Origin: a virus
Virus record (IMG/VR): IMGVR_UViG_3300037200_000088
Location: 1-64,000 of that record
Reading direction: 5' to 3' (one strand)
DNA: 64,000 nucleotides
In this document: positions 1-64,000 of the stretch, piece after piece
Position numbering within the stretch: position 1 is the first letter of the stretch
Layout: the number at the start of each line of letters is the position of its first letter
The notes under the pieces: model-generated
Database searches by the model: none
What the model was told of the DNA's origin: nothing
What the model saw: the letters and a program-made list of their open reading frames with translations, nothing else
Position numbers and translations under genes: made by a program

Positions 1-2
1 AG

Positions 3-368
3 ATCGCCACGCTACGGGGCGAGACGACTGAACGAGACGTAATGCTGGCTACAGCCCTCGTCGAAGCCGCCACGCTACGGGCCGCGCTGGAGAAGGCCAA
101 GCAGGCGTTCTTGCTTATCTTGGACGACGACTCCGATCCTGCCGCCTGGAGAGCAATCGACGAAGCACAAGCCGCCATCGCCGGCATGGCTTCGTCGCCC
201 GACCCGCGCGACGAAGCGCTGCGGTTGGCGGCACAGTCTCTGCAAGCCTTGCGCGACCATGTGCAGGCCGGAAGGATTATCGCCGCTTCAGGCGTAGCCA
301 TAGATATTTCCAAATGCGAGGTGGCCCTCGCCGCTCTCTCGAACCTCAAAGAGGGCCGCACGTCATGA
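3..368 (+). CDS. Hypothetical early protein, 5'-truncated by window edge
   Basis: Frame is open from position 3; ends in ATGA overlap with next gene. Confidence 0.7.
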   Translation: MATLRGETTERDVMLATALVEAATLRAALEKAKQAFLLILDDDSDPAAWRAIDEAQAAIAGMASSPDPRDEALRLAAQSLQALRDHVQAGRIIAASGVAIDISKCEVALAALSNLKEGRTS

Positions 369-742
369 GCGCCAACGAACCGAGCGAAGAGCGGGTCGAG
401 CGGGCGTGCCGCGCTATGTGCGAGGCCGATGGCGTAAATCCAGATGACGAGGGTTATTATCAAAGGGACGGGAAACCAATCATAGATGCCAGATGGAACT
501 CGTACGTGATCCCGGCCCGCGCGGCTTTGCTCGCCGACGCCCCGGAACTTGTCCAGGCGCGGATTGATGGGATGCGGGAGGGGGCGAGCGTCATCCGAGA
601 CAACGGTGTCAGGTATTCCAGAGACGGGACATCGCTTTGCCCGCGACCGGACGGGGACCGGTCGAGCATTCCATACGCCGAAGCGATTGAAGCCCGCATC
701 GCCGCCCTTCAGGCCAATCTCGATAAGGAGCGGGGAACATGA
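365..742 (+). CDS. Hypothetical phage protein
   Basis: MSANEPSEERVERACRAMC; ATGA coupling at both ends, GAGG SD. Confidence 0.75.
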   Translation: MSANEPSEERVERACRAMCEADGVNPDDEGYYQRDGKPIIDARWNSYVIPARAALLADAPELVQARIDGMREGASVIRDNGVRYSRDGTSLCPRPDGDRSSIPYAEAIEARIAALQANLDKERGT

Positions 743-999
743 GGACCGCCGACGAAATCCGCGCCGAGATAGAGCACTGGAAAATGCGTGGCGGCGGCCA
801 TCTCCTGCGCAAGCTACTGGAGCGCGGGTGTTTGCTTGTTCCGACGCATATCTCGTGGCGTCGCGCCGATCAGCTTGTCCGCATTGGGCTATGCACGCTG
901 TACCCATTTCATCAACGCTGGCAGGGCAGACTTGATTTGAGCGCCGCTGGGCGTGACGCACTCGCCCCGCCGCCAGTCCAAGGGGAGGGCGTGAAGTGA
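739..999 (+). CDS. Hypothetical phage protein
   Basis: ATGA coupling, AAGGAG SD. Confidence 0.7.
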   Translation: MRTADEIRAEIEHWKMRGGGHLLRKLLERGCLLVPTHISWRRADQLVRIGLCTLYPFHQRWQGRLDLSAAGRDALAPPPVQGEGVK

Positions 1000-1217
1000 T
1001 CGTTACCTTTAGCGAGCCGGCGCGGCTAAACGATCGCGGCCAATGCTGCGGTCGAAAGCCGCTCGATTACAAGACCGGCAACTTCGCGCCCGGCGGACCT
1101 CACAAGTTCTGCGATCGATGCTCGCGCGCGTTTGATCGGGACACTGGCGAGCAAATCCCTAACTGGGCGTATCAGGCGACCGAGGGCGGCTTTCTTCGCA
1201 GGAACCCGGGCGCATGA
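996..1217 (+). CDS. Small Cys-rich (putative Zn-binding) protein
   Basis: CCGRKP...FCDRC motifs; GTGA coupling. Confidence 0.7.
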   Translation: MIVTFSEPARLNDRGQCCGRKPLDYKTGNFAPGGPHKFCDRCSRAFDRDTGEQIPNWAYQATEGGFLRRNPGA

Positions 1218-1263
1218 CCGATCCCCGCCGCGTCTACAGCATCAATGAAGCCGCAGAGGCGAT

Positions 1264-1473
1264 ATGACCCTTCCCCCCGAGGCCCAAGCTTTGACGATCG
1301 CAGAGGCGGCGGCGGCGCTCCAGGTCAGCGAGCGAACGATCAAGCGATATCGCGCAACCGGCGTGCTGCCCGCGTCCAAGCGACTGGGCGTCGCGCGGAT
1401 TCCCGTCTCAGCTATTTCTGCACTGCTGGCCGGCGAAGAGGCACAACCGAAGCGCCATGCTGGCCGTCGATAA
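1264..1473 (+). CDS. xis: Excisionase-like HTH DNA-binding protein
   Basis: LTIAEAAAALQVSERTIKRY...G.LPA.K.LG..RIP is a HTH_17/Xis pattern; converges on integrase remnant. Confidence 0.8.
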   Translation: MTLPPEAQALTIAEAAAALQVSERTIKRYRATGVLPASKRLGVARIPVSAISALLAGEEAQPKRHAGRR

Positions 1474-1765
1474 AATTGGCCCAGGCCCTCATGAGCTCGC
1501 GGCGCCGGTCGAGCGCATCGCCGCGGCGATACGCGGCCTCGGTCTGGTCGCCGAGCGAATGGGCGAGCGCGGCCTCGGCGAGATCACGGGGGAAGGACGT
1601 GGCCTCCCAAACCCAATCGCGAAAAGAGGAGCGGAAGCCATGCGCGGTATAGACGAGCTTACGGCGCCGCATAAACATCGTCAGCGACATATCGCTGATC
1701 GGCGTGCGGGGCTTGCGCCCGGGAAAGACCAGCGGCGAGCGTGGGTGTCTGCCTGGACTATGATT
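1412..1765 (-). pseudogene. int: C-terminal remnant of a P4-like tyrosine integrase
   Basis: LVFPG.K...PISDMSL, HGFRSSFRDW, AALAH, AAYRR motifs; in-frame TGA at 1766-1768 upstream; about 300 N-terminal aa missing. Confidence 0.85.
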
Positions 1766-1796
1766 TCAAGCCGCTTGAGCTAAAGGGGTGAGGCCC

Positions 1797-2090
1797 ATGA
1801 AAGCCGGGGAGATCGTGACCGATGACATGGTCGAGAAGGCGTCAAATGCGTGGATGATCGCGCCTCTTAGCTCCGACCGATTCCGCGCCGCGCTCGCCGC
1901 CGTCGCGCCCCTCTTCGCCGAGCAGTTCGCGAAGGTTGCGGAACTCGACGTCGATTGGGTGAACTTCGGCAAGCGCGACATCCCTCAGTGGGACGGCGGC
2001 CCAGACGCGGTGCGAGATTACCGATTAGGGATTGTCGCCGGCCGCGCGATTGCCACCGCCATCCGCACCGCAGGAGCCTCCAATGACTGA
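1797..2090 (+). CDS. Hypothetical phage protein
   Basis: GAGG SD, phage-like VTDDMVEKA start. Confidence 0.65.
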   Translation: MKAGEIVTDDMVEKASNAWMIAPLSSDRFRAALAAVAPLFAEQFAKVAELDVDWVNFGKRDIPQWDGGPDAVRDYRLGIVAGRAIATAIRTAGASND

Positions 2091-2388
2091 CCAACCCGAC
2101 ATCGAAGCTATCGCGTTGCGGCTGAAAGAGGCGGCAGGCACGCTCACAAGCACATTCCCGTCCGCCCCGCTCGCGAACGACGTCCTCGCTCTTATTAAGG
2201 CATACGAGGGGGCGAAGCGGGATTTGGCTCGGACAGAGAGCGTAAGGCAGATGATGTTGGACGAATGGGACATCATGCGCGCCCGTCTTGCGGAAGTAGA
2301 GGGGGAACGGGACGCGGCGCGGGCGGATTTTGAGCTCTACCGCAGAAACACGGAAAAGCCGTTTCTCAACAAAGGGGATACCCCATGA
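2083..2388 (+). CDS. Hypothetical coiled-coil protein
   Basis: AGGAG SD before ATG 2083; coupled to next gene. Confidence 0.7.
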   Translation: MTDQPDIEAIALRLKEAAGTLTSTFPSAPLANDVLALIKAYEGAKRDLARTESVRQMMLDEWDIMRARLAEVEGERDAARADFELYRRNTEKPFLNKGDTP

Positions 2389-2573
2389 CCAAGCTTGACA
2401 TGAAATCGAGCATCGAAGTCGACAAGGATGAAATCGAGCTTTTGTTGGTAGCCTTGGCGGCCTTCGTTGACGACCGTTGCACAGGGAGCGAGGGCGACGA
2501 CGCGAAGGCCCTCGCGGCTAAGCTCGAATCCATCCTCGCCGAAGCGCCAGAAACGACGATAGGCTCCCGATGA
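2385..2573 (+). CDS. Hypothetical protein
   Basis: ATGA overlap, AAGGGG SD. Confidence 0.65.
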   Translation: MTKLDMKSSIEVDKDEIELLLVALAAFVDDRCTGSEGDDAKALAAKLESILAEAPETTIGSR

Positions 2574-2610
2574 TATGCCCGCTACTAAAATAACAGGATA
2601 GGAGAGAACA

Positions 2611-2766
2611 ATGCATGGAATTGAGCTTTATGAAGCAGCGTTGCTAATTGTGCTAGCAGCTATAGTCTTGTGTATCAGAATTCATCTTGCAATTAAATTT
2701 GTTAATTCCAAGCCTCTCTTTGAGGAAACCCCGCCAGAAACGCCAAAAAGCGCCAGCCAGCCCTAG
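2611..2766 (+). CDS. 51-aa single-pass membrane protein (AT-rich, below ORF-track cutoff)
   Basis: AGGAGAG SD; MHGIELYEAALLIVLAAIVLCIRIHLAIKF...; TAAAAT upstream. Confidence 0.55.
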   Translation: MHGIELYEAALLIVLAAIVLCIRIHLAIKFVNSKPLFEETPPETPKSASQP

Positions 2767-2908
2767 GGCCAGCCGGCGCGAAAGTGAGTAGTTTGTGAGC
2801 TGTTTCTGAGCGGTTTGGAGGTCAGTCGGCGATGGTTCTCCGGAAAACAAAAAAGTCCGCCGGAACGCCAACTAAGGCGCGCCGGCGGCTGGATGAGGAG
2901 ATGGGAAG

Positions 2909-3262
2909 ATGAGCATGTCGGTTGACGAGAAAACGGTCCGCGAACGCATCGAGGCCCGAGAATACGATACCAAAATTCCTTACGAGTTTGTGGCGACGCC
3001 GGCCAACGACGATATGACCGTCCGGCAAGCCCTCGAGCACGAGGCCGAGCAGAAGCGGCTGCGCTCAGAACATTCTGCGCGGCGGCGCGCCGACGATAGG
3101 CGCCTTGAGGAAAAATTCAGGGCAGATCTTGCGGCACAGCACCGGATAACCGGCCACCCGAAAGAGGAAAGGGTCTGGGAAATGGCGTGGGAACGCGGCC
3201 ATTCCTACGGCTGGTTGGAAATCGCTTCGGAATATGAGGACCTCGCGGAACTGGCTCGCTGA
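2909..3262 (+). CDS. Conserved-looking hypothetical phage protein
   Basis: EKFRADL...VWEMAWERGHSYG motif; GAGGAG upstream. Confidence 0.75.
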   Translation: MSMSVDEKTVRERIEAREYDTKIPYEFVATPANDDMTVRQALEHEAEQKRLRSEHSARRRADDRRLEEKFRADLAAQHRITGHPKEERVWEMAWERGHSYGWLEIASEYEDLAELAR

Positions 3263-3303
3263 TCACCCCCTCGGTATCCACCGCACGTAGAGAGCGGTCC
3301 CCG

Positions 3304-3618
3304 TCAGTGATTTCTTTCCTCTTCCGGCGGTAGTTTAGGAGGAAAAGGGTCTTGGCGACCCTCCAGCCGCCTGACGATATCCAAGATGGATTCCGTGTGA
3401 TCCTCAACTCGCGTCAGACGCGTTTCGTTGGCCGAGCCCGTCTGCTGGATTTTCTCTATGCTCTGGTTCGTGTGAACGCCATCCTGCTCCAAATAGCTGA
3501 TCCGGCTGTCGAGCTTAGACGCATACCATATGCCCAGCCCCGCGTTGAGTGCGAGCCCCAGCATGAGTCCGATCGGGACCTTCTTGTCGAGGTGCCAGTT
3601 CCCGTCGTCGGCGTCCAT
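3304..3618 (-). CDS. Single-TM coiled-coil protein (holin/XhlA-like, lysis-region)
   Basis: WHLDKKVPIG + TM + coiled coil; start placed at ATG 3618 after purine-rich SD. Confidence 0.65.
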   Translation of the reverse strand: MDADDGNWHLDKKVPIGLMLGLALNAGLGIWYASKLDSRISYLEQDGVHTNQSIEKIQQTGSANETRLTRVEDHTESILDIVRRLEGRQDPFPPKLPPEEERNH

Positions 3619-3733
3619 GACCTTTTTTCCTAGCAGTCCTGGTGAGGCCCGCGATATACCAACTTCTGGTGAATCCATAGGTTTCACACGTTCCCCTGAG
3701 AGAAAATCAAATTGAGGTTTTCGGAGAGGCTAA

Positions 3734-3922
3734 TCAGGGTAGTCGCCGACGAAATCGCAGAGCAGCCATATGACGACGAACAGCCCCGCGCCAGTGAGCG
3801 ACCCGAGATATGCCACGCCCGACCGCTCCGTTATTTCTGAAGAAATCCATGCTGGACCATACGATGACGAGAAGCACGCCCGCAGTAAACGTCCCAGCCA
3901 TGGCCTCAAAATAGACCATCAT
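3734..3922 (-). CDS. Small membrane protein
   Basis: N-terminal TM, basic tail; ATGA coupled to GT2. Confidence 0.5.
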   Translation of the reverse strand: MMVYFEAMAGTFTAGVLLVIVWSSMDFFRNNGAVGRGISRVAHWRGAVRRHMAALRFRRRLP

Positions 3923-4647
3923 GCGCGATAGTCCCTGTGAGACAAGGTGATGGGTCTTCCCAGAAAGTGTATGCTGAAATAATTCAGAGAATACAGGAAG
4001 GCGGTTTTCAAGTAACCGCCTCGATTAAAACGCCTGGCGCTAGAGTTGCACCAGAGAGCGGGCAGAAACTTGACCTTCCCGACCCTGGATAAGCGCAATC
4101 CCGTGAGCGTATCTTCGCCAAAAAAATCAACTTCCAGCGGAAAGCCGCCAACAGCAAGCAACGCTGAACGTTTCAGGACGAAGTTTCCGCCTTGAAGCGA
4201 TACCCCGATGTAGCGATGTGCGAGCCGCTGAGCCCAAGTGAACGCCGCTCCCGCTGCCTTGGCGATCGGACCCTGCTGATCGAACCAGACCGGGCCGGAG
4301 ATCGCGACGCACTGCGGATCGTCAGTCAAAGCCGAAAGGTTATCGAGCCACGCCGGCGGAATGCGGTTGTCAGCGTCTATGAACGCTTGCGTGCCGTGCC
4401 GTGCGGCCAGCATTCCCGCCTGTCGCGCCCGGGTAAGGCCCCGCTCTTTGCAGGTGATCACCCGCGCCCCGTGCAAAATGGCCAGCAAAGCGCTTTGATC
4501 CGCGCTGCCGTTATCAACCACGATCATCTCGTACTCGAAATCCTCGTGGTCTTTGGCGTACGTGAAGGCGGCGATCTGGATTGCGATCAGGCACGACGGG
4601 AGCAAAAGCTCTTCATCCAGGCACGGGACAATGAAGCTTACACGCAC
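3919..4647 (-). CDS. Glycosyltransferase family 2
   Basis: SFIVPCLDEE, VVDNGSAD, ARQAG, FIDAD, GED, SSARRF motifs. Confidence 0.92.
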   Translation of the reverse strand: MRVSFIVPCLDEELLLPSCLIAIQIAAFTYAKDHEDFEYEMIVVDNGSADQSALLAILHGARVITCKERGLTRARQAGMLAARHGTQAFIDADNRIPPAWLDNLSALTDDPQCVAISGPVWFDQQGPIAKAAGAAFTWAQRLAHRYIGVSLQGGNFVLKRSALLAVGGFPLEVDFFGEDTLTGLRLSRVGKVKFLPALWCNSSARRFNRGGYLKTAFLYSLNYFSIHFLGRPITLSHRDYRA

Positions 4648-4648
4648 G

Positions 4649-5452
4649 TCAATGCGTCATCGCGTGCAGCAATCCTGCGATTCCGCCAACCATGCCGACG
4701 AACCCGAATACGACGGCGGTGATAGAGACGTTTTTGGCGAAACCGTCGGCCGCCTGTTGGGTTCGGCCGGTGCCTATGTTCGCGCCGGCCGAGAGGCGAT
4801 CAATGGCCGTCGCCATTTCCGCAAGAGCGCGCGCGGTTGCTGGATCTGAAACGCTGCTTCGCCCTTCGTTGGCCAGCACGCGCTCTTTGAGGTCGCTGAT
4901 CTTGTCATCGGTGTTTTTGACGATCGATTTTACGCTGTCGGCGAGCTGATCGATTTGCTTGGTGAAGGCGGTTTCGCTTTTGGTGATCGAGAGCGCGTTG
5001 GACTTGTTCTGCTCTCCGACTGCCTCTTTCGCTGCTGCAAAGGCCGCGTCAACCGCGCTCTTGACGTCGCGCGCCGCCTTTTCGGTCTGGATATCGCTGA
5101 GCTGAAAACGTTCGTTGACCGTCGTCTTGAAAACGCTGACGGTCTCGGCAAGCGCAGCGAGCTTGATTTCGGTCTGAGAATACCTGCCCTCGACATGCTC
5201 CAGCAAGCGTGCCCGCTTGGCCTCGTTGAACTCACCGGCGGTTTGGAGCGCCTTATCGAGCGCGGTCGGGACGCGGGTCAGGTTTTCGCTGAAAATCTCT
5301 GTCGCTTTGTCGATCGCGTCAAAGCGCGCCACGACGGTGTCCTTGAATGCGGCGATGGAGTCCTTAATGAGCGCTACGGTCGCGAGTGTCGGGTCGGGAT
5401 CAGGACGGCGCATGCGCGCTTCGTTGGTCTCGGGTACTTCAGAGGTTAGCAC
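4649..5452 (-). CDS. Coiled-coil protein with C-terminal TM (start may be ATG 5413)
   Basis: Long heptad region followed by hydrophobic C-terminus. Confidence 0.75.
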   Translation of the reverse strand: MLTSEVPETNEARMRRPDPDPTLATVALIKDSIAAFKDTVVARFDAIDKATEIFSENLTRVPTALDKALQTAGEFNEAKRARLLEHVEGRYSQTEIKLAALAETVSVFKTTVNERFQLSDIQTEKAARDVKSAVDAAFAAAKEAVGEQNKSNALSITKSETAFTKQIDQLADSVKSIVKNTDDKISDLKERVLANEGRSSVSDPATARALAEMATAIDRLSAGANIGTGRTQQAADGFAKNVSITAVVFGFVGMVGGIAGLLHAMTH

Positions 5453-6149
5453 TTATCGAGCCCGTCAAAAGCCTCTGTTTCTCACGCCAGGCCACTCCGG
5501 CCGCCTGCACCTTCGCAATATGCTCTGGCGTTTTCTTGTGTGCGCTCATCTTGGCGCGGGTCTCAGGTGATCGTTTGATTCCCACTAGCGCGGCGCTCCT
5601 TTTGGCTCGAGCCTTTGGGTCAGACATGATCTTCCGTTGCGCTTGGCTTAATTGCTCTCGGTGGCCATCGGATAGCGCGCGGCCTTTGTTCTTTTCCAAC
5701 GCTTTCGCTCGCGTGACGTCGCTGGGGATTCGCCCTTTAAGCGCCTTACTCAAATTGTTTCTGTGACTAGCGGATTTTATGTGACCCGTGAGAGACTTGC
5801 TCAGGTTCGCGCGATGGGCGGCAGACGCGATCAGGCCAAACGATCCTTCCCCGCCGTCGGTGAGATTGCATAGCGATCCGGTCTGACTATTGACCCTACC
5901 GAAGTGCGCGATCAGCGCCATCTCGGTCTCAAACGCCTCGGGCTCAGTCAGATTTTCTCTGACAGTCACAAAAGAAATAGGCCCGTGCTTTTTGACTATG
6001 TTGTTCATGTGCGGATTATGGTGCGTGCCGCGCGCGGCCTCTCTGTTGTGGAACATGATCCGGCGTCGTTGCCCCTTTCCCACGTAACACGGCTCATCGG
6101 TCCTCGGATGGAAGCCAACGTAGACGTAGAATTTTTGTTCATCGCGCAT
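5439..6149 (-). CDS. GIY-YIG homing endonuclease with NUMOD3-like repeats
   Basis: FYVYV...CYVGKG, NLTDGGEG, repeats such as RSPETRAKMS. Confidence 0.88.
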   Translation of the reverse strand: MRDEQKFYVYVGFHPRTDEPCYVGKGQRRRIMFHNREAARGTHHNPHMNNIVKKHGPISFVTVRENLTEPEAFETEMALIAHFGRVNSQTGSLCNLTDGGEGSFGLIASAAHRANLSKSLTGHIKSASHRNNLSKALKGRIPSDVTRAKALEKNKGRALSDGHREQLSQAQRKIMSDPKARAKRSAALVGIKRSPETRAKMSAHKKTPEHIAKVQAAGVAWREKQRLLTGSISANL

Positions 6150-6190
6150 GGTGCAACTATAGCACAATCAACCGACGATTGCCTGACCCG

Positions 6191-6595
6191 TCACGACTGC
6201 CACATGGTGGAATGCCCGTCGCCCTGTATCCCGGTCGCTGCCGGCTGAAACATCCCGAGCCCACCGATCACCGTCGGCAGCCAGCTATCGGCCGCAGCAA
6301 GCCCCCCAGGGCCAGCGCTGAGCGCTGTGTCGAGTTCGGTCGCCCATGTGAAGCCTTGCGCGCCGAGCTCAGTCAGGATGCGCCCCGCGGCCCGTATAGC
6401 GCCGGGGTGAGCTTTGACCCACGCGTCGAGCGCGGCGATCTTTGGCTGCGCGGCTGTGAGCGCAGCCAATGCGTCCGCTTCTGACATGGGCGCTGCTGGC
6501 GGTAGCGGCAAATTCGCCGCGTAATCCGCTTCGGCCTGTTCGAACGCGCGCACGAGCGCCATGAGGTCAAAGCGCGTGGCTACGGAAGCAATCAT
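6191..6595 (-). CDS. Hypothetical Ala-rich protein (lysis region)
   Basis: AGGA SD, clean ORF between HEG and moron. Confidence 0.7.
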   Translation of the reverse strand: MIASVATRFDLMALVRAFEQAEADYAANLPLPPAAPMSEADALAALTAAQPKIAALDAWVKAHPGAIRAAGRILTELGAQGFTWATELDTALSAGPGGLAAADSWLPTVIGGLGMFQPAATGIQGDGHSTMWQS

Positions 6596-6619
6596 TGCTT
6601 TTGAGTTCCTATTTGTCTC

Positions 6620-6650
6620 TTGACATTTTGTTTGATACGTGGGCTACTCA
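6620..6650 (+). promoter_or_regulatory. Putative RpoD promoter of moron
   Basis: TTGACA-N17-GCTACT resembles alphaproteobacterial TTGAC..GCTA consensus. Confidence 0.6.
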
Positions 6651-6694
6651 CTTCAGCCGCGCGCCTCGGCGGTATCTGGGGCTGGAGAGATAGC

Positions 6695-8308
6695 ATGATT
6701 TCGCATTCCGGTCGCCGTGCCCGTGCGGCAAATCCCGAACAATCGAAAACCTCCAAGACGAAAGTTGGCCGTTATTCCGAGTTGGAATACGGCGTTCTCG
6801 TTTCGTCGCCGCGCGAACGCTTCGAAGCGGCGACTTGCGATAGCGCAAAAGTCTTCAAGACAGATGCGACGGGGCTTTGGGAATTGTATCTGAAGGGGCT
6901 TCCGGCGCCTGAGCGGCAGTATCACAACTGCCATTGCTGCCGGACCTTTATTGAGCGGTTCGGCTCTCTTGTAGTCATTGACGACAAGGGCATCGCTTCG
7001 CCCGCTCTTTGGACTGAGGATTGCGCCGGGCTGTACCATGACGCATTCGCTGCGATGTTTCACGCTGTCAAGTCCGCTAGGGTTACCGGCGTTTTCCTTT
7101 GCAAGAAAACGACGTGGGGTATCCCCGAAACGCCGGGCTGGACGCACTTGTCCGCCTTTCCTCCGGCTCGCCTTGTCTATCGCGAAACCGCCCTCACCGC
7201 CGGGCAAAAGATGGCCGCCAAGCGCGAGGATTACATCACCATTTCGCGCGCGCTTTCCGAATACCCTGCGGAAATAATCGATCAGGCGATTCGCTTGTTT
7301 GATGCGGATGCATTGGCTCGTTCTGAACGGTTCCTTGAACCAGCAAGATGGTTGCGCCGACTGCATGATCGACCGCGCGGTCGCCTAGGCGAAAACATCT
7401 TGTGGCGCGAGGTCGCGAGCGCCCCGGACGGCTTTTGCCATATCAAGTCCTCCGTTATCGGTCCTCTATTGGATGCGATCAGAGAAGGAAAGCCCTTCGA
7501 CGAAATTCGCCGCTCGTTCGAATCCATGCTGCACCCGCTTCGCTACCAGCGCCCAACCGAAGCGCCGAACGCCGGGAATATCCGCGCGGCGGAACTTTTG
7601 GTCGAGAAACTCGGCGTTTCGCGATCTCTCGAACGAAGGTTCGCGCGGCTCGACGAAGTCCCTCGCGCGTGGACCCCGAAGCCTTCAAAGGAGCCCTCGA
7701 ACGAAGGCGGCGTTTTTGCTCACGTCAAAGCCAAAAGCGGCGGCGCATCGGTTCGTCCCGTCGAAATCGGCGAGACCGTCGTAACCGCCGTTAAGTTCCT
7801 AGACAAGGTTTTGCCGAGCGCCGAAAAAATCGAATTGTTGGTTCCGGGGCACGGCAACTTCATCGCCATGCTGACGGCGGAGCACGCTGACGCGCCTGTA
7901 ATCCACAAGTGGGGAAACGCGTTTTCTATCTATGTCTACCACAACGGAAGCCCCGCTTCGACTTGGAAGCTAGCCGCGCACGCATGGGCTGAGGTTACGG
8001 CGTTCGTTCGAATGCCGTCGATGTGGGGAGAAACCCCCTCGCCACATCTCGGAGACGGCTACGTTATCGCTCTCAAAGGCGCGGTCGATGTGAGTGAAAA
8101 CCAAGGCAACGCTCTTTTTCCAGAGACGCTAATTGGCGAGCTTCATGGGGCAAGATCGGTGGTCGAGGCGTATTCCAAGGCCGCGAAAATCGGCGGTAGG
8201 GAAAACGCTTCGGTCTGCGGATATGCCTTGCGAGGGGGCGGTGACGTTCGCCTGAGAGTGCTTGCCAACGGCGGGACAGCGTTGTACAGGATCGACCGTT
8301 GGGATTGA
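6695..8308 (+). CDS. 537-aa protein of unknown function with HNCxCC motif (moron)
   Basis: GGAGA SD before ATG 6695; ERQYHNCHCCRTFIERFG motif; antisense to late operon. Confidence 0.85.
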   Translation: MISHSGRRARAANPEQSKTSKTKVGRYSELEYGVLVSSPRERFEAATCDSAKVFKTDATGLWELYLKGLPAPERQYHNCHCCRTFIERFGSLVVIDDKGIASPALWTEDCAGLYHDAFAAMFHAVKSARVTGVFLCKKTTWGIPETPGWTHLSAFPPARLVYRETALTAGQKMAAKREDYITISRALSEYPAEIIDQAIRLFDADALARSERFLEPARWLRRLHDRPRGRLGENILWREVASAPDGFCHIKSSVIGPLLDAIREGKPFDEIRRSFESMLHPLRYQRPTEAPNAGNIRAAELLVEKLGVSRSLERRFARLDEVPRAWTPKPSKEPSNEGGVFAHVKAKSGGASVRPVEIGETVVTAVKFLDKVLPSAEKIELLVPGHGNFIAMLTAEHADAPVIHKWGNAFSIYVYHNGSPASTWKLAAHAWAEVTAFVRMPSMWGETPSPHLGDGYVIALKGAVDVSENQGNALFPETLIGELHGARSVVEAYSKAAKIGGRENASVCGYALRGGGDVRLRVLANGGTALYRIDRWD

Positions 8309-8312
8309 GTTT

Positions 8313-8385
8313 CAGGTTATAGCTCAGTGGTAGAGCGTCGGAATCTGGTTCCGAAAGTCGCTGGTTCGATTCCAGTCTAACCTGA
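8313..8385 (+). tRNA. Atypical tRNA, anticodon CTG (Gln by anticodon; C1-G72/A73 Pro-like acceptor)
   Basis: CAGGTTA/TAACCTG acceptor, GCTC-AGTGGTA-GAGC D arm, TCGGA-ATCTGGT-TCCGA anticodon arm, GCTGG-TTCGATT-CCAGT T arm, extra C8377, no encoded CCA. Confidence 0.8.
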
Positions 8386-8392
8386 CCTTCTT

Positions 8393-8428
8393 GAGACGCC
8401 GCCAATCGCACTGGCGGCGTTTCTATTT
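8393..8428. terminator. Hairpin terminator between convergent units
   Basis: GAGACGCCGCCA/TGGCGGCGTTTC 12-bp stem followed by TATTT. Confidence 0.7.
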
Positions 8429-8838
8429 CAGGACTTGGCGGTTCCGGGCGCGGGGGCGAGCGCAGTCGTCGCCGGGACTGTCGGCGCAGTTGTGGTTGGA
8501 GCCAGAACCACCGTCTGACCGACCACACCCTTGCTGAACAGCGTACCAAAGATTGTGCTTAGCCTCGCTCCAGCCGGCCCCAGATCCGTCATGATCTGGC
8601 GTCCTTCCGTGACCAACGCCTGCACGTCCGTGATGGCAGTCGGAGCGACATTCGTGAGCGCGGTCGCCGCCGCTTGCGCCCCAGCGACGAACGGCGCTGC
8701 GCCGGGGATCAGCCCCACGGCCGGCAAGATCTCTTCCCCGAGTTGGACAGCGGGCGCGATGAAAGGCTGCACTTTCGTGTAGGCGTTCTCGACGTCCGTA
8801 AACAGACCTTCTAGAAAAGTCTCGGCTGCATTGCTCAT
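8428..8838 (-). CDS. Hypothetical amphipathic protein (lysis region)
   Basis: GAGGT SD; clean ORF. Confidence 0.75.
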   Translation of the reverse strand: MSNAAETFLEGLFTDVENAYTKVQPFIAPAVQLGEEILPAVGLIPGAAPFVAGAQAAATALTNVAPTAITDVQALVTEGRQIMTDLGPAGARLSTIFGTLFSKGVVGQTVVLAPTTTAPTVPATTALAPAPGTAKS

Positions 8839-9010
8839 TTGGATTTTACCTCAGCCTCGTGATTGACGTGAGCACCGCGAGGCAGCAGTGCTCACGATCC
8901 CCTCGTGGCGCCAGGGAGCCAGCGCCCGTCATAGGGAATTCGGATTGGAATTTAGGGGAAGGATTTTCAGACGAACGCAAAAGCGCCGAAGGCTTCTAGC
9001 GCGCGCCGGC

Positions 9011-9955
9011 TCAAGCCAGCGAATTTATATCCTCATTTCGAGCCCTCAAATAGCGATCGAAGGCGCGCTCCAGGTCCGGTTTATTGCCGGAAAACTCGAG
9101 GACGCCGTCAGTATTGCGCTTAAGGTCTGTCGTCGGATCGAACCCGTGCTCAAGGAACATATTCCAGCGGCTTTCGTAGCTACGGTCGCCCTTCCGGCCG
9201 TGGAAGGGATGCTCGATCGTGTGCTGAACGAACCCGAGTTTGCCGTTGATCTCAGTCGCCGCCCTTTGCCCCCAGGCTACGACCGCGTTGCGATAGTTGG
9301 CCGACACCGGCGTTGGCAATGAGGTTTCCGCTTTCCCGATTAGGCCAAGCGCCATATGAAAGTCGCCCGCCCCCATGCCACCGAGATCAAACAGGCCTCC
9401 GATGCGATCTAGTGTCGGGCGCGTCCATGCCCATGCGTAGCCTGGATGCGGGTAGTCGTAGTTTCCGCCTGACCACCGCCACAAGCCTTTCTCGCCGTTG
9501 ACGGGATTCCCCGAATGCCACGCAAAAGCGAACGAACGAAACAAGCTCATGCTCTCGTCGTTTGGACCAAGATCGTAGGCCGTGTCCCATGGTTGAACAA
9601 CCGGGTAGAGGTCTAGCGCCTTCAGCGTCGCGTCCGCCCAGTGACCGCGACGAAATTTTATGTCGGCGTCGAGCGTCGCTATCTTCATTGCCGAGCGCGG
9701 CAACCTGGAAATGCCGATGTTAAGCAGGCATTCCTTTGACCAAGCGAGCGTCGTCGCGCGCACGCCGATGTGGGTGACGCGCGCGCTGGCGAGATCGGCG
9801 AGCGCGAATGCTCGCGAGCCGTATGCCGCCTCGACTAATGTAACGTCGACTTCGGGGGCTTTGAGCCAGTCCGCGATTGCCGCGCGCGCTAACGCATCGC
9901 GCGTTTTCCAGCCGAGTGGATTGGCTACGCAAGTGATGACGTGCAAGGTTTCCAT
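9011..9955 (-). CDS. Putative GT-A-fold glycosyltransferase-like protein
   Basis: LHVITCVANP, WSKECLLNIG, LDADI (DxD), HPGYAWA, GAGD motifs. Confidence 0.55.
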   Translation of the reverse strand: METLHVITCVANPLGWKTRDALARAAIADWLKAPEVDVTLVEAAYGSRAFALADLASARVTHIGVRATTLAWSKECLLNIGISRLPRSAMKIATLDADIKFRRGHWADATLKALDLYPVVQPWDTAYDLGPNDESMSLFRSFAFAWHSGNPVNGEKGLWRWSGGNYDYPHPGYAWAWTRPTLDRIGGLFDLGGMGAGDFHMALGLIGKAETSLPTPVSANYRNAVVAWGQRAATEINGKLGFVQHTIEHPFHGRKGDRSYESRWNMFLEHGFDPTTDLKRNTDGVLEFSGNKPDLERAFDRYLRARNEDINSLA

Positions 9956-10000
9956 GAGCCGCCTCTTGCTCTGGGGGTGGGGGAAGGGTGTCGGACGCGC

Positions 10001-10237
10001 TCAGCGCTCCGCTTCAATCTGCCTGTCGATTGCGACGCGCGCCTTTTCGTGGCCGTGAAAGCCGAGGGCGTTGATCGCGGCTTGCTGCCCCGACCGGCGC
10101 GCCTCCATGAGGATAGGCAAGACGCCCGCGGCAATCCTGCGCTTTGTCTCGCGCGGGCCTTTCTTGGCGCGCGCAGCCTCGAGCGCGAGATCGGCTATCC
10201 TGTCGGCGAGCGGAGTGAGGCCGACGTCTTCGCTCAT
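10001..10237 (-). CDS. Hypothetical protein
   Basis: ATGA coupled to endolysin. Confidence 0.6.
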   Translation of the reverse strand: MSEDVGLTPLADRIADLALEAARAKKGPRETKRRIAAGVLPILMEARRSGQQAAINALGFHGHEKARVAIDRQIEAER

Positions 10238-11103
10238 GCCGCGAGCGCTTTCTCGTAAGCGTCGCGCGTGAGCGGCCCGTAGACGCCATCAATCTCGGCG
10301 AGGCCGACCGCCTCCTGAAAGGCTTCGATCTCCGCCTTCAGTGCCAGCGCGGCCGCGCGGACGGGCGTAGGCGCGCTGGCGACGCCTGCTGGGGCCGACG
10401 TCGGCGCTGCGGGGCTCGCCGGACCTGGAGCGATGCGGCCGGGCGTCGCGGCATTGATCGGAAGCATCTTACGGGCCTCGGCGAGCGCCGCCTGGTGGTT
10501 TGCAAGGTTGATGATCTCGCCCGTCGCGCGGCCGCTGCCCACGAGCGCCCAGACCGCGTTGAACTCGCCTTCGTCGCAATAGCTGAGAATGCCTCGATAT
10601 TGGACGAACAGCGCGACCGTGCATTCGAGCATGTGCTCGGCCGAAGTGACGATCGCCGGCGTCCGTAACAGCGGCAGCCCGGTCGCCTTTTCAAGGTCGG
10701 AAAAATTATCCCTGCCGGTGATTTGGATCAGACCTTGACCGCGGTAGAGCCATCCGTCATTCGGACCCGTGTTGCCCATTCGGCCGCCGTAGACCCGGTC
10801 ACAGAACGCTTGCGGATTGTGCGCGTAAGGGACCGCGCTTTCAACCGTGGGAAAATACTCATGAAACACCACATGCGCGCGAGCAGCGTCGTAGTTGTCG
10901 TTCTCCGTCAGGACGGTTAGGCCGCCAGTTTCCTCCAGGACGGTCGACATGAGACCGAGCACGCGGTTCTCGTTATTGAGCGCATACTTCGCAAAAACAG
11001 CTTCGGATTGATCGGCGATGGCCGCGACGATATCGACATGACCGTGCGGCGCGGCGCGGCGAATCTGATCCGCGGTGAGACAGAGCGACATGGGGTGCCT
11101 CAT
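10234..11103 (-). CDS. Endolysin, glycoside hydrolase family 19, with C-terminal PG-binding-like segment
   Basis: EETGG..LTEN, GRMGN..PNDGWLYRGQGLIQITGRDN; FQ...GL..IDGVYGPLT. Confidence 0.9.
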   Translation of the reverse strand: MRHPMSLCLTADQIRRAAPHGHVDIVAAIADQSEAVFAKYALNNENRVLGLMSTVLEETGGLTVLTENDNYDAARAHVVFHEYFPTVESAVPYAHNPQAFCDRVYGGRMGNTGPNDGWLYRGQGLIQITGRDNFSDLEKATGLPLLRTPAIVTSAEHMLECTVALFVQYRGILSYCDEGEFNAVWALVGSGRATGEIINLANHQAALAEARKMLPINAATPGRIAPGPASPAAPTSAPAGVASAPTPVRAAALALKAEIEAFQEAVGLAEIDGVYGPLTRDAYEKALAA

Positions 11104-11164
11104 TCACTTTGGTTGAGGATTAGGCGCGGGGTCGCGTTTGCCGAACTACCGACGTCCGCGATGG

Positions 11165-13282
11165 TCAGAAGCTTTCAACAATGATCGCGTACCCGCTCGC
11201 GCCAGCGCCACCTGCGCCCGCAGTCCCGCCGTTATCAGCGCAGCCACCTCCGCCACCACCGCCGCCAAAGGTGCCGCCAGCACCGCCTGCACCCGCGGCG
11301 GTTAGCGATGAACCACCTCCGGCACCGCCCGCTCCCGCTAGTTGTGTGTAGGGTTTTGCGCTCGTAAAAGACGCGCCGGCGCTACCAGTAACTCCCGCAG
11401 CGCCGCCTGAGGCTTGTGTCACGCCAAACTGCGGAAAACCGCCTGCGCCACCGCTGAATACAGCGTTAATGGCAGATATTCCCCCGCCTGCGCCAGCGCC
11501 CGATGCGCCGTTGTTTGGAGTAGACCAATCGGCGTTGCCGCCATTTGGCCCTGCACCACCATTCAGACCGCCCGCGCCGCTACCACCCGAGTTGAAAGAT
11601 CCGGAATTTGCAGCGTTACCGTTTGCGCCATAACCTCCGGCCACCCCCGCCCACGCGGCAGACCCTCCCGCGCTACTGCTGCCGTTACCCGCAGGCGACG
11701 TACCATATGCCCCGCCGCTTCCGCCACCGCCGGAATTTGAGGCAAGCTGACCGCCGGCCCCGCCGCCGCTTCCGTTAGCATAGAGTAAAGTTCCGAAGCT
11801 TGTGGTGCCTCCTCCAGCTCCATTGCCTCCGGCTGTGGTAGAACTTGTCGCGGCCGCACCGGCTGAGCCACCGCCGCCAATGGTAACTGTTAGAGATGTG
11901 CCGATTGCGGATATTGCAAATGTCGCTGCATTGGCTCCTCCTCCACCGCCGCCGGAGCCGCCCGAACAGGCGGCTAAGGATGCTTGAAGTGCGCCACCTC
12001 CGCCACCGCCTCCACCACCAACTAAAAATACGTCGACTTTCGCTGCACCGACGGTTGGAGTGTAAGTTGCCGCGCCGCCCGATGTCGTGAGTGTACAGCC
12101 ACTTGCGCATACGGTTATGATGTTCGTTTTATGGGACCACGTAATGTTTGCCTGTCCTGTCCCACAAAAAACAGAATTTGGCGAAGCAAATGCGATAAGC
12201 TTGTTGAGTGGGCCGATAGTTGTGCTTAGCGCGGTTAAGTCAATGTCCATCGCGCAAGTTCCACTCCCGGATTGCTGGAACAGCGTATTGTCAACGCTTA
12301 TATAGGGAGCGCTTATTCTTATGTTTGCTATTGTCGCAGTGTCGACCGCAACGCCATCAACAACATCAGAGTATCCATTGAGTTGCATATCATACTGTGG
12401 ATATAAACCGGATACGGCTTGCCAAGTGTGGGTCCCAGGACCAAAGTGGTTATTACCCGTTGCATTATCTATGATGTTAGATATCGACGCGCTGGTAGCT
12501 ATCAGCCCGGTAAAATCGCTGTCACTAGCGCCGTTTTCGAGATCGTGTGGGGGCAGATCAGCTAAAACACTGTAGCAAGTATGGCCGGTATCGTTTACGT
12601 TTTGAATGAGATTTCCGGTTCCAAGAGACTCTTCATAGCCTCCACTAGCTGTTCCATTTTGAGTTGCCGTTTGAAACCTAACGTTCGATCCCGTCATGGA
12701 AGCGTTTGCTACGTTCCGATAGACTACATTGTATGACGTAAAACCGCGAGAATAAGCGATGTCGAGATCATGAGCCGCAAGGCAGTAACCGTCTACCCGC
12801 AGGTTATTGAGACTAATCTGGACAAGTGTGCTGGCAACACCCTCTGTTAGAACCGAAGCGGGCGGCGTCGCACATCCCGGCATGACTCGTATCGTCGCCC
12901 CAGCAGAAGCTCCATTTATCACAAGCGAAACTGTCGTCGGGAGACTTACCGTGGCGGCGCATACGTTATACGCCCCGCTCGGCGGCGGCGGCAGATACAA
13001 CGTCCCTCCGCCGTCCGCAGTCAGTTGCGTGATCGCCGCGTTGATCGCCGCGCTATCATCCCCACCCGTTCCCGCCGATGCGTTGAAGTCCATCGGTGTG
13101 CGCGTCCACGCGGATCGTGTCGACGCGGAAGCTGCTGCCGAGCCGCCGTTCGCCGTGTACGGAACAGACGCCGACGGACCATTGAAATCCGCGAACGCGG
13201 GCGCGATGAACAGCCAAACAAACGCGAATAGCGCGAACCCGGCGCGCATCCTCGAAGCCGCGCGAGAGAGCAAGCCGCGCAT
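11165..13282 (-). CDS. Beta-helix (pectate-lyase-like) spike/fibre protein with Gly-rich C-domain and N-terminal signal peptide
   Basis: TPMDF...DDSAAINAAI...GGGTLYLP beta-helix cap; YTPT.GA..VDV.LVGGGGGG domain; FALFAFVWLFIAPAFA leader. Confidence 0.75.
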   Translation of the reverse strand: MRGLLSRAASRMRAGFALFAFVWLFIAPAFADFNGPSASVPYTANGGSAAASASTRSAWTRTPMDFNASAGTGGDDSAAINAAITQLTADGGGTLYLPPPPSGAYNVCAATVSLPTTVSLVINGASAGATIRVMPGCATPPASVLTEGVASTLVQISLNNLRVDGYCLAAHDLDIAYSRGFTSYNVVYRNVANASMTGSNVRFQTATQNGTASGGYEESLGTGNLIQNVNDTGHTCYSVLADLPPHDLENGASDSDFTGLIATSASISNIIDNATGNNHFGPGTHTWQAVSGLYPQYDMQLNGYSDVVDGVAVDTATIANIRISAPYISVDNTLFQQSGSGTCAMDIDLTALSTTIGPLNKLIAFASPNSVFCGTGQANITWSHKTNIITVCASGCTLTTSGGAATYTPTVGAAKVDVFLVGGGGGGGGGALQASLAACSGGSGGGGGGANAATFAISAIGTSLTVTIGGGGSAGAAATSSTTAGGNGAGGGTTSFGTLLYANGSGGGAGGQLASNSGGGGSGGAYGTSPAGNGSSSAGGSAAWAGVAGGYGANGNAANSGSFNSGGSGAGGLNGGAGPNGGNADWSTPNNGASGAGAGGGISAINAVFSGGAGGFPQFGVTQASGGAAGVTGSAGASFTSAKPYTQLAGAGGAGGGSSLTAAGAGGAGGTFGGGGGGGGCADNGGTAGAGGAGASGYAIIVESF

Positions 13283-13935
13283 CAGTTCGCCCCCACGCTA
13301 ACGGGCGTCGAAGCCGCCGAGGCAATAGCGTGCACAGCGCCTGTAGGAACCAACGTCCCGCCGTCGGGCCACGACCTATGCCAGAGCGGCGGGAGGGTGA
13401 TTTCGCCCGCGGCGCATTGAGTTCCCGTGATCGTTGCCGCCGCGCCGAAGTTGATGCAGACCGTCGCGGAAGGACTCCCGCTGATCACGTCGAGATAGTT
13501 GGTGACCGCGTTCGCCGCGAGGATTGTGACGTCGGAGGTCCCTACCGTCTGCGCCGTATAGGGCGACGCGGACTTCGACGGCGTCAGGCTTTCGACCGAA
13601 GCCGCCGCCGCCCCGACCGCCCCCGACGAAACCACCGCGCTTGCGCCATTCGCCCCAAGCGCCCAAATATGCGAGGTCGTCTGAACCGGCGCCGGCGGAT
13701 CCCCGAACCGCTGCACATGGCCGCCGGAATTGTTGGCCGGCTGCGAATCCGCGACCTGATAGATCACGTTGCCACCGACCGCGCCGAGCAGGATCGGGCC
13801 GGGGCCAAGGTCGGTGTAGGTGGTCGAGCTCAGCGAGACGACATTGGTCACCGTCGCCGCGTCGGCGGGGACCGCGGACGCGAGCCATAGGCACGCGATC
13901 GTCGCCGCAAACCACCGTTTCGACATTTCAAACAT
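13282..13935 (-). CDS. Small beta-sandwich protein with signal peptide (putative spike connector)
   Basis: SKRWFAATIACLWLASAVPADA leader; two beta-rich modules; TGATG coupling. Confidence 0.7.
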   Translation of the reverse strand: MFEMSKRWFAATIACLWLASAVPADAATVTNVVSLSSTTYTDLGPGPILLGAVGGNVIYQVADSQPANNSGGHVQRFGDPPAPVQTTSHIWALGANGASAVVSSGAVGAAAASVESLTPSKSASPYTAQTVGTSDVTILAANAVTNYLDVISGSPSATVCINFGAAATITGTQCAAGEITLPPLWHRSWPDGGTLVPTGAVHAIASAASTPVSVGAN

Positions 13936-13949
13936 CTTGTAAGCCTCGC

Positions 13950-16538
13950 TCAGATCCCGCCGTCAGCTGTGTAGTGGGCGCACAACAGATCGCCGATGCC
14001 GCTCACCGTCGCGCCGGCCTGGATCGTAAAGCCGTTGGCGCTGACGCCAGCCGCGGGAACCGAGGCCGTCACGCTGGCGCCGGCCGTCACGTCCCACCAA
14101 TTGGCGTTGGCGGCATCCGGATTGAATATCGCGATCGTCGGCGCCTTCAGCATGGGCGTCTCGAACGGGACCGTCAGCGAAGGCTCGCCGTTGGCAATCG
14201 GGTTGCCGACACACGACGCGCCCCCCGTCGCGCCTGTCGCTGTGAGGGTCCCCGTCGCCGGCGATGTTCCGCCGCCAAATGTATAGGTGAAGGTCGTCGG
14301 GCTCGTGACCGTGACCGCGTAGGACCCATTGTAGGCGCTCGGCGTCGCGCCCGCGATAGTCAAGGTCTGGCCGTTGGCGATCAGCGCGGTGTTGGCGACC
14401 GTCGCCGTCGCCGTAGTCGAAGACGATGTCAGGCTGCTGATTGAGAGCGATCCGGCGTTTTGAGCCGGCAGCACGCCTTGCGGGAAACTCGACCGATAGA
14501 ACAGCCGTACGCGGCCAAGCTCTTCGGCATAGCTGCGCTGCTGCCAGCCGTTGTCCGCCTCCGCCGCCACCAGACGCACAGAGCTATAGTCGAGCGACGA
14601 ACCGTTCGGCTCCGAGACGAAGGGCGTCGCGCTCGCCGCCGCATTGGCGTTGCCGCCGATCCACTGCCGATAAGTTGATGTCTGCGAGCCTGTTCCGCTT
14701 CCGGTGTCGAACACGACCTTGAGCGAAGCCAAGCCAGGCGCAGTGATTGCAAAATTCGCGTTCGGCGCGGTCTGGTTGTAATTGTCGTAGGGAATTCGGA
14801 AAGAGAAGGTCTGAAGCGTTCCCGCTGCGGCTGTGTAAGTGAACGGGATGACATAGTCGGTCGTGGCGTTGATATTCTGGATCGACACGCTCTGGGTGAG
14901 CGGCGTCACCGAAGACTTCATCTGGAACGACAGCACCAAATCGCGCGGCGTCTGATTACCGCCAGACGTCCAGTTCAACTCTTGGGCGAAGGCGCCGGGG
15001 ATATCTTGAACGATGCCATGAAGTTCGCCTGAGGCCGGTGAACCGCTGGTCGAGACAACGGCATGCAGGCTCGACGCGCAAAATCCGAAGTTGTTGGCGA
15101 CGGTCTCGAAAAATTCAGAGCCGGTCGATTGATACGTTCCCCATTGATCCGGACCAAACCCCGCGGAGAACGCCGTGCGGTTTTTTCGCTGGTCGAAGTA
15201 GAAGCAAGGATTGGTGATCAGGTTGCCAGATTGCGGTGTGGTGAAATTGCTGCCGCCGACGATGTTGGTCGCACCCTTCAGCCCGTTAAAATCGTTCGGA
15301 CCGAGCCCCACGTTGAGTACATTTCCGACGTCCGAATAGCCGTAGCTGGTGTTGCCTCCGCCGTCGTCATAGACGGTGTTGCCCTCGAGATAGCTGCCGT
15401 TGGCGACATTCGACGGCTGCCCCGGGACCGAAGCGACAAAGCCAGAGTTGTAATAGTCGGAATGGTTGCAGGTGCCCGCGTCGACGGCGCGGTTCCCGAG
15501 CAGCGAGACCTTGCCGTAAAAGGTAAAACCCGCGCCACACGTCTTGTAGGACGTGTTGCCCGATACGACGACGCCGTTGTAGCCGATCTCGTAGCCGTCC
15601 AGCCAAGTGTTGCTGGCGTCGGCCGATGTCATCGAATTCTCGACCTTGTTGTCCTCGACGGTCACGTTCTTGGTGACAGGGTCCGACCAGCCGACGACCT
15701 CGAAGGTAATCCCGGCGCCATACCCCCAGCCGTTGACTCGGTTGCGGTCGATGTGGTGATTGTCGCCGACGCCGAAGACGCCGACGCCGGTATTGACCAG
15801 CCAATTATCGGTGACGTCCAAATTCGACGATGGAAAACTCTGGTTGCCGCAGTTGACGCCCTCGTTGAACTGGTTGCTCGGCGCGGTCAGCGAGAAATAA
15901 TTGCGCGCGATATGCGCGCTGGTCATGCCGTAGCACTGGATCAGATAGAGCGCGCCGCCCGTGGTGAGAGAGCCGTTGACAACCGCGCTATCCTCGAAAT
16001 CGAGAGCGCCGCCCGGCGAGGCATAGATTCCGCCGGCGTAAACCGAGGCCGTGTTGCCGCCTAGATCGAGCGTGAAATGTTCGAAATGATGCGTCTGCCC
16101 GTTGCCGGCGAGGGTCAGAATAACGCCGTTTGGCGTCTGTCCGGAGGCCACCTTGAGGCCGCCGCCGTGGATGCCTTCGAAACGGAAATTCTGATTGATG
16201 GTCGGGAAGTTCGCCCAGTTGACCAGGCACGTCCCGGGAAAGGTGACCTCGAAGCCGCCGGACGTCAGATTGAGCTGGTTGATCATCGCCGTGACTTTGG
16301 CGGTGTCGTTGGTCGCGCCATCGCAGGCGAGACCAAAATCGAGGCGCGCGTCGAGTTGCGCGCCATCGTGGGTCGCGCGCCGCGCCGGCGACGCCGGGAA
16401 CAGGCCCGGGCCAACGCCGGTGAACGGCACGAGCGGCCCCGAGGGTGCGCCCGTTCCGGCAGGAACAGCAAGCGCCGCGGTAGACAGCGCTCCCCCAAGC
16501 GCGAAAGCTAGATAGCCGGCGAGAAGTCGCTTGATCAT
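13950..16538 (-). CDS. Right-handed beta-helix tailspike/depolymerase-like protein with signal peptide
   Basis: DFGLACDGATNDT cap, Asn-ladder repeats, fibre-type C-terminal modules; MIKRLLAGYLAFALGGALSTAALA leader. Confidence 0.8.
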   Translation of the reverse strand: MIKRLLAGYLAFALGGALSTAALAVPAGTGAPSGPLVPFTGVGPGLFPASPARRATHDGAQLDARLDFGLACDGATNDTAKVTAMINQLNLTSGGFEVTFPGTCLVNWANFPTINQNFRFEGIHGGGLKVASGQTPNGVILTLAGNGQTHHFEHFTLDLGGNTASVYAGGIYASPGGALDFEDSAVVNGSLTTGGALYLIQCYGMTSAHIARNYFSLTAPSNQFNEGVNCGNQSFPSSNLDVTDNWLVNTGVGVFGVGDNHHIDRNRVNGWGYGAGITFEVVGWSDPVTKNVTVEDNKVENSMTSADASNTWLDGYEIGYNGVVVSGNTSYKTCGAGFTFYGKVSLLGNRAVDAGTCNHSDYYNSGFVASVPGQPSNVANGSYLEGNTVYDDGGGNTSYGYSDVGNVLNVGLGPNDFNGLKGATNIVGGSNFTTPQSGNLITNPCFYFDQRKNRTAFSAGFGPDQWGTYQSTGSEFFETVANNFGFCASSLHAVVSTSGSPASGELHGIVQDIPGAFAQELNWTSGGNQTPRDLVLSFQMKSSVTPLTQSVSIQNINATTDYVIPFTYTAAAGTLQTFSFRIPYDNYNQTAPNANFAITAPGLASLKVVFDTGSGTGSQTSTYRQWIGGNANAAASATPFVSEPNGSSLDYSSVRLVAAEADNGWQQRSYAEELGRVRLFYRSSFPQGVLPAQNAGSLSISSLTSSSTTATATVANTALIANGQTLTIAGATPSAYNGSYAVTVTSPTTFTYTFGGGTSPATGTLTATGATGGASCVGNPIANGEPSLTVPFETPMLKAPTIAIFNPDAANANWWDVTAGASVTASVPAAGVSANGFTIQAGATVSGIGDLLCAHYTADGGI

Positions 16539-16548
16539 CGTAGGTCTC

Positions 16549-16902
16549 TCAAACCAGATTGTAGACAGTTGCCGTGGCGGCGTTCGAACCTGGAAAGTTG
16601 AACTGCGTGCATTGGAACGGGTAAGTCTGCCAACCGACTCCCACCGGCAGCGTCAGCGCCGACGAATCTGGAAATGTGAACGTCAGATTGCCAGCAACAG
16701 ACGCCAGCACGCCGACCGATCGTTGCGGCTGATAATTCTGCCCTGCTGACATCGCGACCGCGCCAGCAAAAGCCGCGCTTTGCATGTCGGAGGTGACAGG
16801 CACAAACGGCCCGGCGCCGACACCGCTCTGATCGATGAAGGCAACCGGCTTGATGACCGGATCGGCGGTCCGCGCGTTGAGCGTGGTCAGGATTGCGGGC
16901 AT
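16549..16902 (-). CDS. Spike base protein (RcGTA Rcc01079-like)
   Basis: AVAM....RSVGV...AGNLTFTFPD....LPV..G..YPF pattern and size. Confidence 0.6.
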   Translation of the reverse strand: MPAILTTLNARTADPVIKPVAFIDQSGVGAGPFVPVTSDMQSAAFAGAVAMSAGQNYQPQRSVGVLASVAGNLTFTFPDSSALTLPVGVGWQTYPFQCTQFNFPGSNAATATVYNLV

Positions 16903-16914
16903 GTGGTCAAATCC

Positions 16915-17172
16915 TCACAGCAGATAGCCGGGCAAGCTCATGTCGAGCGTTAAGGTCACCAGAATCGATCCAGGCAGGCTCATGTCGAGCGTCAGCGTCA
17001 CGGGGGCAGGATCTGGCACGCCTTCCGTTAAGCTCGCCAAGGCCGCTGCCTGCGCCGCGCTGGCCGTTGCTGCGGTTGCAGCCGCCGCCGACGCCGCCGC
17101 ACTCGCCGCGGTCGCCGCAATGGTCATGGCAAGGCTCGGCACGGCGGAAGGTTGATGGCCGCCTCCGCGCAT
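16915..17172 (-). CDS. Ala-rich small protein ending in two TLTLDMSLPG motifs
   Basis: Paralog of the C-terminus of the upstream gene; AGGA SD. Confidence 0.55.
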   Translation of the reverse strand: MRGGGHQPSAVPSLAMTIAATAASAAASAAAATAATASAAQAAALASLTEGVPDPAPVTLTLDMSLPGSILVTLTLDMSLPGYLL

Positions 17173-17228
17173 GGCGCAAAATCCTAAAGCAGGGTGTAGC
17201 CGGGAACGCTCATGTCGAGCGTTAAGGT
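16936..17228. repeat. Three copies of GCTCATGTCGAGCGT (16936, 16978, 17208)
   Basis: Copies 1 and 3 share 21 nt (GCTCATGTCGAGCGTTAAGGT). Confidence 0.9.
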
Positions 17229-17741
17229 GATCGGGAATTCGTCATCGTATACTGAGACGAGCGTCGCCACGGCTGCAGCAGCAGCGCCAGCCGAGACCGC
17301 CGCCGTTACCGCACTGCCCGCCGCTGCCGCGATGGCGCTGGCGACGCTCGGCATGGCAAAGAGCGGTTGTGCCCCAGCCATCCTCCAGGTGTCGTCGGCG
17401 CCCGTAGGAGCGCTCGGCGATCCGCCCACGGCAGCCTCGGTTACGCCGCCGTGGAAGGCGATCGATCCCCAGCCCGCAAGTTCGAAATCGCAGCCCGGCA
17501 GGATAAAGCCGAAATCGTAAGTCGCGGGCCCTGGCGTCAGCGCCGCCAGGGCCGCCTCGGTCCACCGGAAAGTCACAACCGGCGCAATGCCGCCAGTATA
17601 GATCTGGTCCCCGCTGTCCGAGTCAAGCAAGAGTTGATCGGACCAATTGCGGATTTGCATGCGCCATGTCGCGCTCGCGAGCGAGGGGTAGAGTGTCGCA
17701 AAATCCACGACCGCGAAGCTGACCTGCTGGCGTTGGTTCAA
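17184..17741 (-). CDS. Tail/spike adaptor protein, paralog of the N-terminus of 17769-19658 (start may lie about 20 nt upstream)
   Basis: Shared LN.R.Q, W..QIR, GF.LPG.D.E, APTGADDT blocks. Confidence 0.7.
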   Translation of the reverse strand: MNQRQQVSFAVVDFATLYPSLASATWRMQIRNWSDQLLLDSDSGDQIYTGGIAPVVTFRWTEAALAALTPGPATYDFGFILPGCDFELAGWGSIAFHGGVTEAAVGGSPSAPTGADDTWRMAGAQPLFAMPSVASAIAAAAGSAVTAAVSAGAAAAAVATLVSVYDDEFPITLTLDMSVPGYTLL

Positions 17742-17768
17742 GGATGCGACATATTTGATGATCGCCTC

Positions 17769-19658
17769 CTAGATGTTGTTGCCGCCGTTGACGACGCCGT
17801 TGAGGCTGCCTCCGGTCAGCAGATATCCACCGCCGCTGTTCAACGAGATGTTATTGACGACTAGACAGTTCCCCCCCAAGCCAGCGGTCTCTACATCATA
17901 GAGCGTCGCGTCGATCGCTACGCTCTCCGCCCCCGTTCCGTCGAAGACGTTGTTTGTAACGATGCCAGGCAAGAAGAAATCGTTCGAGCTCATAAGAACC
18001 AAGCCAGGCGGGCAAGCCACGCCGCCAGTGCCTCCCGGGGCAGCCGCCGTTGCGGTAAACGTCGTCCCTACCGTGTTGTTTGGCGATCCTAGCGAGGTCC
18101 AACTCGTGCTGCCGGCGGTGATGATGGTGTACCGATCTCCGACGGTGAGATACTGTGGATCGAGGTTGCTGGTAATCACCGTATTTCCTACGAAGCGGAT
18201 ACCCCCGCATCCATTGAACTTCGCGGTTCCCAACGAGCAGCCCTGCACTCTCCACTCAACGTTATCCTGATCGGTTGCAGCCATGTCGATAGACCGAACA
18301 GATTGACCGATGATCAAACTGTCGAGGACAAAAACCCCTTGCGGGTCCTGGTTAACACCAGTCCCGCCGCTCGCATGAAATTGGACTCCGAAACACCCAC
18401 CGAGCAATGTGCACTTCTCAAAATAGATGGCGGTAGGAACGTTTGGCGAAGAACCCGACAAGGAGGTTTTATGCACGACGCAGGCCGATTGACTTCCTAG
18501 AACCGCGTCGGCGGCGGCGCTGAAGTTGATGTAGCAATCGTTCATATCCTGCAAGAACAGGCCAACGAAAGCAAACTTCTGTCCATAGGTTGCTGACGCG
18601 GTATACAGCGAGACGTTGTCGATGACGCACGACCGAACGCCCGCGCCTGGCGCGCCGGCTATGCCAGTCATTTTGACGTTGATGGCGCCGACTATTGTTC
18701 CGACCGCGCTTCCGATTGAGTCCCCGACAGGGCAATCTATTACGACCTTGAAGTCCCTGAGCAGAAGCGAGCCGCACTGGCCGTCGTAGGAGTTGGCGTC
18801 TGCAATGGCGAAATTGAGCGTGGCGCTCGCGCTTCCGAGAATGATCTTCGACTGGCCGCCGACGCCGAACATACTGACGGCCTGGTTGATTGCGATCGTT
18901 GCCCCGACCTGGGCTGTGATCATGTACTCGCCCGCCAGCAGGGCCATCTTGCCGCTGTTGATGGCGCCCTGGAGGGGTATGGTGTCGTCGGTCAGGCCTA
19001 GGCCGCCGGCTTCGAACATTTCCGGTGTGACAAAGGCCCCGGAAAACAAGACGCCGCTAGGGCCGACCAACGCAGCGCCGAGAGCGATTGCGCCCGAGCC
19101 CTGGAGTACATGCGGGGTGGGCGAGTAAAGCGCGAGTTGCCCAGCGCTGCCAAACCCTATAGCCGCCGCGACCGCCGCATTGATCGCGGCGGTGACTGTC
19201 GCATCCAACGTGACCGTCGCCGCTGGCGTCGGGTTGGCGCCGCCGATAACCGTGTCATCAGCGCCCGTCGGCGCCGCTGGTGTCCCGGCCGCTGGCGGGA
19301 CAACGACGCCGGCCAAGAAGGCGATCGTCCCGCCGTCGACTCGCTCGTAATCCGCGCCCGGCAACGTGAAGCCAAGTTCGGCTGAATATGTCAGGGTCGC
19401 CACGCCGATCAGCAGCGAGGCTGGACATCTGACGACAACCTGCGCCGGAGGCCCCGCAAGGAAGGCCACCGTCGCATTCGCATTTTGCGGCGAGCCGCCG
19501 GTGCGAAAATCCAGCGTTATGACCGGCGACCCCGCCATCGGACGGATCTGGAAAATCCAGACCGCCTCAGCGAGGTTCGAATAAATGCTGGCGAAGTTGG
19601 AGACGTTGTAGGTGAACTGGAAACGCTCGTTGAGATAAGCGGTGAGGCTTAATGTCAT
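17769..19658 (-). CDS. Tailspike: adaptor N-terminal domain plus beta-helix
   Basis: VTPEMFEAGGLGLTDDTIPLQGAIN cap; ATGA-coupled start at 19658. Confidence 0.8.
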   Translation of the reverse strand: MTLSLTAYLNERFQFTYNVSNFASIYSNLAEAVWIFQIRPMAGSPVITLDFRTGGSPQNANATVAFLAGPPAQVVVRCPASLLIGVATLTYSAELGFTLPGADYERVDGGTIAFLAGVVVPPAAGTPAAPTGADDTVIGGANPTPAATVTLDATVTAAINAAVAAAIGFGSAGQLALYSPTPHVLQGSGAIALGAALVGPSGVLFSGAFVTPEMFEAGGLGLTDDTIPLQGAINSGKMALLAGEYMITAQVGATIAINQAVSMFGVGGQSKIILGSASATLNFAIADANSYDGQCGSLLLRDFKVVIDCPVGDSIGSAVGTIVGAINVKMTGIAGAPGAGVRSCVIDNVSLYTASATYGQKFAFVGLFLQDMNDCYINFSAAADAVLGSQSACVVHKTSLSGSSPNVPTAIYFEKCTLLGGCFGVQFHASGGTGVNQDPQGVFVLDSLIIGQSVRSIDMAATDQDNVEWRVQGCSLGTAKFNGCGGIRFVGNTVITSNLDPQYLTVGDRYTIITAGSTSWTSLGSPNNTVGTTFTATAAAPGGTGGVACPPGLVLMSSNDFFLPGIVTNNVFDGTGAESVAIDATLYDVETAGLGGNCLVVNNISLNSGGGYLLTGGSLNGVVNGGNNI

Positions 19659-20242
19659 GGCGCTGGCCACGCTGCGGCGTCAATCGCGGCTTCTGTCGTG
19701 ATCGTCGCGGCGGTAATCGCGGCCATGACTGTTTCGAGCGCGGCGAAGGTCGACTGAACCCAATCTGCGATATTGTCGGCGGTCGTTAGGAAATCAGCAG
19801 CGGAGATCGTCACGAAGGCGCCAGTCGAAGAGAATTGCCAAAGCACGCTGGTCGGCGCGCCGGATTGTTGTAGGCGCAGCGCGTTGCCGGTGATCAACGC
19901 CAGCGAAGTCGGGTCGGTGGCGAATAGGTAGGAGGTTCCCTCGATCGTTACGTTGTGGCCGCCGGTCGCTAACGTCCATTGCTTCGCGTTGGCGTAGGCT
20001 AGGAGTTGCGCGGTCGTTGGAGCCGGAAGCGTCGGGGCTGCGGGCGCGATCAGCGCGCCGCCGGAGAGCGTCCATCCAATCCCGGCGCCGGGCTGGATCA
20101 TGAAAGACGACCCGGTCGGCGGCGACATCGTTGCACCGCCGGGCAGCGAAAGAACGCCGCCGGATAGCGTCGCCGCGGCGTCGACCAGCAGCGTGTTGAC
20201 GACGACGCCGCCCACGACTTCTTGAACAATTTGCGTAACCAT
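19655..20242 (-). CDS. Tail fibre assembly-type protein (DUF4376-like)
   Basis: LLAYANAKQW...GG, ATD..S, WVQSTFA, ITT.AAIDAAAWP; follows fibre gene. Confidence 0.75.
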   Translation of the reverse strand: MVTQIVQEVVGGVVVNTLLVDAAATLSGGVLSLPGGATMSPPTGSSFMIQPGAGIGWTLSGGALIAPAAPTLPAPTTAQLLAYANAKQWTLATGGHNVTIEGTSYLFATDPTSLALITGNALRLQQSGAPTSVLWQFSSTGAFVTISAADFLTTADNIADWVQSTFAALETVMAAITAATITTEAAIDAAAWPAP

Positions 20243-20253
20243 CCGCGCGCCCC

Positions 20254-21765
20254 TCAGAATTTGATAATGACGAAGCCATTGGCGCCGGTCCCGCCGTTGG
20301 CCGTGCCGCTGGCGCAGGCGCCCCCGTTTGACCCGCCGCCTGGAAACAGACCGGCCGCACCGACAGGACCGATGACCCCCCAATTTGGCGCGCCACCCCC
20401 GAATGGTGAGCCGCCGCCCGCGCCGTTGACAGGGAGCGCGCCAGATCCCGTGCCGGTGGCTGAGCCGATACCGCCCTGCTCGCCGTTCAACTCGATTTGA
20501 GCACCGAAGCCGCTGCCACCGACGCCCGGAACGTTGATCGCGTTAGGCGACCCGCCGCCGCCGCCGGTCGCATAAACCGGCGTGGTTGACCCAAAGGTGG
20601 TCGTGCCGCCAGCGCTGCCGTAATTGGCGCCGATGCCCCCGGTGCCGCCGGCTCCCACCGTGACGGTGATCACCTGCCCGGGCGTGACCCCTACGTCGTA
20701 CGCGTGCGCGTAACCACCGCCGCCGCCGCCGCTCGATGATGCGTTGGTCCCGGAGGAGCCGCCACCAGCGCCGCCAGCGCCCCAGAGTTCAACCTCTTTC
20801 AGGTTGTAGAGTCCCGCCGGAACCGTCCATGTGGTTGAAGAAAGAAACGGTATTACCTGCGATATGGCTTGGCTGTCGGTGTAGACGCCTAGCAACTGAG
20901 CCGACGACCCGGTGTTGGAAAAGAGAGTGTTCGCGCTGGCCTGAATGTCGTTTTTCTGGCAAGGCGTCCCATCCGCCCGGGTAATGGTCAACTGGCCGAG
21001 CGATCCGATCTGGATCGTGGGCGTCGTTGTCTGGTTATTGTGAGCGACGTCCACCAAGTAGAGTTGGCCCTGCTTGTAGGCCGTGATCGCCGGCGCAAGA
21101 TTGGTGACCTCGATCGCGTCGGCCGCGCCACTGTCCGCGCCGAAATACGGGCCGACGCCATTGACGCTGGCGCTGGTGCTGTAGGCGTCGATCAGTTGGA
21201 CGCCCGAACCTGTATCGGCGAACAGCGTATCCGCGCCGGCCTTGATGTCGTGCGGCTGGCAAGGCGTCCCGTCCGCCCTGGTGATCGTTTGCACGCCGAT
21301 CGAATTGATCTCGAATGTCGGCGTCGTGGTCAGATTGTCGTGCGCGACGTTGATCAGGAAAAGCTGGCCGGCGACATAACCGGTAATCGAGGGCGAGAGA
21401 TCGGTAACGTGGATAGCGTCCGCCGATCCGCTGTCGATCCCGTAGTAGGGGCCGAGGAACCCGGTAGGCGGCGCGGGAAGATTGGCGGCGATGACGGCTT
21501 CGAGCGCCGCCAGAAACTCCGCCTCAAGCGTCGCAACATTGCCATCGTCGTTGACGTTGGCCGACTGATGATCGGCGGTAAATTGCGCAATCATGGTCGC
21601 GACGACGCTCGCTTGGCGCATCGCATTGTTGAAGGTCACCGGGTCGGCAATGCCGATTTGCGCACCGAGTTGGCGGATCGTCGCCGCAGCATAAGCCGCT
21701 GGTGTCGCAGGTATATTCGCGCCAACCCCAGTCGCCCAGGTGACAAATTCGTTGGTGGGAGGCAT
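20254..21765 (-). CDS. Tail fibre protein with duplicated domain and Gly-rich C-terminus
   Basis: TNEF..WATG.GAN / NNAMRQAS..ATMIAQF baseplate-anchor N-terminus; WTVPAG...VELWGAGG domain. Confidence 0.85.
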   Translation of the reverse strand: MPPTNEFVTWATGVGANIPATPAAYAAATIRQLGAQIGIADPVTFNNAMRQASVVATMIAQFTADHQSANVNDDGNVATLEAEFLAALEAVIAANLPAPPTGFLGPYYGIDSGSADAIHVTDLSPSITGYVAGQLFLINVAHDNLTTTPTFEINSIGVQTITRADGTPCQPHDIKAGADTLFADTGSGVQLIDAYSTSASVNGVGPYFGADSGAADAIEVTNLAPAITAYKQGQLYLVDVAHNNQTTTPTIQIGSLGQLTITRADGTPCQKNDIQASANTLFSNTGSSAQLLGVYTDSQAISQVIPFLSSTTWTVPAGLYNLKEVELWGAGGAGGGSSGTNASSSGGGGGGYAHAYDVGVTPGQVITVTVGAGGTGGIGANYGSAGGTTTFGSTTPVYATGGGGGSPNAINVPGVGGSGFGAQIELNGEQGGIGSATGTGSGALPVNGAGGGSPFGGGAPNWGVIGPVGAAGLFPGGGSNGGACASGTANGGTGANGFVIIKF

Positions 21766-21777
21766 TCTGAAGTCCCT

Positions 21778-22587
21778 TTAGGAGACGATGTTCTGAGCGA
21801 CGAAGTCGGGCGGTTCGCCCCAAGAGCCGACTTCCCAGCCGGAGACGAATTCGTTCATCAGGCCCCAACCAAACAAAGGCGTGTTGTCGACCGTGACGAC
21901 CTTGATATCGAGATAGACGCCAGCGGGACCGATCGGGATCAGCTTTTGGGCAAGGATTTCGAGATCAACGACGCTCGGTATCTGCCCTGAGACGCCTATT
22001 TCCCAGTGCATCCCGATCGTCTGCAGCGTTGGCTGCGTCTGACCCAAGAACTCGCCCGGCGCGCGCCAGTAGGCCTGCCCCCAGCCATTGGCGGGAACGC
22101 CCCACGAGAACGGCTGGATGACACCGACGGCGCCGGAGACATCCTCAACGAACACATGGGTTGCCGGATTGATGAAGTACGCGTTGAGCGCGGCTTGCGC
22201 CGAGTCGGTTTGACCGTCGCCGTAGTTGGCGATGATCTTGGCGTAGAGCAGCCGGCGGTAGGTGTCGTCGTCGAGGCTGTCGATGTAGGCCGCGTTGATA
22301 TTGGGGCCTTGCCAGTAGCCTTGCGACCAGCCGCGAAGCGGATCGCTCCAAGTGAACCAGGGCTGCGCTACCGGGATCGTGACCTTGCGCGATTGCCCGA
22401 CCCATTGACCGACTACATCGAGCTGTGCACCGACCGCGACGTTGAGATCGAACGCCTGCGAGAGATTTGCGAAAAAGCTCTGGACATCGGCGAACGAAGC
22501 GACAGAGGCGGCGATCGTCGCATTGAAGTTAGGCTTGTTGGCATAGAGCGGCGGGATGAGCGCCAGATAGTCGTTGGTGGCGCGCAT
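21778..22587 (-). CDS. Baseplate wedge protein (DUF2612-like)
   Basis: FDLNVAVGAQLDVVGQWVG, LDDDTYRRLLYAKI. Confidence 0.85.
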   Translation of the reverse strand: MRATNDYLALIPPLYANKPNFNATIAASVASFADVQSFFANLSQAFDLNVAVGAQLDVVGQWVGQSRKVTIPVAQPWFTWSDPLRGWSQGYWQGPNINAAYIDSLDDDTYRRLLYAKIIANYGDGQTDSAQAALNAYFINPATHVFVEDVSGAVGVIQPFSWGVPANGWGQAYWRAPGEFLGQTQPTLQTIGMHWEIGVSGQIPSVVDLEILAQKLIPIGPAGVYLDIKVVTVDNTPLFGWGLMNEFVSGWEVGSWGEPPDFVAQNIVS

Positions 22588-22636
22588 CAGGTTTTGCCTC
22601 TATAGGCTCTCAAAGAAGTTCTGGAGGATCGAAGAG

Positions 22637-22858
22637 ATGACCGTTGACGAGCTGCGCACCGCACTTGAGGGCGTGCCGGGCGAGCTGGAAGTGCAAATGT
22701 ATTGCGATCAAACGCTTGCGGAGGTGGACGTCGCGCACGTCGCTCGTCTGGACAGAAACTCGCGCATGAAACTTGGCGAGCCGTTATCCCCGAGGGGGAC
22801 ACCCTTCTTTGCGGTCGGCGATAAATATCCTGATAAATCCAAGCCTACGGATTGCTGA
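22637..22858 (+). CDS. Small antisense hypothetical protein
   Basis: GGAGG SD; MTVDELRTALEGVPGELEV is a common phage N-terminus; fills gap in baseplate operon. Confidence 0.65.
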   Translation: MTVDELRTALEGVPGELEVQMYCDQTLAEVDVAHVARLDRNSRMKLGEPLSPRGTPFFAVGDKYPDKSKPTDC

Positions 22859-24044
22859 CGATGACCGAGACGTTCCCCGGCACGCACAGCGGCGCTTCGT
22901 TGAAGTTGATCATTACGTCGGCTTGCGTGGGCGTAAGACCATCGCGCGCGACGGCGATCGATTGGATTTCGAACGTCTGCGATTGCAAGCCGCCGAACAG
23001 ATAGGCCGCAGCGTAGGCGCGGGTCCATTGGATGCCGTTGCCGATCCCGATATTGTTGGTCCAATTGGCAAGCGAATTCTGGATCAGCGCCTCGACATCG
23101 GTCGTGAATCCGTTCAGCGATTTGATCGTCACGGCATAGGTGATCAGCGGTTCGAGCACCGGGAAATAGTTGACCGTCGAGGGAATGCCATAAGCGTCGG
23201 TGAGGATAACCGACGCCGAGCCATAGGTGCCGCAGCCGCCCTTTTTCGCCTTGATGGTCGCCGCGATCGAAGCCGCAACGCCTCCGTCGACGACGACCGC
23301 GATGCAATGGCCGGGAACGCCGTTCGCGTCGGGCAGGTTGCCCTCGTTCTCGTAGCAGCGCACGCGCGCAACGCCGGGCAGCGCCTCGATCGCGCCCTGT
23401 ACGCCTTGCAGGATCGCGGTAGAGGAATTCATGGTCGAAACCGACTGGCGCTGGCGTAGCGTCGCGTCGTCCTCAACCGGCAACCCTGCAGTGGCGTCGG
23501 AGATGTTGATCGCCGACTGCCAGCCTGGTTGGCTGTTCGATATTTCGTTGATCGTACCTTGCGGCGCCAGGATCGCCCCCGGCGTCGTGCAAATCGCGGT
23601 GACGACGATCTGCCCCGAGTAGGGGATCGTGACATTCGCCGGCAGCGCCCATGTGAAGCCGCCCTCATCCTCGAGCAGGCCGTTGATGATCGGCGAGAAC
23701 GCCTGACCGACGATCAGGATTTGCGCGTTCGAGTAGGAGGGGATCAGGCGTGCAAGACCGTTGATCTTGACGACGCTGGAAAGCCCGACGCCTTGCGCTG
23801 TAGTTGGTGAGAACGCGTTGTACGCTTGGACCGCCATTGCGTTGGTGTCGTCGATCGCGGAAGCAATCAACCCGACCCATTCTCCGTCTTGCGTCGAGGA
23901 ATCTAGACTTACGTCGCTGCCGTAAATCGACTGAAACTGCGCCACGACCCATGCCAGAACGGTCGCCAGCGTCGGCCGGCTGATCCCCGTAGGCGTGATC
24001 GTGCAAACCGGCGTCGTGCCGGCCTGGATTGACGACGTCGCCAT
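22845..24044 (-). CDS. Baseplate J/gp47 family protein
   Basis: IYGSD...STQDGEW, PTTAQGVGL, EDDATLRQR, PGHCIAVVVDGG. Confidence 0.9.
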   Translation of the reverse strand: MATSSIQAGTTPVCTITPTGISRPTLATVLAWVVAQFQSIYGSDVSLDSSTQDGEWVGLIASAIDDTNAMAVQAYNAFSPTTAQGVGLSSVVKINGLARLIPSYSNAQILIVGQAFSPIINGLLEDEGGFTWALPANVTIPYSGQIVVTAICTTPGAILAPQGTINEISNSQPGWQSAINISDATAGLPVEDDATLRQRQSVSTMNSSTAILQGVQGAIEALPGVARVRCYENEGNLPDANGVPGHCIAVVVDGGVAASIAATIKAKKGGCGTYGSASVILTDAYGIPSTVNYFPVLEPLITYAVTIKSLNGFTTDVEALIQNSLANWTNNIGIGNGIQWTRAYAAAYLFGGLQSQTFEIQSIAVARDGLTPTQADVMINFNEAPLCVPGNVSVIVSNP

Positions 24045-24045
24045 T

Positions 24046-24435
24046 TTAGATCGGACCTAGGAAGACATATTGGCCGAACGACGTGTCGACCTTGGCGGCG
24101 ACATTCCACTGGCGCGTCTGCCGATTGAGCTGCGAATTGTAGCCGTCAATCCCGTTCACGTTCGGCGTGGCAAGGATGCGCTGTTGGATAGTCGCGTCGC
24201 GGAAGTCCTCGGTGTATTTGCCAAGCACGCGGGTCAACCAAGGCGTGCCGTCGTCGACATTTAAAAACCATTGCCCGAGCCAAAGTAAAAGACGCGTCTC
24301 GACCAACTGACCGACGCCTTCCGCCTTGTTGATGTAGTAGTCAGACGCGCCATGGCCGAAGACCATGTCTCCGCCGCCGGCGCCGGTGATAGCGACGCCG
24401 CCGGTAACAGGAGGACTGAGTTTTCTGATCCTCAC
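24046..24435 (-). CDS. Baseplate wedge subunit (gp46/gp25-like)
   Basis: RL.LWLGQWFLN..DGTPW..VLGK. Confidence 0.85.
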   Translation of the reverse strand: MRIRKLSPPVTGGVAITGAGGGDMVFGHGASDYYINKAEGVGQLVETRLLLWLGQWFLNVDDGTPWLTRVLGKYTEDFRDATIQQRILATPNVNGIDGYNSQLNRQTRQWNVAAKVDTSFGQYVFLGPI

Positions 24436-24438
24436 GCC

Positions 24439-25941
24439 TCAAAGCCCCCCTGTCGCCCCGGCGCTGTCCGCGTCCGCGTCGGGGAAGGATTGGATCGCAA
24501 CGATGTCATCCGCCGTCGGCTCGATTTCCGCCGCCATCGCGGCGATCAGCGCTGCGATTTGCGGTCCGGCCAGCGTGGCGGCGACGGCGAGTTCGTTCGG
24601 ATCCAGGCTGACGCCCATCGAGCCGGCGAGCGCCGCGAGCTGTAGCGCGGGCAGCGCGGCCTGCAACGTCGCAATCGCTGAGTTGGCGTTGGTCATCAGC
24701 GCGTTGATCTGCGCCGTCATGGCGGTGAAAGCCGCCATAGCCACGGCTTGGCTAGTTTCCGTAGAGAGCACGCCGGCCGTCAACCCCGTGACCTGGGCTT
24801 CTATCGCCGCGAGCGTCGAGGCGCTTTGCAGCGGTGCGAGTACGGCTGAGAGCGAAACCGGCGTCGGCGGATCGATTCCGAAATATTGGGTTATGTTCTG
24901 CGCCTGCGCCACGACGTCCGTGAGGCCGTACGCGCCTCCGGTTGGCGTCGTAGCCCCGGAAAGGGCCGATACGCCCGTCTCCAGCGCCCCTACGGCCGCC
25001 GAGAGGCCTCCCGAGCCGGTTAGCGCCGAGACGAGGCCAGCGCCGGCCCCGCCGAGCGTCGAGGTCAGTGAGGAGGCGGCCGAGGTAATCGCCGAGGTCA
25101 GGGAAGACGTCGCGGCTGCGGTCGGGCTCGAAAGCAGCGAGCTTATACCGACCGACATCACCGTCGACATAATCGAGGAGATCTGGCTCGATCCGGACAT
25201 TGGCGGCGGTATCGGCTTGGTCGCGACCAGTTTTCGGTTGGCGAAGGTCATTCCCGGCGAAGGCAGCGGGCTTTGCTGAATCGTGTTGATCAAAACCTTG
25301 GCGGCGTTTTTGATGATGTTGCCGCTGGGAAGATGGATGGTCCCCGCCGCACCGCTGCCGCCAGTCGCGCCGCCGCTGCTAACCCCGCCGCCGCCGCTGC
25401 CGACGATGACCAGGTGCTTGACCGTCGAGGAGTGCGTGATCCCATTCGAGGGGTGGACATCGCTGACGTGGTTGCCGTTGTCGGAGCGGTTTTGCTGCGA
25501 GGTGGTCGACGGCGGCGGATTGAGCTTGCGCGGGTCGGATCGGCCGCCTGGCAACCAGCGAGAGTCGGCGAGATGGTGCGTCCTGTTGTCGATCGGGTCC
25601 TGAATACCGCCTTTTTGGTGCCAGAGATCCTGGGCCCGGCTGAGAAACTGGACGATCCCCTCGTCGCCCTTTTTTACCGGGTGGGTGTGCGATACGCCGC
25701 CCCCGTTGGGAAAGTGCACGGGGCTGGTATCGAGCGGGGGGAACGCGATCATTTTGACCGTGCCGTCCAGCATGGTGATCGCGAGATTGACGGCGGAGCT
25801 CGCGGTCGCGATATGCCCATTGCTATCCTGCGAGATGATCGCTGGCAGTGAGGTCCAGATACCCTTCAGCGCGCCGTTGACAGCCTCCTCAACCGCGTCC
25901 ATTTCCTGCGCGGCGTTCATCTTGATGCGCAGGACGTCCAT
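24439..25941 (-). CDS. Baseplate central spike (Gp138/gp45-like) with long C-terminal extension
   Basis: WTSLPAII, PVHFP.GGG...HPVKKGDEG...F, RTHHLAD N-terminal domain. Confidence 0.8.
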   Translation of the reverse strand: MDVLRIKMNAAQEMDAVEEAVNGALKGIWTSLPAIISQDSNGHIATASSAVNLAITMLDGTVKMIAFPPLDTSPVHFPNGGGVSHTHPVKKGDEGIVQFLSRAQDLWHQKGGIQDPIDNRTHHLADSRWLPGGRSDPRKLNPPPSTTSQQNRSDNGNHVSDVHPSNGITHSSTVKHLVIVGSGGGGVSSGGATGGSGAAGTIHLPSGNIIKNAAKVLINTIQQSPLPSPGMTFANRKLVATKPIPPPMSGSSQISSIMSTVMSVGISSLLSSPTAAATSSLTSAITSAASSLTSTLGGAGAGLVSALTGSGGLSAAVGALETGVSALSGATTPTGGAYGLTDVVAQAQNITQYFGIDPPTPVSLSAVLAPLQSASTLAAIEAQVTGLTAGVLSTETSQAVAMAAFTAMTAQINALMTNANSAIATLQAALPALQLAALAGSMGVSLDPNELAVAATLAGPQIAALIAAMAAEIEPTADDIVAIQSFPDADADSAGATGGL

Positions 25942-26915
25942 CAGGTTCCACCCAATTGGGCGGAAGAGAAGGTTTCGGCGGGCGTCGGCGCCTGGCCGAG
26001 CACGTTCATCGCGAGGTCCTGATACCAGGGCGTCCCGCGCGTGTCGGCGTCGACGTCGATCCGATAAATCCTGTAAATTCCGTCGCCGGCAACCGCCGCC
26101 ATGTTGATCGCATTGGGCAAATAGTTGGGGTCAATCGATCCGTCCGAGAGAAGCTGCGGAAGCATGCCTTGGACCAGCGACTCATCAATATGCACCAAGC
26201 TATGGAACTTTAGTTGTGGATTGATCAACGACCTTGCGTACAGGCCGCCGGTTTCGAGCGTCGGCATGCCGATCAGGCCAGTCAGCGTGTTCAATTCGGT
26301 CGCGCCGCCGGGGATCGCATCGTTGGGCGTGACCAGGTGCACCAGCGCATTTTGGATCGAAGCCGTCGCGCCCTTGGATTTGGCGACGTCGTTCATCAAT
26401 TTCCACGCCATGCCGAACAGCGCGATCGAGCGCGGGTAGACCGGCGTCGAGAGCTGAACCGACGGTCCAACAAAGCCGAGGCCAACGCCGAACTGTTTCA
26501 AGGCGGCGATCGACGTGTTGACGATATCGTTCGGCGTCGAGCCGGGCGGAAGCGTCTTGTTGACTTGCGCGTAGGTCTGCGCCTGCCCGCCGTCCGAGGC
26601 TAGGATCGTCGTCATCGTGTCGGTCGGGTTCTCGCGGCCGTAAATCGCCTTGCGCAGATCGCCTTGAAAGATCAGCCCCATGTTCCCGACGTAACCGGCG
26701 CTGATCGAAACGTTGCTGCCCTCCGCCTGCGGGGCACAAAGCGCCTTCGCAAGCCCGGGGTTCTGGTTGGTCAACAGGATCGTCGCCGTATTCGGCTGGT
26801 TGAGCGTCGATTGCTTGATCTTGAAACGGACGCGGATGCTGCCTTCGTTGGCGTCATAGGTTTTGCCGATATAGGCGAAGGTGACCGCGCATTGGCGGAT
26901 GTAGTTGGCACTCAT
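25941..26915 (-). CDS. Baseplate hub protein
   Basis: PNTATI, ISAGY...GLIFQG, TGLIGMP..., DTRGTPWY. Confidence 0.85.
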   Translation of the reverse strand: MSANYIRQCAVTFAYIGKTYDANEGSIRVRFKIKQSTLNQPNTATILLTNQNPGLAKALCAPQAEGSNVSISAGYVGNMGLIFQGDLRKAIYGRENPTDTMTTILASDGGQAQTYAQVNKTLPPGSTPNDIVNTSIAALKQFGVGLGFVGPSVQLSTPVYPRSIALFGMAWKLMNDVAKSKGATASIQNALVHLVTPNDAIPGGATELNTLTGLIGMPTLETGGLYARSLINPQLKFHSLVHIDESLVQGMLPQLLSDGSIDPNYLPNAINMAAVAGDGIYRIYRIDVDADTRGTPWYQDLAMNVLGQAPTPAETFSSAQLGGT

Positions 26916-27223
26916 GCCGCTATGTACAAATGAGCGGAACTTCCTAGATTGAAGAAACGCGGCACGGCGTCGGGATCTGCATCGGTAGCGCAGTACATTT
27001 GGCAACCGAAGTTCAAATACTCATATTGAGCCAGCAAGTCTGCCCCGGTAACCAACGGAATGCCTTGCACCAGAGGATTGTCGTCGCTGTCGGCGATATC
27101 CAACTCCCAGCAATCATTTGGCGTGAAGAGATAGATCAGCCTCAAGTTATAACTCTGCCCATTGGGGAAAACGACCGAAAGCGTTTGAGGCTGCGGCGTC
27201 AGCGGGACTTCGTAGACCGTCAT
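26912..27223 (-). CDS. Baseplate plug-type small protein
   Basis: EVPLTP.PQ, W.LDIAD....LVQGIPLVTGADLLAQY.YL. Confidence 0.85.
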   Translation of the reverse strand: MTVYEVPLTPQPQTLSVVFPNGQSYNLRLIYLFTPNDCWELDIADSDDNPLVQGIPLVTGADLLAQYEYLNFGCQMYCATDADPDAVPRFFNLGSSAHLYIAA

Positions 27224-27909
27224 GGCGAATAGGCCGTGGGCGCCCCAGCGCCGGCTGGGACGAGGCTTTGCGTGCCGGCCCCGGTGACGTCGTTCGGAAA
27301 CGTCATCGCGCCGAAAGCGTCGGGGGTGACCGAGCCGGCCGGAATCGTCGCGACGCCATTGCCGACTTGCGGCGTCGGAACGCCGCTCGGGTTGTTGGTA
27401 ATCGATCCGATTTGGCTTGACCCGTTGGTGTTGGCGGGCGTCGTCGCGCTCATCGTCGTGTTGGTGATGACGATATGCTGCGCGGTCGCGACGCACATCA
27501 GCGTATATTCGGAATCCGGGTCGGTCTTGACCAGGAGCGTGCGCAGCAACATCGAGGAATATTGGCGTTTTCCAGTCGAGATGTTGAACGGCGTTTTCGA
27601 GGCTTGCAGCGCGAGAAATGCCGCATAAACCGCTTGGACGTAGCCGGAGGTTTGCGCGTTCGAGTCCGACCAGCCGCAACGGATTTCAACCGTGTAGGGC
27701 TGAAGGAAGGCGTGGTCGGTGACTGGCGTCCCGTATTCGACGGGATGCTGGGTGATCGCCAATTCGTCGTTGTGTGTCTCCTCGACGACGACGTGGGGAT
27801 AGAGGTCGCCGATCGAGCGGACGCCAGGTTGAATCAACGCGTAATTTGCCGAGGTGTCGCCGATCAGCGGGCCGAATGTCGACGCAGCCGAAACGATGTT
27901 GTTTGCCAT
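27220..27909 (-). CDS. Dit-like baseplate/tube initiator protein
   Basis: EETHNDELAITQHPVEYG..VTDHA. Confidence 0.85.
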   Translation of the reverse strand: MANNIVSAASTFGPLIGDTSANYALIQPGVRSIGDLYPHVVVEETHNDELAITQHPVEYGTPVTDHAFLQPYTVEIRCGWSDSNAQTSGYVQAVYAAFLALQASKTPFNISTGKRQYSSMLLRTLLVKTDPDSEYTLMCVATAQHIVITNTTMSATTPANTNGSSQIGSITNNPSGVPTPQVGNGVATIPAGSVTPDAFGAMTFPNDVTGAGTQSLVPAGAGAPTAYSP

Positions 27910-29771
27910 CACGGACTCGCCGCTTGCAGGGCTTGGCTCAAATCATCGTTGACGCCCTTTTGCGCGCCGTGAACAAGCCGCGCGACGGCGACTGGGTCGC
28001 CGGTTCCGTCGACGTGGATCGTAGTTTGCGTCGGCGCGTTGATATGCGTGTCGCCGCTGGCCCCGCCCAAGATCGGCGGGCTCGCCATTGCGCCCGAAAT
28101 GAGCGGTCCACCAAACGCCGGGATTTGCATAGGCGGTGTGGGCGCCGCGTTCGGCCGACTCAGCGATCCTGCAAGAGCGCCGTAATCCGGGTGAACGTCC
28201 GTTCCCGGCGGGAGCGCCTGAAAGTTGGCCCCGGCGCGAGCGGCTTCGCTTCTCAGCGTCGAGTTTACCTCGGCGGACGCGCCCGGATAGTTGCCCAGGG
28301 CGCTTGAGAGCGACCCGACGCCAAGGACTGTGATCCGTTTCGGATCGGCGCCCTTGTCGATTGCGGCCTGAATTTGCTGGCGGATCGTGGCCGCGGCGTG
28401 CGGCTCGTTGGATGCACCGCTCGAGATGACGACGTCTTTGCCGGCGAGGCTTTGCCGATAGGCGGAGATTCGCTTGGCGACCCAGTCGGGCGTCTTCCCG
28501 ACCACCGCGTTGTCGCTATCGGCGTGAAGCGCGCCGGCCAAGCCCGCGCCGATGCTATCGCCGAAGATGACCGTGCCGCCGCCGAGCGGCGCGCCGCTCC
28601 TGGCCGGCGGGGCGTTGGCGTCCGGCGAGGCGCCGGAAGGCACACGCACGGCTGGCGTAGCGGGCTCTCCCCCGCCAGCGCCGACCAGACCCTTAGCCCA
28701 ATTCCAGGCTTTCGACGCACCGCCTTTCCAGTCCCAGGCCGGCGCATCTTTCTGGTCATTTAGGCCCTTGACTATATCGGCGGCGGGCGGGTTTACCGCA
28801 CGGTCGGCCTGATTGAGCATGCTGCCCGGCGTGTTGACCGAGCCATTCATCCAGACCAGCCAACCGACCAGGCTGTGAAACCGCATCGCGATATCGGCGA
28901 TCGAGTCCGCAAGTCCTTTGACCAGCATGCGGAAGTCGCCCAATTCGTCTGGCTGGCCCAGCACGGCGCCAAAATCCTTGACCCATGCCGCTGTCATATC
29001 AGCGAGCGCTTTGGTTACCTCGCCGATCGCCTCGCCGATCTGAGCGCCGTTGGCGGTAATGAAGTCGTCGAAAGCCTGCATAGGCGCGGTGAAATCACGC
29101 TCTAGCGCCGAGCCGATCATGTCGGCGATGGCGCTGAGCTTGTTCGAGACGTCGCGCCAGATTGTCTGAAAGTTCTTACCGTCGATCGCCGCCTGCTCGA
29201 TATTGAAACCAAGCGACTTGCGATAGGCCTCGAAACCGGCCAGATCGGGCAAGACCTCGTCCAAGTGCCGCTTCATCAGCAGGATCGGCTGCGCGGAAAT
29301 GCCGACGACGGAGGCGAGGTTTTCGACCTGCTGGACGCTCAAGTTTCGCAGGTTCTCCAGCATCTCCTGCTGAATTTCGAGCTTTCCGGTAGTCGCGTCG
29401 AGGCCGAAGCCAAGCTTATTGAGTACCGAAATGTTGTTGCGATTTTCGCGAAGCTTTTGCGCAGCCGCCTCGAGTAGGCTGCTCGCCTCAGCCGCATTGC
29501 CCCCGTATTTCTTGATCAGCAGCGGAAAATCGTGGGCTAGCCCCGCCGAGCTATTGGCGCGCTGCGCGGCGAAGTAGAGATCGTCGAATTTAGTCGCCGC
29601 CTCCTTGACCGCCTCGCCGACCTTTTTGGCGATTTCAACCAACAGATCGCCGAGCAGTTGAGCCTTGAGCGTCGCGCTCGTAATCGCGGCCTCAAACTGA
29701 TGCTGGTCGCGCTTGCCCCTCTCGGTATCCCAGCCGAGCGCAATCAGGAATTCGCGCAATGTTTCGGCCAT
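27909..29771 (-). CDS. Tape-measure-like protein 2 with SGNH/GDSL hydrolase domain
   Basis: ETLREFLIALGW N-terminus; IFGDSIG, AVVG, SSGASN, DVHP blocks. Confidence 0.8.
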   Translation of the reverse strand: MAETLREFLIALGWDTERGKRDQHQFEAAITSATLKAQLLGDLLVEIAKKVGEAVKEAATKFDDLYFAAQRANSSAGLAHDFPLLIKKYGGNAAEASSLLEAAAQKLRENRNNISVLNKLGFGLDATTGKLEIQQEMLENLRNLSVQQVENLASVVGISAQPILLMKRHLDEVLPDLAGFEAYRKSLGFNIEQAAIDGKNFQTIWRDVSNKLSAIADMIGSALERDFTAPMQAFDDFITANGAQIGEAIGEVTKALADMTAAWVKDFGAVLGQPDELGDFRMLVKGLADSIADIAMRFHSLVGWLVWMNGSVNTPGSMLNQADRAVNPPAADIVKGLNDQKDAPAWDWKGGASKAWNWAKGLVGAGGGEPATPAVRVPSGASPDANAPPARSGAPLGGGTVIFGDSIGAGLAGALHADSDNAVVGKTPDWVAKRISAYRQSLAGKDVVISSGASNEPHAAATIRQQIQAAIDKGADPKRITVLGVGSLSSALGNYPGASAEVNSTLRSEAARAGANFQALPPGTDVHPDYGALAGSLSRPNAAPTPPMQIPAFGGPLISGAMASPPILGGASGDTHINAPTQTTIHVDGTGDPVAVARLVHGAQKGVNDDLSQALQAASP

Positions 29772-31780
29772 CAGAACGTCGCGCCCTGAAGGTTTCGCGT
29801 CAGGTCCGCAGGCTGTTGCGTAATGCCAGCCGCGACCATGTGCGGGCTAGGGTTCGCCTCGCTACTGAGCCCGTCGATCATGATCTTCGTGTCCATCGGC
29901 GCGTGGATCGTCGTGCCAGCCGTTCCGGCCGCGCCGCCTAGCGTAGGTGTCTGGCCGCCCATCAGGCTACCCGTTAGGGCACCTTGCGGCTCCCAATTAC
30001 CCATCCCTTTCCAAGGATTTGGCAGATTGCTCACCGCGGGAGCGCGTGCGGGTTCACCTGCGGGCGCGTGCTGTGCTGGCTCATCGAGCGCGCCGAGCCG
30101 CCGCCCGATCGGCCCGAAATACGCAGTGCCGCTTGTACCCCAGGCGTCGGTACCGGCGGCGCCGGTATTGAGATATCGATTTGCACCGCCTACGCCCTGA
30201 TTGTGCGCATAACCCAACATTTGTAGTTGTTGCGGTTTCGACATCGCCGCGAATTTTGGATTTCGCATCAATTGGTTGTAGTGATCGAGCGTGTAGTTTT
30301 CGAAAAACCGCTCTTGCATCGCTGGATCGGCGAGAAACTCAGCGGTGCTAGGCCTCGGGACGCCGAGGCGCGCGGCGGTTTCGGTAATTTCCGCTGGGCC
30401 CATCTGGTAGCGGCCAGCGAACCGTCCGCCAGCGCCGCCCATGCGGTCGTAACGCTTACCCTCAATATCGGTCAGCCCCTCTTTGAAGGCCCCGTATTGT
30501 TCGGCACTAAAGCCGGTTCCGGTCGTCATCGAGGTCGCGTCATACGGGACGCCAGTGGGGCCCGTCGCCGCCGCGGCGGGGGCTCCCCGCAGCGGGGACG
30601 CACTCGCACCACCCCCAGGCGCGGCTTCGGCACCGCCTCCAGCCGCCGGAGGGCCGCCACCAGCCCATCCAGGGGCGTGCCTGCGATAGAAATTCTTTGC
30701 CGCGCCCCACACACCGGTCGGCGCCGAGCCATCAGCGTTCGCCTGACCGCCCGCGCCTAGCGCGCCTTCGATCGCCGCACCGCCGCGGTTGTAACTGTCC
30801 AGGTCAGATTTGTTGCCGGATAGGCGATTGAGGATATCGGCGAACTTGTCGCCGTAGCTCAACAGCAATTGGATATCTTTGATGAAGCCGTGGAAGTTGT
30901 CGGCCAATTCCTTGATCGACACCGCGAAATCGCGCATGCCATCGCGAAACGAATCGAACGACTGCGGATCGTTCATGATCTTCTGGAAGTCGCCGACCCA
31001 AGCCGTCGTCATCGCCAGCAGCGCCTTGCTGATGATGTCAATGTCGGCGCCGATTCCCTTGCTGTTCGCCGTAAGGAACTGGTCGAACGCGTTGAGCGGA
31101 CCGATCAGCGCCTTTGTCAACCCGCTCCCGATATCATCGCTGATCGCGGTGATCTTGTTGTGCGTATCGCGCCAGATCGTCGCCAGCTTATTCGCGTCGA
31201 TTTCGGCTTGCGGCAGATCGAAGCCAAGCGTCTTGCGATAAGCGGCGAGTTTGTCCATCTGCTCGAGGATGTCGTCAGCGTTCCGGCGCAGCGCCATCGC
31301 GACGTTGTCGGACATGCCGACCTGGTGTGCGCCCTGGATCAGCAGCGCCGTGCTCATGTGAGACAGGTTTTTCAGATACTTCTGCTGCAACTCCATTTGG
31401 CCGGTGATCGGGTTCAACCCGAAGCCCATCCGGTTGATGTCTTGCACCGCGATCGAGCCGGCGCGCAGCTTGGCCGCCATGCTCTCGATCGAGCCGGCCG
31501 CCTCGCCCGCGCTGACGCCAGCCTGCGCCATCACTTTGACGAAATCGCTTACCGTCGCCGCAGCTGTATTCGTCCGCTGCGCCTGGAAGTAGAGGCGGTC
31601 GAAGTTGGTCGCGACGTTCGAAACGCTATCGAGAACCTTGCGGGCGAGCTCCTCAAGGCCGTCGCCGAGCAGCCTCGCCTTGAGGGTGGCGCTTTCGATC
31701 GCCGCCTCGAACTGTTTCTGGCCGGTTTGATTGGACGCCCAGCCCAGCGAGATCAGAAACTCCTTGACGGTATCGGTCAT
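29771..31780 (-). CDS. Tape-measure protein 1 with lysozyme-like domain
   Basis: DTVKEFLISLGW N-terminus; DIEG, AGRYQMG, FLADPAMQE, YAHNQG motifs; follows chaperones. Confidence 0.85.
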   Translation of the reverse strand: MTDTVKEFLISLGWASNQTGQKQFEAAIESATLKARLLGDGLEELARKVLDSVSNVATNFDRLYFQAQRTNTAAATVSDFVKVMAQAGVSAGEAAGSIESMAAKLRAGSIAVQDINRMGFGLNPITGQMELQQKYLKNLSHMSTALLIQGAHQVGMSDNVAMALRRNADDILEQMDKLAAYRKTLGFDLPQAEIDANKLATIWRDTHNKITAISDDIGSGLTKALIGPLNAFDQFLTANSKGIGADIDIISKALLAMTTAWVGDFQKIMNDPQSFDSFRDGMRDFAVSIKELADNFHGFIKDIQLLLSYGDKFADILNRLSGNKSDLDSYNRGGAAIEGALGAGGQANADGSAPTGVWGAAKNFYRRHAPGWAGGGPPAAGGGAEAAPGGGASASPLRGAPAAAATGPTGVPYDATSMTTGTGFSAEQYGAFKEGLTDIEGKRYDRMGGAGGRFAGRYQMGPAEITETAARLGVPRPSTAEFLADPAMQERFFENYTLDHYNQLMRNPKFAAMSKPQQLQMLGYAHNQGVGGANRYLNTGAAGTDAWGTSGTAYFGPIGRRLGALDEPAQHAPAGEPARAPAVSNLPNPWKGMGNWEPQGALTGSLMGGQTPTLGGAAGTAGTTIHAPMDTKIMIDGLSSEANPSPHMVAAGITQQPADLTRNLQGATF

Positions 31781-31947
31781 TTCCTTTCCGCCGCCTTGCG
31801 CGCCCGCGCGTCATTCTCCGCCTTGACGGCGAGCGCGTCATTCATGATCGCGATGTCGAGCAGGTCGAGCGTGCCGTCTTTCAGGCTTTCGTATTTGCAC
31901 CAGTTCGCCGCGACCGGCGCCAACAGCCAGTCTAGGTTATCCGGCAT
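31777..31947 (-). CDS. Tail assembly chaperone C-terminal (gpT-like) segment
   Basis: MPDNLDWLLAPV...YESLKDGTLDLLDIAIMNDAL; in -1 frame of upstream chaperone. Confidence 0.85.
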   Translation of the reverse strand: MPDNLDWLLAPVAANWCKYESLKDGTLDLLDIAIMNDALAVKAENDARARKAAERK

Positions 31948-31949
31948 CC

Positions 31950-32450
31950 TTACTGGATCGAATGTGAGGCGGCCGGATTCGCGCCTGTCAAACTTGACAG
32001 GCCGGCGGGCAAAAAACCACCGAAGGTCTCCTGGAAGACGCCTAGCGCAATGCGCAGCATGACGGTGAAATCGTTGTTGATGTCATCGAACATCGAGCGC
32101 CCGGCGTCTGCCGACCAGACCTTTGCCCAACCGATTTCGCCGTCTCGCTTGCGTTCAACCGTCGCCAGGCAAGTGCCGATAATGAACCTGCGGTCCCCGG
32201 CCGACATTTTAGCCAGCTCGCGCGCGACCGGCGTTGCGATATGCCCCAACTGCTCCAGGGAGGTCTCGGCAAGATTGCCAACCCCCTGCTGGCGCATTTG
32301 CACCAAGAGCGGCGCGAGTTCTCCGAACCCGGAGGCGAGCAACGGCGAGATTTTAGCGATGATCTCGATTTGGTCGAACGCGTTGATCCGCGACGTCTGG
32401 CGATAGACACAGTCGCCTACCCTGAATTCCATTCGCGTCACCCTTTCCAA
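31950..32450 (-). CDS. Tail assembly chaperone (gpG-like)
   Basis: INAFDQ..I..KISPLL; position between tube and tape measure; start may be ATG 32432. Confidence 0.85.
   Translation of the reverse strand: MERVTRMEFRVGDCVYRQTSRINAFDQIEIIAKISPLLASGFGELAPLLVQMRQQGVGNLAETSLEQLGHIATPVARELAKMSAGDRRFIIGTCLATVERKRDGEIGWAKVWSADAGRSMFDDINNDFTVMLRIALGVFQETFGGFLPAGLSSLTGANPAASHSIQ
31983..32016 (-). other. Programmed -1 frameshift signal
   Basis: T TTT TTG (32016-32010) followed 7 nt later by GCCTGTCA-AGTT-TGACAGGC hairpin; -1 frame is open into MPDNLDW. Confidence 0.8.
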
Positions 32451-32459
32451 AGTAAATCG

Positions 32460-32663
32460 TCAATCTAGCCGCTTCCATGTCGGCTCTCTCGATACGCATC
32501 TAGCGAACGATCCGCCGCCTTCCGACGCGTACATTCGGTTCAGCTTATCCTCTCGCCGGCGGCAATCCTCAACGCTGGCGAAATAGGTCGGCTGGCCCTC
32601 AAGCACGCAAACCTGGGCTGGCCCGGGTGCGGTGCAAAGCATCAGCGCGATGATTGTGTTCAA
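32460..32663 (-). CDS. Small Cys-containing, possibly exported protein
   Basis: AAGGGG SD, TTG start, hydrophobic N-terminus, 4 Cys. Confidence 0.6.
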   Translation of the reverse strand: MNTIIALMLCTAPGPAQVCVLEGQPTYFASVEDCRRREDKLNRMYASEGGGSFARCVSREPTWKRLD

Positions 32664-32759
32664 CGGAAGCCCCTTTCGCGCTCCGGGATTGGAGCTACGA
32701 AGGAGTTATTTTACATCACAGTATTACGCAACTCGTTCCCTAAAGTATCTTCTGGCGGC

Positions 32760-33542
32760 TTAGATCGACGCCATCAGGAGGCCCGCTGCTAAGCCCTTTG
32801 GTCTGGCACTCCTGTTCTGAGCAATTTTGCTCATAAGGGCGCAAGATTCAGGAGATCGCTTTTTGCCACGGTTTTTCGCAGCAGCCTTGGCGCGTGCCTC
32901 AGGGGTGTGAATAAGCGCGACGCACTTGGCTATTGTTTGAGCGGAGGGCGGCGGACGGTTGCGCGCTGCGACACTTCGTCTATCGCGCGTCTCATCGCTT
33001 TGATTGAGAACGGCTTGTCTGATCAGCTCGCAGGTTTCTTTGGAATGCGCGTACCCGCTCTTAGCGCGCCTTCCGGCTACAGCCGCCGCGATATGCTCAG
33101 GCGTTCGGTTGAGAGCGGCGACCCGTTTTCTTTCCCGCGTTTCGGGCGAGTCGATACGTCCCTTTAGGGCCGCGCTTCGCTTTGTCTTTGTGAGGGGCGC
33201 CGTCCGTCTCGATATTTCCCCAATGAGCCGCTTTCCAGCCTCGGTGTGTTTATGCCCAGACGCGCCCTCGCCACCGTCCGTCAGATTGAGCAGCGGGCCA
33301 CCATGCCGATTGCGACCGATTGAAGCAATCAATGCCACTTCTAGTTCGTAGGCGGCAGCCTCGGTTAAGTTTTCGCTGACCTTCGCGATGGGAAGCTCGC
33401 CATATTTCCTAATGAGGTTGCGAAGATGCTTGTTGTGATCGCGGCGAGGCGTATAGCATCGCCGTCCGACGCCCTTTCCAACGTAGCATGGCGCGCCATT
33501 TGGGCGGAAAATCACATACACGTAGAACCGAGAATCGCTCAT
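32760..33542 (-). CDS. GIY-YIG homing endonuclease with NUMOD3-like repeats
   Basis: FYVYV...CYVGKG, NLTDGGEG, HTEAGK / SPETRE / HSKETC repeats. Confidence 0.88.
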   Translation of the reverse strand: MSDSRFYVYVIFRPNGAPCYVGKGVGRRCYTPRRDHNKHLRNLIRKYGELPIAKVSENLTEAAAYELEVALIASIGRNRHGGPLLNLTDGGEGASGHKHTEAGKRLIGEISRRTAPLTKTKRSAALKGRIDSPETRERKRVAALNRTPEHIAAAVAGRRAKSGYAHSKETCELIRQAVLNQSDETRDRRSVAARNRPPPSAQTIAKCVALIHTPEARAKAAAKNRGKKRSPESCALMSKIAQNRSARPKGLAAGLLMASI

Positions 33543-33570
33543 GCCCGCACTTATAGCATGATTGTCTCAG

Positions 33571-34062
33571 CTATTGGGCGATCGGGAGTCCTGCTGAAAG
33601 TCCGGTGTTCATTAATCCGTTCCCCAATACTTCCGACGTCGCGATGAAGTCGAAGGCCCAGACATTGAGGCCGCCCTCGGTAGAGTAGCCGATGTCTGAT
33701 TGTTTGATGAAAGCCCCGGCGGTCGCAACAATCGCGTCGCCACTGACCGGATTTGCGATCGTCAGGATATTCTGCCCCCAGTATGCCGCCGATTTTGATT
33801 GATAGGCGTAAAGCTGGTTCATCAGCGCATTGCCCGTCGCCGTCTTCAAGAGCGAGATCGTGATGCGGCTCGCCGTCGTCGCCTTCAGCGAGTGCATGCC
33901 GTCGCCATTCGCGCCGATCGTCATCGTGTTTTTGTCAGAGGACATCGCAATGCGAATGCTCTCATCCGAGACGCCAGACGAGGCTATATCGAAGTTTCCG
34001 CCAGGGCCTGAGATAGATGCCTGAACGTCAAAGAACGAATAGACGCCACTTTGGACGGCCAT
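33571..34062 (-). CDS. Tail tube protein (DUF3277-like)
   Basis: YSFFDVQASISGPGG, DKNTMTIGANGDGMHSL. Confidence 0.88.
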   Translation of the reverse strand: MAVQSGVYSFFDVQASISGPGGNFDIASSGVSDESIRIAMSSDKNTMTIGANGDGMHSLKATTASRITISLLKTATGNALMNQLYAYQSKSAAYWGQNILTIANPVSGDAIVATAGAFIKQSDIGYSTEGGLNVWAFDFIATSEVLGNGLMNTGLSAGLPIAQ

Positions 34063-34116
34063 GTTACTGTCTCCGGCGAGTTAGTGTGATGTAGTATTCA
34101 AGAATAGGCGACAGTA

Positions 34117-35634
34117 TCACGGGTTGATGTTCAAAAGTACGTCAGCTATTTGCACGGCACCTGCCAACTTCGCGGCCACCTGAAATGGAACGCTGATACG
34201 TTCTTCTCGCAAGTTCTCGGCCTGCGTAGCAACAGGAGGATAATATATGTAGTACCCCTTTGTAAGTATCTGCCCGTTCTGCAATTGGCCGAAGCCATCT
34301 GCGTTCCATTGTCCCGGCGCCATCAGCCCATTGTTGATACCGGCCTCGCAGCCTGCCGCAATCGCGGTCGCGATCTGGTTAGACCCGGCATCGGTCTGCG
34401 GAATCTTCGTGCCGGTCGTGTAGAGCAAGTTGAACACGTCGGTTTGGATTTGGTTCTGCAGCCAATCGACGCCCTGGACCTCATCGAACCAGTAGCCGTT
34501 GGTCATCTGGCCGTTCCAAATCATCACCGCGCCGTTGGACACTGTGATGTTGACGTTGCCGCCCTTGCCGATCAGCGTCGCGAACTGCGTCTCGTTGAGT
34601 TGTTCGGCCTGGAGGCCCGGCGCCTGCTTGTAGGCCAGGGTCAGCGTCGTATCGTTGCCCTCGAAATCGACGGTGAAGCCGCGCCCGAACATCGTCGCGA
34701 CCGCGTAGGGGTTGAACGCCGAATACATCCAGAACATTTTGCGGTTGTTGAGCGATTGTAGCACGCTCCCCAGGTCGGCCGTTTGCGTCGGGTCCATCAC
34801 ATTTGTGTTTTGGATCGTCGTGCCGAACATGCGCTGGCGCTGGCCGGCGAGGATATAGGCGCTGATCGCGATGTAGTCGGCCTGGACGAGCTTGACGGTC
34901 GTGGCGTCCATCAACCCGTACCACTGCGAGGAGGTCGCCACGCAGGCCTGTACGCCGCTCAGCGCGCTCTCGGCGTTCTGCCCCGGGATCAGTGGCGAGG
35001 CGCCGGAGGCGGACGTAAGGCCGAGCAAGGTCGAAATGTCGGTGGTGCCGCCGATCGCCGATGACGTTGAGCCGAACGAAACCGAGGAAGCCGGGCCGGT
35101 CGTGTTGCTGGTGATGACGAATTGGGTTTCGGCGGAATTCCAGACGCAGGTAACGCCGGAGGTGAAAGCAGCGACCAGCGCGGTTTGAATGATCGACGCC
35201 ACGCCGTTCATGTTCAACGCGGCCGAGAAGTTCAGCGGTTGGATATTGGCCGCGACGCCGTTGACCGAAATGCGAAATGATCCATCCGTGATCGCGGTGA
35301 AGTTCGAGAGCAGCGCCTGAAGCGGGTTGAGCGTCGCGGCGCCCAGCATGCCGGCGGTTGCCGTGCTGGCCCAGCGGCCGATATAGACGATCGCGGGCTG
35401 CGGCGACTGTTCAAAAAACAACTCCGCCGCCAGATATTCTGGAGTGTTCGAGGCGAAGTCAACCGCGACCTCCTCAAAGCCGGAATACTGGCGGATGCGT
35501 TCATTGGTGTTGATGACGTTGGAGTCTCCCAAGATCAACAATGTACCAAAGTTCTCGAACGGGACTGCCGTCGGCGTGAACGAGACGGCTACGTTGACGA
35601 AGTCCGAGACGTCGACCGCAATCACGTTTGCCAT
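34117..35634 (-). CDS. Tail sheath protein (DUF3383-like)
   Basis: PEYLAA..FF.QSPQP, FDEVQG.DWLQN.IQ, KIPQTDAG, KLAGAV. Confidence 0.92.
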   Translation of the reverse strand: MANVIAVDVSDFVNVAVSFTPTAVPFENFGTLLILGDSNVINTNERIRQYSGFEEVAVDFASNTPEYLAAELFFEQSPQPAIVYIGRWASTATAGMLGAATLNPLQALLSNFTAITDGSFRISVNGVAANIQPLNFSAALNMNGVASIIQTALVAAFTSGVTCVWNSAETQFVITSNTTGPASSVSFGSTSSAIGGTTDISTLLGLTSASGASPLIPGQNAESALSGVQACVATSSQWYGLMDATTVKLVQADYIAISAYILAGQRQRMFGTTIQNTNVMDPTQTADLGSVLQSLNNRKMFWMYSAFNPYAVATMFGRGFTVDFEGNDTTLTLAYKQAPGLQAEQLNETQFATLIGKGGNVNITVSNGAVMIWNGQMTNGYWFDEVQGVDWLQNQIQTDVFNLLYTTGTKIPQTDAGSNQIATAIAAGCEAGINNGLMAPGQWNADGFGQLQNGQILTKGYYIYYPPVATQAENLREERISVPFQVAAKLAGAVQIADVLLNINP

Positions 35635-35646
35635 TTGGTTGGTCCC

Positions 35647-36273
35647 TTATTCGACGAGCGGGTTGACGCTGAACGGTGTCTGCAGCGGATCGGTCAGATC
35701 GCCGTCGTGCTGATCCGTGAGGATCGTCCCCTGCATTTCCAGAATGTTGAGGATCGGCCACACCAGCGTCGTGCGGCGCCGGAACATGATCTGAATATCG
35801 GCGCGGCGCAGCGTTTGGTTGTTTACGATCTCAGGCAGAAACACCGTCTTGCCGGGTATCTCCATAAGCGCGAGGCCGGAGTTGTAGAGCGTCTCGCGGT
35901 TTTGCGGGATCATCAGGCCGGTGCGCAGTAGCTTGGCGTTGCCGCGCGCGGTGGGTCCGTAGAAGCTCGCCAGCACGGTCACGGTGTCGACGTCGTAGGA
36001 GATCGTCGAGCCTTGGCCCGCGCTCAGGTGGACCTGGCTGATGTTGGGCTCGGGGTCTTCGTCGGTTATCCCGATCGCGCACCAGTCGACGGACGGCTCG
36101 GGAACGGGCGGCGGACGTGGCTGCCACCGTGGTCTGATCAGATTGCCCGGGAGCCCCGTGACACCCACGACGAGAGCCTGAAGGATCTCGTCAAGGGCAG
36201 TATCTTCAGGCGGAAGACCGGCCGGCGCCGGGCTGAGAAACCCGCCAGTAGAACTGTCGTTAGTGTTGGCCAC
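35647..36273 (-). CDS. Neck/tail terminator protein
   Basis: NDSSTGGFL, GVTGLPG.LIRPRWQ, WCAIG, SFYGP. Confidence 0.85.
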   Translation of the reverse strand: MANTNDSSTGGFLSPAPAGLPPEDTALDEILQALVVGVTGLPGNLIRPRWQPRPPPVPEPSVDWCAIGITDEDPEPNISQVHLSAGQGSTISYDVDTVTVLASFYGPTARGNAKLLRTGLMIPQNRETLYNSGLALMEIPGKTVFLPEIVNNQTLRRADIQIMFRRRTTLVWPILNILEMQGTILTDQHDGDLTDPLQTPFSVNPLVE

Positions 36274-36582
36274 TTACGCCTTGACGGCTTTCTTCAGCGC
36301 GACCCCGAACTTGGTCCCGTCCCAAACATGCGGCTTTTTCATGCGTGGCTTCGGCGCGCCCATTTGCGCGAGAATGTGCGGCGCGCCGAGATTGAGCTTT
36401 GGCTTGGTCAGCATGTGCATCACGTAGTTAACGCGACCGCGGTCGGCCATCGCTGGCGTCTTGAAGCGTGAGTCTGGGAAGCCAAGATTTGCTGCCTCAA
36501 GGAAAGGCGCGGCTTGCTCCGCGGTGAACGCCTTCGCCTCGGCAGGGAAGGCGGCGCGAATGTCGTCAAAGCTGATAGCCAC
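36274..36582 (-). CDS. Divergent DUF4054-like protein (second copy)
   Basis: IRAAFP....HML...WDGTKFG parallels FRIVFPEF...AHNIV...YNATSYG. Confidence 0.55.
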   Translation of the reverse strand: MAISFDDIRAAFPAEAKAFTAEQAAPFLEAANLGFPDSRFKTPAMADRGRVNYVMHMLTKPKLNLGAPHILAQMGAPKPRMKKPHVWDGTKFGVALKKAVKA

Positions 36583-36592
36583 GGTGGCTCCT

Positions 36593-36985
36593 TCAGGATG
36601 TGGGGTTCAGCGGCAAGAGGTCGCAGCCCGCTTTCACGAAGCCTGGACCGAACGCCGAATAATCCTCGACGCTGATCACCGTAAAAACGCGCGAGTGCCA
36701 ACAAATCGTATCGGCGTCACGGTACGTCGAGTCGTTGGTCTTGTATCCGGCGCTCAGCGGGTAGGCCGTGAACACTTCGATGTAGGCGACGACCCGCGAG
36801 CCATCGTCGCCGCGGCGTAGATTGGACTTGCCTGGCACAACGATCGCGGTGACCGTCTCTGGAAAGTTTGGCGTCACGACGTCTTCACCGCCCGTGCCGA
36901 TAACGCCCTGATTGACGGTGACGGTTATCGTGTCGGTGAATTCCGGACTGTCGAGTACATCCTCAAATGAAAGGCTCGGGGGCAT
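36593..36985 (-). CDS. Head closure/head-tail joining protein
   Basis: DVLDSPEF.D, AD.ICW....F.V..V.DYS.FG.GFV. Confidence 0.8.
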   Translation of the reverse strand: MPPSLSFEDVLDSPEFTDTITVTVNQGVIGTGGEDVVTPNFPETVTAIVVPGKSNLRRGDDGSRVVAYIEVFTAYPLSAGYKTNDSTYRDADTICWHSRVFTVISVEDYSAFGPGFVKAGCDLLPLNPTS

Positions 36986-36991
36986 CTTTCG

Positions 36992-37219
36992 CTATTCGCC
37001 CCCGATTGAGAATTCGTAGCGACGACCGCCACGGTCTATGACGCCGGCAACCGAGCGCTCAGCGCTTGAGACTGTCGCCGCCGCCAAGCAAAGCTCACCG
37101 CCGATCAGCGTGGCGCCGTTCAAATTGGCGATATAGTTTCGCAGCGCTGACGGCGGTTCGGCGAACAGATCGCAAAGCGCCTCATGTTGCTTGCGGTCTA
37201 GCGCGTCTGTGCCTGCCAT
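36992..37219 (-). CDS. Hypothetical protein
   Basis: ORF filling gap in neck operon. Confidence 0.5.
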   Translation of the reverse strand: MAGTDALDRKQHEALCDLFAEPPSALRNYIANLNGATLIGGELCLAAATVSSAERSVAGVIDRGGRRYEFSIGGE

Positions 37220-37275
37220 AGGGTTTCTCGCTATTTCGGGCGAATGACGAAAGTCACCGCGGCATGTCTCAGTTT

Positions 37276-38055
37276 TCAGTATCCCCGAATTTTCCTCAGC
37301 GCCGCGGCGATCATTTCGTGTTCTTCGGCGGTGCCTGAATTCTTGATCGAGTTGGCCCTCCTGCCGACAATCCAGACATTGCCGGGCTCATAGCCGCGAG
37401 ACGAGTCGATGCGATCGATCGACGGGGAATAGATACCGTCGCGAACTTCTGGTGCCGGCCAAGGATGGCCGAGCAAAGGACAGTAATCACCCATCGGAGG
37501 AATGTCGCCTAGAACAATAGTAAATGTTCGGCCCATCCGTTTAGACCGGTGCTTAGCCTCTGCATACAGGAGCTTCACTATATTATTGGCTCGGTACCTG
37601 CGCGCTCTTGCCCGAAGAACTAGGACAGGTGTGTTTTTACGGCATTTTTTGTTTGATTCTTTCGCCCGTTCGGGGTGTCGCTCGCGATACTTCTTGGCAT
37701 GAGCAATGCGACGAGCGGCGAACGCGACCGGATCGCCCGCCCTTAATTCGGCCTCATATTGCCGCTGCCGCGCAACCCTGCGCTCACGAAGCTCGCCGTC
37801 AGTCTTTGTCTTCGGTCGCCCGGTTCGCTTTATTTTCTGGTATTCGCGCAGGTCTTCGGCCGTCTTTATCTCAGGTGGGACAGGATTAAGCTCGCGATAG
37901 CGCCGCCTTCGTATGGCTGCCTTCTCGGCTTCCCTCTTGTTATGCCCCACCGGATCGATCGCTTTTCGCTCAAGATAATACTCGTGCGCGCGCCTTAGTT
38001 TACGTTCTCGCGCCTCTTCAACGCTGTATTTTCTGGGCCGTCCGGTTTTTGACAT
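37276..38055 (-). CDS. HNH-type homing endonuclease
   Basis: CPLLG...SPSIDRIDSSRGYEPGNVWIV..RANSIK; two TGRP(R/K) motifs. Confidence 0.85.
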   Translation of the reverse strand: MSKTGRPRKYSVEEARERKLRRAHEYYLERKAIDPVGHNKREAEKAAIRRRRYRELNPVPPEIKTAEDLREYQKIKRTGRPKTKTDGELRERRVARQRQYEAELRAGDPVAFAARRIAHAKKYRERHPERAKESNKKCRKNTPVLVLRARARRYRANNIVKLLYAEAKHRSKRMGRTFTIVLGDIPPMGDYCPLLGHPWPAPEVRDGIYSPSIDRIDSSRGYEPGNVWIVGRRANSIKNSGTAEEHEMIAAALRKIRGY

Positions 38056-38070
38056 ATACAAACGTTATCA

Positions 38071-38634
38071 TCACTTGGCCCGTATAACAAATGATATGCT
38101 GTTTCTCAACGCCCCCGTGTCAATCAAAGGACTGAAGTCTCCGCCCATCCATTTCGCCATCATCGTCGATTTGCGCGCGTCGCTGGCGTTCTGATAGCCG
38201 ACCTTGCGCCGCAGCCGAGCGGCCTTGGTCGCATCCTTAATCGGGACGAACGGCCCATCGGTGATCTTCAATTGGACCGCGGCGGCGGCGGCTAGACCTA
38301 CCGCAACCAGTTGCTGTGTGACGTCGCCGACGCTCTTGAAGTCTAGCGCGAGCTCGCCGGCCTTTTTCAGCTTCGGCAGCAGCGCTGGCATTGCGCCTTG
38401 AACGCCGGGGACGAGGAATGGCCGCGCCGGGATGTTCTTGATCGGCGAGCCCGTTTCCATGATCCAGCCGAGCTGTGCGTTGTTAATCGGGCTCGGCTTG
38501 GCGCCTGGCGCGTCTTGGCGCTCAGCGTTCTCGGCCGGGATCCCCACGAGGACTTCGTTTTTTGTGAGAGTGCGAACAGCCTTGAGGACTTCCTCGACTT
38601 TGTCTTTCGTTATACGAACGCCCATCGGTTGCAA
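38071..38634 (-). CDS. Neck protein (virion morphogenesis)
   Basis: VLVGIP, NIPARPFL, PLIDTGALRNSI. Confidence 0.88.
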   Translation of the reverse strand: MQPMGVRITKDKVEEVLKAVRTLTKNEVLVGIPAENAERQDAPGAKPSPINNAQLGWIMETGSPIKNIPARPFLVPGVQGAMPALLPKLKKAGELALDFKSVGDVTQQLVAVGLAAAAAVQLKITDGPFVPIKDATKAARLRRKVGYQNASDARKSTMMAKWMGGDFSPLIDTGALRNSISFVIRAK

Positions 38635-39060
38635 TCACCGCAGGAACCGATTGCCAAACCCAAACACAGTCCGGCGCGGCGGCGGCGCAGCATAGAGCCC
38701 GCCCATCGCGGCCTGCTCGATAAGCTTCCAGAGCCGCTGCCCGTAGGACGTGGCGTTGTAGATCCCCGCGCCTTCCGTCGTCGCTACGTTGACGTCGTAG
38801 GACGCTGAGAGGCCGCCTGCAGCCTTGGACGTCAGCGGAGCAACGGTGGCGCCGGGAGTACCGCCCTTGGAGGCTGCGGCGGCCGTCTGCATGCCCAGCA
38901 CGATGTTGTGCGCCGCGAACAGCATTACCGCGAGATCGAAGCTAGTCCCGAGGCGCGCTGGATTGAACGTCGCCTGCGTGAACCAATAGGCGACCTGGTC
39001 ATCGCTGGCGGTTTCCGCAAATTCCGGAAATACGATCCGAAATGTCGGAACGTTAGGCAC
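38635..39060 (-). CDS. Head-tail adaptor (DUF4054-like)
   Basis: FRIVFPEF, LFAAH, SASYD, YNATSYGQ. Confidence 0.85.
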   Translation of the reverse strand: MPNVPTFRIVFPEFAETASDDQVAYWFTQATFNPARLGTSFDLAVMLFAAHNIVLGMQTAAAASKGGTPGATVAPLTSKAAGGLSASYDVNVATTEGAGIYNATSYGQRLWKLIEQAAMGGLYAAPPPRRTVFGFGNRFLR

Positions 39061-39637
39061 CCTGGAAACCGGCGGCGGCGCGCTGCTCGGACTCGGGAAC
39101 CTTGGCGAGGCCCGGGCCTGGCTTGTCCGAGTTGAGCGGCTCGGCGCCGGTCTTGAGGTCGCGCTGTGCGTCGGCATGGGCGAGCGCACGCGCGCGGTTC
39201 GGCTCGGCGAATATCGCGCCGGACTTCAGCGCCTTGAAATGGGGGTTGGCGGCGACCCAGGCTTCCCAGAATTCGGTCGGAACCTGAGTAATGCCGTAGC
39301 CGCCTACGATATTGGACGAGTTGCGCCCCTTGAGGGTGATCGAGCCGTCGAGCGGAATATGCTTGACGGTATTGTCGGGGGCTGTCTGCGCCCGGAACAA
39401 AGTCAGCTCCAGGCCGTGCGGCAATTTGCAGCCGATGTTAACGAAGTTGTTTGCAGGCGGCGGCGCCTCAACGAAGCGCGAGCGGGTTTCGGCCGGCCCT
39501 CGGCCCTCGTCGGCCTTGGCGGCGGCGAGCGCAGCGGCGCGGGTATCGGCGGCGGATTTGGCGTCTGCCTTATCCTTCTCTGCCTTGTCCTTGGCGTCCT
39601 GGGCCGCCTGGGCATTGTCGTCGTCTTTGCCGGCCAT
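39053..39637 (-). CDS. Conserved post-capsid protein
   Basis: GCKLPHGL, LKG.N, GYGIT.V..EFWEAW, G.IFA. Confidence 0.8.
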   Translation of the reverse strand: MAGKDDDNAQAAQDAKDKAEKDKADAKSAADTRAAALAAAKADEGRGPAETRSRFVEAPPPANNFVNIGCKLPHGLELTLFRAQTAPDNTVKHIPLDGSITLKGRNSSNIVGGYGITQVPTEFWEAWVAANPHFKALKSGAIFAEPNRARALAHADAQRDLKTGAEPLNSDKPGPGLAKVPESEQRAAAGFQGA

Positions 39638-39715
39638 GTCGCAGTTTCCTTCACGGTTTGAGGGCTATTTCGCGAATTTGCGTAAAGCCGGATTCCGGTC
39701 CTGTTTCTTTGCGCG

Positions 39716-40741
39716 TCAGACTCCGAGCATCTGAGCGATGGCAACCGGGCGGGGAATGATCGCGCCCCATCCGCCGCCGATCTTCTTTTGCTTGTAGGAG
39801 CTGAGATCAGAGACGATACGGCCGGCGCGAAGTTTCTCGGTAAATGCCGTGTAGGCCGTCCTCTGACCGTCGTATTCGTCGACGTAGAGTTGGATCAGCT
39901 CACCAGCGGCGGTGTTGTATTCGGGAACGGTCACGATCTTCAGGTTGGGCCAATTCTCGTAAATCGCCTTGCGAACGCTGGCCATCGTGTAGGCAGTCAC
40001 CGCGCTCATGTAGGGCTCGACGATCGGGGATAGGGCCATCGTCAACGGCGTGTCGCGATCAATCATCGCCGGCATTTGGCTTTGCAGCTTGGTATAGAGC
40101 AACTGGACATCTTGGAAGATTTCACTCGCGAGCGCGACCGCCCAAGTTGTCCCGCCGGCGACCTTCGTCACCGGGGTAATTGGAGCCAAAAGCGCCGGAT
40201 CGTTGAGCAGCCCGTAATTCTGCAATGAGCCGATGCCGAACAGATACATCTGATTCTGGAATTTGCTCATCGTCAAGGCGGACGAAAAATTCAAATCCGA
40301 AACATAGTTGATCTGCGCGAGGCCGAACATCTCGGTTTCACGATCGCCGTATTGGGTGATCGTCTGGTAATGGTAGGACTGCCGCGGTTCCCACTGATAG
40401 TTGGACCCGGTCGAGCCGTTGTTGCTATAGTCGTTATAGCTCGCGACTTCGCCAGTGGCCTCGACCATCGGGAACTGAGCGGTCAGTGTTACCCAATCGC
40501 CCTTTTTCTGTTCCGGGGCGACCATCGCGGCTTTCATCGGCGTGGTCAAAACGCGGATGGTTTTCGGGTCGAGCAGATTCGCCATATAGGCGGGAATGCC
40601 AACGTTCTGTGCGGTGATCATCGTCGGCTGGGCGTCGAGCGCCAGTTGCGGATTGTCCCGCCAATCCTCAGCCATGTACTCGGCAAATTCGGGAACGATG
40701 ATGCCTCGGCGTTCGAGCACCCGTAGCTGATCTGCACGCAT
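39716..40741 (-). CDS. Major capsid protein (DUF2184-like)
   Basis: ALDAQP..IT..N.GIP, KKGDW, RQSYHYQT, LQNYGLLNDP. Confidence 0.92.
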   Translation of the reverse strand: MRADQLRVLERRGIIVPEFAEYMAEDWRDNPQLALDAQPTMITAQNVGIPAYMANLLDPKTIRVLTTPMKAAMVAPEQKKGDWVTLTAQFPMVEATGEVASYNDYSNNGSTGSNYQWEPRQSYHYQTITQYGDRETEMFGLAQINYVSDLNFSSALTMSKFQNQMYLFGIGSLQNYGLLNDPALLAPITPVTKVAGGTTWAVALASEIFQDVQLLYTKLQSQMPAMIDRDTPLTMALSPIVEPYMSAVTAYTMASVRKAIYENWPNLKIVTVPEYNTAAGELIQLYVDEYDGQRTAYTAFTEKLRAGRIVSDLSSYKQKKIGGGWGAIIPRPVAIAQMLGV

Positions 40742-40891
40742 TTTATTTCGTCCTTTCTTGGCGGTAAGCGCACGGAAATTCAGCCGCTAGGAGGTGCCTG
40801 CGGAGCCGCACTCAGGGGTTCGGATTTGGTTGGAGGTCTTTGGTTCGCGCTGATTGTCAGGCGCGCGCGTCCTGGGGGACTGAGGGGTTTT

Positions 40892-41827
40892 TTAGTGCGG
40901 GCTGATCTTGGCCAGTTCGCCGGCCGCCGCGTAGGTGTCGACGTACCAAGCTGTTTCGATCGCGCCGGCCGAGGTGAAAGAGGTGCTCGAAACCACCGTC
41001 GCGTTGTTGACGATGTATGTCCCGAGGCCACCAGTCCCGGTCCCGAGCGCGGTGATCTGCGTCGCGCCGGAGCCACCGGTCAGGGTGTCGCCCACCGCGA
41101 ACGTGCCGGTGAGGCCAGACGCGGCGGTGAAGACGCCGTAGGCCTGCGTGATCGCCTCCGAGGCGAGGGTCTGCGCGATCGACACCTCGTACGTGCCGAC
41201 GCCGCCAGCGGTCCCGGAAAGTTGGCTGAGCACCGTTTGGCCCGAGACAACGTTGGTGCCGGAGAGCACGCCGCCCGGCTGGATGACGCCCGGGCTACCA
41301 GTCGGCGCGGTCGTGACCGTCATAATGCCGCCTTCCTCGTCCAGATTGAACGGGTTGGCTGGTGCGATAGAGGCGGTGAACGAGGCGGCGCCGGCGGCGA
41401 TCGAACCAGTGACGGCGCCCGCGGCCGGTGGCGTAGCCGTCGCTGCGGCGTAGCAACTCCCGTCCGCATAGTTCGCATAGACTTTTTGGCCAGGGGTCGC
41501 GCCGGCGGCAAAGCGAGCCCAAAAGTCGCCGGACGACATCAGGTTGATTTCATATCCCGGGACGACGATCATGGTTGAGCGACCCAACCATTGCGTGATC
41601 AGCGCGACGTTGTCCCTATGGACAAAGCCGATGCGACCATTGCCGCCGCCGCCGATGTTGCGAACGACGCCATCGTTATCGGCCCAAGCGAAGCGCCCGA
41701 CGGTGACGCCAAGCGGCCCAGCGACCAGGCCTCCGGCGCTGGTGAGCATGCTCGATCGCGGATTGGACGAAGCGAAATCGCCCTCGATGGCCTGGGCCGG
41801 CTGAGCGTTGACGACTTGCTGAAACAT
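40892..41827 (-). CDS. Capsid cement/decoration protein
   Basis: FQQVVN.QPA.AIEGDFASSNPR, VGRFAW, GDFWA, GELAKIS. Confidence 0.85.
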   Translation of the reverse strand: MFQQVVNAQPAQAIEGDFASSNPRSSMLTSAGGLVAGPLGVTVGRFAWADNDGVVRNIGGGGNGRIGFVHRDNVALITQWLGRSTMIVVPGYEINLMSSGDFWARFAAGATPGQKVYANYADGSCYAAATATPPAAGAVTGSIAAGAASFTASIAPANPFNLDEEGGIMTVTTAPTGSPGVIQPGGVLSGTNVVSGQTVLSQLSGTAGGVGTYEVSIAQTLASEAITQAYGVFTAASGLTGTFAVGDTLTGGSGATQITALGTGTGGLGTYIVNNATVVSSTSFTSAGAIETAWYVDTYAAAGELAKISPH

Positions 41828-41864
41828 TGGATTCTCCTATTTGCGCGAGGGCGACAGGCGGGCC

Positions 41865-42845
41865 TTAGGCGAAGTGCCGAACTGGGGCGGCGTTCGGAAA
41901 CATCTTTTTGAATTCCGCCTCGGCGTCGTCGGTGCGAACCGCTTTTGAATCGCCGACCAGCGTCGTTTGGCGCTCGCCCGGCTTCGGCGTCATCTTGATC
42001 AGCGATCGGAGCGCGCTTGCGTGAACCTTGTCCGCATCGGGGATTTTGAGCATGATCGCGGCGGCGCGCTCGATTTCCTCGGCGCTGTCGTAAGCGATGG
42101 CGAGGGTTCCGACCCACGGGCGGACGAACGCTTCAGCGTCACGGGCGCCGCGCATTTTCGCCATGATACGCGCCTCGGTTGCTTTGGAGGCGGCTTGAAC
42201 GGCCTCATCCATCGCCCCTTGGTTGATCGGCGGGTCAGCGGCGTCGCGGGCGGCTTTGTCCTTGGCGGCCTTGTCCTCGGCCTCCTTTTTCTCCTTGGCC
42301 TCGCGCTTCTCCTTTTCCTCTTCGGTCTCGTCCTTGGCTGCCTTGTCCTTGGCGGCCTTGGCGTCGCGAGCCTTCTTGTCCTTGGCCTCTTTTTCCTTCT
42401 TTTCGCGGGCCTCTTTTTCTTCCTCGGTCTCGTCGGCCTCGTCTTTGGCCTTTGGCTTTTCCTCGGCCGGGTCCATCTCATCGAACGCGCCGAGGAACGC
42501 GGCGAAGTCATCCAGCTTGGCGTCGCTCGCCAACTTGCCCTTGGTCGCCGCCGTCACGCCCGCGATGATCGCCGGCTTGCTGGCCTTGAAATTCAAATGG
42601 GTGATCTCGGCAAAGACAGGCGTCAGATCAGGCTTGGCGTCGGCGGCCAGCTTGCCGGCCAGATACCCAATCGACGCGCCCTGAACAAGGAGCGCCTTGC
42701 GGCTTAGAACTGCGGTGGTCATGGTTGGCTGCTCCTTCGTTGACTGGTCTTCTGCGAGCAAGGACTCGTCGAGTCCAAGCGCTTTCAGGGCCTCTTGCGG
42801 CGTTTTGAACTTGTTTCGGAGCGCGGCGGCGAGCGGCGATTTCAT
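41865..42845 (-). CDS. Scaffolding protein (second AAGGAG-ATG start at 42722)
   Basis: Charged AKD/EEEKE repeats, V.PWVG....DSA, HASAL; position before cement gene. Confidence 0.8.
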   Translation of the reverse strand: MKSPLAAALRNKFKTPQEALKALGLDESLLAEDQSTKEQPTMTTAVLSRKALLVQGASIGYLAGKLAADAKPDLTPVFAEITHLNFKASKPAIIAGVTAATKGKLASDAKLDDFAAFLGAFDEMDPAEEKPKAKDEADETEEEKEAREKKEKEAKDKKARDAKAAKDKAAKDETEEEKEKREAKEKKEAEDKAAKDKAARDAADPPINQGAMDEAVQAASKATEARIMAKMRGARDAEAFVRPWVGTLAIAYDSAEEIERAAAIMLKIPDADKVHASALRSLIKMTPKPGERQTTLVGDSKAVRTDDAEAEFKKMFPNAAPVRHFA

Positions 42846-42885
42846 TGGAGTGGCATTCCGAAAACCCTTCGGCTATCGTGGGTTG

Positions 42886-43710
42886 ATGGCGATCATGACC
42901 GCGCAACCGAAGACGGATTTCTACGTTTACGTGTTATTTGACGCTGACGGCGTCCCCCGCTACGTCGGTAAGGGACGGCTCGGCCGCTGGAATGGGCATG
43001 CGCAGAAGCCGTTCGTGGCTGCCTCCATTGCGGCCTTTGGCGATGTACCGAAGGTCAAGGTCCGGGAGCAGCTTTCCGAATACGAGGCCTACTCGATCGA
43101 GCACGCGCTGATTTGCTCACTGGGACGCGCGCCTGATGGGCCGCTTGTGAACCGCACGGACAAAGGAAGTGGTCCGAATAGTCGGCAAGTTGCCGACTGG
43201 CACGCGTCGAGGCCGTTCGAAGACCGATCGGCAATCGCGAAGAAAGCGCGCGCGACGTGGCGGGAGCGCACTACGCCCGAGCAGCGTAGTGCGACCGGCC
43301 GGGCGAACGCGTTAGCACATGGAAGCGAGGCGATCAGTGAGCGTTCGCGGCGGACGCGCGCGGCCGAAACGCCAGAGGAAAAATCACTTAGAGGACGGGC
43401 AGGCGGTCTTGCCTCAGCAACCGCGCTCACTCCCGAACAGCGGAAGGGCCGCCGCAAGGGCCTCACCGTATATTGGGAGAACACAACACCTGATGAGCGA
43501 CGCTCAATTGCGAAGAAAACCGGACTGGGCAGAGCGGCAGCTTCCGACCTTAGCGCTTGGGGCAAGCGCGGGGCCACCTCTCTTAACGGTTCACGAACGC
43601 CCGCGGAACGATCTGCGCTCGCGAGAAAGGCCGCGCTAGCCGGCGCAGCGAAGCGCCTACAGGCCGCGCAGCGCGCTCGAGATCAACTCCCACTCGCGAT
43701 CGAAGATTGA
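42886..43710 (+). CDS. GIY-YIG homing endonuclease, antisense, with TPE.RS repeats
   Basis: FYVYVLF...RYVGKG, GPLVNRTD.G; 3' end overlaps protease gene by 54 nt. Confidence 0.85.
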   Translation: MAIMTAQPKTDFYVYVLFDADGVPRYVGKGRLGRWNGHAQKPFVAASIAAFGDVPKVKVREQLSEYEAYSIEHALICSLGRAPDGPLVNRTDKGSGPNSRQVADWHASRPFEDRSAIAKKARATWRERTTPEQRSATGRANALAHGSEAISERSRRTRAAETPEEKSLRGRAGGLASATALTPEQRKGRRKGLTVYWENTTPDERRSIAKKTGLGRAAASDLSAWGKRGATSLNGSRTPAERSALARKAALAGAAKRLQAAQRARDQLPLAIED

Positions 43711-44271
43711 CGCGTCACCAATCAATACGTCAGGCCCCGCCCTTCCTTCGACCACTATCGCGACATGATTTCCTACGATAGCCGTCATTCGGCCATCGTA
43801 GGATTCACCCTGAAATGCGCCGGGCTCCATGATTGGTTTGTAAGCATAACTGCATGACAACTCTCTTTTGAGTCCTTCCTCGATCTTCTCGATATCTGAG
43901 GCTGGCCAGACGACCAGGCTGTTGTCGAGGTAGGGGAACGTGAACTTGGCGTCAGTTCCGGTTGACCCAACGACGAGGTCCGGTTTGTGATCCTTGGCCG
44001 TGTGAGCGACGTGACGGCTCATCAGCGGAATGTTGTTGAAGCTTTCGGCGGCGGCTTCCAATTCTCCGGGATCTCTAAACATTTTGTAGGCGCGGTCGCG
44101 GTCGAGCCCCAACTCTTGCCAATGCGGAATTTCGCGACCGAAGTATGTATTGACCACGGCCTTGCTGATATGCGCCGAGCCAACGTGCAGCCGGCCGTAA
44201 ATGTCATAGCGGCGCGTCGACTCGCCTGGCTGCGGCTGGCGGTCGAACGCCAGAGCCGGCTCAGTCGTCAT
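43657..44271 (-). CDS. Prohead protease (DUF2213-like)
   Basis: ISKAVVN.Y.GREIP, RELSCSY, GNHVAIVVEGRAGPDV. Confidence 0.9.
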   Translation of the reverse strand: MTTEPALAFDRQPQPGESTRRYDIYGRLHVGSAHISKAVVNTYFGREIPHWQELGLDRDRAYKMFRDPGELEAAAESFNNIPLMSRHVAHTAKDHKPDLVVGSTGTDAKFTFPYLDNSLVVWPASDIEKIEEGLKRELSCSYAYKPIMEPGAFQGESYDGRMTAIVGNHVAIVVEGRAGPDVLIGDASIFDREWELISSALRGL

Positions 44272-44283
44272 GTCGGTTTGTCC

Positions 44284-44484
44284 CTATTGATGCGCCCAGT
44301 ATTTGACGGCGAGGCCGAAGAGATTCCAGCCGATGACCGCCAAGCCGCAAGCGATGATCGCGACCCCGCCGAGCCAAGCGATCGGAACCAAGGCGGTTCT
44401 GCGGGTCGGGTCGGCTCTATTTACGGCGACCCCCATGCTCAGCGCGCCGACAATGATGAAGCCGGACGCGACAAGCCAGGGCAT
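44284..44484 (-). CDS. Small two-TM membrane protein
   Basis: AAGGA SD; two hydrophobic segments. Confidence 0.6.
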   Translation of the reverse strand: MPWLVASGFIIVGALSMGVAVNRADPTRRTALVPIAWLGGVAIIACGLAVIGWNLFGLAVKYWAHQ

Positions 44485-44497
44485 TTGCGGTTGGTCC

Positions 44498-45262
44498 TTA
44501 GTCGGGAATGAGCGGCGCGCCGTAGCACCTGCAATTCCAGGTAGTGCCAGGATTTCCACGAATGTCTGGCGCGTCGCAAATTGGCGGGTCGTCGTAACGA
44601 AACGTCTTTCGATTCAGCGCGCGGTGCGACGGTCGCACATTGCTGTCGCCCGCCGTGACCCACGTGTAGTGGGTAACCCCGATATGCTGCGCCCGCACTT
44701 GGGTCAGCGTCGCTGCCGTCCGCGCTGTTTCCGTCCGGGCTATGAGCGTCGCCCGTGACCGCGTAACCTCGCCCGTCTCCATGATCCGCGCCGCGATCTC
44801 CCCCGGGCGCGTCCCCTGGATGAGCCCTTCTTGCGTGAGTTCGCGAACTCGCACTGCAGCCTCGGTCGGCAGGCTCGTGATCAGCGCCACTTGCTCCGCC
44901 AGCAGCCTTCGCATCGCGGCCCCAGTCGGCGCGCCTTCGATCTCCTTGCGCAGCGCGCGGCCCATCTTGACGGCGACGGAGGCCCAATTCTGTTCGTCGC
45001 GGGCCGCGGTTTCACGGATCATCCGCCATGCGACAGAACCGGCCCAGGGCTCAAGCAGGCGCCCGTATTCGGTCAGCGCGGTCTGGACGAAAACATTGCC
45101 CTCAAGGTTTTCGACGTCGAAGCCGGCAACCAAGTCGCCGACATGTCTCGCAACCGATCGCAGCTTAGCCGCGTAGTAGGCTTCGATCCTCTTGGCGCGG
45201 GCAAACGGGGCTTTGGCTTCGTTGGCCTTGCGGTCGATCGCGAGGCCGCGGAGGTGGATCAC
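44498..45262 (-). CDS. Head morphogenesis protein (SPP1 gp7/Mu gpF family)
   Basis: RATLIARTE, Y.W.TAGD..VR.SH, PG..WNCRC. Confidence 0.92.
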   Translation of the reverse strand: MIHLRGLAIDRKANEAKAPFARAKRIEAYYAAKLRSVARHVGDLVAGFDVENLEGNVFVQTALTEYGRLLEPWAGSVAWRMIRETAARDEQNWASVAVKMGRALRKEIEGAPTGAAMRRLLAEQVALITSLPTEAAVRVRELTQEGLIQGTRPGEIAARIMETGEVTRSRATLIARTETARTAATLTQVRAQHIGVTHYTWVTAGDSNVRPSHRALNRKTFRYDDPPICDAPDIRGNPGTTWNCRCYGAPLIPD

Positions 45263-45567
45263 GCCGCCAGGCGCTTGTCGAGCATTGGTCCAAACGGAGT
45301 GTAACTCATCTTGGGAAAGAACTTCGGGTCGTAATCCGGGCTCCATGGGCGCATCTTTCGAAGGACGTCCTCGGGCCACATCCCCATCCCAGGGCACATC
45401 TCCGGCGGATATTTGGCCGCGAAAGCGCATGCGCCTGCGAACGTAGCGTCTACCATGTCATAGTCAGGCGATGGATTGATGATCCGCCAAATCCCCTGAT
45501 ACGGCATTATGTGCGGCCGATTTCGCTGGCGGGCGATCTGCCGCTCGCGCGCAAAGGGATCACTCAT
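45259..45567 (-). CDS. Hypothetical protein
   Basis: ATGA/GTGA coupling at both ends. Confidence 0.65.
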   Translation of the reverse strand: MSDPFARERQIARQRNRPHIMPYQGIWRIINPSPDYDMVDATFAGACAFAAKYPPEMCPGMGMWPEDVLRKMRPWSPDYDPKFFPKMSYTPFGPMLDKRLAA

Positions 45568-45932
45568 TTTGGCGTCCCCTTGTAGCCGCCCAGATAAGCT
45601 TTCCGTATTTCCGCCAGTTGCGCCGCCACACGGTCGAATTCCTCAAGTGACACGCCGCCGAACATCTTGCCACCAATCAACACGGCGATCTTGCCGGGCC
45701 GCGGGGGGTCCGTCATGAAGCACTCAACTCCGAGGGTTATGCCGTCCACGTAGTCGGCGTGCCGCTCCGCCGTGGGGAACGGAGGCATGCCAATAGGAAT
45801 AAACGGGGGCACCGGCTTCTGCTCCTTGTCTATCCGCGGTGGCCCTTGGTTCATCCACTGCAGAAAGGGTTGCGCTGCCGGCGGCGCCGCTGAGATTGGA
45901 TACGCGCGGCCGACAACTAAGGGCTCACTCAT
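45564..45932 (-). CDS. Hypothetical protein
   Basis: GGAG SD, coupled. Confidence 0.65.
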   Translation of the reverse strand: MSEPLVVGRAYPISAAPPAAQPFLQWMNQGPPRIDKEQKPVPPFIPIGMPPFPTAERHADYVDGITLGVECFMTDPPRPGKIAVLIGGKMFGGVSLEEFDRVAAQLAEIRKAYLGGYKGTPK

Positions 45933-46161
45933 CGCGCTTCTCCCGTTCCGTGTAGTGGCGCCTTACGACCTTCCACGCCCAGAAATCGGGGTCGCCGACC
46001 AACGCCATTCCGAGATGCAGCCCTTGATCGTACTTGAAAATCAACGCCATCTCATAAGGCGTTATGTCCGCAAGAGGATTGAAGAAAAATCGTTCCCCTA
46101 CAATGTGCTCATCCGCCGTTTCGTGGCTGAACCACGTTTTGAAGCCCTCAATCATACTCAT
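45925..46161 (-). CDS. Hypothetical protein
   Basis: GGAGG SD; FNPLADITPYEMAL motif. Confidence 0.65.
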   Translation of the reverse strand: MSMIEGFKTWFSHETADEHIVGERFFFNPLADITPYEMALIFKYDQGLHLGMALVGDPDFWAWKVVRRHYTEREKRDE

Positions 46162-46185
46162 CGGTCGCCTCCGCCGACTGGAATA

Positions 46186-48066
46186 TCACACGTCCGGCTT
46201 CGATCCAACCGTATCCGGCGGCCGTATCGGTCGCGTCGGCGACTTTGGCATAGCCCCGGGAGCGCCCTTTGCCGGCCCTCCGGCGGGCGCCAGTTTGGCA
46301 AGCGCAGGATCGGCGTCAGGATCGCCCGGCAGCAGTTCGCCCGGCTCAGGCGCGTTCGCCTCGTCCTCCTCAGCCTCGGAGATCATCTCGTCTGTGATCC
46401 CTTCGCCAAAGCCAGAGACCGCCGAGGCGGCTCGGATCTCGCGAAGCGCCAAGGATTTCTTGATAATGTCCTCTGCGACCAGTGTCGCGGCCGTTGTCGC
46501 GATCTTGGCGGAGACGTCGGCCTTTTCGTTTTCGGTCTGCGGGAAGACGACCTCGGCTTTGGGATCGAGGTCTTGATAGGGCCCGTCGGTATCCTTGACG
46601 ACGCGCGCACGCTCTTCGGCCGACGACACCGCCTTCGCGCGCACCAGAATTTCGCCGGTTTCCGCGTTGGTCTTGCGGAGTTCGGCCTCTTCCTGCTCCG
46701 TCGCCTCGACCAGCTCGCCGAATTCGAAACCGATATGTGGGTCGACCTCGCCAAAGAGCGAAAGCTGAACTATGCGAAGCACGGTGGTCAGGTTGGGCCG
46801 AAAGAAGTGCTCTTGGTAGGCTTTGATGTGGTCGGCGAAGACCTGCAACTCGCCTTCGCTGCTGGCGTTCAGGCCAGAGGGCGTGATGCCAGTCAGCTTG
46901 ACCAGAGGGATACGCGAGACCGCCGCCATGTGCTCCTGGCTTTGGGCCTGCAAATGATCAAGAGTTCCGAGCGGCGCCGAGACGTTTTTGAAGTCTTCCT
47001 TTTCCTTGTCGATCCCCAGCACGCCGCGGTTGTCGCGGATCGCGTTGAACAAATCGAGCCGATTGAGGAACGTCGTGCCGGACCCACCGGCGAGAACATC
47101 GGTCGCGTTGGTCGACAGCACAAAGACGCTGAACGCCTTGATGATGTCGGTGACGCCCTGGCGCACGTCGAGCCAGTTGGTCACATACGGAATCGCCATC
47201 TGCGTCATCGACAGCCCGGCAAAGGCGTAGGCCGGCTTGAGGATATCTGGGACGTCGCGTCCGATAAAGGTCAACAGCCGAGTGCCGTGGACCATGCGGC
47301 CGAAGACGTACCAAACAAGCGGCTTATACCAATCGGCCTTGAGCGGGTTCGTCGAGTTATAGTTTTGCGGATAGATCCACATCGGCTCGATGACCCGCAT
47401 CGATTTCAGCGAGCCCTTGGCGATCTTCTCCTTGCTGACCTTATCGTCGCTCCCGTCGCCGATCGAGGTGCCGAGCTCGTCGCCGTCGTCATCGCCAAAG
47501 TCGAGAAACAAATGCGAGCGACCGAAAAACCCGTCCTGCAGCGCCGCCTCGCCGAAGCATTCGCGGACGCGCAGGCGTGTGAATTCCGCCTCGATCTTCT
47601 TGATCTTGTCGCCCTTGTCGCTGCCGTCGAGCGCTTTGATCGTGATCCACTTGCGGACCATCTCGGTAGCGATGACTTCCGAGATAATCCGATATTCGGC
47701 GCGCAACGCCAGAAGCGCGAGCGCCGCGAAGCCGGGGAACGCCTGCCCCTCCGCGTAGGCCCCACCGGGGTCGGCTAGGCCGGAGCGCAGCCAATCCTGG
47801 CTGCCAAAACTCGAGGCGTCGTCCATCGCCAGGACAGGATCGTCTTTCGGTACGACGCCAGGCGGTGGCTTATAGGGCGCGAAGGGATTGCGTGACGCGT
47901 TGAACTCGGCCGACAGTCGGCCCCGCCGCGGCGGCGGGATTCTGGCGCGCTGGACAGTCTCGGCCGAGACACCTGCCCTTGGTGCCTCCCTAGGAGGACC
48001 GGAGAGCGGCTTCGTCGGCGTTGCCGTCGTCCGGCCGCGCGATCGGGGCTGGAGGCTCTTTTTCAC
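46186..48066 (-). CDS. Portal protein (DUF1073-like)
   Basis: EM.RKWI, DGFFGR, IEP.W.YP..YN..NPL, IPLVKLTGITPSGLNASSEGE. Confidence 0.9.
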   Translation of the reverse strand: MKKSLQPRSRGRTTATPTKPLSGPPREAPRAGVSAETVQRARIPPPRRGRLSAEFNASRNPFAPYKPPPGVVPKDDPVLAMDDASSFGSQDWLRSGLADPGGAYAEGQAFPGFAALALLALRAEYRIISEVIATEMVRKWITIKALDGSDKGDKIKKIEAEFTRLRVRECFGEAALQDGFFGRSHLFLDFGDDDGDELGTSIGDGSDDKVSKEKIAKGSLKSMRVIEPMWIYPQNYNSTNPLKADWYKPLVWYVFGRMVHGTRLLTFIGRDVPDILKPAYAFAGLSMTQMAIPYVTNWLDVRQGVTDIIKAFSVFVLSTNATDVLAGGSGTTFLNRLDLFNAIRDNRGVLGIDKEKEDFKNVSAPLGTLDHLQAQSQEHMAAVSRIPLVKLTGITPSGLNASSEGELQVFADHIKAYQEHFFRPNLTTVLRIVQLSLFGEVDPHIGFEFGELVEATEQEEAELRKTNAETGEILVRAKAVSSAEERARVVKDTDGPYQDLDPKAEVVFPQTENEKADVSAKIATTAATLVAEDIIKKSLALREIRAASAVSGFGEGITDEMISEAEEDEANAPEPGELLPGDPDADPALAKLAPAGGPAKGAPGAMPKSPTRPIRPPDTVGSKPDV

Positions 48067-48074
48067 GCGGCCCC

Positions 48075-49694
48075 TTACCACCGGCGGCGCCGGTAACCGC
48101 CAACAGGCACACCCGCGAGGCGCAGCGTCTCAGCGCTGATTGCCATCGGCAAACTCAGCGGAGCAAGCCGGATCATCAGAGCGTCCGCGAGGTTTGGAGA
48201 CTTCGCACCATCGGGGGCCTTGTCGACGAGGATTTTACCCGCCGTGCTGATCGAATAAGTCGGCTGCGAAAGTTCCATGCAGAGTTTCGCAAGGTTTTTC
48301 AGACCTCTCGGAATCGAGATCAATTCATCGGCGCTGATGACCGCTTTTTCAACCACAGCGCGGTATGTTTTCTGAAACCTCACCCGCAGCGACCACCACG
48401 ACTGCGCCTTCAGATTGGCGAAGAAGTCTTCGTTCTTCCGCCCCTTCACGTCCTCATCCTCAGGGTGCATCACGCCAGCGGACCCGCGAAAGGACTGTAC
48501 ATCCAACTTCCTGTTTGGCCGGCTATCGTTGATGATTCGGGCATCGCCCCTTACCCCGGCCCCGAGCCCGTCGGCATCATATCGAAAGCCTGGATATCCT
48601 AGATCGTCGCAAAGCATGAACGCGCGTTGCACGGTCCCGAAGATATCGTCACCCTTTCCTGACCATTCCTCGATCGTCTCGACGACAACGCCATGCGCGC
48701 CGCAGAACGCGTTGAGGTCTTTCCCCTCATCCGCTACGTCCAGCGCGCCGAGTCTCGATCCTGTCGGCACGAAACCCAAAACGATATGAGCATCAATCGC
48801 GGCTTGAACCCATGCGCTCGGAATGAGGACGCCCTCAACCGAGGCGGAAAAGTCAATGTCGAGCTCTTGCGCGATCGTGACCGGGTCAAGCTGCGCACAC
48901 TGCTTCGCGTACCAATCCTCGTCTTTTCTAGGATCGTCCCGCCAATGAAAGCGGAATATTCTCTCCGCTGGCCACTCGGTCACCTTGCGATGAAACGGGT
49001 TGCCGATCCCGCGCGCGGTCGAGATATCGATGCGGCAATTCGTTGTCGAGGCGAGAGAGGCCTCTACCATCTCAGGGTGTTCAAGCGCCGATGACTCGTC
49101 TACGAAATAGATGGCGGACCTACCGCCGCGGCCGATATCGTCGCCACCCTCGCCTTGGATGACACTTCGCGTCTGCGGGAATTTGATCAGCCCGAAAGGC
49201 GCATCCTCCGACGTCCAACCGCCTCTGAACTCCGGCGGCAGCGTCGACATGAAGTACCGCGCCTTCCAAAAGAGCGAGTCAGGCTTTCCGATCTTGTCGA
49301 CGAGTTCCAACTTGCGAGAGCCGAAGCCGATCGTCAAACTTTCGTGGAAAAGGCATAGCGTGCACGATAGAGCAATGGCGAGCCAGGATACACCCGACTC
49401 TCGAGACTTCGGCGTCGCGCCAGGCCGGCGGGATCGCCAGCTTTCAAGTACCCAATCGACCCACTCGGTCTGCCGCGGAAACAGCACGAACGGGACGTCG
49501 GCGGGTAGCCCGATTTCCACATTACGCGGGTCGACGGTCGCGCCCCAATCCGAGATAAACTGCGCCGGATGGTCCCGGTAATACGCCTTCAGCGCTGGGA
49601 GACTTTTCGGGTCAGCCCGGATGCGTGATAGAGCCTGTAGGCGGTGATTGAAGACGGCGACATAGTCAGGAGACTTGAAGTCGAAGTCGATCAA
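48075..49694 (-). CDS. terL: Terminase large subunit
   Basis: KSRESGVSW Walker A, YFVDE Walker B, LDVADEG.D and SPNLAD nuclease motifs. Confidence 0.93.
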   Translation of the reverse strand: MIDFDFKSPDYVAVFNHRLQALSRIRADPKSLPALKAYYRDHPAQFISDWGATVDPRNVEIGLPADVPFVLFPRQTEWVDWVLESWRSRRPGATPKSRESGVSWLAIALSCTLCLFHESLTIGFGSRKLELVDKIGKPDSLFWKARYFMSTLPPEFRGGWTSEDAPFGLIKFPQTRSVIQGEGGDDIGRGGRSAIYFVDESSALEHPEMVEASLASTTNCRIDISTARGIGNPFHRKVTEWPAERIFRFHWRDDPRKDEDWYAKQCAQLDPVTIAQELDIDFSASVEGVLIPSAWVQAAIDAHIVLGFVPTGSRLGALDVADEGKDLNAFCGAHGVVVETIEEWSGKGDDIFGTVQRAFMLCDDLGYPGFRYDADGLGAGVRGDARIINDSRPNRKLDVQSFRGSAGVMHPEDEDVKGRKNEDFFANLKAQSWWSLRVRFQKTYRAVVEKAVISADELISIPRGLKNLAKLCMELSQPTYSISTAGKILVDKAPDGAKSPNLADALMIRLAPLSLPMAISAETLRLAGVPVGGYRRRRW

Positions 49695-49705
49695 GGAAGT
49701 CGGAC

Positions 49706-50233
49706 CTAATCCTCCGCACCGTTTATCAAACGCTGATACGCCTTAGCGGCTTCAACAGGGTCGGTTGTGGTAATGCCGACGGTCTGCATCGGACCGCCGT
49801 TCGGGCCGGAATGCTCGACCGCAACCTTCTCGCGCCACGCCTCTGGTCGGCGATTTGCAAGCCAATGCTTAGCCGCTCCTGGATCAGGCGGCACATGCTC
49901 AACGAGATCAGCGCGGACTATCTGGCCATTGTTTTGAAAGACTTTCTCGCTTTCAAAGCTGTAGCCGACCGCGCGCTGATACATCGCGCGCTCAACCCGA
50001 TTGTCCGCAGCCTCTTTTCCGACCACAGATGCATTACAAAAATCTTCATGTTCGATGCGCCACCGGTGGATAGTAACGGTAGAAACATTGAAGAAACCAG
50101 CTATTTCGTAGTCGGTTGCGCCAAGCTCGCACAGCTTGCGGATTTGCTCGACGAATTCCGGCCTGTAGCTCGTCGGCCTGCCGCGGCCTCGGGGCTCCTC
50201 GGCTTCCTGGAGGATAGGCTCGTCGGCGATCAC
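49706..50233 (-). CDS. terS: Terminase small subunit (start uncertain)
   Basis: GRPTSY, LGATD.EIA.FF.V...TI.RW, L..RAVGY, PPD..A...WL.NR. Confidence 0.9.
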   Translation of the reverse strand: MIADEPILQEAEEPRGRGRPTSYRPEFVEQIRKLCELGATDYEIAGFFNVSTVTIHRWRIEHEDFCNASVVGKEAADNRVERAMYQRAVGYSFESEKVFQNNGQIVRADLVEHVPPDPGAAKHWLANRRPEAWREKVAVEHSGPNGGPMQTVGITTTDPVEAAKAYQRLINGAED

Positions 50234-50327
50234 GCTTTGGCTTTCTGCAGGCGATGCCAAGTCGCCTTGCTGACACCCTCGGCCAGCCAAGGGGCAACGT
50301 CGTGCTTGCGAGGTCGGCTCAGCGTGG

Positions 50328-50927
50328 CTAGCCTTGGATCGCGAGAGGAAAAAACCGTCGATACCATGTCGCCTTACTCACCCCGACTTCATTCCACGGC
50401 ATTTCCTCATATTTGCGAGGGCGGCCGTTCTTGCGCTTCGGCGGCGGGAGGATCTCCCCCTCCAGCGGAAGCCGATGCTCATGCTCACGCATCGGAGGCC
50501 CAGCCATTGCGCGTTCGCCACCAACGATCGGCGCGACGCCATGATACGCCTCGACCAGGCGAGCCAGTTCTGGCGTTCGGCGAAACCATTCGCCGACCAT
50601 TCTTTGGGTCGCGAAAATAGCGTGAAAGGCCGTCTCAAGTCTTTGACTCCCCGGCGTCTTCGCGAGAACCTTGAGGCGCTCTGGATTGCCGGTTTGAATT
50701 TCCTTAACCCGCTGCTCGGGTGCCTTGGATGTGTATCCGATCTTGATCGGACCATCGGTGGCGCCGATGAAATAGACGTGGCCGATTTCCCGGTGCTCAG
50801 GCTGCAAAATCTCGACGTCATCGCCGCACCCACAGCATCTCAGGCAAGCAGATCGTTCAAAAATCTCGGTCAAGAAATCAGAGCCAGAACACCGCTTGCA
50901 CGTCATTTCTAGTTTCGCCATCACCAC
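50328..50927 (-). CDS. Zn-ribbon + GIY-YIG (T5orf172-like) + C-terminal HTH protein
   Basis: CxxC..CxxC; VYFI....IKIG...R..IQTGNP...E..FH...GEWF; PW..GVSKATWYRR. Confidence 0.8.
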   Translation of the reverse strand: MVMAKLEMTCKRCSGSDFLTEIFERSACLRCCGCGDDVEILQPEHREIGHVYFIGATDGPIKIGYTSKAPEQRVKEIQTGNPERLKVLAKTPGSQRLETAFHAIFATQRMVGEWFRRTPELARLVEAYHGVAPIVGGERAMAGPPMREHEHRLPLEGEILPPPKRKNGRPRKYEEMPWNEVGVSKATWYRRFFPLAIQG

Positions 50928-50984
50928 GAATCCCCTATGAGGGATATATGAGGGCGTCTATAGCACTTATGCGGGACGAATGGA

Positions 50985-51179
50985 ATGAGCGACGCGCAGT
51001 TTTCTGCCTTTGTCAACTACGCCCGCGACCGCCTCGGTTGGTCTCAGGCCGCGCTTGCGCGGCGCCTTGGATGCGGCCGAAATCAAATCACCGCTTGGCG
51101 AGTTGGCGGCTGTCCGCCTTACATTGCCCTCGCCTGCTCCGCACTCGTCTGTAAGCTTCCACCCCTTTACATGCCGTGA
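50985..51179 (+). CDS. Small XRE-family HTH protein
   Basis: LGWSQAALARRLG....ITAW..G..P.YIALAC. Confidence 0.75.
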   Translation: MSDAQFSAFVNYARDRLGWSQAALARRLGCGRNQITAWRVGGCPPYIALACSALVCKLPPLYMP

Positions 51180-51296
51180 GGCCGCGCGCTACGCCAGTCT
51201 TCACCTCTCGCGACGCGGGCCGGACCTGCTGAACGGGCTCGCGTTTCAGCTTCGGGTCGTGCGATTCGAAGGGGACGCCCGCAATTCGGATCATCC

Positions 51297-51401
51297 TTAC
51301 TTTGCCATCTCGTTAGAGAGATGCACGACCCATATCCATTCGGCTAGCCCAGCGACCATCAGCGCCGTGACAGCGCCAGCAGCGAAGCCCTTCCAGAACA
51401 T
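51297..51401 (-). CDS. 34-aa membrane peptide
   Basis: MFWKGFAAGAVTALMVAGLAEWIWVV; TGATG coupling. Confidence 0.45.
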   Translation of the reverse strand: MFWKGFAAGAVTALMVAGLAEWIWVVHLSNEMAK

Positions 51402-51616
51402 CACGGGATAGAACTCGGTGGATCGACCCGATCGACGAGCCAATGGATGCCCGCGACCGGTCCTTGAATTGCTCCTATCGCTACCGAAGCGACGGAAGGC
51501 CTACGGCCGCACAAAGAAATCGCGGCCCCCACAATCATCCATTCGAGAATGATCGCCGTCAAAGTCCACCACGAGGCCAAGAGCCCAGTGTGCGCCCCGG
51601 CAGGGACGCCGCGCAC
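51401..51616 (-). CDS. Small membrane protein (start uncertain)
   Basis: Hydrophobic ORF in chain of small genes. Confidence 0.45.
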   Translation of the reverse strand: MRGVPAGAHTGLLASWWTLTAIILEWMIVGAAISLCGRRPSVASVAIGAIQGPVAGIHWLVDRVDPPSSIP

Positions 51617-51744
51617 TCCGCCTCACGCCGCTCCTGCTGTTCCCGCTCGCGACGGCGGCGATCTTCCCAAGCCTCAGTGTTCGGCAGGATGCGAGCCGGA
51701 ACCGTCAGGCTGTAGACGGGGGGAGATCGGTATGCTCTTGCCAT
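51559..51744 (-). CDS. Hypothetical protein
   Basis: AGGA SD. Confidence 0.45.
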   Translation of the reverse strand: MARAYRSPPVYSLTVPARILPNTEAWEDRRRREREQQERREAECAASLPGRTLGSWPRGGL

Positions 51745-51757
51745 ATCCGGTTTCCTA

Positions 51758-51970
51758 TCAGACGACGCCGCGACTGTTCGCGTTCGCCGCGATAAACGCC
51801 TTGCCGGCGTCCGTGATGACGTAGCCAGCGCCGACGGCGCCAGAATCAGGCGCGATCAAGTTCATGCCGGCGAGCTTTGCGGTCGCGTCAGCATCGATCT
51901 TCTCGATCTTGGTGTCGTCGCCGCTCGCGGAATAGAGCATCGCCAGTTCGTATTCGCTCAGCATCGGCAT
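51758..51970 (-). CDS. Small winged-helix-like protein
   Basis: GAGG SD; L..M.LI.....Y.IT.AGK pattern. Confidence 0.6.
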   Translation of the reverse strand: MPMLSEYELAMLYSASGDDTKIEKIDADATAKLAGMNLIAPDSGAVGAGYVITDAGKAFIAANANSRGVV

Positions 51971-51980
51971 GGCTGGCCTC

Positions 51981-52271
51981 TCACGGCTTACGTCTCGATT
52001 TTGCAGGTTGAGCGCGCTCGCCCGTCAGCAGCCGAACTTTGAGCGCCTCGAACTCGCGGCGCAGTTTGCTAACTTCGTTAAGCGCGTTCTGCGCCGTGGC
52101 GTGCGCGATCGTCGCCTTGTCGAAGGCAGCAGCAGCGTCGCCGGGATGGTCTTTCACTTGATCCGCCACGGCGGTTTGACCGGCTCGCCCATGATCGCCA
52201 CGAGACAAGCAGCACAGCGCCAAGCCGATCAATACCGCTGCGGCAGCGTCAGTCGGCGGAAGGCTATCCAC
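51981..52271 (-). CDS. Hypothetical protein
   Basis: Coupled ORF, coiled-coil C-terminus. Confidence 0.55.
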   Translation of the reverse strand: MDSLPPTDAAAAVLIGLALCCLSRGDHGRAGQTAVADQVKDHPGDAAAAFDKATIAHATAQNALNEVSKLRREFEALKVRLLTGERAQPAKSRRKP

Positions 52272-52557
52272 GTTTGGCTCTCTTGCGCGTGGCGACGACC
52301 TTGGGCACCTTGGCCTCGCGCGGCGAGCCCTCTAGCGCGGTGATGCGCGCGACCAGTGCGGCCATTTCGGTGACGATTTTCTGGCCTAGCGTCTCAAGCG
52401 CGAGAATCTTGCGGCCGAGTGCCTTGATATCGTCGCTGGCCATCGCGAGCTGCGCGATCTCGCGGCGAGATTCCGGCGCCGCAGCGATCGGCGCGATCTT
52501 CAGCTTTGGGTCTTGCGGAGGTTCCGCGTGGCCGTATTGGCGGGCGGCGGAGGTCAC
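52264..52557 (-). CDS. Hypothetical coiled-coil protein
   Basis: GTGA coupling. Confidence 0.55.
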   Translation of the reverse strand: MTSAARQYGHAEPPQDPKLKIAPIAAAPESRREIAQLAMASDDIKALGRKILALETLGQKIVTEMAALVARITALEGSPREAKVPKVVATRKRAKRG

Positions 52558-52742
52558 TTTGGCTTGCCCCAGCACTCAACCGCCAGCTTTTCCGCGTTCA
52601 AGTCGCGCACCGCCTTGCAGGTCGCCTCATCCGGCATTTCGATTGTAACCGGGTAGGGTGTGAAGGGACATGTTGTCGTTGACGACGATGGGCACGGTCC
52701 ATGCTGCAGCATGACGACGATAACCCACGTAAGCTTGTCCAC
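52554..52742 (-). CDS. Small Cys-containing, possibly exported protein
   Basis: Hydrophobic N-terminus, 4 Cys. Confidence 0.55.
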   Translation of the reverse strand: MDKLTWVIVVMLQHGPCPSSSTTTCPFTPYPVTIEMPDEATCKAVRDLNAEKLAVECWGKPK

Positions 52743-52745
52743 GGC

Positions 52746-52988
52746 TTAGGTGACCGGTGGACGCGGGCCAGGTCCGGGGCCGAACCATCCACCGCCCCAA
52801 GTCCCGAGATAGCCGCCGAAGAAGCGCCACGCCATCAGAAGGATTATCAGGACGGCGAGGATCATCAGGCATTTCATGACCATCGCCGGGATGACAATCC
52901 CGAGTTCCCCCATGACCCACACGCAGAGGAAGAACAGCAGGGCGATTACGACCAGCGTAATTAGGAATCGAAACAGGGCCTCGACCAT
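52746..52988 (-). CDS. Two-TM membrane protein (holin candidate)
   Basis: AGGAG SD, two strong TMs, first gene after long intergenic region. Confidence 0.7.
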   Translation of the reverse strand: MVEALFRFLITLVVIALLFFLCVWVMGELGIVIPAMVMKCLMILAVLIILLMAWRFFGGYLGTWGGGWFGPGPGPRPPVT

Positions 52989-53165
52989 TTTTCGTCTCCT
53001 AGAGGCTCCGAGCGGGGCGACGCGCAACACGGCGGCGGGATGAAACCGCCAGCGCACTCTCCGAAGCGGCGGCGGCAACTTGCGTCACATCATTTTGCTC
53101 AACCGAGGGATATGATGGGACGGGCCTCTCAGCTTCAAGGTGTGGCGCTGCCCGTTCGGGCGAAT

Positions 53166-53406
53166 TGTCGCGCTTTCAGCCGTCGACAGACGCGCCTAGC
53201 GCGCTGGTTTCTAGATGTCGCCTCGCCGATCGAACACCAGAAAACGATCAGGTTGCGCGCCCCGCCTGCCGGCCGGGATGTACGAGCCGGATTATCGCAA
53301 CAGCGCGTCCAGCATATCAATTTCATGCCACAAATCAGGGGGCATTGTCGCCCCCCTTTTTGGCGCGCTGCGAGCGCCAGCGACAGGTTTCCCTTGTAAG
53401 TGTCGC
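53166..53406. promoter_or_regulatory. Cluster of five TGTCGC/GCGACA boxes in late-control intergenic region
   Basis: Copies at 53166, 53216, 53346, 53380 (inverted), 53401. Confidence 0.5.
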
Positions 53407-53420
53407 TACGAAATGAAAAA

Positions 53421-54218
53421 TCATTCGTCAGCATCGGTGGAAATGTGCTTCCCCGCCTCCCGAACAGCTATTCCAGCCCTGTTGAGCGCATCGGAAATAG
53501 TCGCTGCGGCCTCTTTCCGGCGCCTGTCGATGGCGTGCCAGCGGAAGTTGCGGCCCGGCATGACGTCCGGCCTACCGACCCTGACTTGTCGCTCGACAAT
53601 CGCCCCCTCCCTAACCGCGCGCGCGAATTGGATCGAAGCCCCGGCGCGGATGCGCGACACCTCGCCAGCCTCGGTTGACCTCGCCATCGCGACGTTTGCC
53701 CGCGCCACGATCTTTTGCGCCGCAGCCTGCGCGTCGTCGGTGTAAATCGTCACGATGTCGGGGATGTCCTCTTTCGCACGCTCGAGCATGGCGTCGGCGC
53801 GGATGCAGCGCTCGCGTATCGCCCGGCGCAGAGATCGCCGAAGCCCAAGGCATGCCGCCCATAGGCTGATGGCGTCGGCGACAAGCGGCTGGTCCGCAAG
53901 GTAGCGTGCGCACCAGTGAATCGCCTCTTCGCTGCGGCTGACCTCTTCTGCCGTCGGCGCGTTCGCCCGCCGCGTTACCCGCCGTTCCCATTCCTCCCGG
54001 GCGTCTAGCCACATTTGGAGCTCGCCGAGATCGGGGGCGTCGCGGAAGAATTCAGGCATCGAACTTCCGAACCCGGACGGCCAGATACGCATCGGCGTTC
54101 GGCGAAGCACGTCGTAGGACTCCACCATTCGGCGGCCGACGGCTTCAGGCGTCCAAAAGATCAGGCGCCCATCGCGATCGAAGGCGTTGGCGCGGTCGAG
54201 CAAATCCGGGTCGGTCAA
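53421..54218 (-). CDS. Putative late transcription regulator (DUF6362-like)
   Basis: WTPEAV..R..E...VL, P.G.GS.MP, PTAEEVSR.EEA..W; last gene before late intergenic region. Confidence 0.6.
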   Translation of the reverse strand: MTDPDLLDRANAFDRDGRLIFWTPEAVGRRMVESYDVLRRTPMRIWPSGFGSSMPEFFRDAPDLGELQMWLDAREEWERRVTRRANAPTAEEVSRSEEAIHWCARYLADQPLVADAISLWAACLGLRRSLRRAIRERCIRADAMLERAKEDIPDIVTIYTDDAQAAAQKIVARANVAMARSTEAGEVSRIRAGASIQFARAVREGAIVERQVRVGRPDVMPGRNFRWHAIDRRRKEAAATISDALNRAGIAVREAGKHISTDADE

Positions 54219-54973
54219 ACGAGCGCTCCAACAGTCGACGCGGACCAATCCCATTTGGCGAAGTCGGCCTTGATCTGTTCGTAATTGATGGGATGCTGAG
54301 CGCTGAAATTCGGGAAAGCTTCCCCCTTCACGTAGCCTTCCGTGGTCAACTTCAGCCATCCGAAAGCCGGGGACGTCCAACGCGTCGGATCAATGCCGGC
54401 CGCCTTGAAGTCGCGCCGCGTCACGGGCCGGCGCTCGAGCATGATCTCGATCTTGATCGCTCGGATTTTCCAGGACGTCAGTTGAACCGGAGCGGAGGAG
54501 CCGGCCGTGACATCGGGGACGTATTCGGGGAGGCGATGTCGGCGCGCCGGCGCCCATTCGTGCCAGGTTGGTGGTGCAATGCTGGCACCTGGGAGACGCG
54601 GGTTGTAGTCATAGGGCGCAAGGTCGCGCCCTCGCTCGTGGGGATTCCTGGATATAGTGATGATGCCGATGCCCAGCGCGGCGCAGATCGTCTCGAGTCC
54701 GTTCTGTGTCCCCCCGGCAGGAACCAAGACAGCGCGGAAGTCCGGTCCGAGACAACCGCCGCCCCAATAGCTCGGCAGCGCTTGGCAAACGACTTGCGTG
54801 TTGAGGCTGAGCTTCGCCTCGATGCCGAGTTGGGCGCCATCAGCGCGGACCGCCAAGATATCCCAGCCCTCCGTTTCGGGATAGAACGTCCAGGCGTCGC
54901 GCTCGCGCTTTGCAGCCGCCATGAAAGCGGCGCAGAGGTCGCTTTCCTTCGCGAATAGCTTCGCGGCTTTCAA
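54215..54973 (-). CDS. Hypothetical protein, possible PD-(D/E)xK fold
   Basis: YPETEGWDIL...GIEAKL; QLT.WKI.AIK. Confidence 0.7.
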   Translation of the reverse strand: MKAAKLFAKESDLCAAFMAAAKRERDAWTFYPETEGWDILAVRADGAQLGIEAKLSLNTQVVCQALPSYWGGGCLGPDFRAVLVPAGGTQNGLETICAALGIGIITISRNPHERGRDLAPYDYNPRLPGASIAPPTWHEWAPARRHRLPEYVPDVTAGSSAPVQLTSWKIRAIKIEIMLERRPVTRRDFKAAGIDPTRWTSPAFGWLKLTTEGYVKGEAFPNFSAQHPINYEQIKADFAKWDWSASTVGALV

Positions 54974-55040
54974 AACGCCAGCTCCAATTGCTTGCCGATC
55001 TCTTCCCGAGGCTCTCTGCGGTGTATGCCGTAGGAGAGAT

Positions 55041-56006
55041 TCATGCTGCAGAACTCCCCACGCCGTACCCGCCTGGCAGAAAGGTCCGGGCAATGTGCGT
55101 GCTGAGCGCGAGCGGTATCTTCGCGATCATGGCGCTGGCCGCTTTGCGGGCGGTTCCCTTCGACGTCGTCGTGGGAGGCGACCAGCCGAACGGGTGATCG
55201 TGGTTTCTGCCGCGGCCGGTTCCGTCTGCCTTGCGGCCGTCGGCGGCGTGCTTGCCCGCAATGCGTGTGAAATCTTGTCCGCGCCTAGATCGATCGATCC
55301 AGTTCATACCCGGCGCTTTCACGCCGGTTTCCGCAACCGACGCGCTTTGAAAGCTTCGCCCGCTCCCGTCGAAGCGAAAGCCGGGAACCTTGCGGCCGTC
55401 AGGGTTTTGACTGTGGCCCGAGGTCGTGTTGTGCGCGACAGCGAACCAAGAGCCGCCATCGTTCTTGTTGCCGGTCTCGTACGGCTTTCCCTTGACGCCC
55501 CGGATGGTCGCCGGCATCAATGCCGGAACATCGCCCCAAAGGTGATAGCTCCCGAAATTCCAACGTGACCGGCCAACCCACGGGATTGCACCCTTCACGT
55601 TCTCGACGACCAGAGGGATATGCCGCCCCGCCGCCTCGCAAGCCTCGCGCTGAATGCGAAAGCAGGCGTTGAACAGGCGATTTAGCCGTTCAAGCTCGGC
55701 GCCCGTCTCGTCAGCGCGGATCGCGGCGGCGGCTGCCTTGGCGCGAGACCAGGGCATAGCCATCCACGAATACCGCTGGCACGGAGGCGACGCGGCGATG
55801 CAGTCGGCGTTGCGAAACTGTGATCCATGAAGCGTCATGGCGTCCTGGATCACCAGCCGAAACTCCGGCGCCCGCGCTATCCCAAGCTTGGCGTGCATGT
55901 CCTCCAAGTCAAACCCGACGACGTCCCAGCCCTCTTGAACGAAGCCTGCCGACCAGCCGAAGAGGCCGCAGAACAGATCCACGCAGAGCGGACGTTCTCG
56001 GGACAT
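55041..56006 (-). CDS. DNA (cytosine-5)-methyltransferase-like protein
   Basis: DLFCGLFGWS, ASPPCQ, VENV motifs. Confidence 0.85.
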   Translation of the reverse strand: MSRERPLCVDLFCGLFGWSAGFVQEGWDVVGFDLEDMHAKLGIARAPEFRLVIQDAMTLHGSQFRNADCIAASPPCQRYSWMAMPWSRAKAAAAAIRADETGAELERLNRLFNACFRIQREACEAAGRHIPLVVENVKGAIPWVGRSRWNFGSYHLWGDVPALMPATIRGVKGKPYETGNKNDGGSWFAVAHNTTSGHSQNPDGRKVPGFRFDGSGRSFQSASVAETGVKAPGMNWIDRSRRGQDFTRIAGKHAADGRKADGTGRGRNHDHPFGWSPPTTTSKGTARKAASAMIAKIPLALSTHIARTFLPGGYGVGSSAA

Positions 56007-56014
56007 CGCGCCGC

Positions 56015-56317
56015 TCAAAAGTCGGAATCCGGAGGCGGCGCAATCGCCGACAGCGGAACGTGCACGCCGACGTTCTCCAGCGCGAGGCGGCTCAACGGCG
56101 CCGGCTCCAATACGAACCGGCTGCCCAGCGCCTGCGCAGCCGCAAGGTTCGCCGAGACGACTGCCGCATACTCCTCGCTCGCGCATTCTCGGCAATCCAT
56201 CTCGTGAAGCTCCTTTCGAGGCGCGGCGATCTTGAGGTTTGCGGCGAGATCGTCGCGCCATTGCCGGATGAAATCCTTGCGACGCTGCGCGTCGGAAAGC
56301 TCCCAGATATTGGTCAC
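56015..56317 (-). CDS. Hypothetical protein
   Basis: GGAGG SD, GTGA coupling. Confidence 0.7.
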   Translation of the reverse strand: MTNIWELSDAQRRKDFIRQWRDDLAANLKIAAPRKELHEMDCRECASEEYAAVVSANLAAAQALGSRFVLEPAPLSRLALENVGVHVPLSAIAPPPDSDF

Positions 56318-57066
56318 GCGGTTTTAGAGACCTCCGCAAAATGCCACCCCTCAACAGAACGACCGCCGACCATCCCTCGAGTCCGAAGTGACGCCTTGTG
56401 GCCGTCTCGCACGCGAGCGTCCCACTCGGGCGTCCCGGCCTCAATGAAGACCGTTGGCGGCCCCGTTGATTTGGGCTCGTAGTCGAGGAAAAGCCGGTCG
56501 CGCACGAAGCGGTCCAGCGCGCGCGGATGGGTCGTAGGCTTGGCAGCGTGGCGCGTCGCGTACAGCCGCGCCCCAGCGATCAGCAGCGGCCACTCGGCCT
56601 CCGGAATGCCCGCAATCGCCCTTTCAACCAAAACCTGGGGATGATCGCCCTTGGGGTAGGCGGCCACCAATTCTTGAAAACATTTAGAAACATTCCCTCC
56701 CTCCTTCCCGTAGTCGGCGTCACCGTCACGCCCGTTGCTTGAGGGGGGTAAGGGGGGAAGAGTATATATATTACTTTCACAGGGGAGAACGCGCGCGCGA
56801 GAGGATGCCTCAGGCTCGGCGTCACGCGTTATGTTTGTTGCGTTTGTTACGTCACGTGACGGTTGTGACGTAACAGTTACGTCATCGTTACGCGCTTCCC
56901 GCTCCCGCGCAGCCTTATTCTCGCGATATCGACGTTGGCGCCCGGCGGCGCTGGACCGGGCGGCCGGCTCCTTGGCCGCGTCCTCCATAGCGTCAATAGC
57001 AATTAGCGCCTGCTCCAATGTGAGGCCGCTGGCGAGCATCGCGCGTATGGCCGCTCCGGTACTCAA
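56314..57066 (-). CDS. Putative replication initiator
   Basis: AIRAML..G, RQRRYR, VT-rich linker, F.EL..AYP C-domain. Confidence 0.65.
   Translation of the reverse strand: MSTGAAIRAMLASGLTLEQALIAIDAMEDAAKEPAARSSAAGRQRRYRENKAAREREARNDDVTVTSQPSRDVTNATNITRDAEPEASSRARVLPCESNIYTLPPLPPSSNGRDGDADYGKEGGNVSKCFQELVAAYPKGDHPQVLVERAIAGIPEAEWPLLIAGARLYATRHAAKPTTHPRALDRFVRDRLFLDYEPKSTGPPTVFIEAGTPEWDARVRDGHKASLRTRGMVGGRSVEGWHFAEVSKTA
56761..56892. repeat. Candidate origin: GT(C/T)AC/GT(G/A)AC repeats plus AT-rich tract
   Basis: About 8 GTNAC units in 56821-56892; AGTATATATATTACTTT at 56761. Confidence 0.5.
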
Positions 57067-57689
57067 GCGCCCCCCAACCACTCTTCAATAGTCTTGGCCC
57101 CCTTTGAGCGATTACACTGTGCGCATGCGGTTAGCAGGTTACCCTCATCATTGGAGCCGCCGCGCGACACGGGAACGACGTGGTCGACATCAAACGGGCC
57201 AGCGGTTGAGCCGCAGTAGCCGCAGGTGAAATTATCGCGACGAAGAATAGCCATGCGAAGTACCGGAGCCATCGCCGGCCTCTCAACACCAATCGAACTT
57301 ATGAATGCGAAACTCTCGTGAACACGCAATCGTCCGTCGTTGATTTCTATCAAGCCCAAGTCTACAAATCTAAGCTTAAGACGCGGCCAATCGCTGTCCT
57401 TCTCTATCCCGAGCACACGAGGAAAAAACTTCCAATTCTCATCCCGTCCGCTCTCATCAGGCGGAGAATAGGTCCAAATGCGCTTTATCGCCGACCATCG
57501 CACCAACCGCATAAAAATACGATGTTCGTGATCAGACAATTCCTCCAGTCTTGAGTCGTCCAAAAGAGAATGCGCGTAGCGAATATCGCAACTCGCCGGG
57601 CGCAAATCGCTGTAGGCCCTTTCCGGTCTTCTCGAGCGGGGCGTGAACTCCTCAAAGAGGCGATCAATCTGATCGGATATGCCAGTCAA
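57063..57689 (-). CDS. HNH endonuclease domain protein in replication module
   Basis: [10 protein letters not shown]....[11 protein letters not shown].....NL.TAC..CNRSKG. Confidence 0.88.
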
Positions 57690-58126
57690 GAGTCTTGTCC
57701 CTCCCGGCCACATTGCGCGGCAAGCTTCCCTTCAAGCGCCAAAACGACCGACGCAACGAAAATATCAGACGCCAACAATCGCTCGATCTTCCGCACCGCG
57801 TGCAAAACCGTTGTGTGATCCTTCCGGCCAGTCGCGCGGCCGATCTGCGGCATGCTCTGGATGGTGAGATGCCTCGCCAGATACATCGCGATTTGCCGCG
57901 GCAAGACGACGTCCTTGGTCCGGCGCTGAGAAAGGAGTTCGGTTTGGCTGATCCGGTAGTGCGAGCAGACGACGCGCCTTATCGATGGCAAGGTCGGGCA
58001 ACCAAAGCGTGATTCGACGTGAGGCGCTGGCGGCGGGAGCAGGTAGAGGTTTCGCGCTCCGAGCGCGTCTCTGATCGCGCCGCAACGCCAAGCCTCATAG
58101 GAATCGTGGCCAACAAACGGGATCAA
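57686..58126 (-). CDS. DnaA C-terminal HTH-domain protein
   Basis: [36 protein letters not shown]. Confidence 0.9.
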
Positions 58127-58458
58127 ATGACGCCTCCGCTCTTACGTGGCCTGCCCCGCCTGCGCTTCCCCTTGGGCTTCGTCAGCGCCGGGTGATCCGC
58201 TCCCCAGACCATGAGCGTTTCAGCCGCAGAGGCTTCAGCGAAGTAGATCGGCACGAATTTGACGGCCGCGCTCTCGCCGCGTTGGCGTCTGTAGCGATCG
58301 ACGTGGCGAACGTCGAAATCAAAAGACGCATTCCGTACGATAACTCTCAGCGGCTCCGGCAATGCGTCGAACGTGTCCATGGTGACTTTTTGCTCGACCA
58401 TGTTTTTGCCGACGTGGTTGCCCCCTGTCTGGTTCATTCGGCTGCCTCCGGCGTTCAT
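58123..58458 (-). CDS. Hypothetical protein (DUF6525-like)
   Basis: [10 protein letters not shown]....A motif. Confidence 0.6.
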
Positions 58459-59483
58459 CGAACGCCTCTTTGGTCAAGCGCCGACCTGCCCGGCGCAGGC
58501 TCACCGGCAACCGGAATGACAACTGCCCCGCGCTCATGGGCCGGGCGGTCTGGCTTGAACGAGGTGACGCCGCGGTCGCGTTCGGCGGCGAGCGCGCGAG
58601 CGAGCGGGTTGATCGGGCGCCGTTCGTCGACAAGGGCATTGATCGGCGCGGCTGGAGGTTTTGGCTTTGCCTTCGTTGCGCGCATGTCTCGTGCGGCGCT
58701 AGCGATGGACACGGCTGCGGCAGACGGTTGACAAATCGGCGATATTTTCGGGTTTGGTTGCGCAGGCGCTCTGTCAACCGGGGCAATGTCCCGTTTTTCT
58801 GCATCACCTGATGTCGAAGAATGAGACATGGCGACCGGGGGCTTTCCAACGATGCGACAACCTGCGCCGATCTCCACTTCCGCGACGCGCGGAGGATCGC
58901 CAGCGGCCCAAGCTTTCATCCTGGCAGCGGCGGCGGCCCTATCGTCTGCCGGCGGCGACAAAAAATGCGCCGCGGCGATCGGCGCAGGATTGCTGGCCAC
59001 AGCGGGATTTTCAGGCTCAGAAACGGCAGTTTCGGCGCCGCCGGTTTCGAGGAGCGTGACGGTGAAAAGCGCGGGCGGGTCTGCCGCGGGCGCGGCGTCC
59101 ACGATAACTTTCTCGGCCTCAAGCGAGGGCGTCAAAATTTCAGACACCGAGCGATCAGTCTCCGCAATCGCGCGCGCGAGCGCAGCTTTTACGATTCGGA
59201 GATCGGCCTCAATCCACCATTTCCAAGAGCCCTTGGCGCGGGCGCTCGCCATCTCCGCACGGGAGTTGACCCGGCGTTGCTCTACTGTAAAGCCGCACAA
59301 AAGCGCGATCTTCCGATAGTCGACAGCGGGGAACGCCTCGATCAGCGCCGCGAACGCCAGCCACCGCGCCCGGCTTCCCATCGCGCCAGAGGCGATGTCG
59401 AGCGGGTCCTCATCGTGAAGCGCGGCGGCGGCGACGATTGTCTGCGCAATCTCGATCAGCGTTGGGTTGACAGGGCTCGTCAC
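58455..59483 (-). CDS. Hypothetical protein
   Basis: Coupled at both ends; GEPAPGRSAL C-terminal motif. Confidence 0.7.
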   Translation of the reverse strand: MTSPVNPTLIEIAQTIVAAAALHDEDPLDIASGAMGSRARWLAFAALIEAFPAVDYRKIALLCGFTVEQRRVNSRAEMASARAKGSWKWWIEADLRIVKAALARAIAETDRSVSEILTPSLEAEKVIVDAAPAADPPALFTVTLLETGGAETAVSEPENPAVASNPAPIAAAHFLSPPADDRAAAAARMKAWAAGDPPRVAEVEIGAGCRIVGKPPVAMSHSSTSGDAEKRDIAPVDRAPAQPNPKISPICQPSAAAVSIASAARDMRATKAKPKPPAAPINALVDERRPINPLARALAAERDRGVTSFKPDRPAHERGAVVIPVAGEPAPGRSALDQRGVR

Positions 59484-59965
59484 GCGGCGGACCTTTCTTC
59501 GATCCGGGCGCCGGGCCTTTTTGCAGGCAACACCATGCGCCGCGCGATATGCGCCCCGTCAGCAAGCGCGTCGGCGAGAATTCGCTCAAGCACCTTCTCG
59601 CGAGACACCCCGGCCTCGAGCGCGAGTTTGTCGAGCTGCGTCACATGCCGATCGGCGACCCACGCGGAGACACGGCGGAACCCGGCGCGTTGCACGAGCG
59701 CGTGGCCCCAACGCTTGGCGTGGCGCTGAAGACTGCGAAGGGAAATTTTCAACCGGGCGGATATCTCCTCTGGCTTGTCGCCGATCGAAAGCCGCTGATT
59801 GACCAATAGCGCTTGCGCAACGCGCTCCCGGCGCCGGAGAGTCCGCCCAGTGGCTCGCGCCGCGTCTGCGGCGATCCGCGCGGCGTTCTCTTCAGGCGTC
59901 ATTAGGGCGATCGTGGCCAAGCGCGCCGCGCGAAGCATCTCCCTCCAAGGCGCGTCAGGCTGCAT
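59480..59965 (-). CDS. Putative DNA-binding protein (HTH/RHH-like)
   Basis: EISARLKISLRSLQR; LDKLA.EAGVSR. Confidence 0.6.
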   Translation of the reverse strand: MQPDAPWREMLRAARLATIALMTPEENAARIAADAARATGRTLRRRERVAQALLVNQRLSIGDKPEEISARLKISLRSLQRHAKRWGHALVQRAGFRRVSAWVADRHVTQLDKLALEAGVSREKVLERILADALADGAHIARRMVLPAKRPGARIEERSAA

Positions 59966-60305
59966 TCTTCGCGCACTCCGTTCCGAGACCTGACGCAAAA
60001 GCCGGACGCAACGCACCTGCAAAGATTTGGGCGATCTCGGCGTCGAACTCTTGCCGGATCGTCGAGATAAACTTGGGCTTGCCGTCTTTGTCCGCAGCGC
60101 GATCCTCGAGCCTGATCTCAGCGCGGGACTTGATGAGCTGGAGCGCCGTCGCCAGGCCATCCCAAAGCTCGGCGTCGAGCAGGACCTCGCGACACTCAGT
60201 ATCTTCGTAACAGCCTGCGGTATCGCGCCCGTGCCGCGCGCGGTCCTGAAGGCGCGCTATCGTTGCGGCGAGGACTTCCCGGCCTGGCGCGGTGGCGAGG
60301 CTCAT
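59955..60305 (-). CDS. Hypothetical protein
   Basis: ATGA coupling. Confidence 0.6.
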   Translation of the reverse strand: MSLATAPGREVLAATIARLQDRARHGRDTAGCYEDTECREVLLDAELWDGLATALQLIKSRAEIRLEDRAADKDGKPKFISTIRQEFDAEIAQIFAGALRPAFASGLGTECAKNAA

Positions 60306-60613
60306 GCCGTCCCCTGCACTCTGCGGAGGGTCGCCCAGACCTCGCGTATCGCCTCGCTGTCTTCCAAGGTGGACTCGGCCGGATCGCGCTGGTCTCGTTT
60401 GACGCACCGCATCACGGCCCAAACCGCGTCCGAGTGCGCCTGTGCGTCCTTCAGAGCCCGATCCATGGTTTCGATGAGGTTGGCGCTCGGTCTGCGCGGC
60501 GGGGCCGGTCGATCTGGGATAAACGCCGCCCCGGCGCCGCCGGCTGCATCTTGCCTATGCCGCTCTTGCTCCTCCACGTTCGCCATTGCGGTGCTCAATG
60601 CGGAATCGGTCAC
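60302..60613 (-). CDS. Hypothetical protein
   Basis: GGAGG SD, GTGA coupling. Confidence 0.6.
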   Translation of the reverse strand: MTDSALSTAMANVEEQERHRQDAAGGAGAAFIPDRPAPPRRPSANLIETMDRALKDAQAHSDAVWAVMRCVKRDQRDPAESTLEDSEAIREVWATLRRVQGTA

Positions 60614-61197
60614 GCCGCCCTCCGTTCGCGCTTCTGGCGCGCCGTGTTGAAATCGAATGGGTTGAGCCCGAGAGAGATCGGGTCGAGATGCGGGACGGCG
60701 CGCGGCGCGACTTCGTTGCAGGCCCAGAGGAACAGACCGGCCGCATCGGCTTCGTCGTAATTCTTTGGTTCCCAGCCGAGCGCGCGGCAAACCTGCATGA
60801 CCGCCGGCTTGGCGATCTGACTGCGGACGTTGCCCTTCCCAATCACAAATTTGCGGACGCGCTGAATATTCCCGAAGCGGAGATCAATCGACCGAAGTTT
60901 GCACGCGCCGCCGATCGCTCCGATCAGGGCGAACTTGAGTGCCGTCGCCCAGGCGTTGGTTTGCGAGCCCAGCGCCTGCTCCGGTATCGGGGCCTCGATG
61001 ACGACGCGATCAAATTTCTCAACCCGAGTGAGATCGGCAAACCACTGGATCGCGCGCGCCGTCGCCTCGGCAACGCCGTCCATCGATGCGCCTTCGCCTT
61101 CGCGACTGAAGCGGATCGATCCCAAAACAGGCTTGCTTCCTGGCTCACCGTGGGCGGACCCCGTGTTTGTAGCTACGTCAAGCGCGAGTATCCTCAT
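60610..61197 (-). CDS. RuvC-like Holliday junction resolvase
   Basis: ILALD.AT.TG, VIEAP, RK..IGKGN, DEADA. Confidence 0.85.
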   Translation of the reverse strand: MRILALDVATNTGSAHGEPGSKPVLGSIRFSREGEGASMDGVAEATARAIQWFADLTRVEKFDRVVIEAPIPEQALGSQTNAWATALKFALIGAIGGACKLRSIDLRFGNIQRVRKFVIGKGNVRSQIAKPAVMQVCRALGWEPKNYDEADAAGLFLWACNEVAPRAVPHLDPISLGLNPFDFNTARQKRERRAA

Positions 61198-61829
61198 TGG
61201 CTGAGCGCCCGCTCGATCGGCCATCCGAGACGGACGTGGCGGGAATAGACTGTCTGATAAAATGAAGTTTTTGAGCCGCCGCAAGCATCGGCCAGACTCA
61301 TGTGCTGTCCGTTAATCGTCACGTAGACATTTCTTCGAGTGTTGTTTGCCTGCTCGACTGTTGTGGCCCAACGACAGTTTTCCGGCTCATAGTTTCCGTT
61401 GGTGTCGATGCGCTCTATCGAGTGCGCTCCGCTCGGGCGCCGCCCCATGTCTGAGAGAAAGTTTGCGAAGTCGTCCCACCGTGAGCAAACCTCGATGCCG
61501 CGGCCCCCGTACATATGGAAGTGGCTGTCGTTTTCGTTGCGACAACGCTTTCGAAGCCCTTCCCACACTGAATATTCTGCGGTCTTTTTTCCCGCCGCGT
61601 CCCCATGCTTCGTGTACATCAAGACTGTCTTTTCTGAGTTGTAACACCCGCAACTCAGTGTCAGTCCCGAACGGATGGATGCAATTATGATGGATTTTTC
61701 TATGCCGCAGTCGCAACGGAAAAGCCCAACCGACTTCCCTGACGGGCTATGATCTTCCGCCTCCAAATAGGTGAGACGAGTGAATCGCTCGCCCACGGCT
61801 GGATAGATGCGCGGCTTGTATTTGCTCAT
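61194..61829 (-). CDS. HNH homing endonuclease-like protein
   Basis: CDCG..SCGC, YGGRGI.VC.RW, SIERID.NGNYEPENCRWAT..EQ.NN. Confidence 0.88.
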   Translation of the reverse strand: MSKYKPRIYPAVGERFTRLTYLEAEDHSPSGKSVGLFRCDCGIEKSIIIASIRSGLTLSCGCYNSEKTVLMYTKHGDAAGKKTAEYSVWEGLRKRCRNENDSHFHMYGGRGIEVCSRWDDFANFLSDMGRRPSGAHSIERIDTNGNYEPENCRWATTVEQANNTRRNVYVTINGQHMSLADACGGSKTSFYQTVYSRHVRLGWPIERALSQ

Positions 61830-62353
61830 TGAAGAGCGCCACCAGCAAGATCGTCGAGCGCGCCGGAGCGCTTCTTGCGTGAGGCCTTGGCCTTTTCCGC
61901 CGTGTCAGCCTTCATGCCGGCGAGATTCGCTTGCGCGTCGGCTTGACGCTGCGCCTCGCGGTCCCTCTGGGGTCTGCTGCGAAGGTCTTTGTCGTCGTCA
62001 GGCGAGCCGCCAGCTGCGGCGCCGAGCCCGGTTCCAGCCAAGCCCCTATCGCCGCCAAGCGCGTCGTCGATCATGTCGGCGGTCTCGACGACTTCGGGCT
62101 CGGCGTCGTCTTCGTGCGCCTTCAGTTTGCCGGAAAGGACACGGCGTTTCAGCAGGTGATTGAGGCCCCGGCGCGGGACGCCGGCATTCTCAGCGGCTTT
62201 TTTCAACTCCCCGATCTGATCTCGGACCCCCTTGCAGCGGTTCATGTAAGCGCCGCGCAAGGATTCCAATTCATCGAACTTGGACTCGATCTCGCCGACC
62301 CATCGTTTCGCGACTGTCGGATCAATGCCGTTCGTTTGCTGATCTTCGCTCAT
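61826..62353 (-). CDS. GapR/DUF2312-like nucleoid-associated protein
   Basis: KRWVGEIE....L......DQI.EL...A..AG......L.K.R pattern. Confidence 0.55.
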   Translation of the reverse strand: MSEDQQTNGIDPTVAKRWVGEIESKFDELESLRGAYMNRCKGVRDQIGELKKAAENAGVPRRGLNHLLKRRVLSGKLKAHEDDAEPEVVETADMIDDALGGDRGLAGTGLGAAAGGSPDDDKDLRSRPQRDREAQRQADAQANLAGMKADTAEKAKASRKKRSGALDDLAGGALQ

Positions 62354-62955
62354 GCGTGGCTCCTTGCGATGCGTAATGTGGTTGATGTGACGCCAACAGG
62401 CAGCCGCTCACCGTAACGGCCGCGCGGCCTGCGATATTTTGGCTGAGTTCCGAGATCGGCGTGTTCGTCGCAAAACGAAGCGCGGAAATGGGAGCGCGCG
62501 CCGCAGTAAAGCTGCTCGTCGTCATCCGAACGCGCGAGCGGCCATCTGCACATGCACTTTTCGAGCTGGAAGAATGTGACGGGATTTGACCCAGCGATCG
62601 GCTGCGAGCTGGAGACTTCCTTCGCGGGCGGCACGGCGTCAGAGTTTGGAATTGCCGGCGCATCCTTGCCCGCAGGGCCGGCGTCTACGGACAGAGCAAC
62701 CAGGGGCGTCGCTTGAGGCTTCGCCTTGACGGTCGCGCAAGCTTTGGGTTCGGGTAAGACGTGAGGGGCGGACGACCGAAGCGGCAGGCGGGGCAACTCA
62801 ATGTCGTTGCCCTTCAGCCTCACGCCGGGCAAGCGCGAGCACTTGGCAACGATCGCGCTACGCGACCGATCCATGATGGCCGCGATCTTTCCTGACGAAA
62901 GCCCATCGTCGGCAAGTTGACGGAGCCTTTTCTCGGATTGCGCGTCCCAACTCAT
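62350..62955 (-). CDS. gcrA: GcrA-family cell-cycle regulator
   Basis: MSW.....L..L..DGLS...IA....SRSAI..K..RL; L....CRWP....YCG.....FC.EH. Confidence 0.88.
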   Translation of the reverse strand: MSWDAQSEKRLRQLADDGLSSGKIAAIMDRSRSAIVAKCSRLPGVRLKGNDIELPRLPLRSSAPHVLPEPKACATVKAKPQATPLVALSVDAGPAGKDAPAIPNSDAVPPAKEVSSSQPIAGSNPVTFFQLEKCMCRWPLARSDDDEQLYCGARSHFRASFCDEHADLGTQPKYRRPRGRYGERLPVGVTSTTLRIARSHA

Positions 62956-63023
62956 GCTACCAGCCCATCCTCTCAACTATCGAGCGCATCAGCCGCGCGA
63001 TCCAACGCAAAGCGGCAACCAAT

Positions 63024-63212
63024 TCACCGCTCGAACAGAAACCCGCGGAACCGCCAGCCCATCCAAACAAGCTCCGTGATCCACACGGCCTCGACGACGC
63101 GAAGGGCCGCCATCATCTCATCTCCGAATAAAGAGGCGACGCCGAAAGAAAGGAACGAAGGCGCCGCCAGTGAACGGACGCCGTGGGGTGTAGCGTCCGC
63201 AAGCTTGTTCAT
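63024..63212 (-). CDS. Hypothetical protein
   Basis: ATGA coupling only. Confidence 0.4.
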   Translation of the reverse strand: MNKLADATPHGVRSLAAPSFLSFGVASLFGDEMMAALRVVEAVWITELVWMGWRFRGFLFER

Positions 63213-63520
63213 GCGTCGACGGGCTCGCGGTTGCTCAGCGGTTCGAGAAGCTTCGTGAAAACGGAGATATCGGCGTTTTGGTCGACGACAGGTCGGAAGA
63301 CGCGCTCATTGAAATCCGGCTCACAAATGCCAAAGTTTCCGTATCGCCGGCGTCTGTTTCTGATTTCTTCGAGCATGAACCCGACGAACCCCTCGTACGG
63401 GCGGATTTCCCGGATCGTGTAGACATGCCCGTCAACCGGAAGTTTCTCAGTTCCGTGGCCGAGCGCGGCCCAAGGACCGCGAACGTGAACGACCTTCTGC
63501 CCGACGTACCAATCGCTCAT
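63209..63520 (-). CDS. Hypothetical phage protein
   Basis: W.VGQKVV, G.VYTIREI, RVFRPVV...DISVF..LL. Confidence 0.75.
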   Translation of the reverse strand: MSDWYVGQKVVHVRGPWAALGHGTEKLPVDGHVYTIREIRPYEGFVGFMLEEIRNRRRRYGNFGICEPDFNERVFRPVVDQNADISVFTKLLEPLSNREPVDA

Positions 63521-63572
63521 TGCGTCACCCTCGCAGCCCGAACTCGCGCCAGACGCTCGGAAGCGGCGGCGC

Positions 63573-63998
63573 TCACGCTGCCTGCTCCGCATCAAACAAA
63601 GGCATTCCGTGCATGACTCTTTGTAGCGCCGGCAGGGGATCAGGCATGTCGGCCGGCTCCAGTCGAAGCGCCAACAAGCCACCCTTGGTCTCGCCGACTT
63701 CACGGAAGCCGGCCTTCCGATACGTCCAACCGAAGGTGCGCTGCCCGTGAACCATCGTCGGCCTTACCTTCGTCCGATCAACGAAAGTGACCATGCCGAG
63801 TTCGGGCGGATTGCCGTAGTGCGCGAGGGTCGCCGCCACCGCGAGGCGTATCAACTCGGAAGCCCTTTCGCCGCCCTCATTGCGAAAGGCCGAGCAAACC
63901 CAAGCGCCGGCCCAAGCGTGTTTGACGAATTGAGCGAACGGCGCCGAAGTGATCCAGAACGCCTTCGCGTCCCCAGTGATAAGCACGACGCAGGAACC
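63573..63998 (-). CDS. Conserved-looking phage protein, possibly Mom/GNAT-like, 5'-truncated
   Basis: Frame open to window edge; CSAFRNE, SELI..A, G.TYRKAGF..VG.T. Confidence 0.65.
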   Translation of the reverse strand, partial: GSCVVLITGDAKAFWITSAPFAQFVKHAWAGAWVCSAFRNEGGERASELIRLAVAATLAHYGNPPELGMVTFVDRTKVRPTMVHGQRTFGWTYRKAGFREVGETKGGLLALRLEPADMPDPLPALQRVMHGMPLFDAEQAA

Positions 63999-64000
63999 GG

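Follow-up and report, generated by a model that had tools for sequence, protein, structure and literature searches.

Which amino acid, if any, is carried by a tRNA whose anticodon belongs to glutamine and whose acceptor end belongs to proline? The question is raised by the complete 75-kb genome of a phage from peat soil, which has terminal repeats and a sole tRNA gene, at 8313-8387 on the plus strand (all positions refer to the 64,000-nucleotide stretch of DNA that was analysed, hereafter the window). The initial annotation of this gene had offered three explanations, namely, a nuclease-resistant or decoy tRNA, a mis-charged tRNA that reads CAG, and a tRNA-like partner RNA of the protein encoded upstream. 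Sequence comparison indicates that this is a maintained phage tRNA gene rather than a broken one, of ambiguous amino-acid identity. It is best read as a tRNA-Pro that has switched its anticodon, so that its predicted identity elements conflict, and that shares with its homologues a conserved non-standard junction between the T stem and the acceptor stem.

Structure of the tRNA gene

The gene is predicted by ARAGORN as tRNA-Gln(ctg) at 8313-8387 and scores 51 bits with the Rfam model RF00005 (cut-off 29, E 5e-8). Its parts are as follows.

8313-8387, plus strand: tRNA gene, C1 to A73 at 8313-8385, then encoded C74 and C75 (ARAGORN, Rfam)
8313-8319, plus strand: 5' strand of the acceptor stem, CAGGTTA, pairing with 8378-8384; C8313-G8384 is a Pro-type 1:72 pair
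8320-8321, plus strand: U8 and A9
8322-8336, plus strand: D arm, 4-bp stem and 7-nt loop with G18 and G19; G15 is 8327
8338-8354, plus strand: anticodon arm, 5-bp stem and 7-nt loop
8345-8347, plus strand: anticodon CTG, matching the codon CAG (ARAGORN)
8360-8376, plus strand: T arm, stem GCTGG/CCAGT (8360-8364/8372-8376) with a G49.U65 wobble, canonical loop TTCGATT
8377, plus strand: extra unpaired C between the T stem and the acceptor 3' strand
8378-8385, plus strand: acceptor 3' strand (8378-8384) and discriminator A73 (8385)

Stem pairs are standard at 21 of 21 positions, with seven in the acceptor stem, from C8313-G8384 through A8319-U8378, and minimum-free-energy folding yields the bulged cloverleaf. 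The core nucleotides are all present: U8, A14, G15:C48, G18-G19, A21, U33, a purine at 37, G53-C61 and the T-loop UUCGA. The exception is the uninterrupted helix of 12 levels that a canonical tRNA builds from its 7-bp acceptor and 5-bp T stem, which is broken by the extra C8377. The anticodon loop (8343-8349) reads A32 U33 C34 U35 G36 G37 U38 in the ARAGORN drawing, with a possible pairing of A32 and U38, and the encoded CC at 8386-8387 is followed by T8388 at the position of A76. The features on which the initial annotation was built are thus all in place: CTG within ATCTGGT, C1-G72 with A73, C8377, the ACC-T tail and the 4-nt gap after the upstream gene; the ARAGORN run that it proposed also returns a tRNA. 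An eighth pair, T8312-A8385, which it had considered, can formally be drawn, but has no evidential weight, since U at -1 is the commonest leader base of bacterial pre-tRNAs.

Rfam aligns the gene in another register, in which nucleotide 7 is missing and G8384 becomes the discriminator. This would give a Gln-like end (A1-U72, G2-C71, G3-C70, G73). We rejected it because homologues encode a full G-A-CCA tail, which shows that the ARAGORN register is the correct one.

The oddities of the gene are not assembly errors. Over 6600-8900, the probable source run as assembled independently by Logan shows no difference, and a contig from a second peat metagenome (other sample, other study) covers 8336-8900 with no differences and no gaps. 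In two further public runs, only tRNAs of other organisms aligned on 8328-8373. None of the public runs listed for the stretch is listed as RNA, and they are silent on expression. When the phage itself was probed for near relatives, its tail sheath retrieved one 5-kb fragment and its portal none. A role of the tRNA as an att site was considered and rejected: its 3' half occurs only once in the window, and terminal repeats are present in the genome.

Ancestry and identity elements

The best full-length BLAST matches among 50,697 phage records are tRNA-Pro genes of N4-type and Streptomyces phages. When the anticodon loop is masked, ranks 1-7 among 188 distinct phage tRNAs are all tRNA-Pro(UGG), at 77-80% identity, and the best tRNA-Gln comes at rank 23 with 66%. 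The nearest sequences, the tRNA-Pro(UGG) of N4-type coliphages and Streptomyces BE-cluster phages (76-80% identity), have in common with the window tRNA the acceptor stem, the A73-CC tail, the D arm, G26, the variable loop and the T stem of the G49.U65 type; in the acceptor, the N4-type genes differ by one compensated flip, at 5:68. Their anticodon loop, on the other hand, is UUUGGGA as opposed to AUCUGGU, and none has an extra nucleotide at the junction. BLAST against E. coli genomes gave only partial matches to sporadic tRNA-Thr, Asn and Ile genes and was useless for typing.

Bacterial identity sets (PMC9976931) divide the molecule between the two amino acids. Elements that fit glutamine are C34, U35, G36 and U38, along with G3-C70 (G8315-C8382) and G10 (G8322); A37 is replaced by G37 (8348), and in place of the acceptor set G73, U1-A72 and G2-C71 there are A73, C1-G72 and A2-U71. 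Elements that fit proline are C1-G72, A73, G36, G37, the Levitt pair G15-C48 (G8327/C8359) and G49 (G8360). The strong ProRS determinant G35 is replaced by U35, and the short D loop lacks U17a, a determinant of E. coli tRNA-Pro(CGG). Our phage tRNA library shows the same division, with C1-G72 in 13/15, A73 in 15/15 and G37 in 13/15 of tRNA-Pro, and U1-A72 in 9/11 and A37 in 10/11 of tRNA-Gln. The claim that a Pro-like tRNA carries a Gln anticodon is therefore supported, and the likeness extends beyond the acceptor end to the whole body.

Could this nevertheless be an ordinary tRNA-Gln(CUG), charged by GlnRS mainly via the anticodon and boosting the phage's major Gln codon? GlnRS mischarges foreign tRNAs that bear U35, as amber-suppressor work has shown; the Gln elements listed above fit, and 59% of the Gln codons of the phage are CAG. 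Yet G73, U1-A72, G2-C71 and A37, the last nearly constant in library tRNA-Gln, are all missing, the body is nearest to tRNA-Pro, and the one register that would look Gln-like is contradicted by the tails of the homologues. Besides, many bacteria lack GlnRS and use the amidotransferase route, which requires U1-A72 (PMC9976931). We regard an ordinary tRNA-Gln as very unlikely.

The anticodon loop has a simpler source. A pattern for the frame A32-U33-NGG-G37-U38 retrieved 30 matches, and all 30 are tRNA-Pro(GGG), with C1-G72 and A73 in 28 of 28 of them. A32, G37 and U38 are thus normal in tRNA-Pro(GGG), and the loop oddities, though present as the initial annotation had said, go back to the scaffold rather than to any adaptation of a tRNA-Gln. 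This bears directly on the proposal that an anticodon nuclease attacks the tRNA-Gln of the host and that the gene supplies either a resistant replacement or a decoy, A32 and G37 being the escape changes. Changes in the anticodon loops of phage tRNAs have indeed been proposed to evade host anticodon nucleases (PMC10264068), and phage tRNAs are reported to overcome retron and other tRNA-targeting defences (PMC11555353). Here, however, the frame is that of tRNA-Pro(GGG) on a Pro scaffold; a replacement would still need to be charged with Gln, against which the acceptor end argues; and a decoy should mimic the loop of the host tRNA, whereas no cellular tRNA with the window loop was found with the patterns used in 185,579 species. 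We found nothing in favour of the proposal at this locus and consider it highly improbable.

The combination of CUG with the A32/G37/U38 frame is unique within the patterns searched. An exact 36-mer of the tRNA has no match in IMG/VR, where a pattern of the loop plus the T-loop retrieved only tRNA-Leu(UAG) and non-tRNA sequences. The D arm followed by WTCTGRT gave 5 matches in JGI metagenomes, 0 of them tRNAs, and the same loop geometry gave 6 in 185,579 species, each represented by a single genome, with no type-I tRNA carrying the loop.

The gene-tRNA cassette

The tRNA follows closely on a protein-coding gene and is followed by a terminator.

6695-8308, plus strand: cassette gene, 537 aa (product P0001; the longest ORF starts at 6620), PF26675/phrog_1735, function not assigned
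8309-8312, plus strand: spacer GTTT between the stop codon and nucleotide 1 of the tRNA, identical in L247 and L197
8393-8429, plus strand: intrinsic terminator, a 12-bp G+C-rich hairpin followed by a U-rich tract, which closes the gene-tRNA unit

A TGA stop, with 8308 as its last nucleotide, closes the ORF at 6620-8308. The window and the two related loci L247 and L197 agree exactly in the junction TGGGATTGA-GTTT-CAGG. The terminator hairpin has a folding energy of -22.9 kcal/mol (z -5.6), and 0 of 200 shuffled sequences was equally stable. A promoter scan of 6300-8700 reported no sigma-70-type site by the rule of the tool; the same scan also missed the folded terminator.

The PF26675 product has conserved C79, C82, C248 and H249, and its AlphaFold model has a pLDDT of 81.6. 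The model and the profile found no match in the PDB (Foldseek and profile search), the best Z in the wide VIA-align search was 4.6, the local Pfam library gave no match, and Atlas returned nothing usable. The closest relatives of the protein (P0002-P0008) are 58-63% identical to it. A search with the single upstream protein brought up 6 distant loci, none with a downstream tRNA; the alignment-based search later found the tRNA-bearing ones. In these nearest relatives the tRNA begins 4-12 nt past the PF26675 stop on the same strand. Apart from the cassette product, 0 of 17 proteins are shared with two complete relatives; as unrelated phages carry the same gene-tRNA cassette, the cassette is mobile.

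These observations bear on the suggestion that the RNA is a partner of the upstream protein. The linkage of gene and tRNA is kept in the nearest clade, even where the phages are unrelated, which speaks for it; against it, in 74 of the 80 family loci the gene is not directly followed by a tRNA, and no RNA-related fold is recognisable in the protein.

Homologues in the same slot

We define the slot family as the first tRNA of the cassette in six loci, the window, L247:3122, L194:3137, L193:3123, L200:3104 and L197. Its members have a common scaffold, with (C/A)1-G72, A73, U8-A9, the D stem GCTC/GAGC, G26, G37 and the same T arm. The initial annotation had suggested that homologues might reveal the oddities as private substitutions; instead, homologues repeat most of them: the junction base, (C/A)1-G72 with A73, G37, the ACC-T tail and the 4-nt spacing. 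The CUG anticodon, by contrast, was found in the window phage only.

The extra junction nucleotide is present in three lineages, as C8377 in the window, C in L247_1 and T in L194_1, and missing from L193_1 and L200_1. ARAGORN draws such a bulge in 2 of the 410 distinct tRNAs of all fetched loci, and both belong to the slot family. We compared the stems of the bulged members by coordinate-defined segments, as the MAFFT alignment had misplaced the junction indel. The window and L247_1 have 14 pairs the same, 0 one-sided and 6 compensatory changes; the window and L194_1 have 15, 0 and 5; and L247_1 and L194_1 have 12, 0 and 7. Across the same members the linked PF26675 gene diverges by about 50% at the protein level. 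The anticodon stems of L247_1 and L247_2 are identical, and recombination among tandem tRNAs may lie behind part of the compensatory signal. Taken with the Pro-type body, this pattern makes it very probable that the window tRNA descends from a tRNA-Pro and belongs to the bulged cassette family.

Variation in the slot is concentrated in the anticodon. The anticodons are CUG, GCA or UGG, or else the loop has 6 or 8 nt, and anticodon positions differ in 8 of 9 cases, as opposed to 6 of 48 for other unpaired positions. L247_1 has an 8-nt loop, C54 and a G49.A65 mismatch (37.5 bits with Rfam), L200_1 has a 6-nt loop, and L197, with C33 and a 3' half fused by deletion, scores 27 bits, below the Rfam cut-off. 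Such loops imply that these three homologues do not decode normally. Four-base decoding by L247_1 was examined and rejected, as the phage that carries it shows no excess of CAGC at 0/+1 ORF junctions.

The condition of these relatives makes one ask whether the window gene is itself a recently disabled tRNA-Pro, struck by an anticodon mutation and a 1-nt insertion, with stems too young to have decayed. Its exact loop has no counterpart in our searches, slot relatives such as L197 and L247_1 show clear signs of decay or accident, its 51 bits fall below the 56-68 bits of normal cluster members, and there is no obvious need for codon supply, CAG being at rank 18 among the codons of the phage. But the insertion is common to L247_1 and L194_1 over 5-7 compensated pairs and over the protein divergence given above, the window tRNA retains all of its pairs and every conserved tertiary position, its differences from relatives cluster in the anticodon instead of being evenly spread, and this sole tRNA of the phage is identical in two metagenomes. 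A pseudo-tRNA thus appears distinctly unlikely.

The loops that preclude normal decoding also suggest another kind of element, a non-decoding tRNA-shaped RNA at the 3' end of the PF26675 mRNA, the shape of which would be read by tRNA-processing enzymes (RNase P, RNase Z, CCA-adding enzyme) or by some other tRNA-binding factor. Its role might be to set or protect the mRNA 3' end, or to make an anticodon-directed RNA-RNA contact, and the loop would be free to vary. This would account for an element that always comes first after the stop, within 4-12 nt, and before the terminator or more tRNAs; for loops of 6, 7 and 8 nt on stems maintained through compensated changes; and for its retention as the cassette moves among unrelated phages. 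There are precedents as well, in the tRNA-like stable RNAs of phage T5 and in mascRNA (see below). The window loop, however, is canonical, with 7 nt, U33 and a purine at 37, and all elbow nucleotides are in place; the anticodon is the most divergent part of the scaffold, which looks like selection on pairing; and the many family loci with no such element directly downstream also count against it. On balance we consider an RNA valued for its shape rather unlikely, and return to an anticodon-switched tRNA-Pro as the preferred reading.

Comparison with known systems

Alloacceptor anticodon shifts, also called tRNA gene recruitment or remolding, have been described in bacterial, eukaryotic and mitochondrial tRNA genes. 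As in the window, the anticodon of another isotype is gained by mutation and the body shows the origin. In functional cases so far described, the new amino acid is matched by the identity elements, either from the start or in time, whereas the acceptor of the window tRNA stays Pro-type; moreover, the window gene sits in a mobile phage cassette, where the event recurs with several anticodons.

In concept the closest system is tRNAProX of Streptomyces and Kitasatospora (tRNAProA, tRNAProT and tRNAProN), in which the Pro acceptor marks C1:G72 and A73 likewise occur under a non-Pro anticodon (PMC10404621). Like the slot family, its members differ chiefly in the anticodon, by which annotation tools name them, and a host-type ProRS is able to charge them despite that anticodon (PMC10404621). 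The window tRNA is nonetheless no member of the tRNAProX family. The tRNAProX hallmarks A33, A34, A15:A48 and G21 (PMC10404621) are replaced by U33, C34, G15:C48 and A21, and the hallmark of the window tRNA is instead the extra nucleotide at the T-stem/acceptor junction. tRNAProX lies on a bacterial chromosome together with ProRSx; the window tRNA lies in a phage cassette, and neither a ProRS-like nor a YbaK-like protein turned up in the 75-kb genome, where the tRNA-synt_2b core (PF00587) is missing as well as the tRNA_edit domain (PF04073).

The record of phage T5 (NC_005859) annotates three tRNA-like stable RNAs, RNA1, RNA2 and RNA3, within the tRNA region, with no function assigned, and mascRNA is a processed, uncharged tRNA-like RNA (PMC9976931). 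Like the window RNA, these are tRNA-shaped; they lie beside or within tRNA clusters or at transcript 3' ends, tRNA enzymes process them, and they have no known decoding role. The window RNA differs in that its anticodon loop and elbow are fully canonical. Finally, the frameshift-suppressor derivatives of tRNA-Pro, sufA6 and SufB2, are Pro-type scaffolds with altered loops, to which the 8-nt loop of L247_1 may be compared; the loop of the window tRNA has 7 nt.

A possible mode of action

If the gene is active, the tRNA would be co-transcribed with the upstream PF26675 gene, RNase P would cleave before C8313, and after 3' trimming the host CCA-adding enzyme would complete C75 to CCA. G37 would probably be methylated by TrmD, as it follows G36. 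On the ribosome the anticodon would pair with CAG. The acceptor end presents ProRS determinants and offers neither the GlnRS acceptor determinants nor the U1-A72 pair of the amidotransferase route, and charging with proline is thus more likely than charging with glutamine, if the tRNA is charged at all. The extra base would sit where EF-Tu and the synthetases contact the acceptor/T helix. We suggest that the tRNA has a dual identity, as in Streptomyces tRNAProX, and that the junction bulge weakens or tunes it. As a precedent for such charging, E. coli ProRS accepts tRNAProN (U35, U36, G72, A73) in vitro, about 12-fold less well than tRNA-Pro, and in vivo tRNAProN causes mistranslation even when ProRSx is absent (PMC10404621).

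Efficient misreading of the phage's own CAG codons from Gln to Pro would be costly, given that CAG makes up 2.1% of the codons and that homologues have Q or E at such positions. We also rejected the idea that CAG is recoded to Pro in this phage: the CAG positions of the PF26675 gene, 3 codons only, align with Q or E and never with P. Among the explanations that involve decoding, a mis-charged tRNA that reads CAG, as the initial annotation had it, leads the others. We give a working decoder of non-Gln, Pro-type identity somewhat less than an even chance.

A broader proposal, which is unlikely and which we put forward as speculation, is that soil phages exchange a cassette with a Pro-identity scaffold, a swappable anticodon and a conserved extra nucleotide. 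It would be the phage counterpart of tRNAProX mistranslation, placing proline, or nothing, at chosen codons of the host or phage; alternatively, the anticodon would address an RNA target.

Implications

Annotation pipelines would label this gene tRNA-Gln(CTG) and include it in codon-supply analyses, while its build is that of a tRNA-Pro. To our knowledge, deliberately dual-identity tRNAs have so far been known from a few actinobacterial genomes (tRNAProX) and as allo-tRNAs. A Pro scaffold with changing anticodons in a mobile phage cassette would, if true, carry the idea of dual identity to viruses, and with one gene and one tRNA it is a compact and clonable test system. The conserved junction base lies where RNase P, EF-Tu and synthetases read a tRNA, and, being maintained there through compensated stem changes, is a natural experiment on how much irregularity of this helix is tolerated. 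Should the RNA turn out not to decode, it would still be a tRNA-shaped element conserved at the 3' end of a phage gene that is widespread and has no assigned function.

The tRNA gene and its flanks

The window takes in the first 64 kb of a complete 75,113-bp IMG/VR phage genome from peat, which has direct terminal repeats. The phage is contractile-tailed, and genes for sheath, baseplate, tape measure, portal and terminase are all present. The genome contains a single tRNA gene, which ARAGORN, a check proposed in the initial annotation, calls as tRNA-Gln(ctg) at 8313-8387 on the + strand, and which scores 51 bits against Rfam RF00005 (cut-off 29).

Features of the tRNA (the first seven from the ARAGORN drawing)
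Acceptor stem, + strand: 7 bp, C8313-G8384 to A8319-U8378
D arm, + strand: U8-A9, then a D stem of 4 bp closing a 7-nt loop
Anticodon arm, + strand: 5-bp stem, loop A-U-C-U-G-G-U
Variable loop, + strand: 5 nt
T arm, + strand: 5-bp stem, loop UUCGAUU
Extra base, + strand: C8377, unpaired, between the T stem and the acceptor 3' strand
3' end, + strand: discriminator A8385, then CC, then T in place of A
Spacer, + strand: GTTT, 4 nt, between the TGA of ORF 6620-8308 and the tRNA start
8393-8429, 3' of the tRNA: strong hairpin and U tract, dG -22.9 kcal/mol, z -5.6

The CTG loop, C1-G72, A73, the extra C, the ACC-T end and the 4-nt spacing are all as initially described. The stem pairs are standard (21/21), the minimum-free-energy structure is the bulged cloverleaf, and the conserved core nucleotides are complete (U8, A14, G15:C48, G18-G19, A21, U33, purine 37, G53-C61 and the T-loop). 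An independent Logan assembly made from the probable source run has a 74.8-kb contig identical across 6600-8900, and a contig of another sample and study matches 8336-8900, a span that takes in the anticodon, C8377 and the ACC-T end, with 0 differences and 0 gaps. The sequence is no artefact. A GIY-YIG homing-endonuclease-like gene (5439-6167, - strand) adjoins the gene-tRNA cassette.

A proline tRNA body

Among 50,697 annotated phage genomes, the best full-length BLAST matches of the 75-nt tRNA are tRNA-Pro(UGG) genes, those of N4-type coliphages at 76.6% and those of Streptomyces BE-cluster phages at 76%. The acceptor stem departs from that of the N4-type tRNA-Pro at pair 5:68 only, by a compensated flip. 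One Streptomyces-phage tRNA-Pro has exactly the T stem found here, GCTGG/CCAGT including the G.U pair, and the A73-CC tail, D arm, G26 and variable loop are also common to this tRNA and phage tRNA-Pro. We ranked 188 distinct phage tRNAs against it with the anticodon loop masked; this library comprised the complete T5 and Lululemon sets and every tRNA of the IMG/VR loci that had been obtained for other purposes. tRNA-Pro(UGG) fills ranks 1-7 (77-80%), tRNA-Met comes next (71%), and the best tRNA-Gln is at rank 23 (66%). Library tRNA-Pro have C1-G72 in 13/15, A73 in 15/15 and G37 in 13/15 cases, and library tRNA-Gln have U1-A72 in 9/11 and A37 in 10/11; C1-G72 is found in 13/173 non-Pro tRNAs, which makes it typical of, though not exclusive to, Pro among phage tRNAs. 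The proposed Gln anticodon on a Pro-type tRNA is thus upheld by both similarity rankings and by the Pro acceptor determinants.

The A32/U38 loop had been taken as odd, and this view has to be dropped. When viral sequences were scanned for AT-NGG-GT in tRNA geometry, at least 120 places matched; all 30 matches called by ARAGORN are tRNA-Pro(GGG), and all 28 distinct ones have C1-G72 and A73. The frame A32-U33-NNN-G37-U38 is thus the normal one in tRNA-Pro(GGG). With the search patterns used, CUG within the A32/G37/U38 frame has no second case in IMG/VR, JGI metagenomes, or one genome for each of 185,579 species. A tRNA whose altered loop lets it escape an anticodon nuclease, or act as a decoy, is in our view very improbable. 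C1-G72, A73, G37, A32/U38 and the ACC-T tail were inherited with the tRNA-Pro scaffold of the cassette family.

The Rfam alignment places the irregularity as an absent nucleotide 7, a register that would give a strikingly Gln-like end (A1-U72, G2-C71, G3-C70, G73). This register was rejected, as homologues encode G-A-CCA at the equivalent position, which makes G8384 nt 72 and A8385 nt 73; the flanking C8313 and A-C-C agree with the tRNA-Pro relatives too. With the register set by homologues, C8377 has been inserted into the acceptor/T helix, on its 3' strand.

A mobile gene-tRNA cassette

The upstream product (P0001; 6695-8308, + strand; 537 aa) belongs to family PF26675/phrog_1735, with more than 540 homologues, including a chromosomal copy in Bradyrhizobium (P0109); C79 and C82 (HNCxxC), C248 and H249 are invariant. 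CAG makes up 3/537 of its codons (0.56%, versus 2.06% genome-wide). A PDB profile search gave no match, and with the confident AlphaFold model (pLDDT 81.6) Foldseek yielded no match at E 1e-3 or better and VIA-align wide reached a best Z of 4.6 across 62 residues, with no credible PDB match; none of these profile, Foldseek and VIA-align searches connects the protein to tRNA biochemistry, or speaks against such a connection.

A single-protein search recovered six distant viral loci, all without a tRNA. An alignment-based search (A1, 28 members) recovered 80 loci, 7 of them with tRNAs at most 1.5 kb from the PF26675 gene. In the nearest relatives (47-51% protein identity) the tRNA starts 4-12 nt past the stop codon, as in the window. 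The junction TGGGATTGA-GTTT-CAGG is identical across the window and viral loci L247 and L197, and a viral scan for it found no further lineages.

First-slot tRNAs (first tRNA directly 3' of the PF26675 gene; _1 and _2 in the text mark first and second tRNAs)
Window: 7-nt loop, CUG; extra C at junction
L247:3122: 8-nt loop CUGCUGGA; extra C; C54; G49.A65; then normal tRNA-Pro(UGG)
L194:3137: 7-nt loop, GCA with G37; extra U; A1.G72; A73-CCA; then Pro(UGG), Thr(UGU)
L193:3123: 7-nt loop, Pro UGG with A32; without extra base; A1.G72
L200:3104: 6-nt loop; without extra base; A1.G72; D loop without GG; then Arg(CCG), C37
L197 (= L274, L276): loop C33; L247-type 5' half with the second tRNA's 3' acceptor; 27 bits, below the Rfam cut-off

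Among the complete relatives, no genome has tRNAs other than these slot tRNAs. None of 17 other window-phage proteins, sheath, portal, terminase and baseplate among them, has a match at E 1e-5 in two complete relatives (58 and 64 kb). As nothing else is shared between the phages, the gene-tRNA-terminator unit is a mobile cassette, which retains its tRNA on transfer between unrelated phages.

Of the homologues, L247_1 (3122-3197, IMGVR_UViG_3300042090_001925; Rfam 37.5 bits) stands closest to the window tRNA; the L247 tRNA-Pro(UGG) starts 5 nt past it, and their anticodon stems are identical. A screen of the L247 phage found no enrichment of CAGC as a 0/+1 frameshift junction. The L197 remnant (1754-1840; IMGVR_UViG_3300045778_000023, 3300045776_000251), with a 5' half identical to L247_1, a 3' acceptor strand matching L247_2 and a terminator after it, looks like a deletion fusing two tandem tRNAs. 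L194_1 (3137-3214, IMGVR_UViG_3300044714_000024), called tRNA-Cys(GCA) by ARAGORN, has G37 and A73, where the three library tRNA-Cys have A37 and U73, and is a second case of an anticodon not fitting its body. L200 (3104-3260, IMGVR_UViG_3300027867_000005) has two tRNAs, the sole ones of a complete 64.5-kb phage; the second, Arg(CCG), has C at 37 and, like L200_1, a D loop without GG.

Selection on structure

The extra junction nucleotide is kept in the window tRNA, L247_1 and L194_1, for all of which the bulged-base fold is energetically better. ARAGORN draws a junction bulge in only 2/410 distinct tRNAs from all loci covered, both slot-family members; it draws L194_1 in a different register, which the encoded CCA of that tRNA contradicts. 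The extra base is a conserved family trait, not a lesion. Most of the oddities are not private to the window tRNA: the junction base, the (C/A)1-G72 and A73 end, G37, the ACC-T tail and the 4-nt spacing are found again in homologues, and only the CUG anticodon is confined to this phage.

Stem pairs from cloverleaf-segment comparison
Window vs L247_1: same 14, one-sided 0, compensatory 6
Window vs L194_1: same 15, one-sided 0, compensatory 5
L247_1 vs L194_1: same 12, one-sided 0, compensatory 7

Among the three slot members with canonical 7-nt loops, anticodons differ in 8/9 position comparisons, other unpaired positions in 6/48, and stem nucleotides in 34/126, nearly all in compensated pairs. 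These counts, from a small family in which L247_1, L200_1 and L197 are clearly aberrant, point to a conserved scaffold with a switched anticodon and not to uniform decay. Since L247_1 and L247_2 have one anticodon stem in common, the exchange of blocks by tandem tRNAs may account for some of the 'compensation'. A recently disabled gene would be in keeping with the aberrant relatives and at variance with the compensated stems, and is improbable. A tRNA-like 3' element kept for its shape only would accommodate the compensated stems and the varying loop length, and the canonical loop and complete tRNA core of the window gene speak against it; it is somewhat unlikely, though the strongest of the alternatives.

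In a jumbo-phage tRNA cluster (L144:517-3176, IMGVR_UViG_3300020147_000065, 221 kb), at least 8 tRNAs, Gln(CUG), Gln(UUG) and Pro(UGG) among them, have 13 and not 12 T-stem plus acceptor 3'-strand positions in ARAGORN; as most of these tRNAs pair all 13, their acceptor stem may be 8 bp long or include a -1:73 pair. At L004:7171-7249 (IMGVR_UViG_3300010396_000006), 2.5 kb downstream from a distant homologue of PF26675, ARAGORN reports a tRNA-Gly of 79 nt; its anticodon, ACC, is unusual, and several of its acceptor positions are unpaired. In the phage T5 record (L066; NC_005859, 28-41 kb) the tRNA-Gln(CUG) is labelled a pseudogene, and the tRNA region contains several entries for 'tRNA-like stable RNAs with unknown functions'; these are possible comparators for aberrant phage tRNAs.

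Amino-acid identity and codon use

The bacterial Gln identity set comprises G73, U1-A72, G2-C71, G3-C70, G10, N34, U35, G36, A37 and U38, and the amidotransferase route relies on U1-A72 too (PMC9976931). Of this set, the anticodon triplet, U38, G3-C70 and G10 are present in the window tRNA, and G73, G2-C71, A37 and, for either route, U1-A72 are absent; a true tRNA-Gln, which the anticodon would favor, is quite improbable. Of the Pro determinants (C1-G72/G72, A73, G35, G36, G37, G15-C48, G49, U17a; PMC9976931), it has every one but G35 and U17a.

The tRNAProX of Streptomyces and Kitasatospora combine a conserved scaffold and Pro acceptor marks with Ala, Thr or Asn anticodons (PMC10404621). E. 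coli ProRS charges tRNAProT ~4-fold more poorly than tRNA-Pro, and tRNAProN (U35, U36) another ~3-fold below that; both mistranslate in E. coli without a dedicated ProRSx (PMC10404621). Membership of the window tRNA in this group was rejected: it has U33, C34, G15:C48 and A21, whereas tRNAProX have A33, A34, A15:A48 and G21. Neither a ProRS core nor a YbaK-type domain is encoded by the phage. Judged by the E. coli ProRS data, the window tRNA, with G36, G37, G72 and A73 retained, is a plausible predicted ProRS substrate.

Across 74 crude gene calls, which span 89% of the window, 59% of the Gln codons are CAG (20.6 per 1000, rank 18), and the top Pro codon is CCG (28.5 per 1000); no CAG supply problem is evident. 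At the CAG positions of the PF26675 gene, only 3 codons, 59 homologues have Q (77%) or E (21%) and never P, so that the phage uses CAG as Gln. We tentatively favor, at somewhat less than an even chance, an anticodon-switched tRNA-Pro that would be processed, modified and charged, and would pair with CAG in decoding, its acceptor identity being of the Pro and not the Gln type; efficient Gln-to-Pro misreading by such a tRNA would be costly to the phage.

Follow-up and report, generated by a model that had tools for sequence, protein, structure and literature searches.

Sec-type leaders on three adjacent spike- and fibre-type proteins of a contractile-tailed phage suggest a destination outside the cytoplasm

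The window analysed here comprises 64,000 nucleotides (positions 1 to 64,000 of the IMG/VR record IMGVR_UViG_3300037200_000088) of a contractile-tailed phage from peat metagenomes with a complete genome of 75 kb. Within it lies a cassette of three adjacent minus-strand genes encoding the proteins P0003, P0002 and P0001 (Table 1), with coordinates and translations as the earlier note quoted them. The cassette is contiguous with the late genes and belongs to a block of late structural and lysis functions: it is preceded by the small ORF P0004, for which Pfam, PHROG, PDB and NCBIfam gave no match, and by a region that holds the spike-like P0018, the short ORF P0019 and a tail fibre that also matches PHROG tail-fibre families, while it is followed by an endolysin gene whose product revealed neither a leader nor a hydrophobic segment. 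The phage genome contains no integrase or resolvase, which, along with the contiguity with late genes, points to expression of the cassette in lytic growth.

Table 1. Genes, leaders and domains of the cassette and its neighbourhood (positions in the window).
Feature	Position	Strand	Description
Endolysin	10234..11103	-	directly downstream of the cassette; phrog_181 at 4.4e-43
P0001 gene	11165..13282	-	705 aa; leader, short linker, beta-helix, Gly-rich domain
P0001 Gly-rich C-domain	11168..12085	-	PF21722 Gly_rich_2, residues 400-615, continuing to the C-terminus
P0001 beta-helix region	12113..13099	-	~residues 62-390; begins at conserved DFNAxAGTGGDDS block; assigned by profile
P0001 leader	13190..13282	-	residues 1-31, MRGLLSRAASRMR / AGFALFAFVWLFIA / PAFA; predicted cut before D32
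P0002 gene	13282..13935	-	217 aa; leader, N-domain of ~90 aa, conserved C-domain of ~100 aa with Cys pair
P0002 leader	13858..13935	-	residues 1-26, MFEMSKR / WFAATIACLWLASAV / PADA; predicted cut before A27; score 3.02
P0003 gene	13950..16538	-	862 aa; leader, short disordered linker, right-handed beta-helix, tail-fibre-tip domain
P0003 C-domain	13953..15221	-	residues 440-862; CenC/CBM4-like jelly roll and small beta domain
P0003 beta-helix, right-handed	15279..16361	-	~residues 60-420; AF2 pLDDT 70-90
P0003 leader	16467..16538	-	residues 1-24, MIKR / LLAGYLAFALGGAL / STAALA; predicted cut before V25; score 3.29
P0004 ORF	16549..16902	-	117 aa, leaderless; directly upstream of the cassette
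P0019 ORF	17184-17741		185 aa; duplicates the P0018 N-terminus (E 2e-18)
P0018	17769..19670	-	633 aa, leaderless, spike-like; N-terminal anchor domain of ~150 aa
DUF4376 protein	19655-20242		downstream of the tail fibre
Tail fibre	20254..21765	-	leaderless; Gly_rich_2 C-terminus (PF21722, 2.4e-11, 44.5 bits)

The earlier note had proposed that all three cassette genes begin with Sec-type leaders, and the start codons and the anatomy of the N-termini bear this out. Each start is the first ATG, GTG or TTG past the upstream in-frame stop and is preceded at 7-8 nt by a purine-rich, Shine-Dalgarno-like run: GAGA for P0003, GAGG (8 nt before the first ATG) for P0002, and GGGGG (7 nt upstream) for P0001, whose start codon shares bases with the stop codon of the gene before it (TGATG). 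The gaps to the preceding gene are 10, 14 and -1 nt for P0003, P0002 and P0001, respectively. The first 35 codons of P0003 offer no in-frame alternative that would bypass the hydrophobic segment, and the internal Met codons of P0002 and P0001 (M4, M12) still precede it. All three leaders are composed of a basic n-region (MIKR, MFEMSKR and MRGLLSRAASRMR, each with a net charge of at least +1), an uncharged hydrophobic core (14, 15 and 14 residues with mean Kyte-Doolittle values of 1.89, 1.82 and 2.39 for P0003, P0002 and P0001), a Pro or Ser that breaks the helix, and an AxA motif that puts small residues at positions -3 and -1 of the predicted cleavage sites (STAALA before V, PADA before A and PAFA before D). 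Because V, A or D rather than Cys occupies +1, these are not lipoprotein signals, and because they have no twin arginine, they are not Tat signals.

We ranked N-termini with a rule-based scorer of our own, not with SignalP, taking the phage's own six-frame ORFs as background. Among the 129 such ORFs of at least 150 aa in the 75-kb genome, a score of at least 2.8 is reached only by P0001 (3.99, the top score), P0003 and P0002; the next-best ORF, antisense to the head protease gene, scores 2.61. By this scorer, the claim that no other tail gene carries a leader also holds. It might be argued that the hydrophobic N-termini are no export signals at all, but chance products, artefacts of wrongly chosen starts, or segments by which ordinary virion proteins assemble in the cytoplasm or dock on membranes: the leaders were recognized by rules instead of SignalP, GC-rich genomes yield N-termini rich in Ala, Leu and Arg, short spurious ORFs of this phage score up to 3.6, and the relative P0007 starts past the leader position. 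We consider this very unlikely, however, since three adjacent top scorers among 129 large ORFs are far from chance, no earlier start is possible and SD-like motifs precede those used, and the leader recurs in dozens of relatives though its sequence is unconserved; its presence also co-varies with Cys pairs, as described below.

The conservation of the leader in homologues was assessed family by family. A leader is present in all four full-length relatives of P0003 (P0005, P0006 and P0015 each have their own), in eight of the nine members of the P0001 family (that is, in seven of eight relatives of P0001, the leaderless eighth starting at the conserved MDFN block and perhaps being truncated), in 45 of 51 P0002 relatives and in about 80 of the 142 proteins that share the P0003 C-terminal domain. 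The relatives are 30-60% identical, and the leader sequence itself drifts while the leader is kept. In the relatives P0025 and P0034, the leader is replaced by a cytoplasmic N-terminus of 25 residues and a membrane helix after it, an apparently uncleaved anchor that would fit a protein facing the periplasm. Others vary in what follows the leader: some short ones, such as P0103 and P0124, consist of a leader and a fibre tip only, with no enzyme domain, and P0011-P0013 have repeats resembling a fibre shaft.

The mature proteins are built from modules of virion type. The beta-helix of P0003 finds its best Foldseek matches in the phage tailspike depolymerases CBA120 TSP4 and TSP2, Kp32gp38 and K2-2 TSP (E down to 3e-7), and in AlgE4, with TM values that are low because the rest of the model is poor. 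The C-domain of P0003, which includes an insert specific to this protein at about residues 696-768, is modelled by AF2 with pLDDT 82 and pTM 0.77. Its first 230 residues match CBM4, CBM11 and CBM16 in the PDB, and CBM22 is also among the matches of the domain, while a search of BFVD retrieved long tail fibres of phages, the best from Ralstonia phage phiAp1 (TMq 0.70, E 3.5e-25) and many more from cyanophages and from Erwinia, Xanthomonas and Agrobacterium phages. A profile of the domain retrieved 7521 proteins at E <=0.001. Proteins found with this profile (E down to 1e-60) match phrog_4492, 'tail fiber protein', over about 790-1094 with E 1e-30 to 1e-48; the link of P0003 to this family is transitive, since only these relatives match and P0003 itself gave no phrog_4492 match at E <=0.001. 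The same domain ends ordinary leaderless tail fibres. Judged from the predicted model, the C-terminal domain of P0003 is a carbohydrate-binding-module-like tail-fibre tip. Secreted polysaccharide enzymes usually join a catalytic-type beta-helix to a carbohydrate-binding module, which favours the reading of exported, glycan-directed proteins preferred below.

Of the two beta-helix spikes proposed earlier, that of P0003 is thus backed by AF2 and Foldseek, and that of P0001 by a profile match of its N-terminus. The P0001 family profile matches the N-terminal part of the A-modules of AlgE6 and AlgE4 (E 5e-6 and 4e-4) and, weakly, iota-carrageenase, and P0001 has a weak NCBIfam match to a rhamnogalacturonidase N-terminal domain; what the profile recognizes is the N-terminal cap motif only, of the pectate-lyase type. 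The Gly-rich domain said to be common to P0001 and the tail fibre was recovered in both proteins above the PF21722 cut-off (27.5 bits in P0001 against a cut-off of 24.3; P0001 also matches phrog_863 at 1e-9), the two copies being only distantly alike (E 0.03). The C-domain of P0002 occurs in secreted proteins of about 135 aa with 55-69% identity. In all three cassette proteins the mature N-terminus before the first conserved block is 35-46 residues long and of low complexity, and no similarity was detected between the mature proteins and the anchor domains of P0018, P0019 or the fibre N-terminus (P0021). Comparative evidence lends good support to the view that the leaders are real export signals attached to virion-type modules: the leader persists across relatives and, as described below, Cys pairs vary along with it and similar gene arrangements are found in other phages.

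The 117-aa ORF upstream of the cassette had been taken for a pentameric spike base like Rcc01079, and this identification did not hold up at the level of sequence: P0004 matches none of the PDB chains (E <=10), and its NCBIfam hits (E <=1) include no Rcc01079 model; both sets may lack an Rcc01079 entry. Between predicted models, it matches an Atlas cluster named 'spike base protein, RCAP_Rcc01079 family' with TM 0.50/0.53 over 77 residues, a borderline value given how short the stretch is.

We next turn to the cysteines. The mature proteins contain 10, 2 and 10 of them, as counted before, and the non-exported spike P0018 is indeed Cys-rich too, with 12; as the leaderless spike is also even, parity alone is uninformative. 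The identity of particular columns says more. Both C776 and C853 of the P0003 C-domain are Cys in 62 of 79 proteins with a leader versus 15 of 62 leaderless ones (Fisher p 1e-10), and our reading of the N-termini classes 13 of these 15 as fragments, as signal anchors or as leaders below the threshold. When pairs discordant for the leader are compared on a tree, the Cys pair shifts in the same direction about six times and in the opposite direction never, a modestly significant result (median p 0.03) obtained after five rows had been re-labelled by eye. Within the P0001 family, the two of nine sequences that have lost C167 are also the two that have lost C236, and in P0002 relatives C160 is conserved in 51 and C174 in 49 of 52 sequences. 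A Cys pair that tracks the leader fits oxidative folding outside the cytoplasm.

The gene neighbourhoods of the relatives provide a further line of evidence. Leader-bearing relatives sit at the junction of tail-fibre and lysis genes in myovirus, GTA-like and podovirus-like genomes, namely in another myovirus (L003), in podovirus-like contigs (L018, L022/G206 and L024) and in a GTA-like or siphovirus-type prophage of a Rhodoblastus MAG (L004/L009), often as runs of two to five adjacent ORFs that all bear leaders. In L003 and G206 they adjoin genes for GT4 glycosyltransferase-like and methyltransferase-like proteins. A leaderless ORF of 227 aa in the Rhodoblastus prophage shares 4 nt with the start of the exported homologue there. 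No homologues of P0004, P0019 or P0002 were found beside exported relatives in the other loci examined, and P0017 has no detectable relationship to P0019; hence no adaptor is conserved along with the exported proteins.

The interpretation offered earlier left two options, virion appendages folded in the periplasm or soluble proteins that clear surface glycans. Its premise of export finds good support in the comparative evidence, the soluble option is favoured, and docking onto virions gains no support. We therefore prefer, with about even confidence, the reading that the three are exported, non-virion proteins that bind or cut glycans and are released at lysis. The soluble option fits better than docking because the mature N-termini are short, of low complexity and dissimilar from the phage's own anchors, because some relatives have an N-terminal membrane anchor in place of the leader, and because relatives adjoin glycosyltransferase-like, methyltransferase-like and lysis genes. 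Sequence anatomy and comparison suggest the following course. The host Sec machinery would export P0001-P0003 late in infection, signal peptidase I would trim them, and oxidative folding in the periplasm would link the conserved Cys pairs by disulfides. The free proteins may then act on host envelope polysaccharide, either on polymer in periplasmic transit or, after the adjacent endolysin has opened the cell, on capsule, EPS or LPS of that cell and of others around it. A periplasmic protein has no access to the surface unless a further secretion step exists, which argues against action on surface glycans before lysis. Since a soluble cytoplasmic enzyme would also be freed at lysis, export needs a rationale of its own, and disulfides could supply one. 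No catalytic residues were identified, so the three proteins may merely bind glycans. Speculatively, the phage would benefit by keeping its progeny from being caught on debris and by removing the glycan cover from cells nearby.

An argument against a non-virion role comes from the fibre-type modules themselves, the shared C-domain and the shaft-like repeats of P0011-P0013, which argue for a place on the virion. Exported spikes could fold and oxidize in the periplasm and dock at lysis onto virions that lack fibres or bear adaptors: the bodies consist of genuine fibre and spike modules, the cassette is part of the tail-fibre block and follows closely on the small leaderless P0004 and P0019 as possible adaptors, the Rhodoblastus prophage has its leaderless ORF overlapping an exported homologue, some relatives continue from the leader into repeats of fibre-shaft type, and the Cys-pair evidence suits docking no less than the soluble option. 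Yet no resemblance of the mature proteins to the phage's own anchor domains was found, no adaptor travels with them across loci, signal-anchored variants would remain in the inner membrane, assembly after lysis must compete with dilution, and the literature searched contains no tailed-phage precedent, so that we judge such docking improbable for this cassette. Improbable, too, is the general proposition of a widespread class of Sec-exported spikes and fibres that are disulfide-bonded in the periplasm and attach to virions only at lysis; if it were true, part of tailed-phage assembly would be extracytoplasmic.

Another possible, though unlikely, reading keeps the proteins in the envelope, where, in the manner of Lom, Llp or Cor, they would bind the receptor glycan of the phage itself or trim it, in infected cells or lysogens, stopping superinfection and the loss of progeny on debris instead of acting as diffusible depolymerases. 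Precedents exist for exported proteins whose genes lie within tail-fibre regions (lambda Lom, PMC12309495; T5 Llp, PMC9586334). A bacterial MAG carries one homologue in a prophage, signal-anchored variants exist, relatives reduced to leader and fibre tip (such as P0103 and P0124) have no enzyme domain, and in L003 and G206 the neighbouring glycosyltransferase-like and methyltransferase-like genes are reminiscent of seroconversion modules. Against this, a late-block cassette in a phage with no integrase or resolvase would be expressed late for exclusion, the distant likeness between the Gly-rich domains of P0001 and the fibre (E 0.03) indicates that the receptor-binding tips of the virion were not simply copied, and a periplasmic location gives no access to surface receptors.

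As is well established, the known tailspikes lack a signal peptide, attach to the particle through a domain at their N-terminus and are built into virions within the cytoplasm. The cassette proteins share the right-handed beta-helix and the position in a tail-fibre block with the tailspike and fibre depolymerases (CBA120 TSP2 and TSP4, KP32gp38 of a Klebsiella phage, and the tailspikes of P22, Sf6 and HK620), but differ from them by a Sec-type leader, by the absence of similarity to the phage's own anchors and by Cys pairs that track the leader. Exported beta-helix glycan enzymes do exist in bacteria: WceF of Pantoea stewartii has a tailspike-like trimeric fold and is Tat-targeted (PMC7949094), and VexL of Burkholderiales works in the periplasm on polymer in transit (PMC6003464). 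Like the cassette proteins, they combine a beta-helix with an N-terminal signal that takes them beyond the cytoplasm, a likeness seen here at the level of architecture. WceF and VexL act on the cell's own capsule or EPS and are encoded on the chromosome in polysaccharide biosynthesis clusters, whereas the cassette belongs to a phage's late block of structural and lysis genes and its products have Sec-type leaders and fibre-tip or Gly-rich domains.

Among phage proteins, the outer-membrane beta-barrel Lom of lambda (PMC12309495) and the small lipoprotein Llp of T5 (PMC9586334) are likewise signal-peptide proteins, encoded beside tail-fibre or receptor-binding genes, and go to the envelope and not to the virion; unlike the cassette proteins, they are not built from spike or fibre modules. 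Signal-peptide endolysins such as Lys44 of the Oenococcus phage fOg44 and SAR endolysins are late proteins that also use host Sec, to arrive in the wall compartment ahead of lysis (PMC6116005), but are peptidoglycan hydrolases of the lysis system, and the endolysin next to the cassette is leaderless. In RcGTA, the head spike base is Rcc01079 and the fibre Rcc01080 (PMC5026251), and the likeness of P0004 to the former amounts to a borderline TM of 0.50 to the cluster of that name, with no PDB or NCBIfam sequence match. The literature searched yielded no published precedent for exported spike- or fibre-type proteins of tailed phages. Recurring in relatives, the leaders suggest that the spike-built proteins of the cassette are sent out of the cytoplasm and are not assembled into the virion inside it.

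The three adjacent genes of the cassette, encoding P0003 (862 residues), P0002 (217) and P0001 (705), translate as quoted in the earlier note. All three open at the first start codon past an in-frame stop, with a Shine-Dalgarno-like run 7-8 nt before it; the distances to the preceding gene are 10 nt, 14 nt and -1 nt, and none of the three genes contains a downstream alternative start that would skip the hydrophobic core. All three leaders have the textbook n-h-c anatomy with AxA at the end. When leaders were scored with our own rule-based scorer against a background of the phage's own six-frame ORFs, only 3 of 129 ORFs (>=150 aa) reached a score of at least 2.8, namely the cassette three (3.99, 3.29 and 3.02); the fourth-best scorer, at 2.61, is an ORF antisense to the head protease gene. 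Lipoprotein sorting and Tat export were ruled out, the sequences being devoid of a lipobox cysteine and of a twin arginine, respectively. The mature cysteine counts claimed earlier (10, 2 and 10) are correct, but their even number was ruled out as evidence of export, because the count of a neighbouring leaderless spike-like protein is also even (12). We regard the export of all three proteins as highly probable.

The source, an IMG/VR virus record of 75,113 bp whose first 64 kb are the window, carries direct terminal repeats and is rated 100% complete, and PHROG scans identify a contractile-tailed phage (see table). Models of tyrosine integrases and serine recombinases had no match in the whole genome while controls did match, so the phage is probably virulent, and lysogenic conversion by this phage, in which integrase and resolvase are lacking, is unlikely. 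DNA identical to the phage is present in peat metagenomes from two studies; across the pieces of the cassette (11165-16902) compared with the second-study metagenome there were 0 differing letters, and the phage thus occurs beyond a single sample. Searches by megablast and tblastn of 50,697 cultured-phage records returned no match for the cassette, P0003 or the N-terminal half of P0001. Around the cassette, scans for promoters and terminators did not rise above shuffled controls. Among sequencing runs, no RNA run was listed with the phage, and one of the studies with its DNA contributed two metatranscriptome runs that gave zero matches, which is uninformative on expression.

Structural genes of the phage and the order of genes downstream of its baseplate
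Feature	Position	Strand	Order after baseplate	Basis or remark
Portal	46186-48081	-		PHROG
Major head protein	39716-40741	-		PHROG
Sheath	34117-35634	-		PHROG
Tape-measure-like genes (two)	27909-31780	-		PHROG
Baseplate hub and wedge	22845-27005	-		PHROG
Fibre	20254-21765		1st	Gly_rich_2 C-terminus
DUF4376 protein	19655-20242		2nd	
Leaderless spike-like protein, 633 aa	17769-19670	-	3rd	anchor domain of ~150 aa
185-aa ORF (P0019)	17184-17741	-	4th	paralogue of spike anchor, E 2e-18
117-aa ORF (P0004)	16549-16902	-	5th	
P0003	13950-16538	-	6th	leader-bearing
P0002	13282-13935	-	6th	leader-bearing
P0001	11165-13282	-	6th	leader-bearing
Endolysin	10234-11103		7th	

Upstream of the cassette, P0019, the copy of the spike's anchor domain, ends in an Ala-rich stretch and TLTLDMSVPGYTLL, and an 85-aa ORF (16915-17172) holds the peptide TLTLDMSLPG twice. 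P0004 had been called Rcc01079-like, a label without sequence support whose sole basis is a TM score of 0.50 between predicted models. Neither P0004 nor P0019 nor P0002 has a homologue in any other locus examined, a PDB sequence search gave nothing useful for P0002 or P0004, and Pfam returned zero matches for P0002, P0003, P0004 and the leaderless spike. On the lysis side, a simple hydropathy scan of 8073-11103 detected no holin-like or spanin-like membrane ORF beside the endolysin, and ORFs of 314 aa (9011-9955) and 136 aa (8428-8838) had zero family matches.

The bodies of the three proteins are built from modules of spikes and fibres. Residues ~60-420 of P0003 are modelled as a right-handed beta-helix (AF2 pLDDT 70-90), for which Foldseek ranks phage tailspike depolymerases and AlgE4 highest, with TM scores that are low because the remainder of the full-length model is poor (4 sequences, mean pLDDT 48.7). 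Residues 440-862, the C-domain or fibre tip, are modelled from 39 sequences (pLDDT 82) as a CenC/CBM4-like jelly roll with a small beta domain; they match CBM4, CBM11, CBM16 and CBM22 in the PDB and, in BFVD, the distal portion of proteins annotated as long tail fibres (TMq <=0.70, E 3.5e-25), and relatives of P0003 align with the final 300 positions of phrog_4492, 'tail fiber protein'. The mature body of P0001 opens with a DFNAxAGTGGDDS cap typical of pectate-lyase-type beta-helices, its family profile matches the N-terminus of the AlgE6 and AlgE4 A-modules (best E 5e-6), and its C-terminal end is PF21722 Gly_rich_2. P0002 consists of two small domains, of which the C-terminal one (~100 aa) resembles small viral beta domains in the ESM Atlas and recurs at 55-69% identity in dozens of secreted metagenomic proteins of ~135 aa, an unusually strong conservation for a protein without functional annotation. 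This domain (13282-13632) bears the motif AT.C.N.G..ATI.G..CAAGEI.LPPLW; of the ~135-aa proteins, one carries the name of a Terracidiphilus (Acidobacteriota) MAG and one is encoded on a contig of 263 kb.

Across relatives, the leader is kept as a feature while its sequence is not. It is present in 4/4 full-length P0003-type proteins, 45/51 relatives of P0002 and 8/9 P0001-family members, the ninth starting exactly at the conserved MDFN block and possibly being truncated. A profile search of 1.84 billion representatives (E <=0.001) retrieved 7521 proteins containing the C-domain; of the 142 best ones in which both key columns are present, ~80 are leader-bearing and the others have classic tail-fibre N-termini. 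The C-domain tree requires at least 19 changes of leader status, and the fibre tip therefore repeatedly swaps exported and cytoplasmic architectures. Cysteines track the leader: at the columns of C776 and C853, 62/79 leader-bearing versus 15/62 leaderless proteins have Cys in both (odds ratio 11, p 1e-10), and at those of C445 and C487, 32/79 versus 4/62. By-eye reading of the N-termini of the 15 leaderless exceptions with the C776/C853 pair showed 13 to be N-terminal fragments, signal-anchored or endowed with sub-threshold leaders. In phylogenetically independent pairs, drawn from a FastTree tree after the labels of five rows had been changed by eye, the Cys pair follows the leader ~6 times and opposes it 0 times (median p 0.03). 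Within the P0001 family C167 and C236 are missing jointly from the same two of nine sequences, and the two cysteines of P0002 are near-invariant. Such leader-linked, paired cysteines are what would be expected of folding in an oxidising compartment. Two full-length P0003 relatives (P0025 and P0034) replace the cleavable leader by a polar N-terminus of ~25 residues and then a hydrophobic helix (…LVTGATIMALLTAIIGTFYLYG), a signal-anchor architecture that would tether the protein to the inner membrane.

Scans of viral contigs, in which single-protein queries gave almost nothing and alignment-based queries were used, found the leader-bearing form in 11 of 32 contigs with the C-domain, or ~7 once near-duplicates were collapsed. 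In a second myovirus (L003), the baseplate genes are followed by a Gly-rich fibre, a DUF4376 protein, a GT4 glycosyltransferase, a leader-bearing beta-helix protein and Methyltransf_24. The glycosyltransferase and the methyltransferase (TylF/CmcI-like) thus stand on two sides of the leader-bearing protein, and this segment (L003 8247-12256) looks like a surface-glycan or protein-glycosylation module closing the tail genes. A Rhodoblastus MAG contains a prophage (L004/L009) whose tail genes are GTA-like or of siphovirus type and whose fibre is of the Mtd type. This prophage encodes, in turn, a leader-bearing 599-aa protein, a leaderless 227-aa ORF and a leader-bearing P0003 homologue ahead of bacterial DNA polymerase genes. 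The 599-aa protein (L004 7333-9132) has a clear leader (…LLCGAASA, then DNIT) and zero Pfam, PHROG or NCBIfam matches, and by eye looks like a glycoside-hydrolase-type barrel with a beta domain. A relation of P0017, another protein considered from this prophage, to P0019 was not detectable (E 0.2).

Two to five adjacent leader-bearing ORFs occur in four further loci (L014, L018, L022/G206 and L024), of which L018 and L024 have portal or adaptor and major-head genes unlike those of the window. Holin-like ORFs directly follow the cluster in L024 and G206. The latter, a 40-kb podovirus-like contig, holds the largest cluster encountered here (L051 12204-18854), with five leader-bearing ORFs (168, 174, 172 and 827 aa, plus 459 aa nearby in L022) interleaved with methyltransferase-like and phrog_1574 ORFs and followed by the holin-like ORFs and an endolysin. 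In a podovirus-like contig considered as a case in which the exported protein might be the sole fibre, most large ORFs are without a PHROG match; the Pfam T7 tail-fibre model had zero matches there, as on the controls. Among genomes of the Rhodoblastus order, only 8 of 201 carry the C-domain, in single copy, which points to a mobile phage-borne module and not a core bacterial family; all eight copies are leaderless fibres save the Rhodoblastus one. In three loci from Rhizobiales-order genomes (L047, L049 and L050), leaderless proteins end in the last 150 fibre-tip positions and begin with MDDTPKLKLPYIMAAQAQKHVTHNEALRALD, which looks like a GTA tail fibre N-terminus of the DUF2793 (Rcc00171) type.

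The leader-bearing cassette is thus confirmed and proves far more general than a single locus. It is very unlikely that the leaders are something other than signals: retention as a feature, architecture switching and cysteine tracking are three comparative lines which argue that the leader is functional. They also support the premise common to both fates proposed in the earlier note, namely that virion-type modules are exported. As to those fates, release as soluble depolymerases fits better than docking onto virions at lysis. Post-lysis docking has in its favour that the modules are genuine fibre parts; we nevertheless hold it to be improbable, since the mature N-termini have no similarity to the phage's own anchor domains and no conserved cytoplasmic partner accompanies the exported proteins. 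That the proteins reside in the envelope, where they would block or trim receptors, we consider similarly improbable.

We favour the reading that the exported proteins would become free, non-virion glycan-binding or glycan-cutting proteins, a statement that reaches beyond the export step and, taken whole, has in our estimate an even chance of being right. Besides the N-termini and the missing partner, it is favoured by the existence of signal-anchored variants, by a neighbourhood of lysis genes and, in relatives, sugar-modifying genes, and by the combination of beta-helix and CBM, a standard design among secreted polysaccharide enzymes.

Tail spikes and fibres are made in the cytoplasm and added to the virion ahead of lysis; where phage depolymerases occur free, they are usually surplus copies of these proteins or copies with an alternative start. 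Our data point to Sec-exported cassettes, built from spike/fibre modules, that recur where tail-fibre and lysis genes meet in phages of unrelated types, an arrangement apparently undescribed. If their products are free enzymes or lectins, they would form a class of phage glycan tools matured in the periplasm and stabilised by disulfides, which could serve as robust depolymerases and would matter for the escape of progeny from peat hosts rich in capsule or EPS. Should they instead belong to the virion, textbook tailed-phage assembly would need an extracytoplasmic step, a major surprise. With a leader in about half of the top 142 relatives, pipelines that label such proteins 'tail fiber' will misassign many exported ones.

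Full-text literature searches of incomplete coverage turned up no description of Sec leaders on the spike or fibre proteins of tailed phages, which is weak evidence. Tailspike depolymerases have fold, gene position and domains in common with the cassette proteins but carry no leader. WceF and VexL are likewise exported beta-helix glycan enzymes, but bacterial ones (PMC7949094, PMC6003464). Lom and Llp are exported and encoded among tail genes (PMC12309495, PMC9586334), as the cassette proteins are, but have unrelated folds, whereas signal-peptide endolysins also go through Sec late in infection but are part of the lysis system (PMC6116005). Each of the closest analogues thus has one aspect in common with the cassette.

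Follow-up and report, generated by a model that had tools for sequence, protein, structure and literature searches.

Tape measure proteins (TMPs) are usually treated as single-gene homotrimers. The window, i.e., the 64,000-nucleotide stretch of viral DNA analysed here, comes from a complete, 75-kb contractile-tailed soil phage and carries two adjacent genes, which an earlier note had described as tape-measure paralogs, one with a lysozyme-like domain and the other with an SGNH esterase-like domain. A stably inherited pair of this kind, with its cargo divided between two proteins, prompts the question of whether there are mixed tapes and in what way the ruler would tolerate them.

Two Tape-Measure Paralogs in One Tail Gene Cluster

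The order of genes on the minus strand is sheath, tube, homing endonuclease, chaperone, TMP-A, TMP-B, phrog_817 protein, hub, spike and wedge proteins. The features around the pair are:

31950..32450, minus strand: tail assembly chaperone upstream of TMP-A (phrog_1688, E 6.2e-19)
31777..31949, minus strand: probable gpGT-like frameshift extension of the chaperone, open in another frame
29771..31780, minus strand: TMP-A, ORF of 669 aa; tape-measure paralog with a lytic-transglycosylase-like domain
29769..29773, minus strand: TGATG stop/start overlap coupling TMP-A to TMP-B, read from the sequence
27909..29771, minus strand: TMP-B, ORF of 620 aa; tape-measure paralog with an SGNH-fold domain
27220..27912, minus strand: phrog_817 tail gene, 230 aa, 3' of TMP-B (E 7.9e-40)

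Both reading frames are intact, and the ORFs and their junction agree with the sizes and the TGATG coupling described previously. The junction reads ...TTC TGATG GCC, where one base is common to the stop of TMP-A and the start of TMP-B, and a second TGATG couples TMP-B to the phrog_817 gene. The coupling of TMP-A and TMP-B would fit their co-expression. Fusion of the two proteins by read-through or frameshifting was rejected, because a slippery site is absent at TTC TGATG. The putative extension frame of the chaperone terminates in ATGA at the TMP-A start, and the same layout is found in the IMG/VR contig L019, where ORF 961..1842 terminates at the start of an A-type gene.

Searches of Pfam, NCBIfam and PDB sequences with whole TMP-A or TMP-B yielded no significant match, no Pfam TMP model reached E 0.1 with either of them and blastn against GenBank phages gave zero matches; one relative, L004, does reach Pfam PhageMin_Tail (34.2 bits vs. 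a cut-off of 33.2). Residues 1-293 of TMP-A match the TMP families phrog_2276 (E 4.8e-14) and phrog_12506 (E 5e-13), which are also matched by TMP-B (E 9.4e-13 and 8.9e-11, respectively). These matches, together with the position of both genes between the chaperone with its frameshift extension and the baseplate hub genes, bear out the assignment of both as tape-measure paralogs. No transmembrane-like segment was found in TMP-A or TMP-B, the maximum hydropathy being 1.16.

The homology claimed for the two proteins is found at both ends, in the following modules:

30866..31780, minus strand: N-terminal helical tape module of TMP-A, residues 1-305, common to TMP-B (43% identity, 2 gaps; hhalign probability 100%)
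28857..29771, minus strand: N-terminal helical tape module of TMP-B, residues 1-305 (BLASTP vs. TMP-A; hhalign)
29774..29947, minus strand: C-terminal module of TMP-A, residues 612-669
27912..28079, minus strand: C-terminal module of TMP-B, residues 565-620, the canonical C-terminus of the TMP family

The N-terminal homology is strong: BLASTP aligns residues 1-302 with 131/302 identities and an E of 2e-79, and profile-profile comparison of the ortholog sets by hhalign gives an E of 4e-73 over 331 columns. That at the C-terminus is present but weak, with a second BLASTP segment of 18/40 identities (E 0.002). A profile built from the C-termini of TMP-B and its orthologs (the B clade) matches those of P0015 (1.7e-14), the single-TMP relatives L022 and L003 and the second gene of a more distant tandem pair, L024, while orthologs of TMP-A (the A clade) are matched with 5e-4 to 9e-4 at best and TMP-A of the window is not among its matches. 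The C-terminal module of TMP-A has diverged from the TMP family consensus; given this divergence and a length gap of 49 residues, TMP-A and TMP-B could engage the hub differently.

The two proteins differ in the inserts between these modules, which are flanked by Gly/Ala/Pro-rich linkers. All the motifs quoted in the earlier note were located in the domains to which they had been assigned: DIEG (residues 438-441), GRYQMG (456-461) and YAHNQG (524-529) in TMP-A, and GDSIG (404-408), SSGASNE (450-456) and TDVHP (524-528) in TMP-B. A further quoted motif is TTIHAPMDTKIMIDG in TMP-A, with THINAPTQTTIHVDG as its counterpart in TMP-B.

A Lytic Transglycosylase-like Domain in TMP-A

30101..30553, minus strand: cargo of TMP-A, about residues 410-560, lytic-transglycosylase/goose-lysozyme-like (AF2 and Foldseek)
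30458-30469, minus strand: DIEG with the proposed catalytic Glu440, the Glu being invariant in 29 sequences

The insert of TMP-A falls within the lysozyme superfamily, as had been suggested, and is more exactly lytic-transglycosylase-like. When its AF2 model (pLDDT 91.8) is compared with the PDB by Foldseek, the top 20 matches are all lytic transglycosylases (phiKZ gp144, Slt, MltE, Slt70 and Cj0843), below which goose-type lysozymes, leech destabilase and phi6 lysin are found (probability 0.96-1.0, TM 0.44-0.56 and E 8e-3 to 0.1). Residues 410-555 match phrog_5867, annotated as endolysin, with an E of 1.9e-23, and Pfam SLT gives no match at E 0.1. TMP-A fits the layout of the superfamily, in which Glu440 ends the first long helix and is followed by GRYQMG (G-x-x-Q) and YAHNQG (Y-x-x-N-x-G); an alignment of 29 sequences shows no variation in its Glu, Tyr and Gln columns. 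By this structural model, TMP-A is a predicted glycan cutter that resembles the family-1 lytic transglycosylases.

A Minimal SGNH Domain in TMP-B

28167..28583, minus strand: cargo of TMP-B, about residues 397-535, minimal SGNH-hydrolase fold (AF2, VIA-align, Foldseek and motifs)

The SGNH fold proposed for the insert of TMP-B was recovered by both structural methods used. VIA-align of its AF2 model (pLDDT 88.1) matches about 50 SGNH entries with Z scores of 12.4-14.3 and rmsd values of 2.2-3.0 over 129-141 residues, and the Foldseek matches are SGNH enzymes throughout, except for a few de novo design scaffolds. The best VIA-align match is the C-terminal domain of OatA (6wn9; Z 14.3, rmsd 2.3, 129 residues aligned). 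The putative catalytic positions are Ser406 (GDS), Gly425, Asn455 (GASN) and Asp525 with His527 (TDVHP). In alignments of 26 and 73 sequences, the block I Ser, block II Gly and block III Asn columns show no variation or a conservation of 90% or more; in the latter alignment, this level is reached by the G, D, S, G, N and H columns. His527 of block V is also conserved, and most family members have D-x-V-H there. In the B clade block V is TDVHP or GEVHP, in which the acid (Asp or Glu) is at H-2 and not at the canonical H-3 (DxxH). Of the positions in the SGNH motifs quoted in the earlier note, Ser, Gly, Asn and His are in place and conserved, and the Asp is displaced.

The domain scores 14.7 bits against Pfam Lipase_GDSL_2 (PF13472), below the gathering threshold of 32.9 (E 0.043), and only 3/73 members of the family match this model at E 1e-3. 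NCBIfam yields no match, and a profile search of PDB sequences finds a GDSL protein at E 0.024 only, among chance GTPase matches. Within the SGNH fold, it makes up a family of its own that is uncurated.

This fold leaves the substrate unspecified, because the O-acetyltransferase matches tie with generic esterases and Ape1, which may nonetheless be related, is absent among the 50 structural matches listed. OatA and PatB (6wn9, 5ufy and 8tlb) are the best matches, with Z scores of 14.3, 12.9 and 12.5, and the OatA C-terminal domain is a small SGNH domain (155 aa), close in size to the insert of TMP-B, that works on MurNAc O-acetyl chemistry, the chemistry proposed for TMP-B. These scores tie with those of many esterases (Z 12.4-14 for over 40 SGNH esterases), so no specific kinship of TMP-B with OatA or PatB follows. 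Moreover, OatA and PatB add acetyl from a membrane partner, whereas an ejected phage protein would have no such donor. O-acetylation impedes lytic transglycosylases and lysozymes (PMC6627197; PMC5077204), and Ape1 of Neisseria and Campylobacter is an SGNH esterase that frees the C6-OH of MurNAc so that lytic transglycosylases can act (PMC5077204; PMC6627197). By analogy, TMP-B may act in the mode of Ape1, as a putative peptidoglycan de-O-acetylase; unlike Ape1, its domain is minimal, lies within a predicted virion protein and has no detectable sequence relationship with that enzyme.

Partners of the SGNH Domain

The SGNH family comprises 84 representative clusters at E <= 1e-3. The cluster members of the SGNH-bearing proteins are all metagenomic, the closest relatives of the cargo are from Alphaproteobacteria and one IMG member carries the name "lysophospholipase L1-like esterase." The proteins bearing this domain match virion-associated lysin families, and the names in the PHROG tallies are those of lytic tail proteins, of TMPs and of internal virion proteins that contain an endolysin domain. 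In a Pfam survey of 73 SGNH-domain proteins, the wall-enzyme partners detected were glycan-cleaving domains only: SLT in 20 proteins and Phage_lysozyme2 in 12, besides seven further families of the lysozyme type or associated with virion lysozymes. Amidase and peptidase families were absent from the partners listed in this survey. P0035-P0040 and P0044 each have an A-type transglycosylase domain fused to an SGNH domain, the first gene of the L024 pair encodes lysozyme2 fused to SGNH and, in a prophage of Helicobacter pametensis, the protein at the TMP position has SGNH joined to Phage_lysozyme.

A close parallel is the sister phage IMGVR_UViG_3300038412_000035 (L003), in which a single TMP of 742 aa (P0041) contains Phage_lysozyme2 at residues 405-509 and an SGNH domain at about 535-670. 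It is a member of the TMP family to which TMP-A and TMP-B belong; its N-terminus is 40% identical to those of both, and it has the same C-terminal module, the same tail gene order and an SGNH domain related to that of TMP-B (by tblastn, 39% identity over 136 aa; in a longer BLASTP alignment, 35%) and of the same family. While L003 carries both enzymes on one protein, the window phage splits them over two genes, and the cassette of TMP-A is a different member of the lysozyme superfamily. The suggestion that the two cargos are complementary gains independent support from these single-chain fusions in L003, P0035-P0040 and P0044 and from the glycan-cleaving partners found throughout the family.

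TMPs with wall-hydrolase parts have been described before, such as the motif in the TMP of mycobacteriophage TM4 (Piuri and Hatfull, 2006, in PMC3556154) and the CHAP domain of gp95 of phiCbK (PMC3556154). Like these, TMP-A and TMP-B are predicted to be ejected tail-lumen rulers with a peptidoglycan-degrading domain, encoded after a frameshifting chaperone; unlike them, they are two paralogous rulers with one enzyme each, one of which is of the SGNH fold. Mentions of two tape measures for phiCbK, Shady and SuMu concern chaperones or other matters. Tal (gp59) of Staphylococcus phage 80alpha has a C-terminal SGNH/GDSL domain without established activity (PMC7048315). Tal places a virion-borne SGNH-fold domain at the tail penetration apparatus, as TMP-B is predicted to do, but Tal is a baseplate hub protein of a Gram-positive siphophage and its domain is about 240 aa long, compared with about 135 aa in TMP-B. 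In the literature searched, we came across neither a tape measure with an SGNH domain nor a de-O-acetylase carried by virions.

Age and Recurrence of the Duplication

In a tree of the N-terminal domains, the A clade (5 rows) and the B clade (9 rows) are sisters (support 100/99), and the relatives with a single TMP, L003, L021 and L022, fall outside their grouping. The two clades branch congruently: L019 is basal in each, and the window follows. The contig L019 provides another instance of such a pair, in which the chaperone is followed by an A-type protein of 792 aa and then a B-type N-terminus. P0013 and P0008 are on contigs of 27117, and P0014 and P0004 on contigs of 9417; these matching sizes are circumstantial evidence for pairing. 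Orthologs of the two clades, at 41-66% identity, keep their domains. Full-length orthologs of TMP-B are 41-51% identical, and the SGNH domain is kept in 7/7 full-length members of the B clade. Within the A clade, cargo has been swapped among lysozyme-type cassettes, and in some orthologs a peptidase-like domain seems to have been added. Recent gene conversion between the TMP-A and TMP-B genes was ruled out, because the longest DNA word that they share is only 13 nt. These comparisons indicate that the A/B duplication is old.

Two more distant lineages, L024 and L030, were duplicated independently, and tape duplication has arisen at least three times within this TMP family. The concern that tandem pairs might be routine in such phages was not borne out, since they were found at 3/42 related loci, and in all the pairs found the two members have different cargo. 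A single-protein scan of viral contigs yielded nothing, and a scan of metagenome contigs found distant relatives only. Two scans of genome contigs gave nothing in the first and single-TMP prophages only in the second.

A Model of Divided Cargo and Its Alternatives

We propose that TMP-A and TMP-B are paralogous tapes that divide the cargo between them, are loaded together and are expelled together, with TMP-B deacetylating the wall before TMP-A cuts it; we put the probability of this whole explanation at about 0.55. A single ancestral TMP would have carried lysozyme and SGNH domains on one chain, as the TMP of L003 does to this day. Once it had been duplicated, the cargo would have been split, leaving the glycan cutter in the A clade and SGNH alone in the B clade. 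Because each protein retains the helical module of about 300 residues at the N-terminus and some form of the one at the C-terminus, it is most likely that the tail tube is loaded with both and that both are so incorporated into the virion, and joint loading as mixed A/B trimers would be the simplest case. Upon tail contraction both would be expelled into the periplasm, where TMP-B would most likely strip O-acetyl groups from C6 of MurNAc, a block to lytic transglycosylases and lysozymes, and TMP-A would then cut the glycan strands, making way locally for the tube and DNA.

Each tail might instead contain a homotrimer of TMP-A or of TMP-B, so that a burst would include two virion types and hedge over hosts or growth states with different walls. 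The full N-terminal module of both proteins, which would in principle allow either to be chaperoned and measured by itself, their unequal lengths (669 vs. 620 aa) and the diverged C-terminus of TMP-A are all consistent with such alternative tapes. A virion with TMP-B only, however, would deliver an esterase without a glycan cutter, while across its family the SGNH domain usually shares a chain with a glycan-cleaving domain and L003 delivers both enzymes on every chain; as the TGATG coupling also suggests joint synthesis, we regard this arrangement as improbable. We give similarly little credence to a single ruler, with the other paralog a TMP-derived ejected cargo, or to an end-to-end pair in which the tail is measured by the sum of the two. 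What speaks for it is an asymmetry that recurs in three independent duplications: TMP-B and the second genes of the L024 and L030 pairs keep the canonical C-terminus, whereas TMP-A of the window and the first genes of the other two pairs give weak matches or none to the B-clade C-terminal profile. Yet the N-terminal modules of TMP-A and TMP-B, 57% diverged, have only 2 gap positions in 302 residues, as expected for tapes in the same register, and both clades have been conserved across a long divergence. That the second gene is a recent or decaying duplicate without a separate function is very improbable: apart from the tandem arrangement nothing points to it, and it is contradicted by the N-domain tree, the shared word of at most 13 nt, the intact frames and the domains kept by orthologs of both clades at 41-66% identity.

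The target of the SGNH domain is a separate matter. Instead of acting on peptidoglycan O-acetyl groups, the domain might help to breach a membrane as a lipase or phospholipase, act as an esterase of acetylated surface polysaccharide or be a non-catalytic module; we consider all of this unlikely. The structural scores tie with those of lipases, the thioesterase TesA, PAF acetylhydrolase and sialate and xylan acetylesterases, one IMG member bears the name of a lysophospholipase, the comparable domain of 80alpha Tal is likewise without established activity (PMC7048315) and the Asp is displaced in the B clade. Against these targets, the repeated fusions are specific to enzymes that cleave glycan strands and do not extend to amidases, peptidases or membrane-active modules, and a domain inside an ejected tape would reach the periplasm and not the cell surface. 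A dead domain is hard to reconcile with Ser, Gly, Asn and His columns that are at least 90% conserved. A broader form of the divided-cargo model is put forward only tentatively, and we doubt that all its parts hold together: a mixed A/B trimer would occupy the lumen, the SGNH domain would be the first de-O-acetylase shown for virus entry, its unannotated family would accompany glycan cutters in proteins that many phages eject, whether as tape measures, as lytic tail proteins or as internal virion proteins, and tape duplication would be a recurrent way of adding an enzyme without changing the ruler.

Implications

What is new here is the age of the duplication together with the L019 pair, the fusion in L003, the independent duplications of L024 and L030 and the pattern of partners of the SGNH family. 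If the SGNH domain does remove O-acetyl groups, phages would counter a widespread wall modification at entry, which would matter for their host range and for designing lytic enzymes that target bacteria whose walls are O-acetylated.

Tail module and gene layout

The source record in IMG/VR, of which the window covers 64 kb, is 75,113 bp long, has direct terminal repeats and is rated complete. The contractile-tail module in the window lies on the minus strand:

34117-35634, minus: sheath (phrog_205)
33571-34062, minus: tube
32760-33542, minus: GIY-YIG-type homing endonuclease (phrog_314, 4.6e-21), between the tube and tail chaperone genes
31950-32450, minus: tail assembly chaperone (phrog_1688)
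29771-31780, minus: gene A, tape-measure protein (TMP) of 669 aa, after the chaperone in module order
27909-29771, minus: gene B, TMP of 620 aa, directly after A
27220-27912, minus: phrog_817 protein, next after B
25941-27005, minus: baseplate hub, followed by spike and wedge proteins
24439-25941, minus: 500-aa protein in the spike position

No PHROG family matches the 500-aa spike-position protein at E 1e-3. No TMP candidates besides A and B were found within the tail module. The A-to-B junction reads TTC TGATG GCC, and a second TGATG links B to the next gene. Beyond the stop of the chaperone, an open frame (31777-31949, minus) ends in ATGA at the TMP-A start and looks like the usual chaperone frameshift extension (putative, gpG/gpGT-like); the same layout is found upstream of the A-type gene of the related contig L019. 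In the sister phage L003 (IMGVR_UViG_3300038412_000035), there is no ORF of at least 120 aa between the tube-sized and chaperone-sized ORFs, where the window has its homing endonuclease gene.

A and B are old paralogs with different enzyme domains

The earlier note had described A and B as homologous at both ends, and all the motifs that it quoted are present. Residues 1-302 of the two proteins align with 43% identity and only two gaps (E 2e-79), and both N-terminal parts match PHROG tape-measure families; in a short C-terminal segment, 18 of 40 residues are identical (E 0.002). A profile-profile alignment of the two ortholog sets extends across 331 columns (E 4e-73). Both begin with a helical N-module of ~305 residues and end with a C-module of ~55 residues; a single globular domain lies in between, joined to the N-module by a Gly/Ala/Pro-rich linker and to the C-module by a Pro/Gly-rich one. 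The longest DNA word common to the two genes is 13 nt, and the copies are therefore old and not homogenised.

When the whole proteins are searched at E 0.1, Pfam recognises neither cargo domain. The A domain was modelled from residues 400-565 with 29 homologs in the alignment (pLDDT 91.8), and its best 20 Foldseek matches in the PDB are exclusively lytic transglycosylases (phiKZ gp144, Slt, MltE, Slt70 and Cj0843), followed by goose-type lysozymes and other lysozyme-superfamily folds. Glu440 (DIEG), GRYQMG and YAHNQG are invariant or almost so, and PHROG assigns the stretch to an endolysin family (1.9e-23). Together these results bear out the proposed lysozyme-like domain, for which lytic transglycosylase is, on the predicted model, the closer description. 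Third-position GC of the transglycosylase cassette (30101-30553, minus) is 0.675, lower than the 0.836 of the A N-module, and the domain is 66-73% identical to that of otherwise distant tape measures (P0017, P0018 and a Lichenibacterium minor prophage), which is in keeping with cassette exchange.

The proposed SGNH domain of B was likewise recovered. The model of residues 385-540, with 26 homologs in the alignment (pLDDT 88.1), matches SGNH hydrolases in all Foldseek rows except a few de novo design scaffolds; VIA-align gives Z 14.3 to the OatA C-terminal domain (rmsd 2.3, 129 residues), and over 40 further SGNH enzymes, PatB among them, score Z 12.4-14. Ser406, Gly425, Asn455 and His527 fall in columns at least 90% conserved among 73 family sequences. 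In the B clade, the triad acid lies two residues before the His (TDVHP; GEVHP in two orthologs), unlike the canonical D-x-x-H of most other members. The domain scores 14.7 bits against Pfam Lipase_GDSL_2, below the cut-off of 32.9, and is a separate, uncurated, minimal (~135 aa) SGNH family.

Orthologs and duplication history

Full-length B orthologs (41-51% identity) all keep the SGNH motifs, while A orthologs retain the N- and C-modules with swapped cargo:

P0011 (L019:1839-4217): A's transglycosylase domain and an extra Cys/His domain
P0012: Phage_lysozyme2, then an M15-like motif below Pfam detection
P0013 and P0014: different stretches of lysozyme type, with weak matches to M15

The extra domain of P0011 is ~130 aa long and follows the transglycosylase. 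Its Cys and His look conserved, and by eye it appears CHAP/NlpC-like; no profile match to it was obtained. In L019 (IMG/VR), the pair is seen directly, as a chaperone, an A-type gene (792 aa) and a B-type N-terminus running off the contig, with N-modules 64% (A-type) and 60% (B-type) identical to their window counterparts. P0013/P0008 and P0014/P0004, from equally long contigs, suggest two further A/B pairs.

A maximum-likelihood tree of N-modules included the A and B clades, the L024 and L030 pairs, and three relatives with a single TMP each (L003, L021 and L022). The A and B clades are sisters (100/99) to the exclusion of L003, L021 and L022, with congruent branching orders, which indicates one duplication, later than the divergence from the L003 lineage, and co-inheritance from then on. 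In the single 742-aa TMP of L003, whose N-module is 40% identical to A and B alike, Phage_lysozyme2 (405-509) is combined with a domain of the same SGNH family (~535-670). On these sequences, the simplest history would be an ancestor with two enzymes on one TMP, whose cargo was partitioned after duplication.

The other tandem pairs, in two more distant lineages, consist of a 766-aa protein with lysozyme2 and SGNH followed by a 628-aa protein with an M15-like stretch (L024:7983-12166), and a 673-aa protein with Peptidase_M15_4 followed by a 628-aa protein with an endolysin-like stretch (L030:8001-11918). The members of each pair group together in the tree and therefore represent independent duplications. 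The earlier note had asked whether tandem pairs are routine and lack cargo complementarity; among the family's 42 other loci, only 3 have them, each with differing cargo, and such pairs are thus uncommon, recurrent and always provided with a different cargo per copy. In eleven prophages of Alphaproteobacteria, a transglycosylase of A's type sits on the only TMP. The canonical family C-terminus is kept by B and by the second genes of the L024 and L030 pairs, whereas the profile of B-clade C-termini finds A and their first genes weakly at best; given this asymmetry, the two copies may dock differently.

Partners of the SGNH domain

When all 1.84 billion representatives were scanned with HMMER, 84 clusters matched at E <= 1e-3, with most matches embedded in proteins of 500-1500 aa. 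Among 73 of these, some of which are fragments, Pfam partners (tallies may overlap) are SLT (20), Phage_lysozyme2 (12), Transglycosylas (3) and, once each, GH108, Phage_lysozyme, Hydrolase_2, SLT_2, SLT_3 and the T4 gp5 OB domain; amidase and peptidase families are absent from the full list of 12 Pfam families. By our own profiles, P0035-P0040, P0044 and P0073 combine A's transglycosylase type with SGNH in one chain. These cis-fusions appear to tie the SGNH domain to glycan cutting specifically, rather than to peptide cleavage. PHROG tallies of SGNH-bearing proteins comprise lytic tail proteins, lytic tail fibre proteins, tape measures and internal virion proteins with an endolysin domain.

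The sole match among GenBank phages is a Mu-like Helicobacter pametensis prophage (BK070131.1), in which an 892-aa protein in the TMP position (L070:3441-6119), annotated only as hypothetical, has SGNH and then a T4-type lysozyme. The wall of H. pylori, of the same genus, is O-acetylated (PMC3517862), a link that is a single anecdote.

Three stand-alone family proteins of 150-230 aa (P0059, P0109 and P0119) have signal-peptide-like hydrophobic N-termini, so the family may also occur as secreted cellular or phage proteins. One member has a T4SS Pfam domain and one TrbL/VirB6, which suggests that conjugation machinery, too, employs this domain beside VirB1-like transglycosylases.

Proposed function

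Tape measures with wall-hydrolase motifs are known, such as that of TM4 (as cited in PMC3556154) and phiCbK gp95 with CHAP (PMC3556154). An SGNH domain occurs on the tail-tip protein Tal of 80alpha, its activity not demonstrated (PMC7048315), and jumbo phages of Staphylococcus have been noted to have two potential tape measures (bioRxiv 10.1101/2020.12.14.422802). In the searched literature, no tape measure with an internal SGNH domain, no systematic pairing of that domain with glycan-cleaving ones and no virion de-O-acetylase was found described.

The paralogy and cargo difference of A and B are thus confirmed, and their interpretation as complementary cargo is partly supported: it gains from the fusions of SGNH with glycan cutters and from L003, where both enzymes share one chain, while the de-O-acetylase activity is what we infer. 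The earlier note had also considered two tail types. Two virion types seem less likely than co-packaging of A and B, for which mixed trimers would be the simplest form, because both paralogs keep the modules presumably needed for chaperoning and docking, the genes are probably coupled in translation, and L003 would deliver both enzymes per chain. Lytic transglycosylases and lysozymes are blocked by O-acetylation of MurNAc C6, a modification that bacteria remove with the SGNH esterase Ape1 (PMC6627197, PMC5077204). Most likely, the ejected tape would carry the SGNH domain into the periplasm, where B would de-O-acetylate the wall locally and A would then cut the glycan strands.
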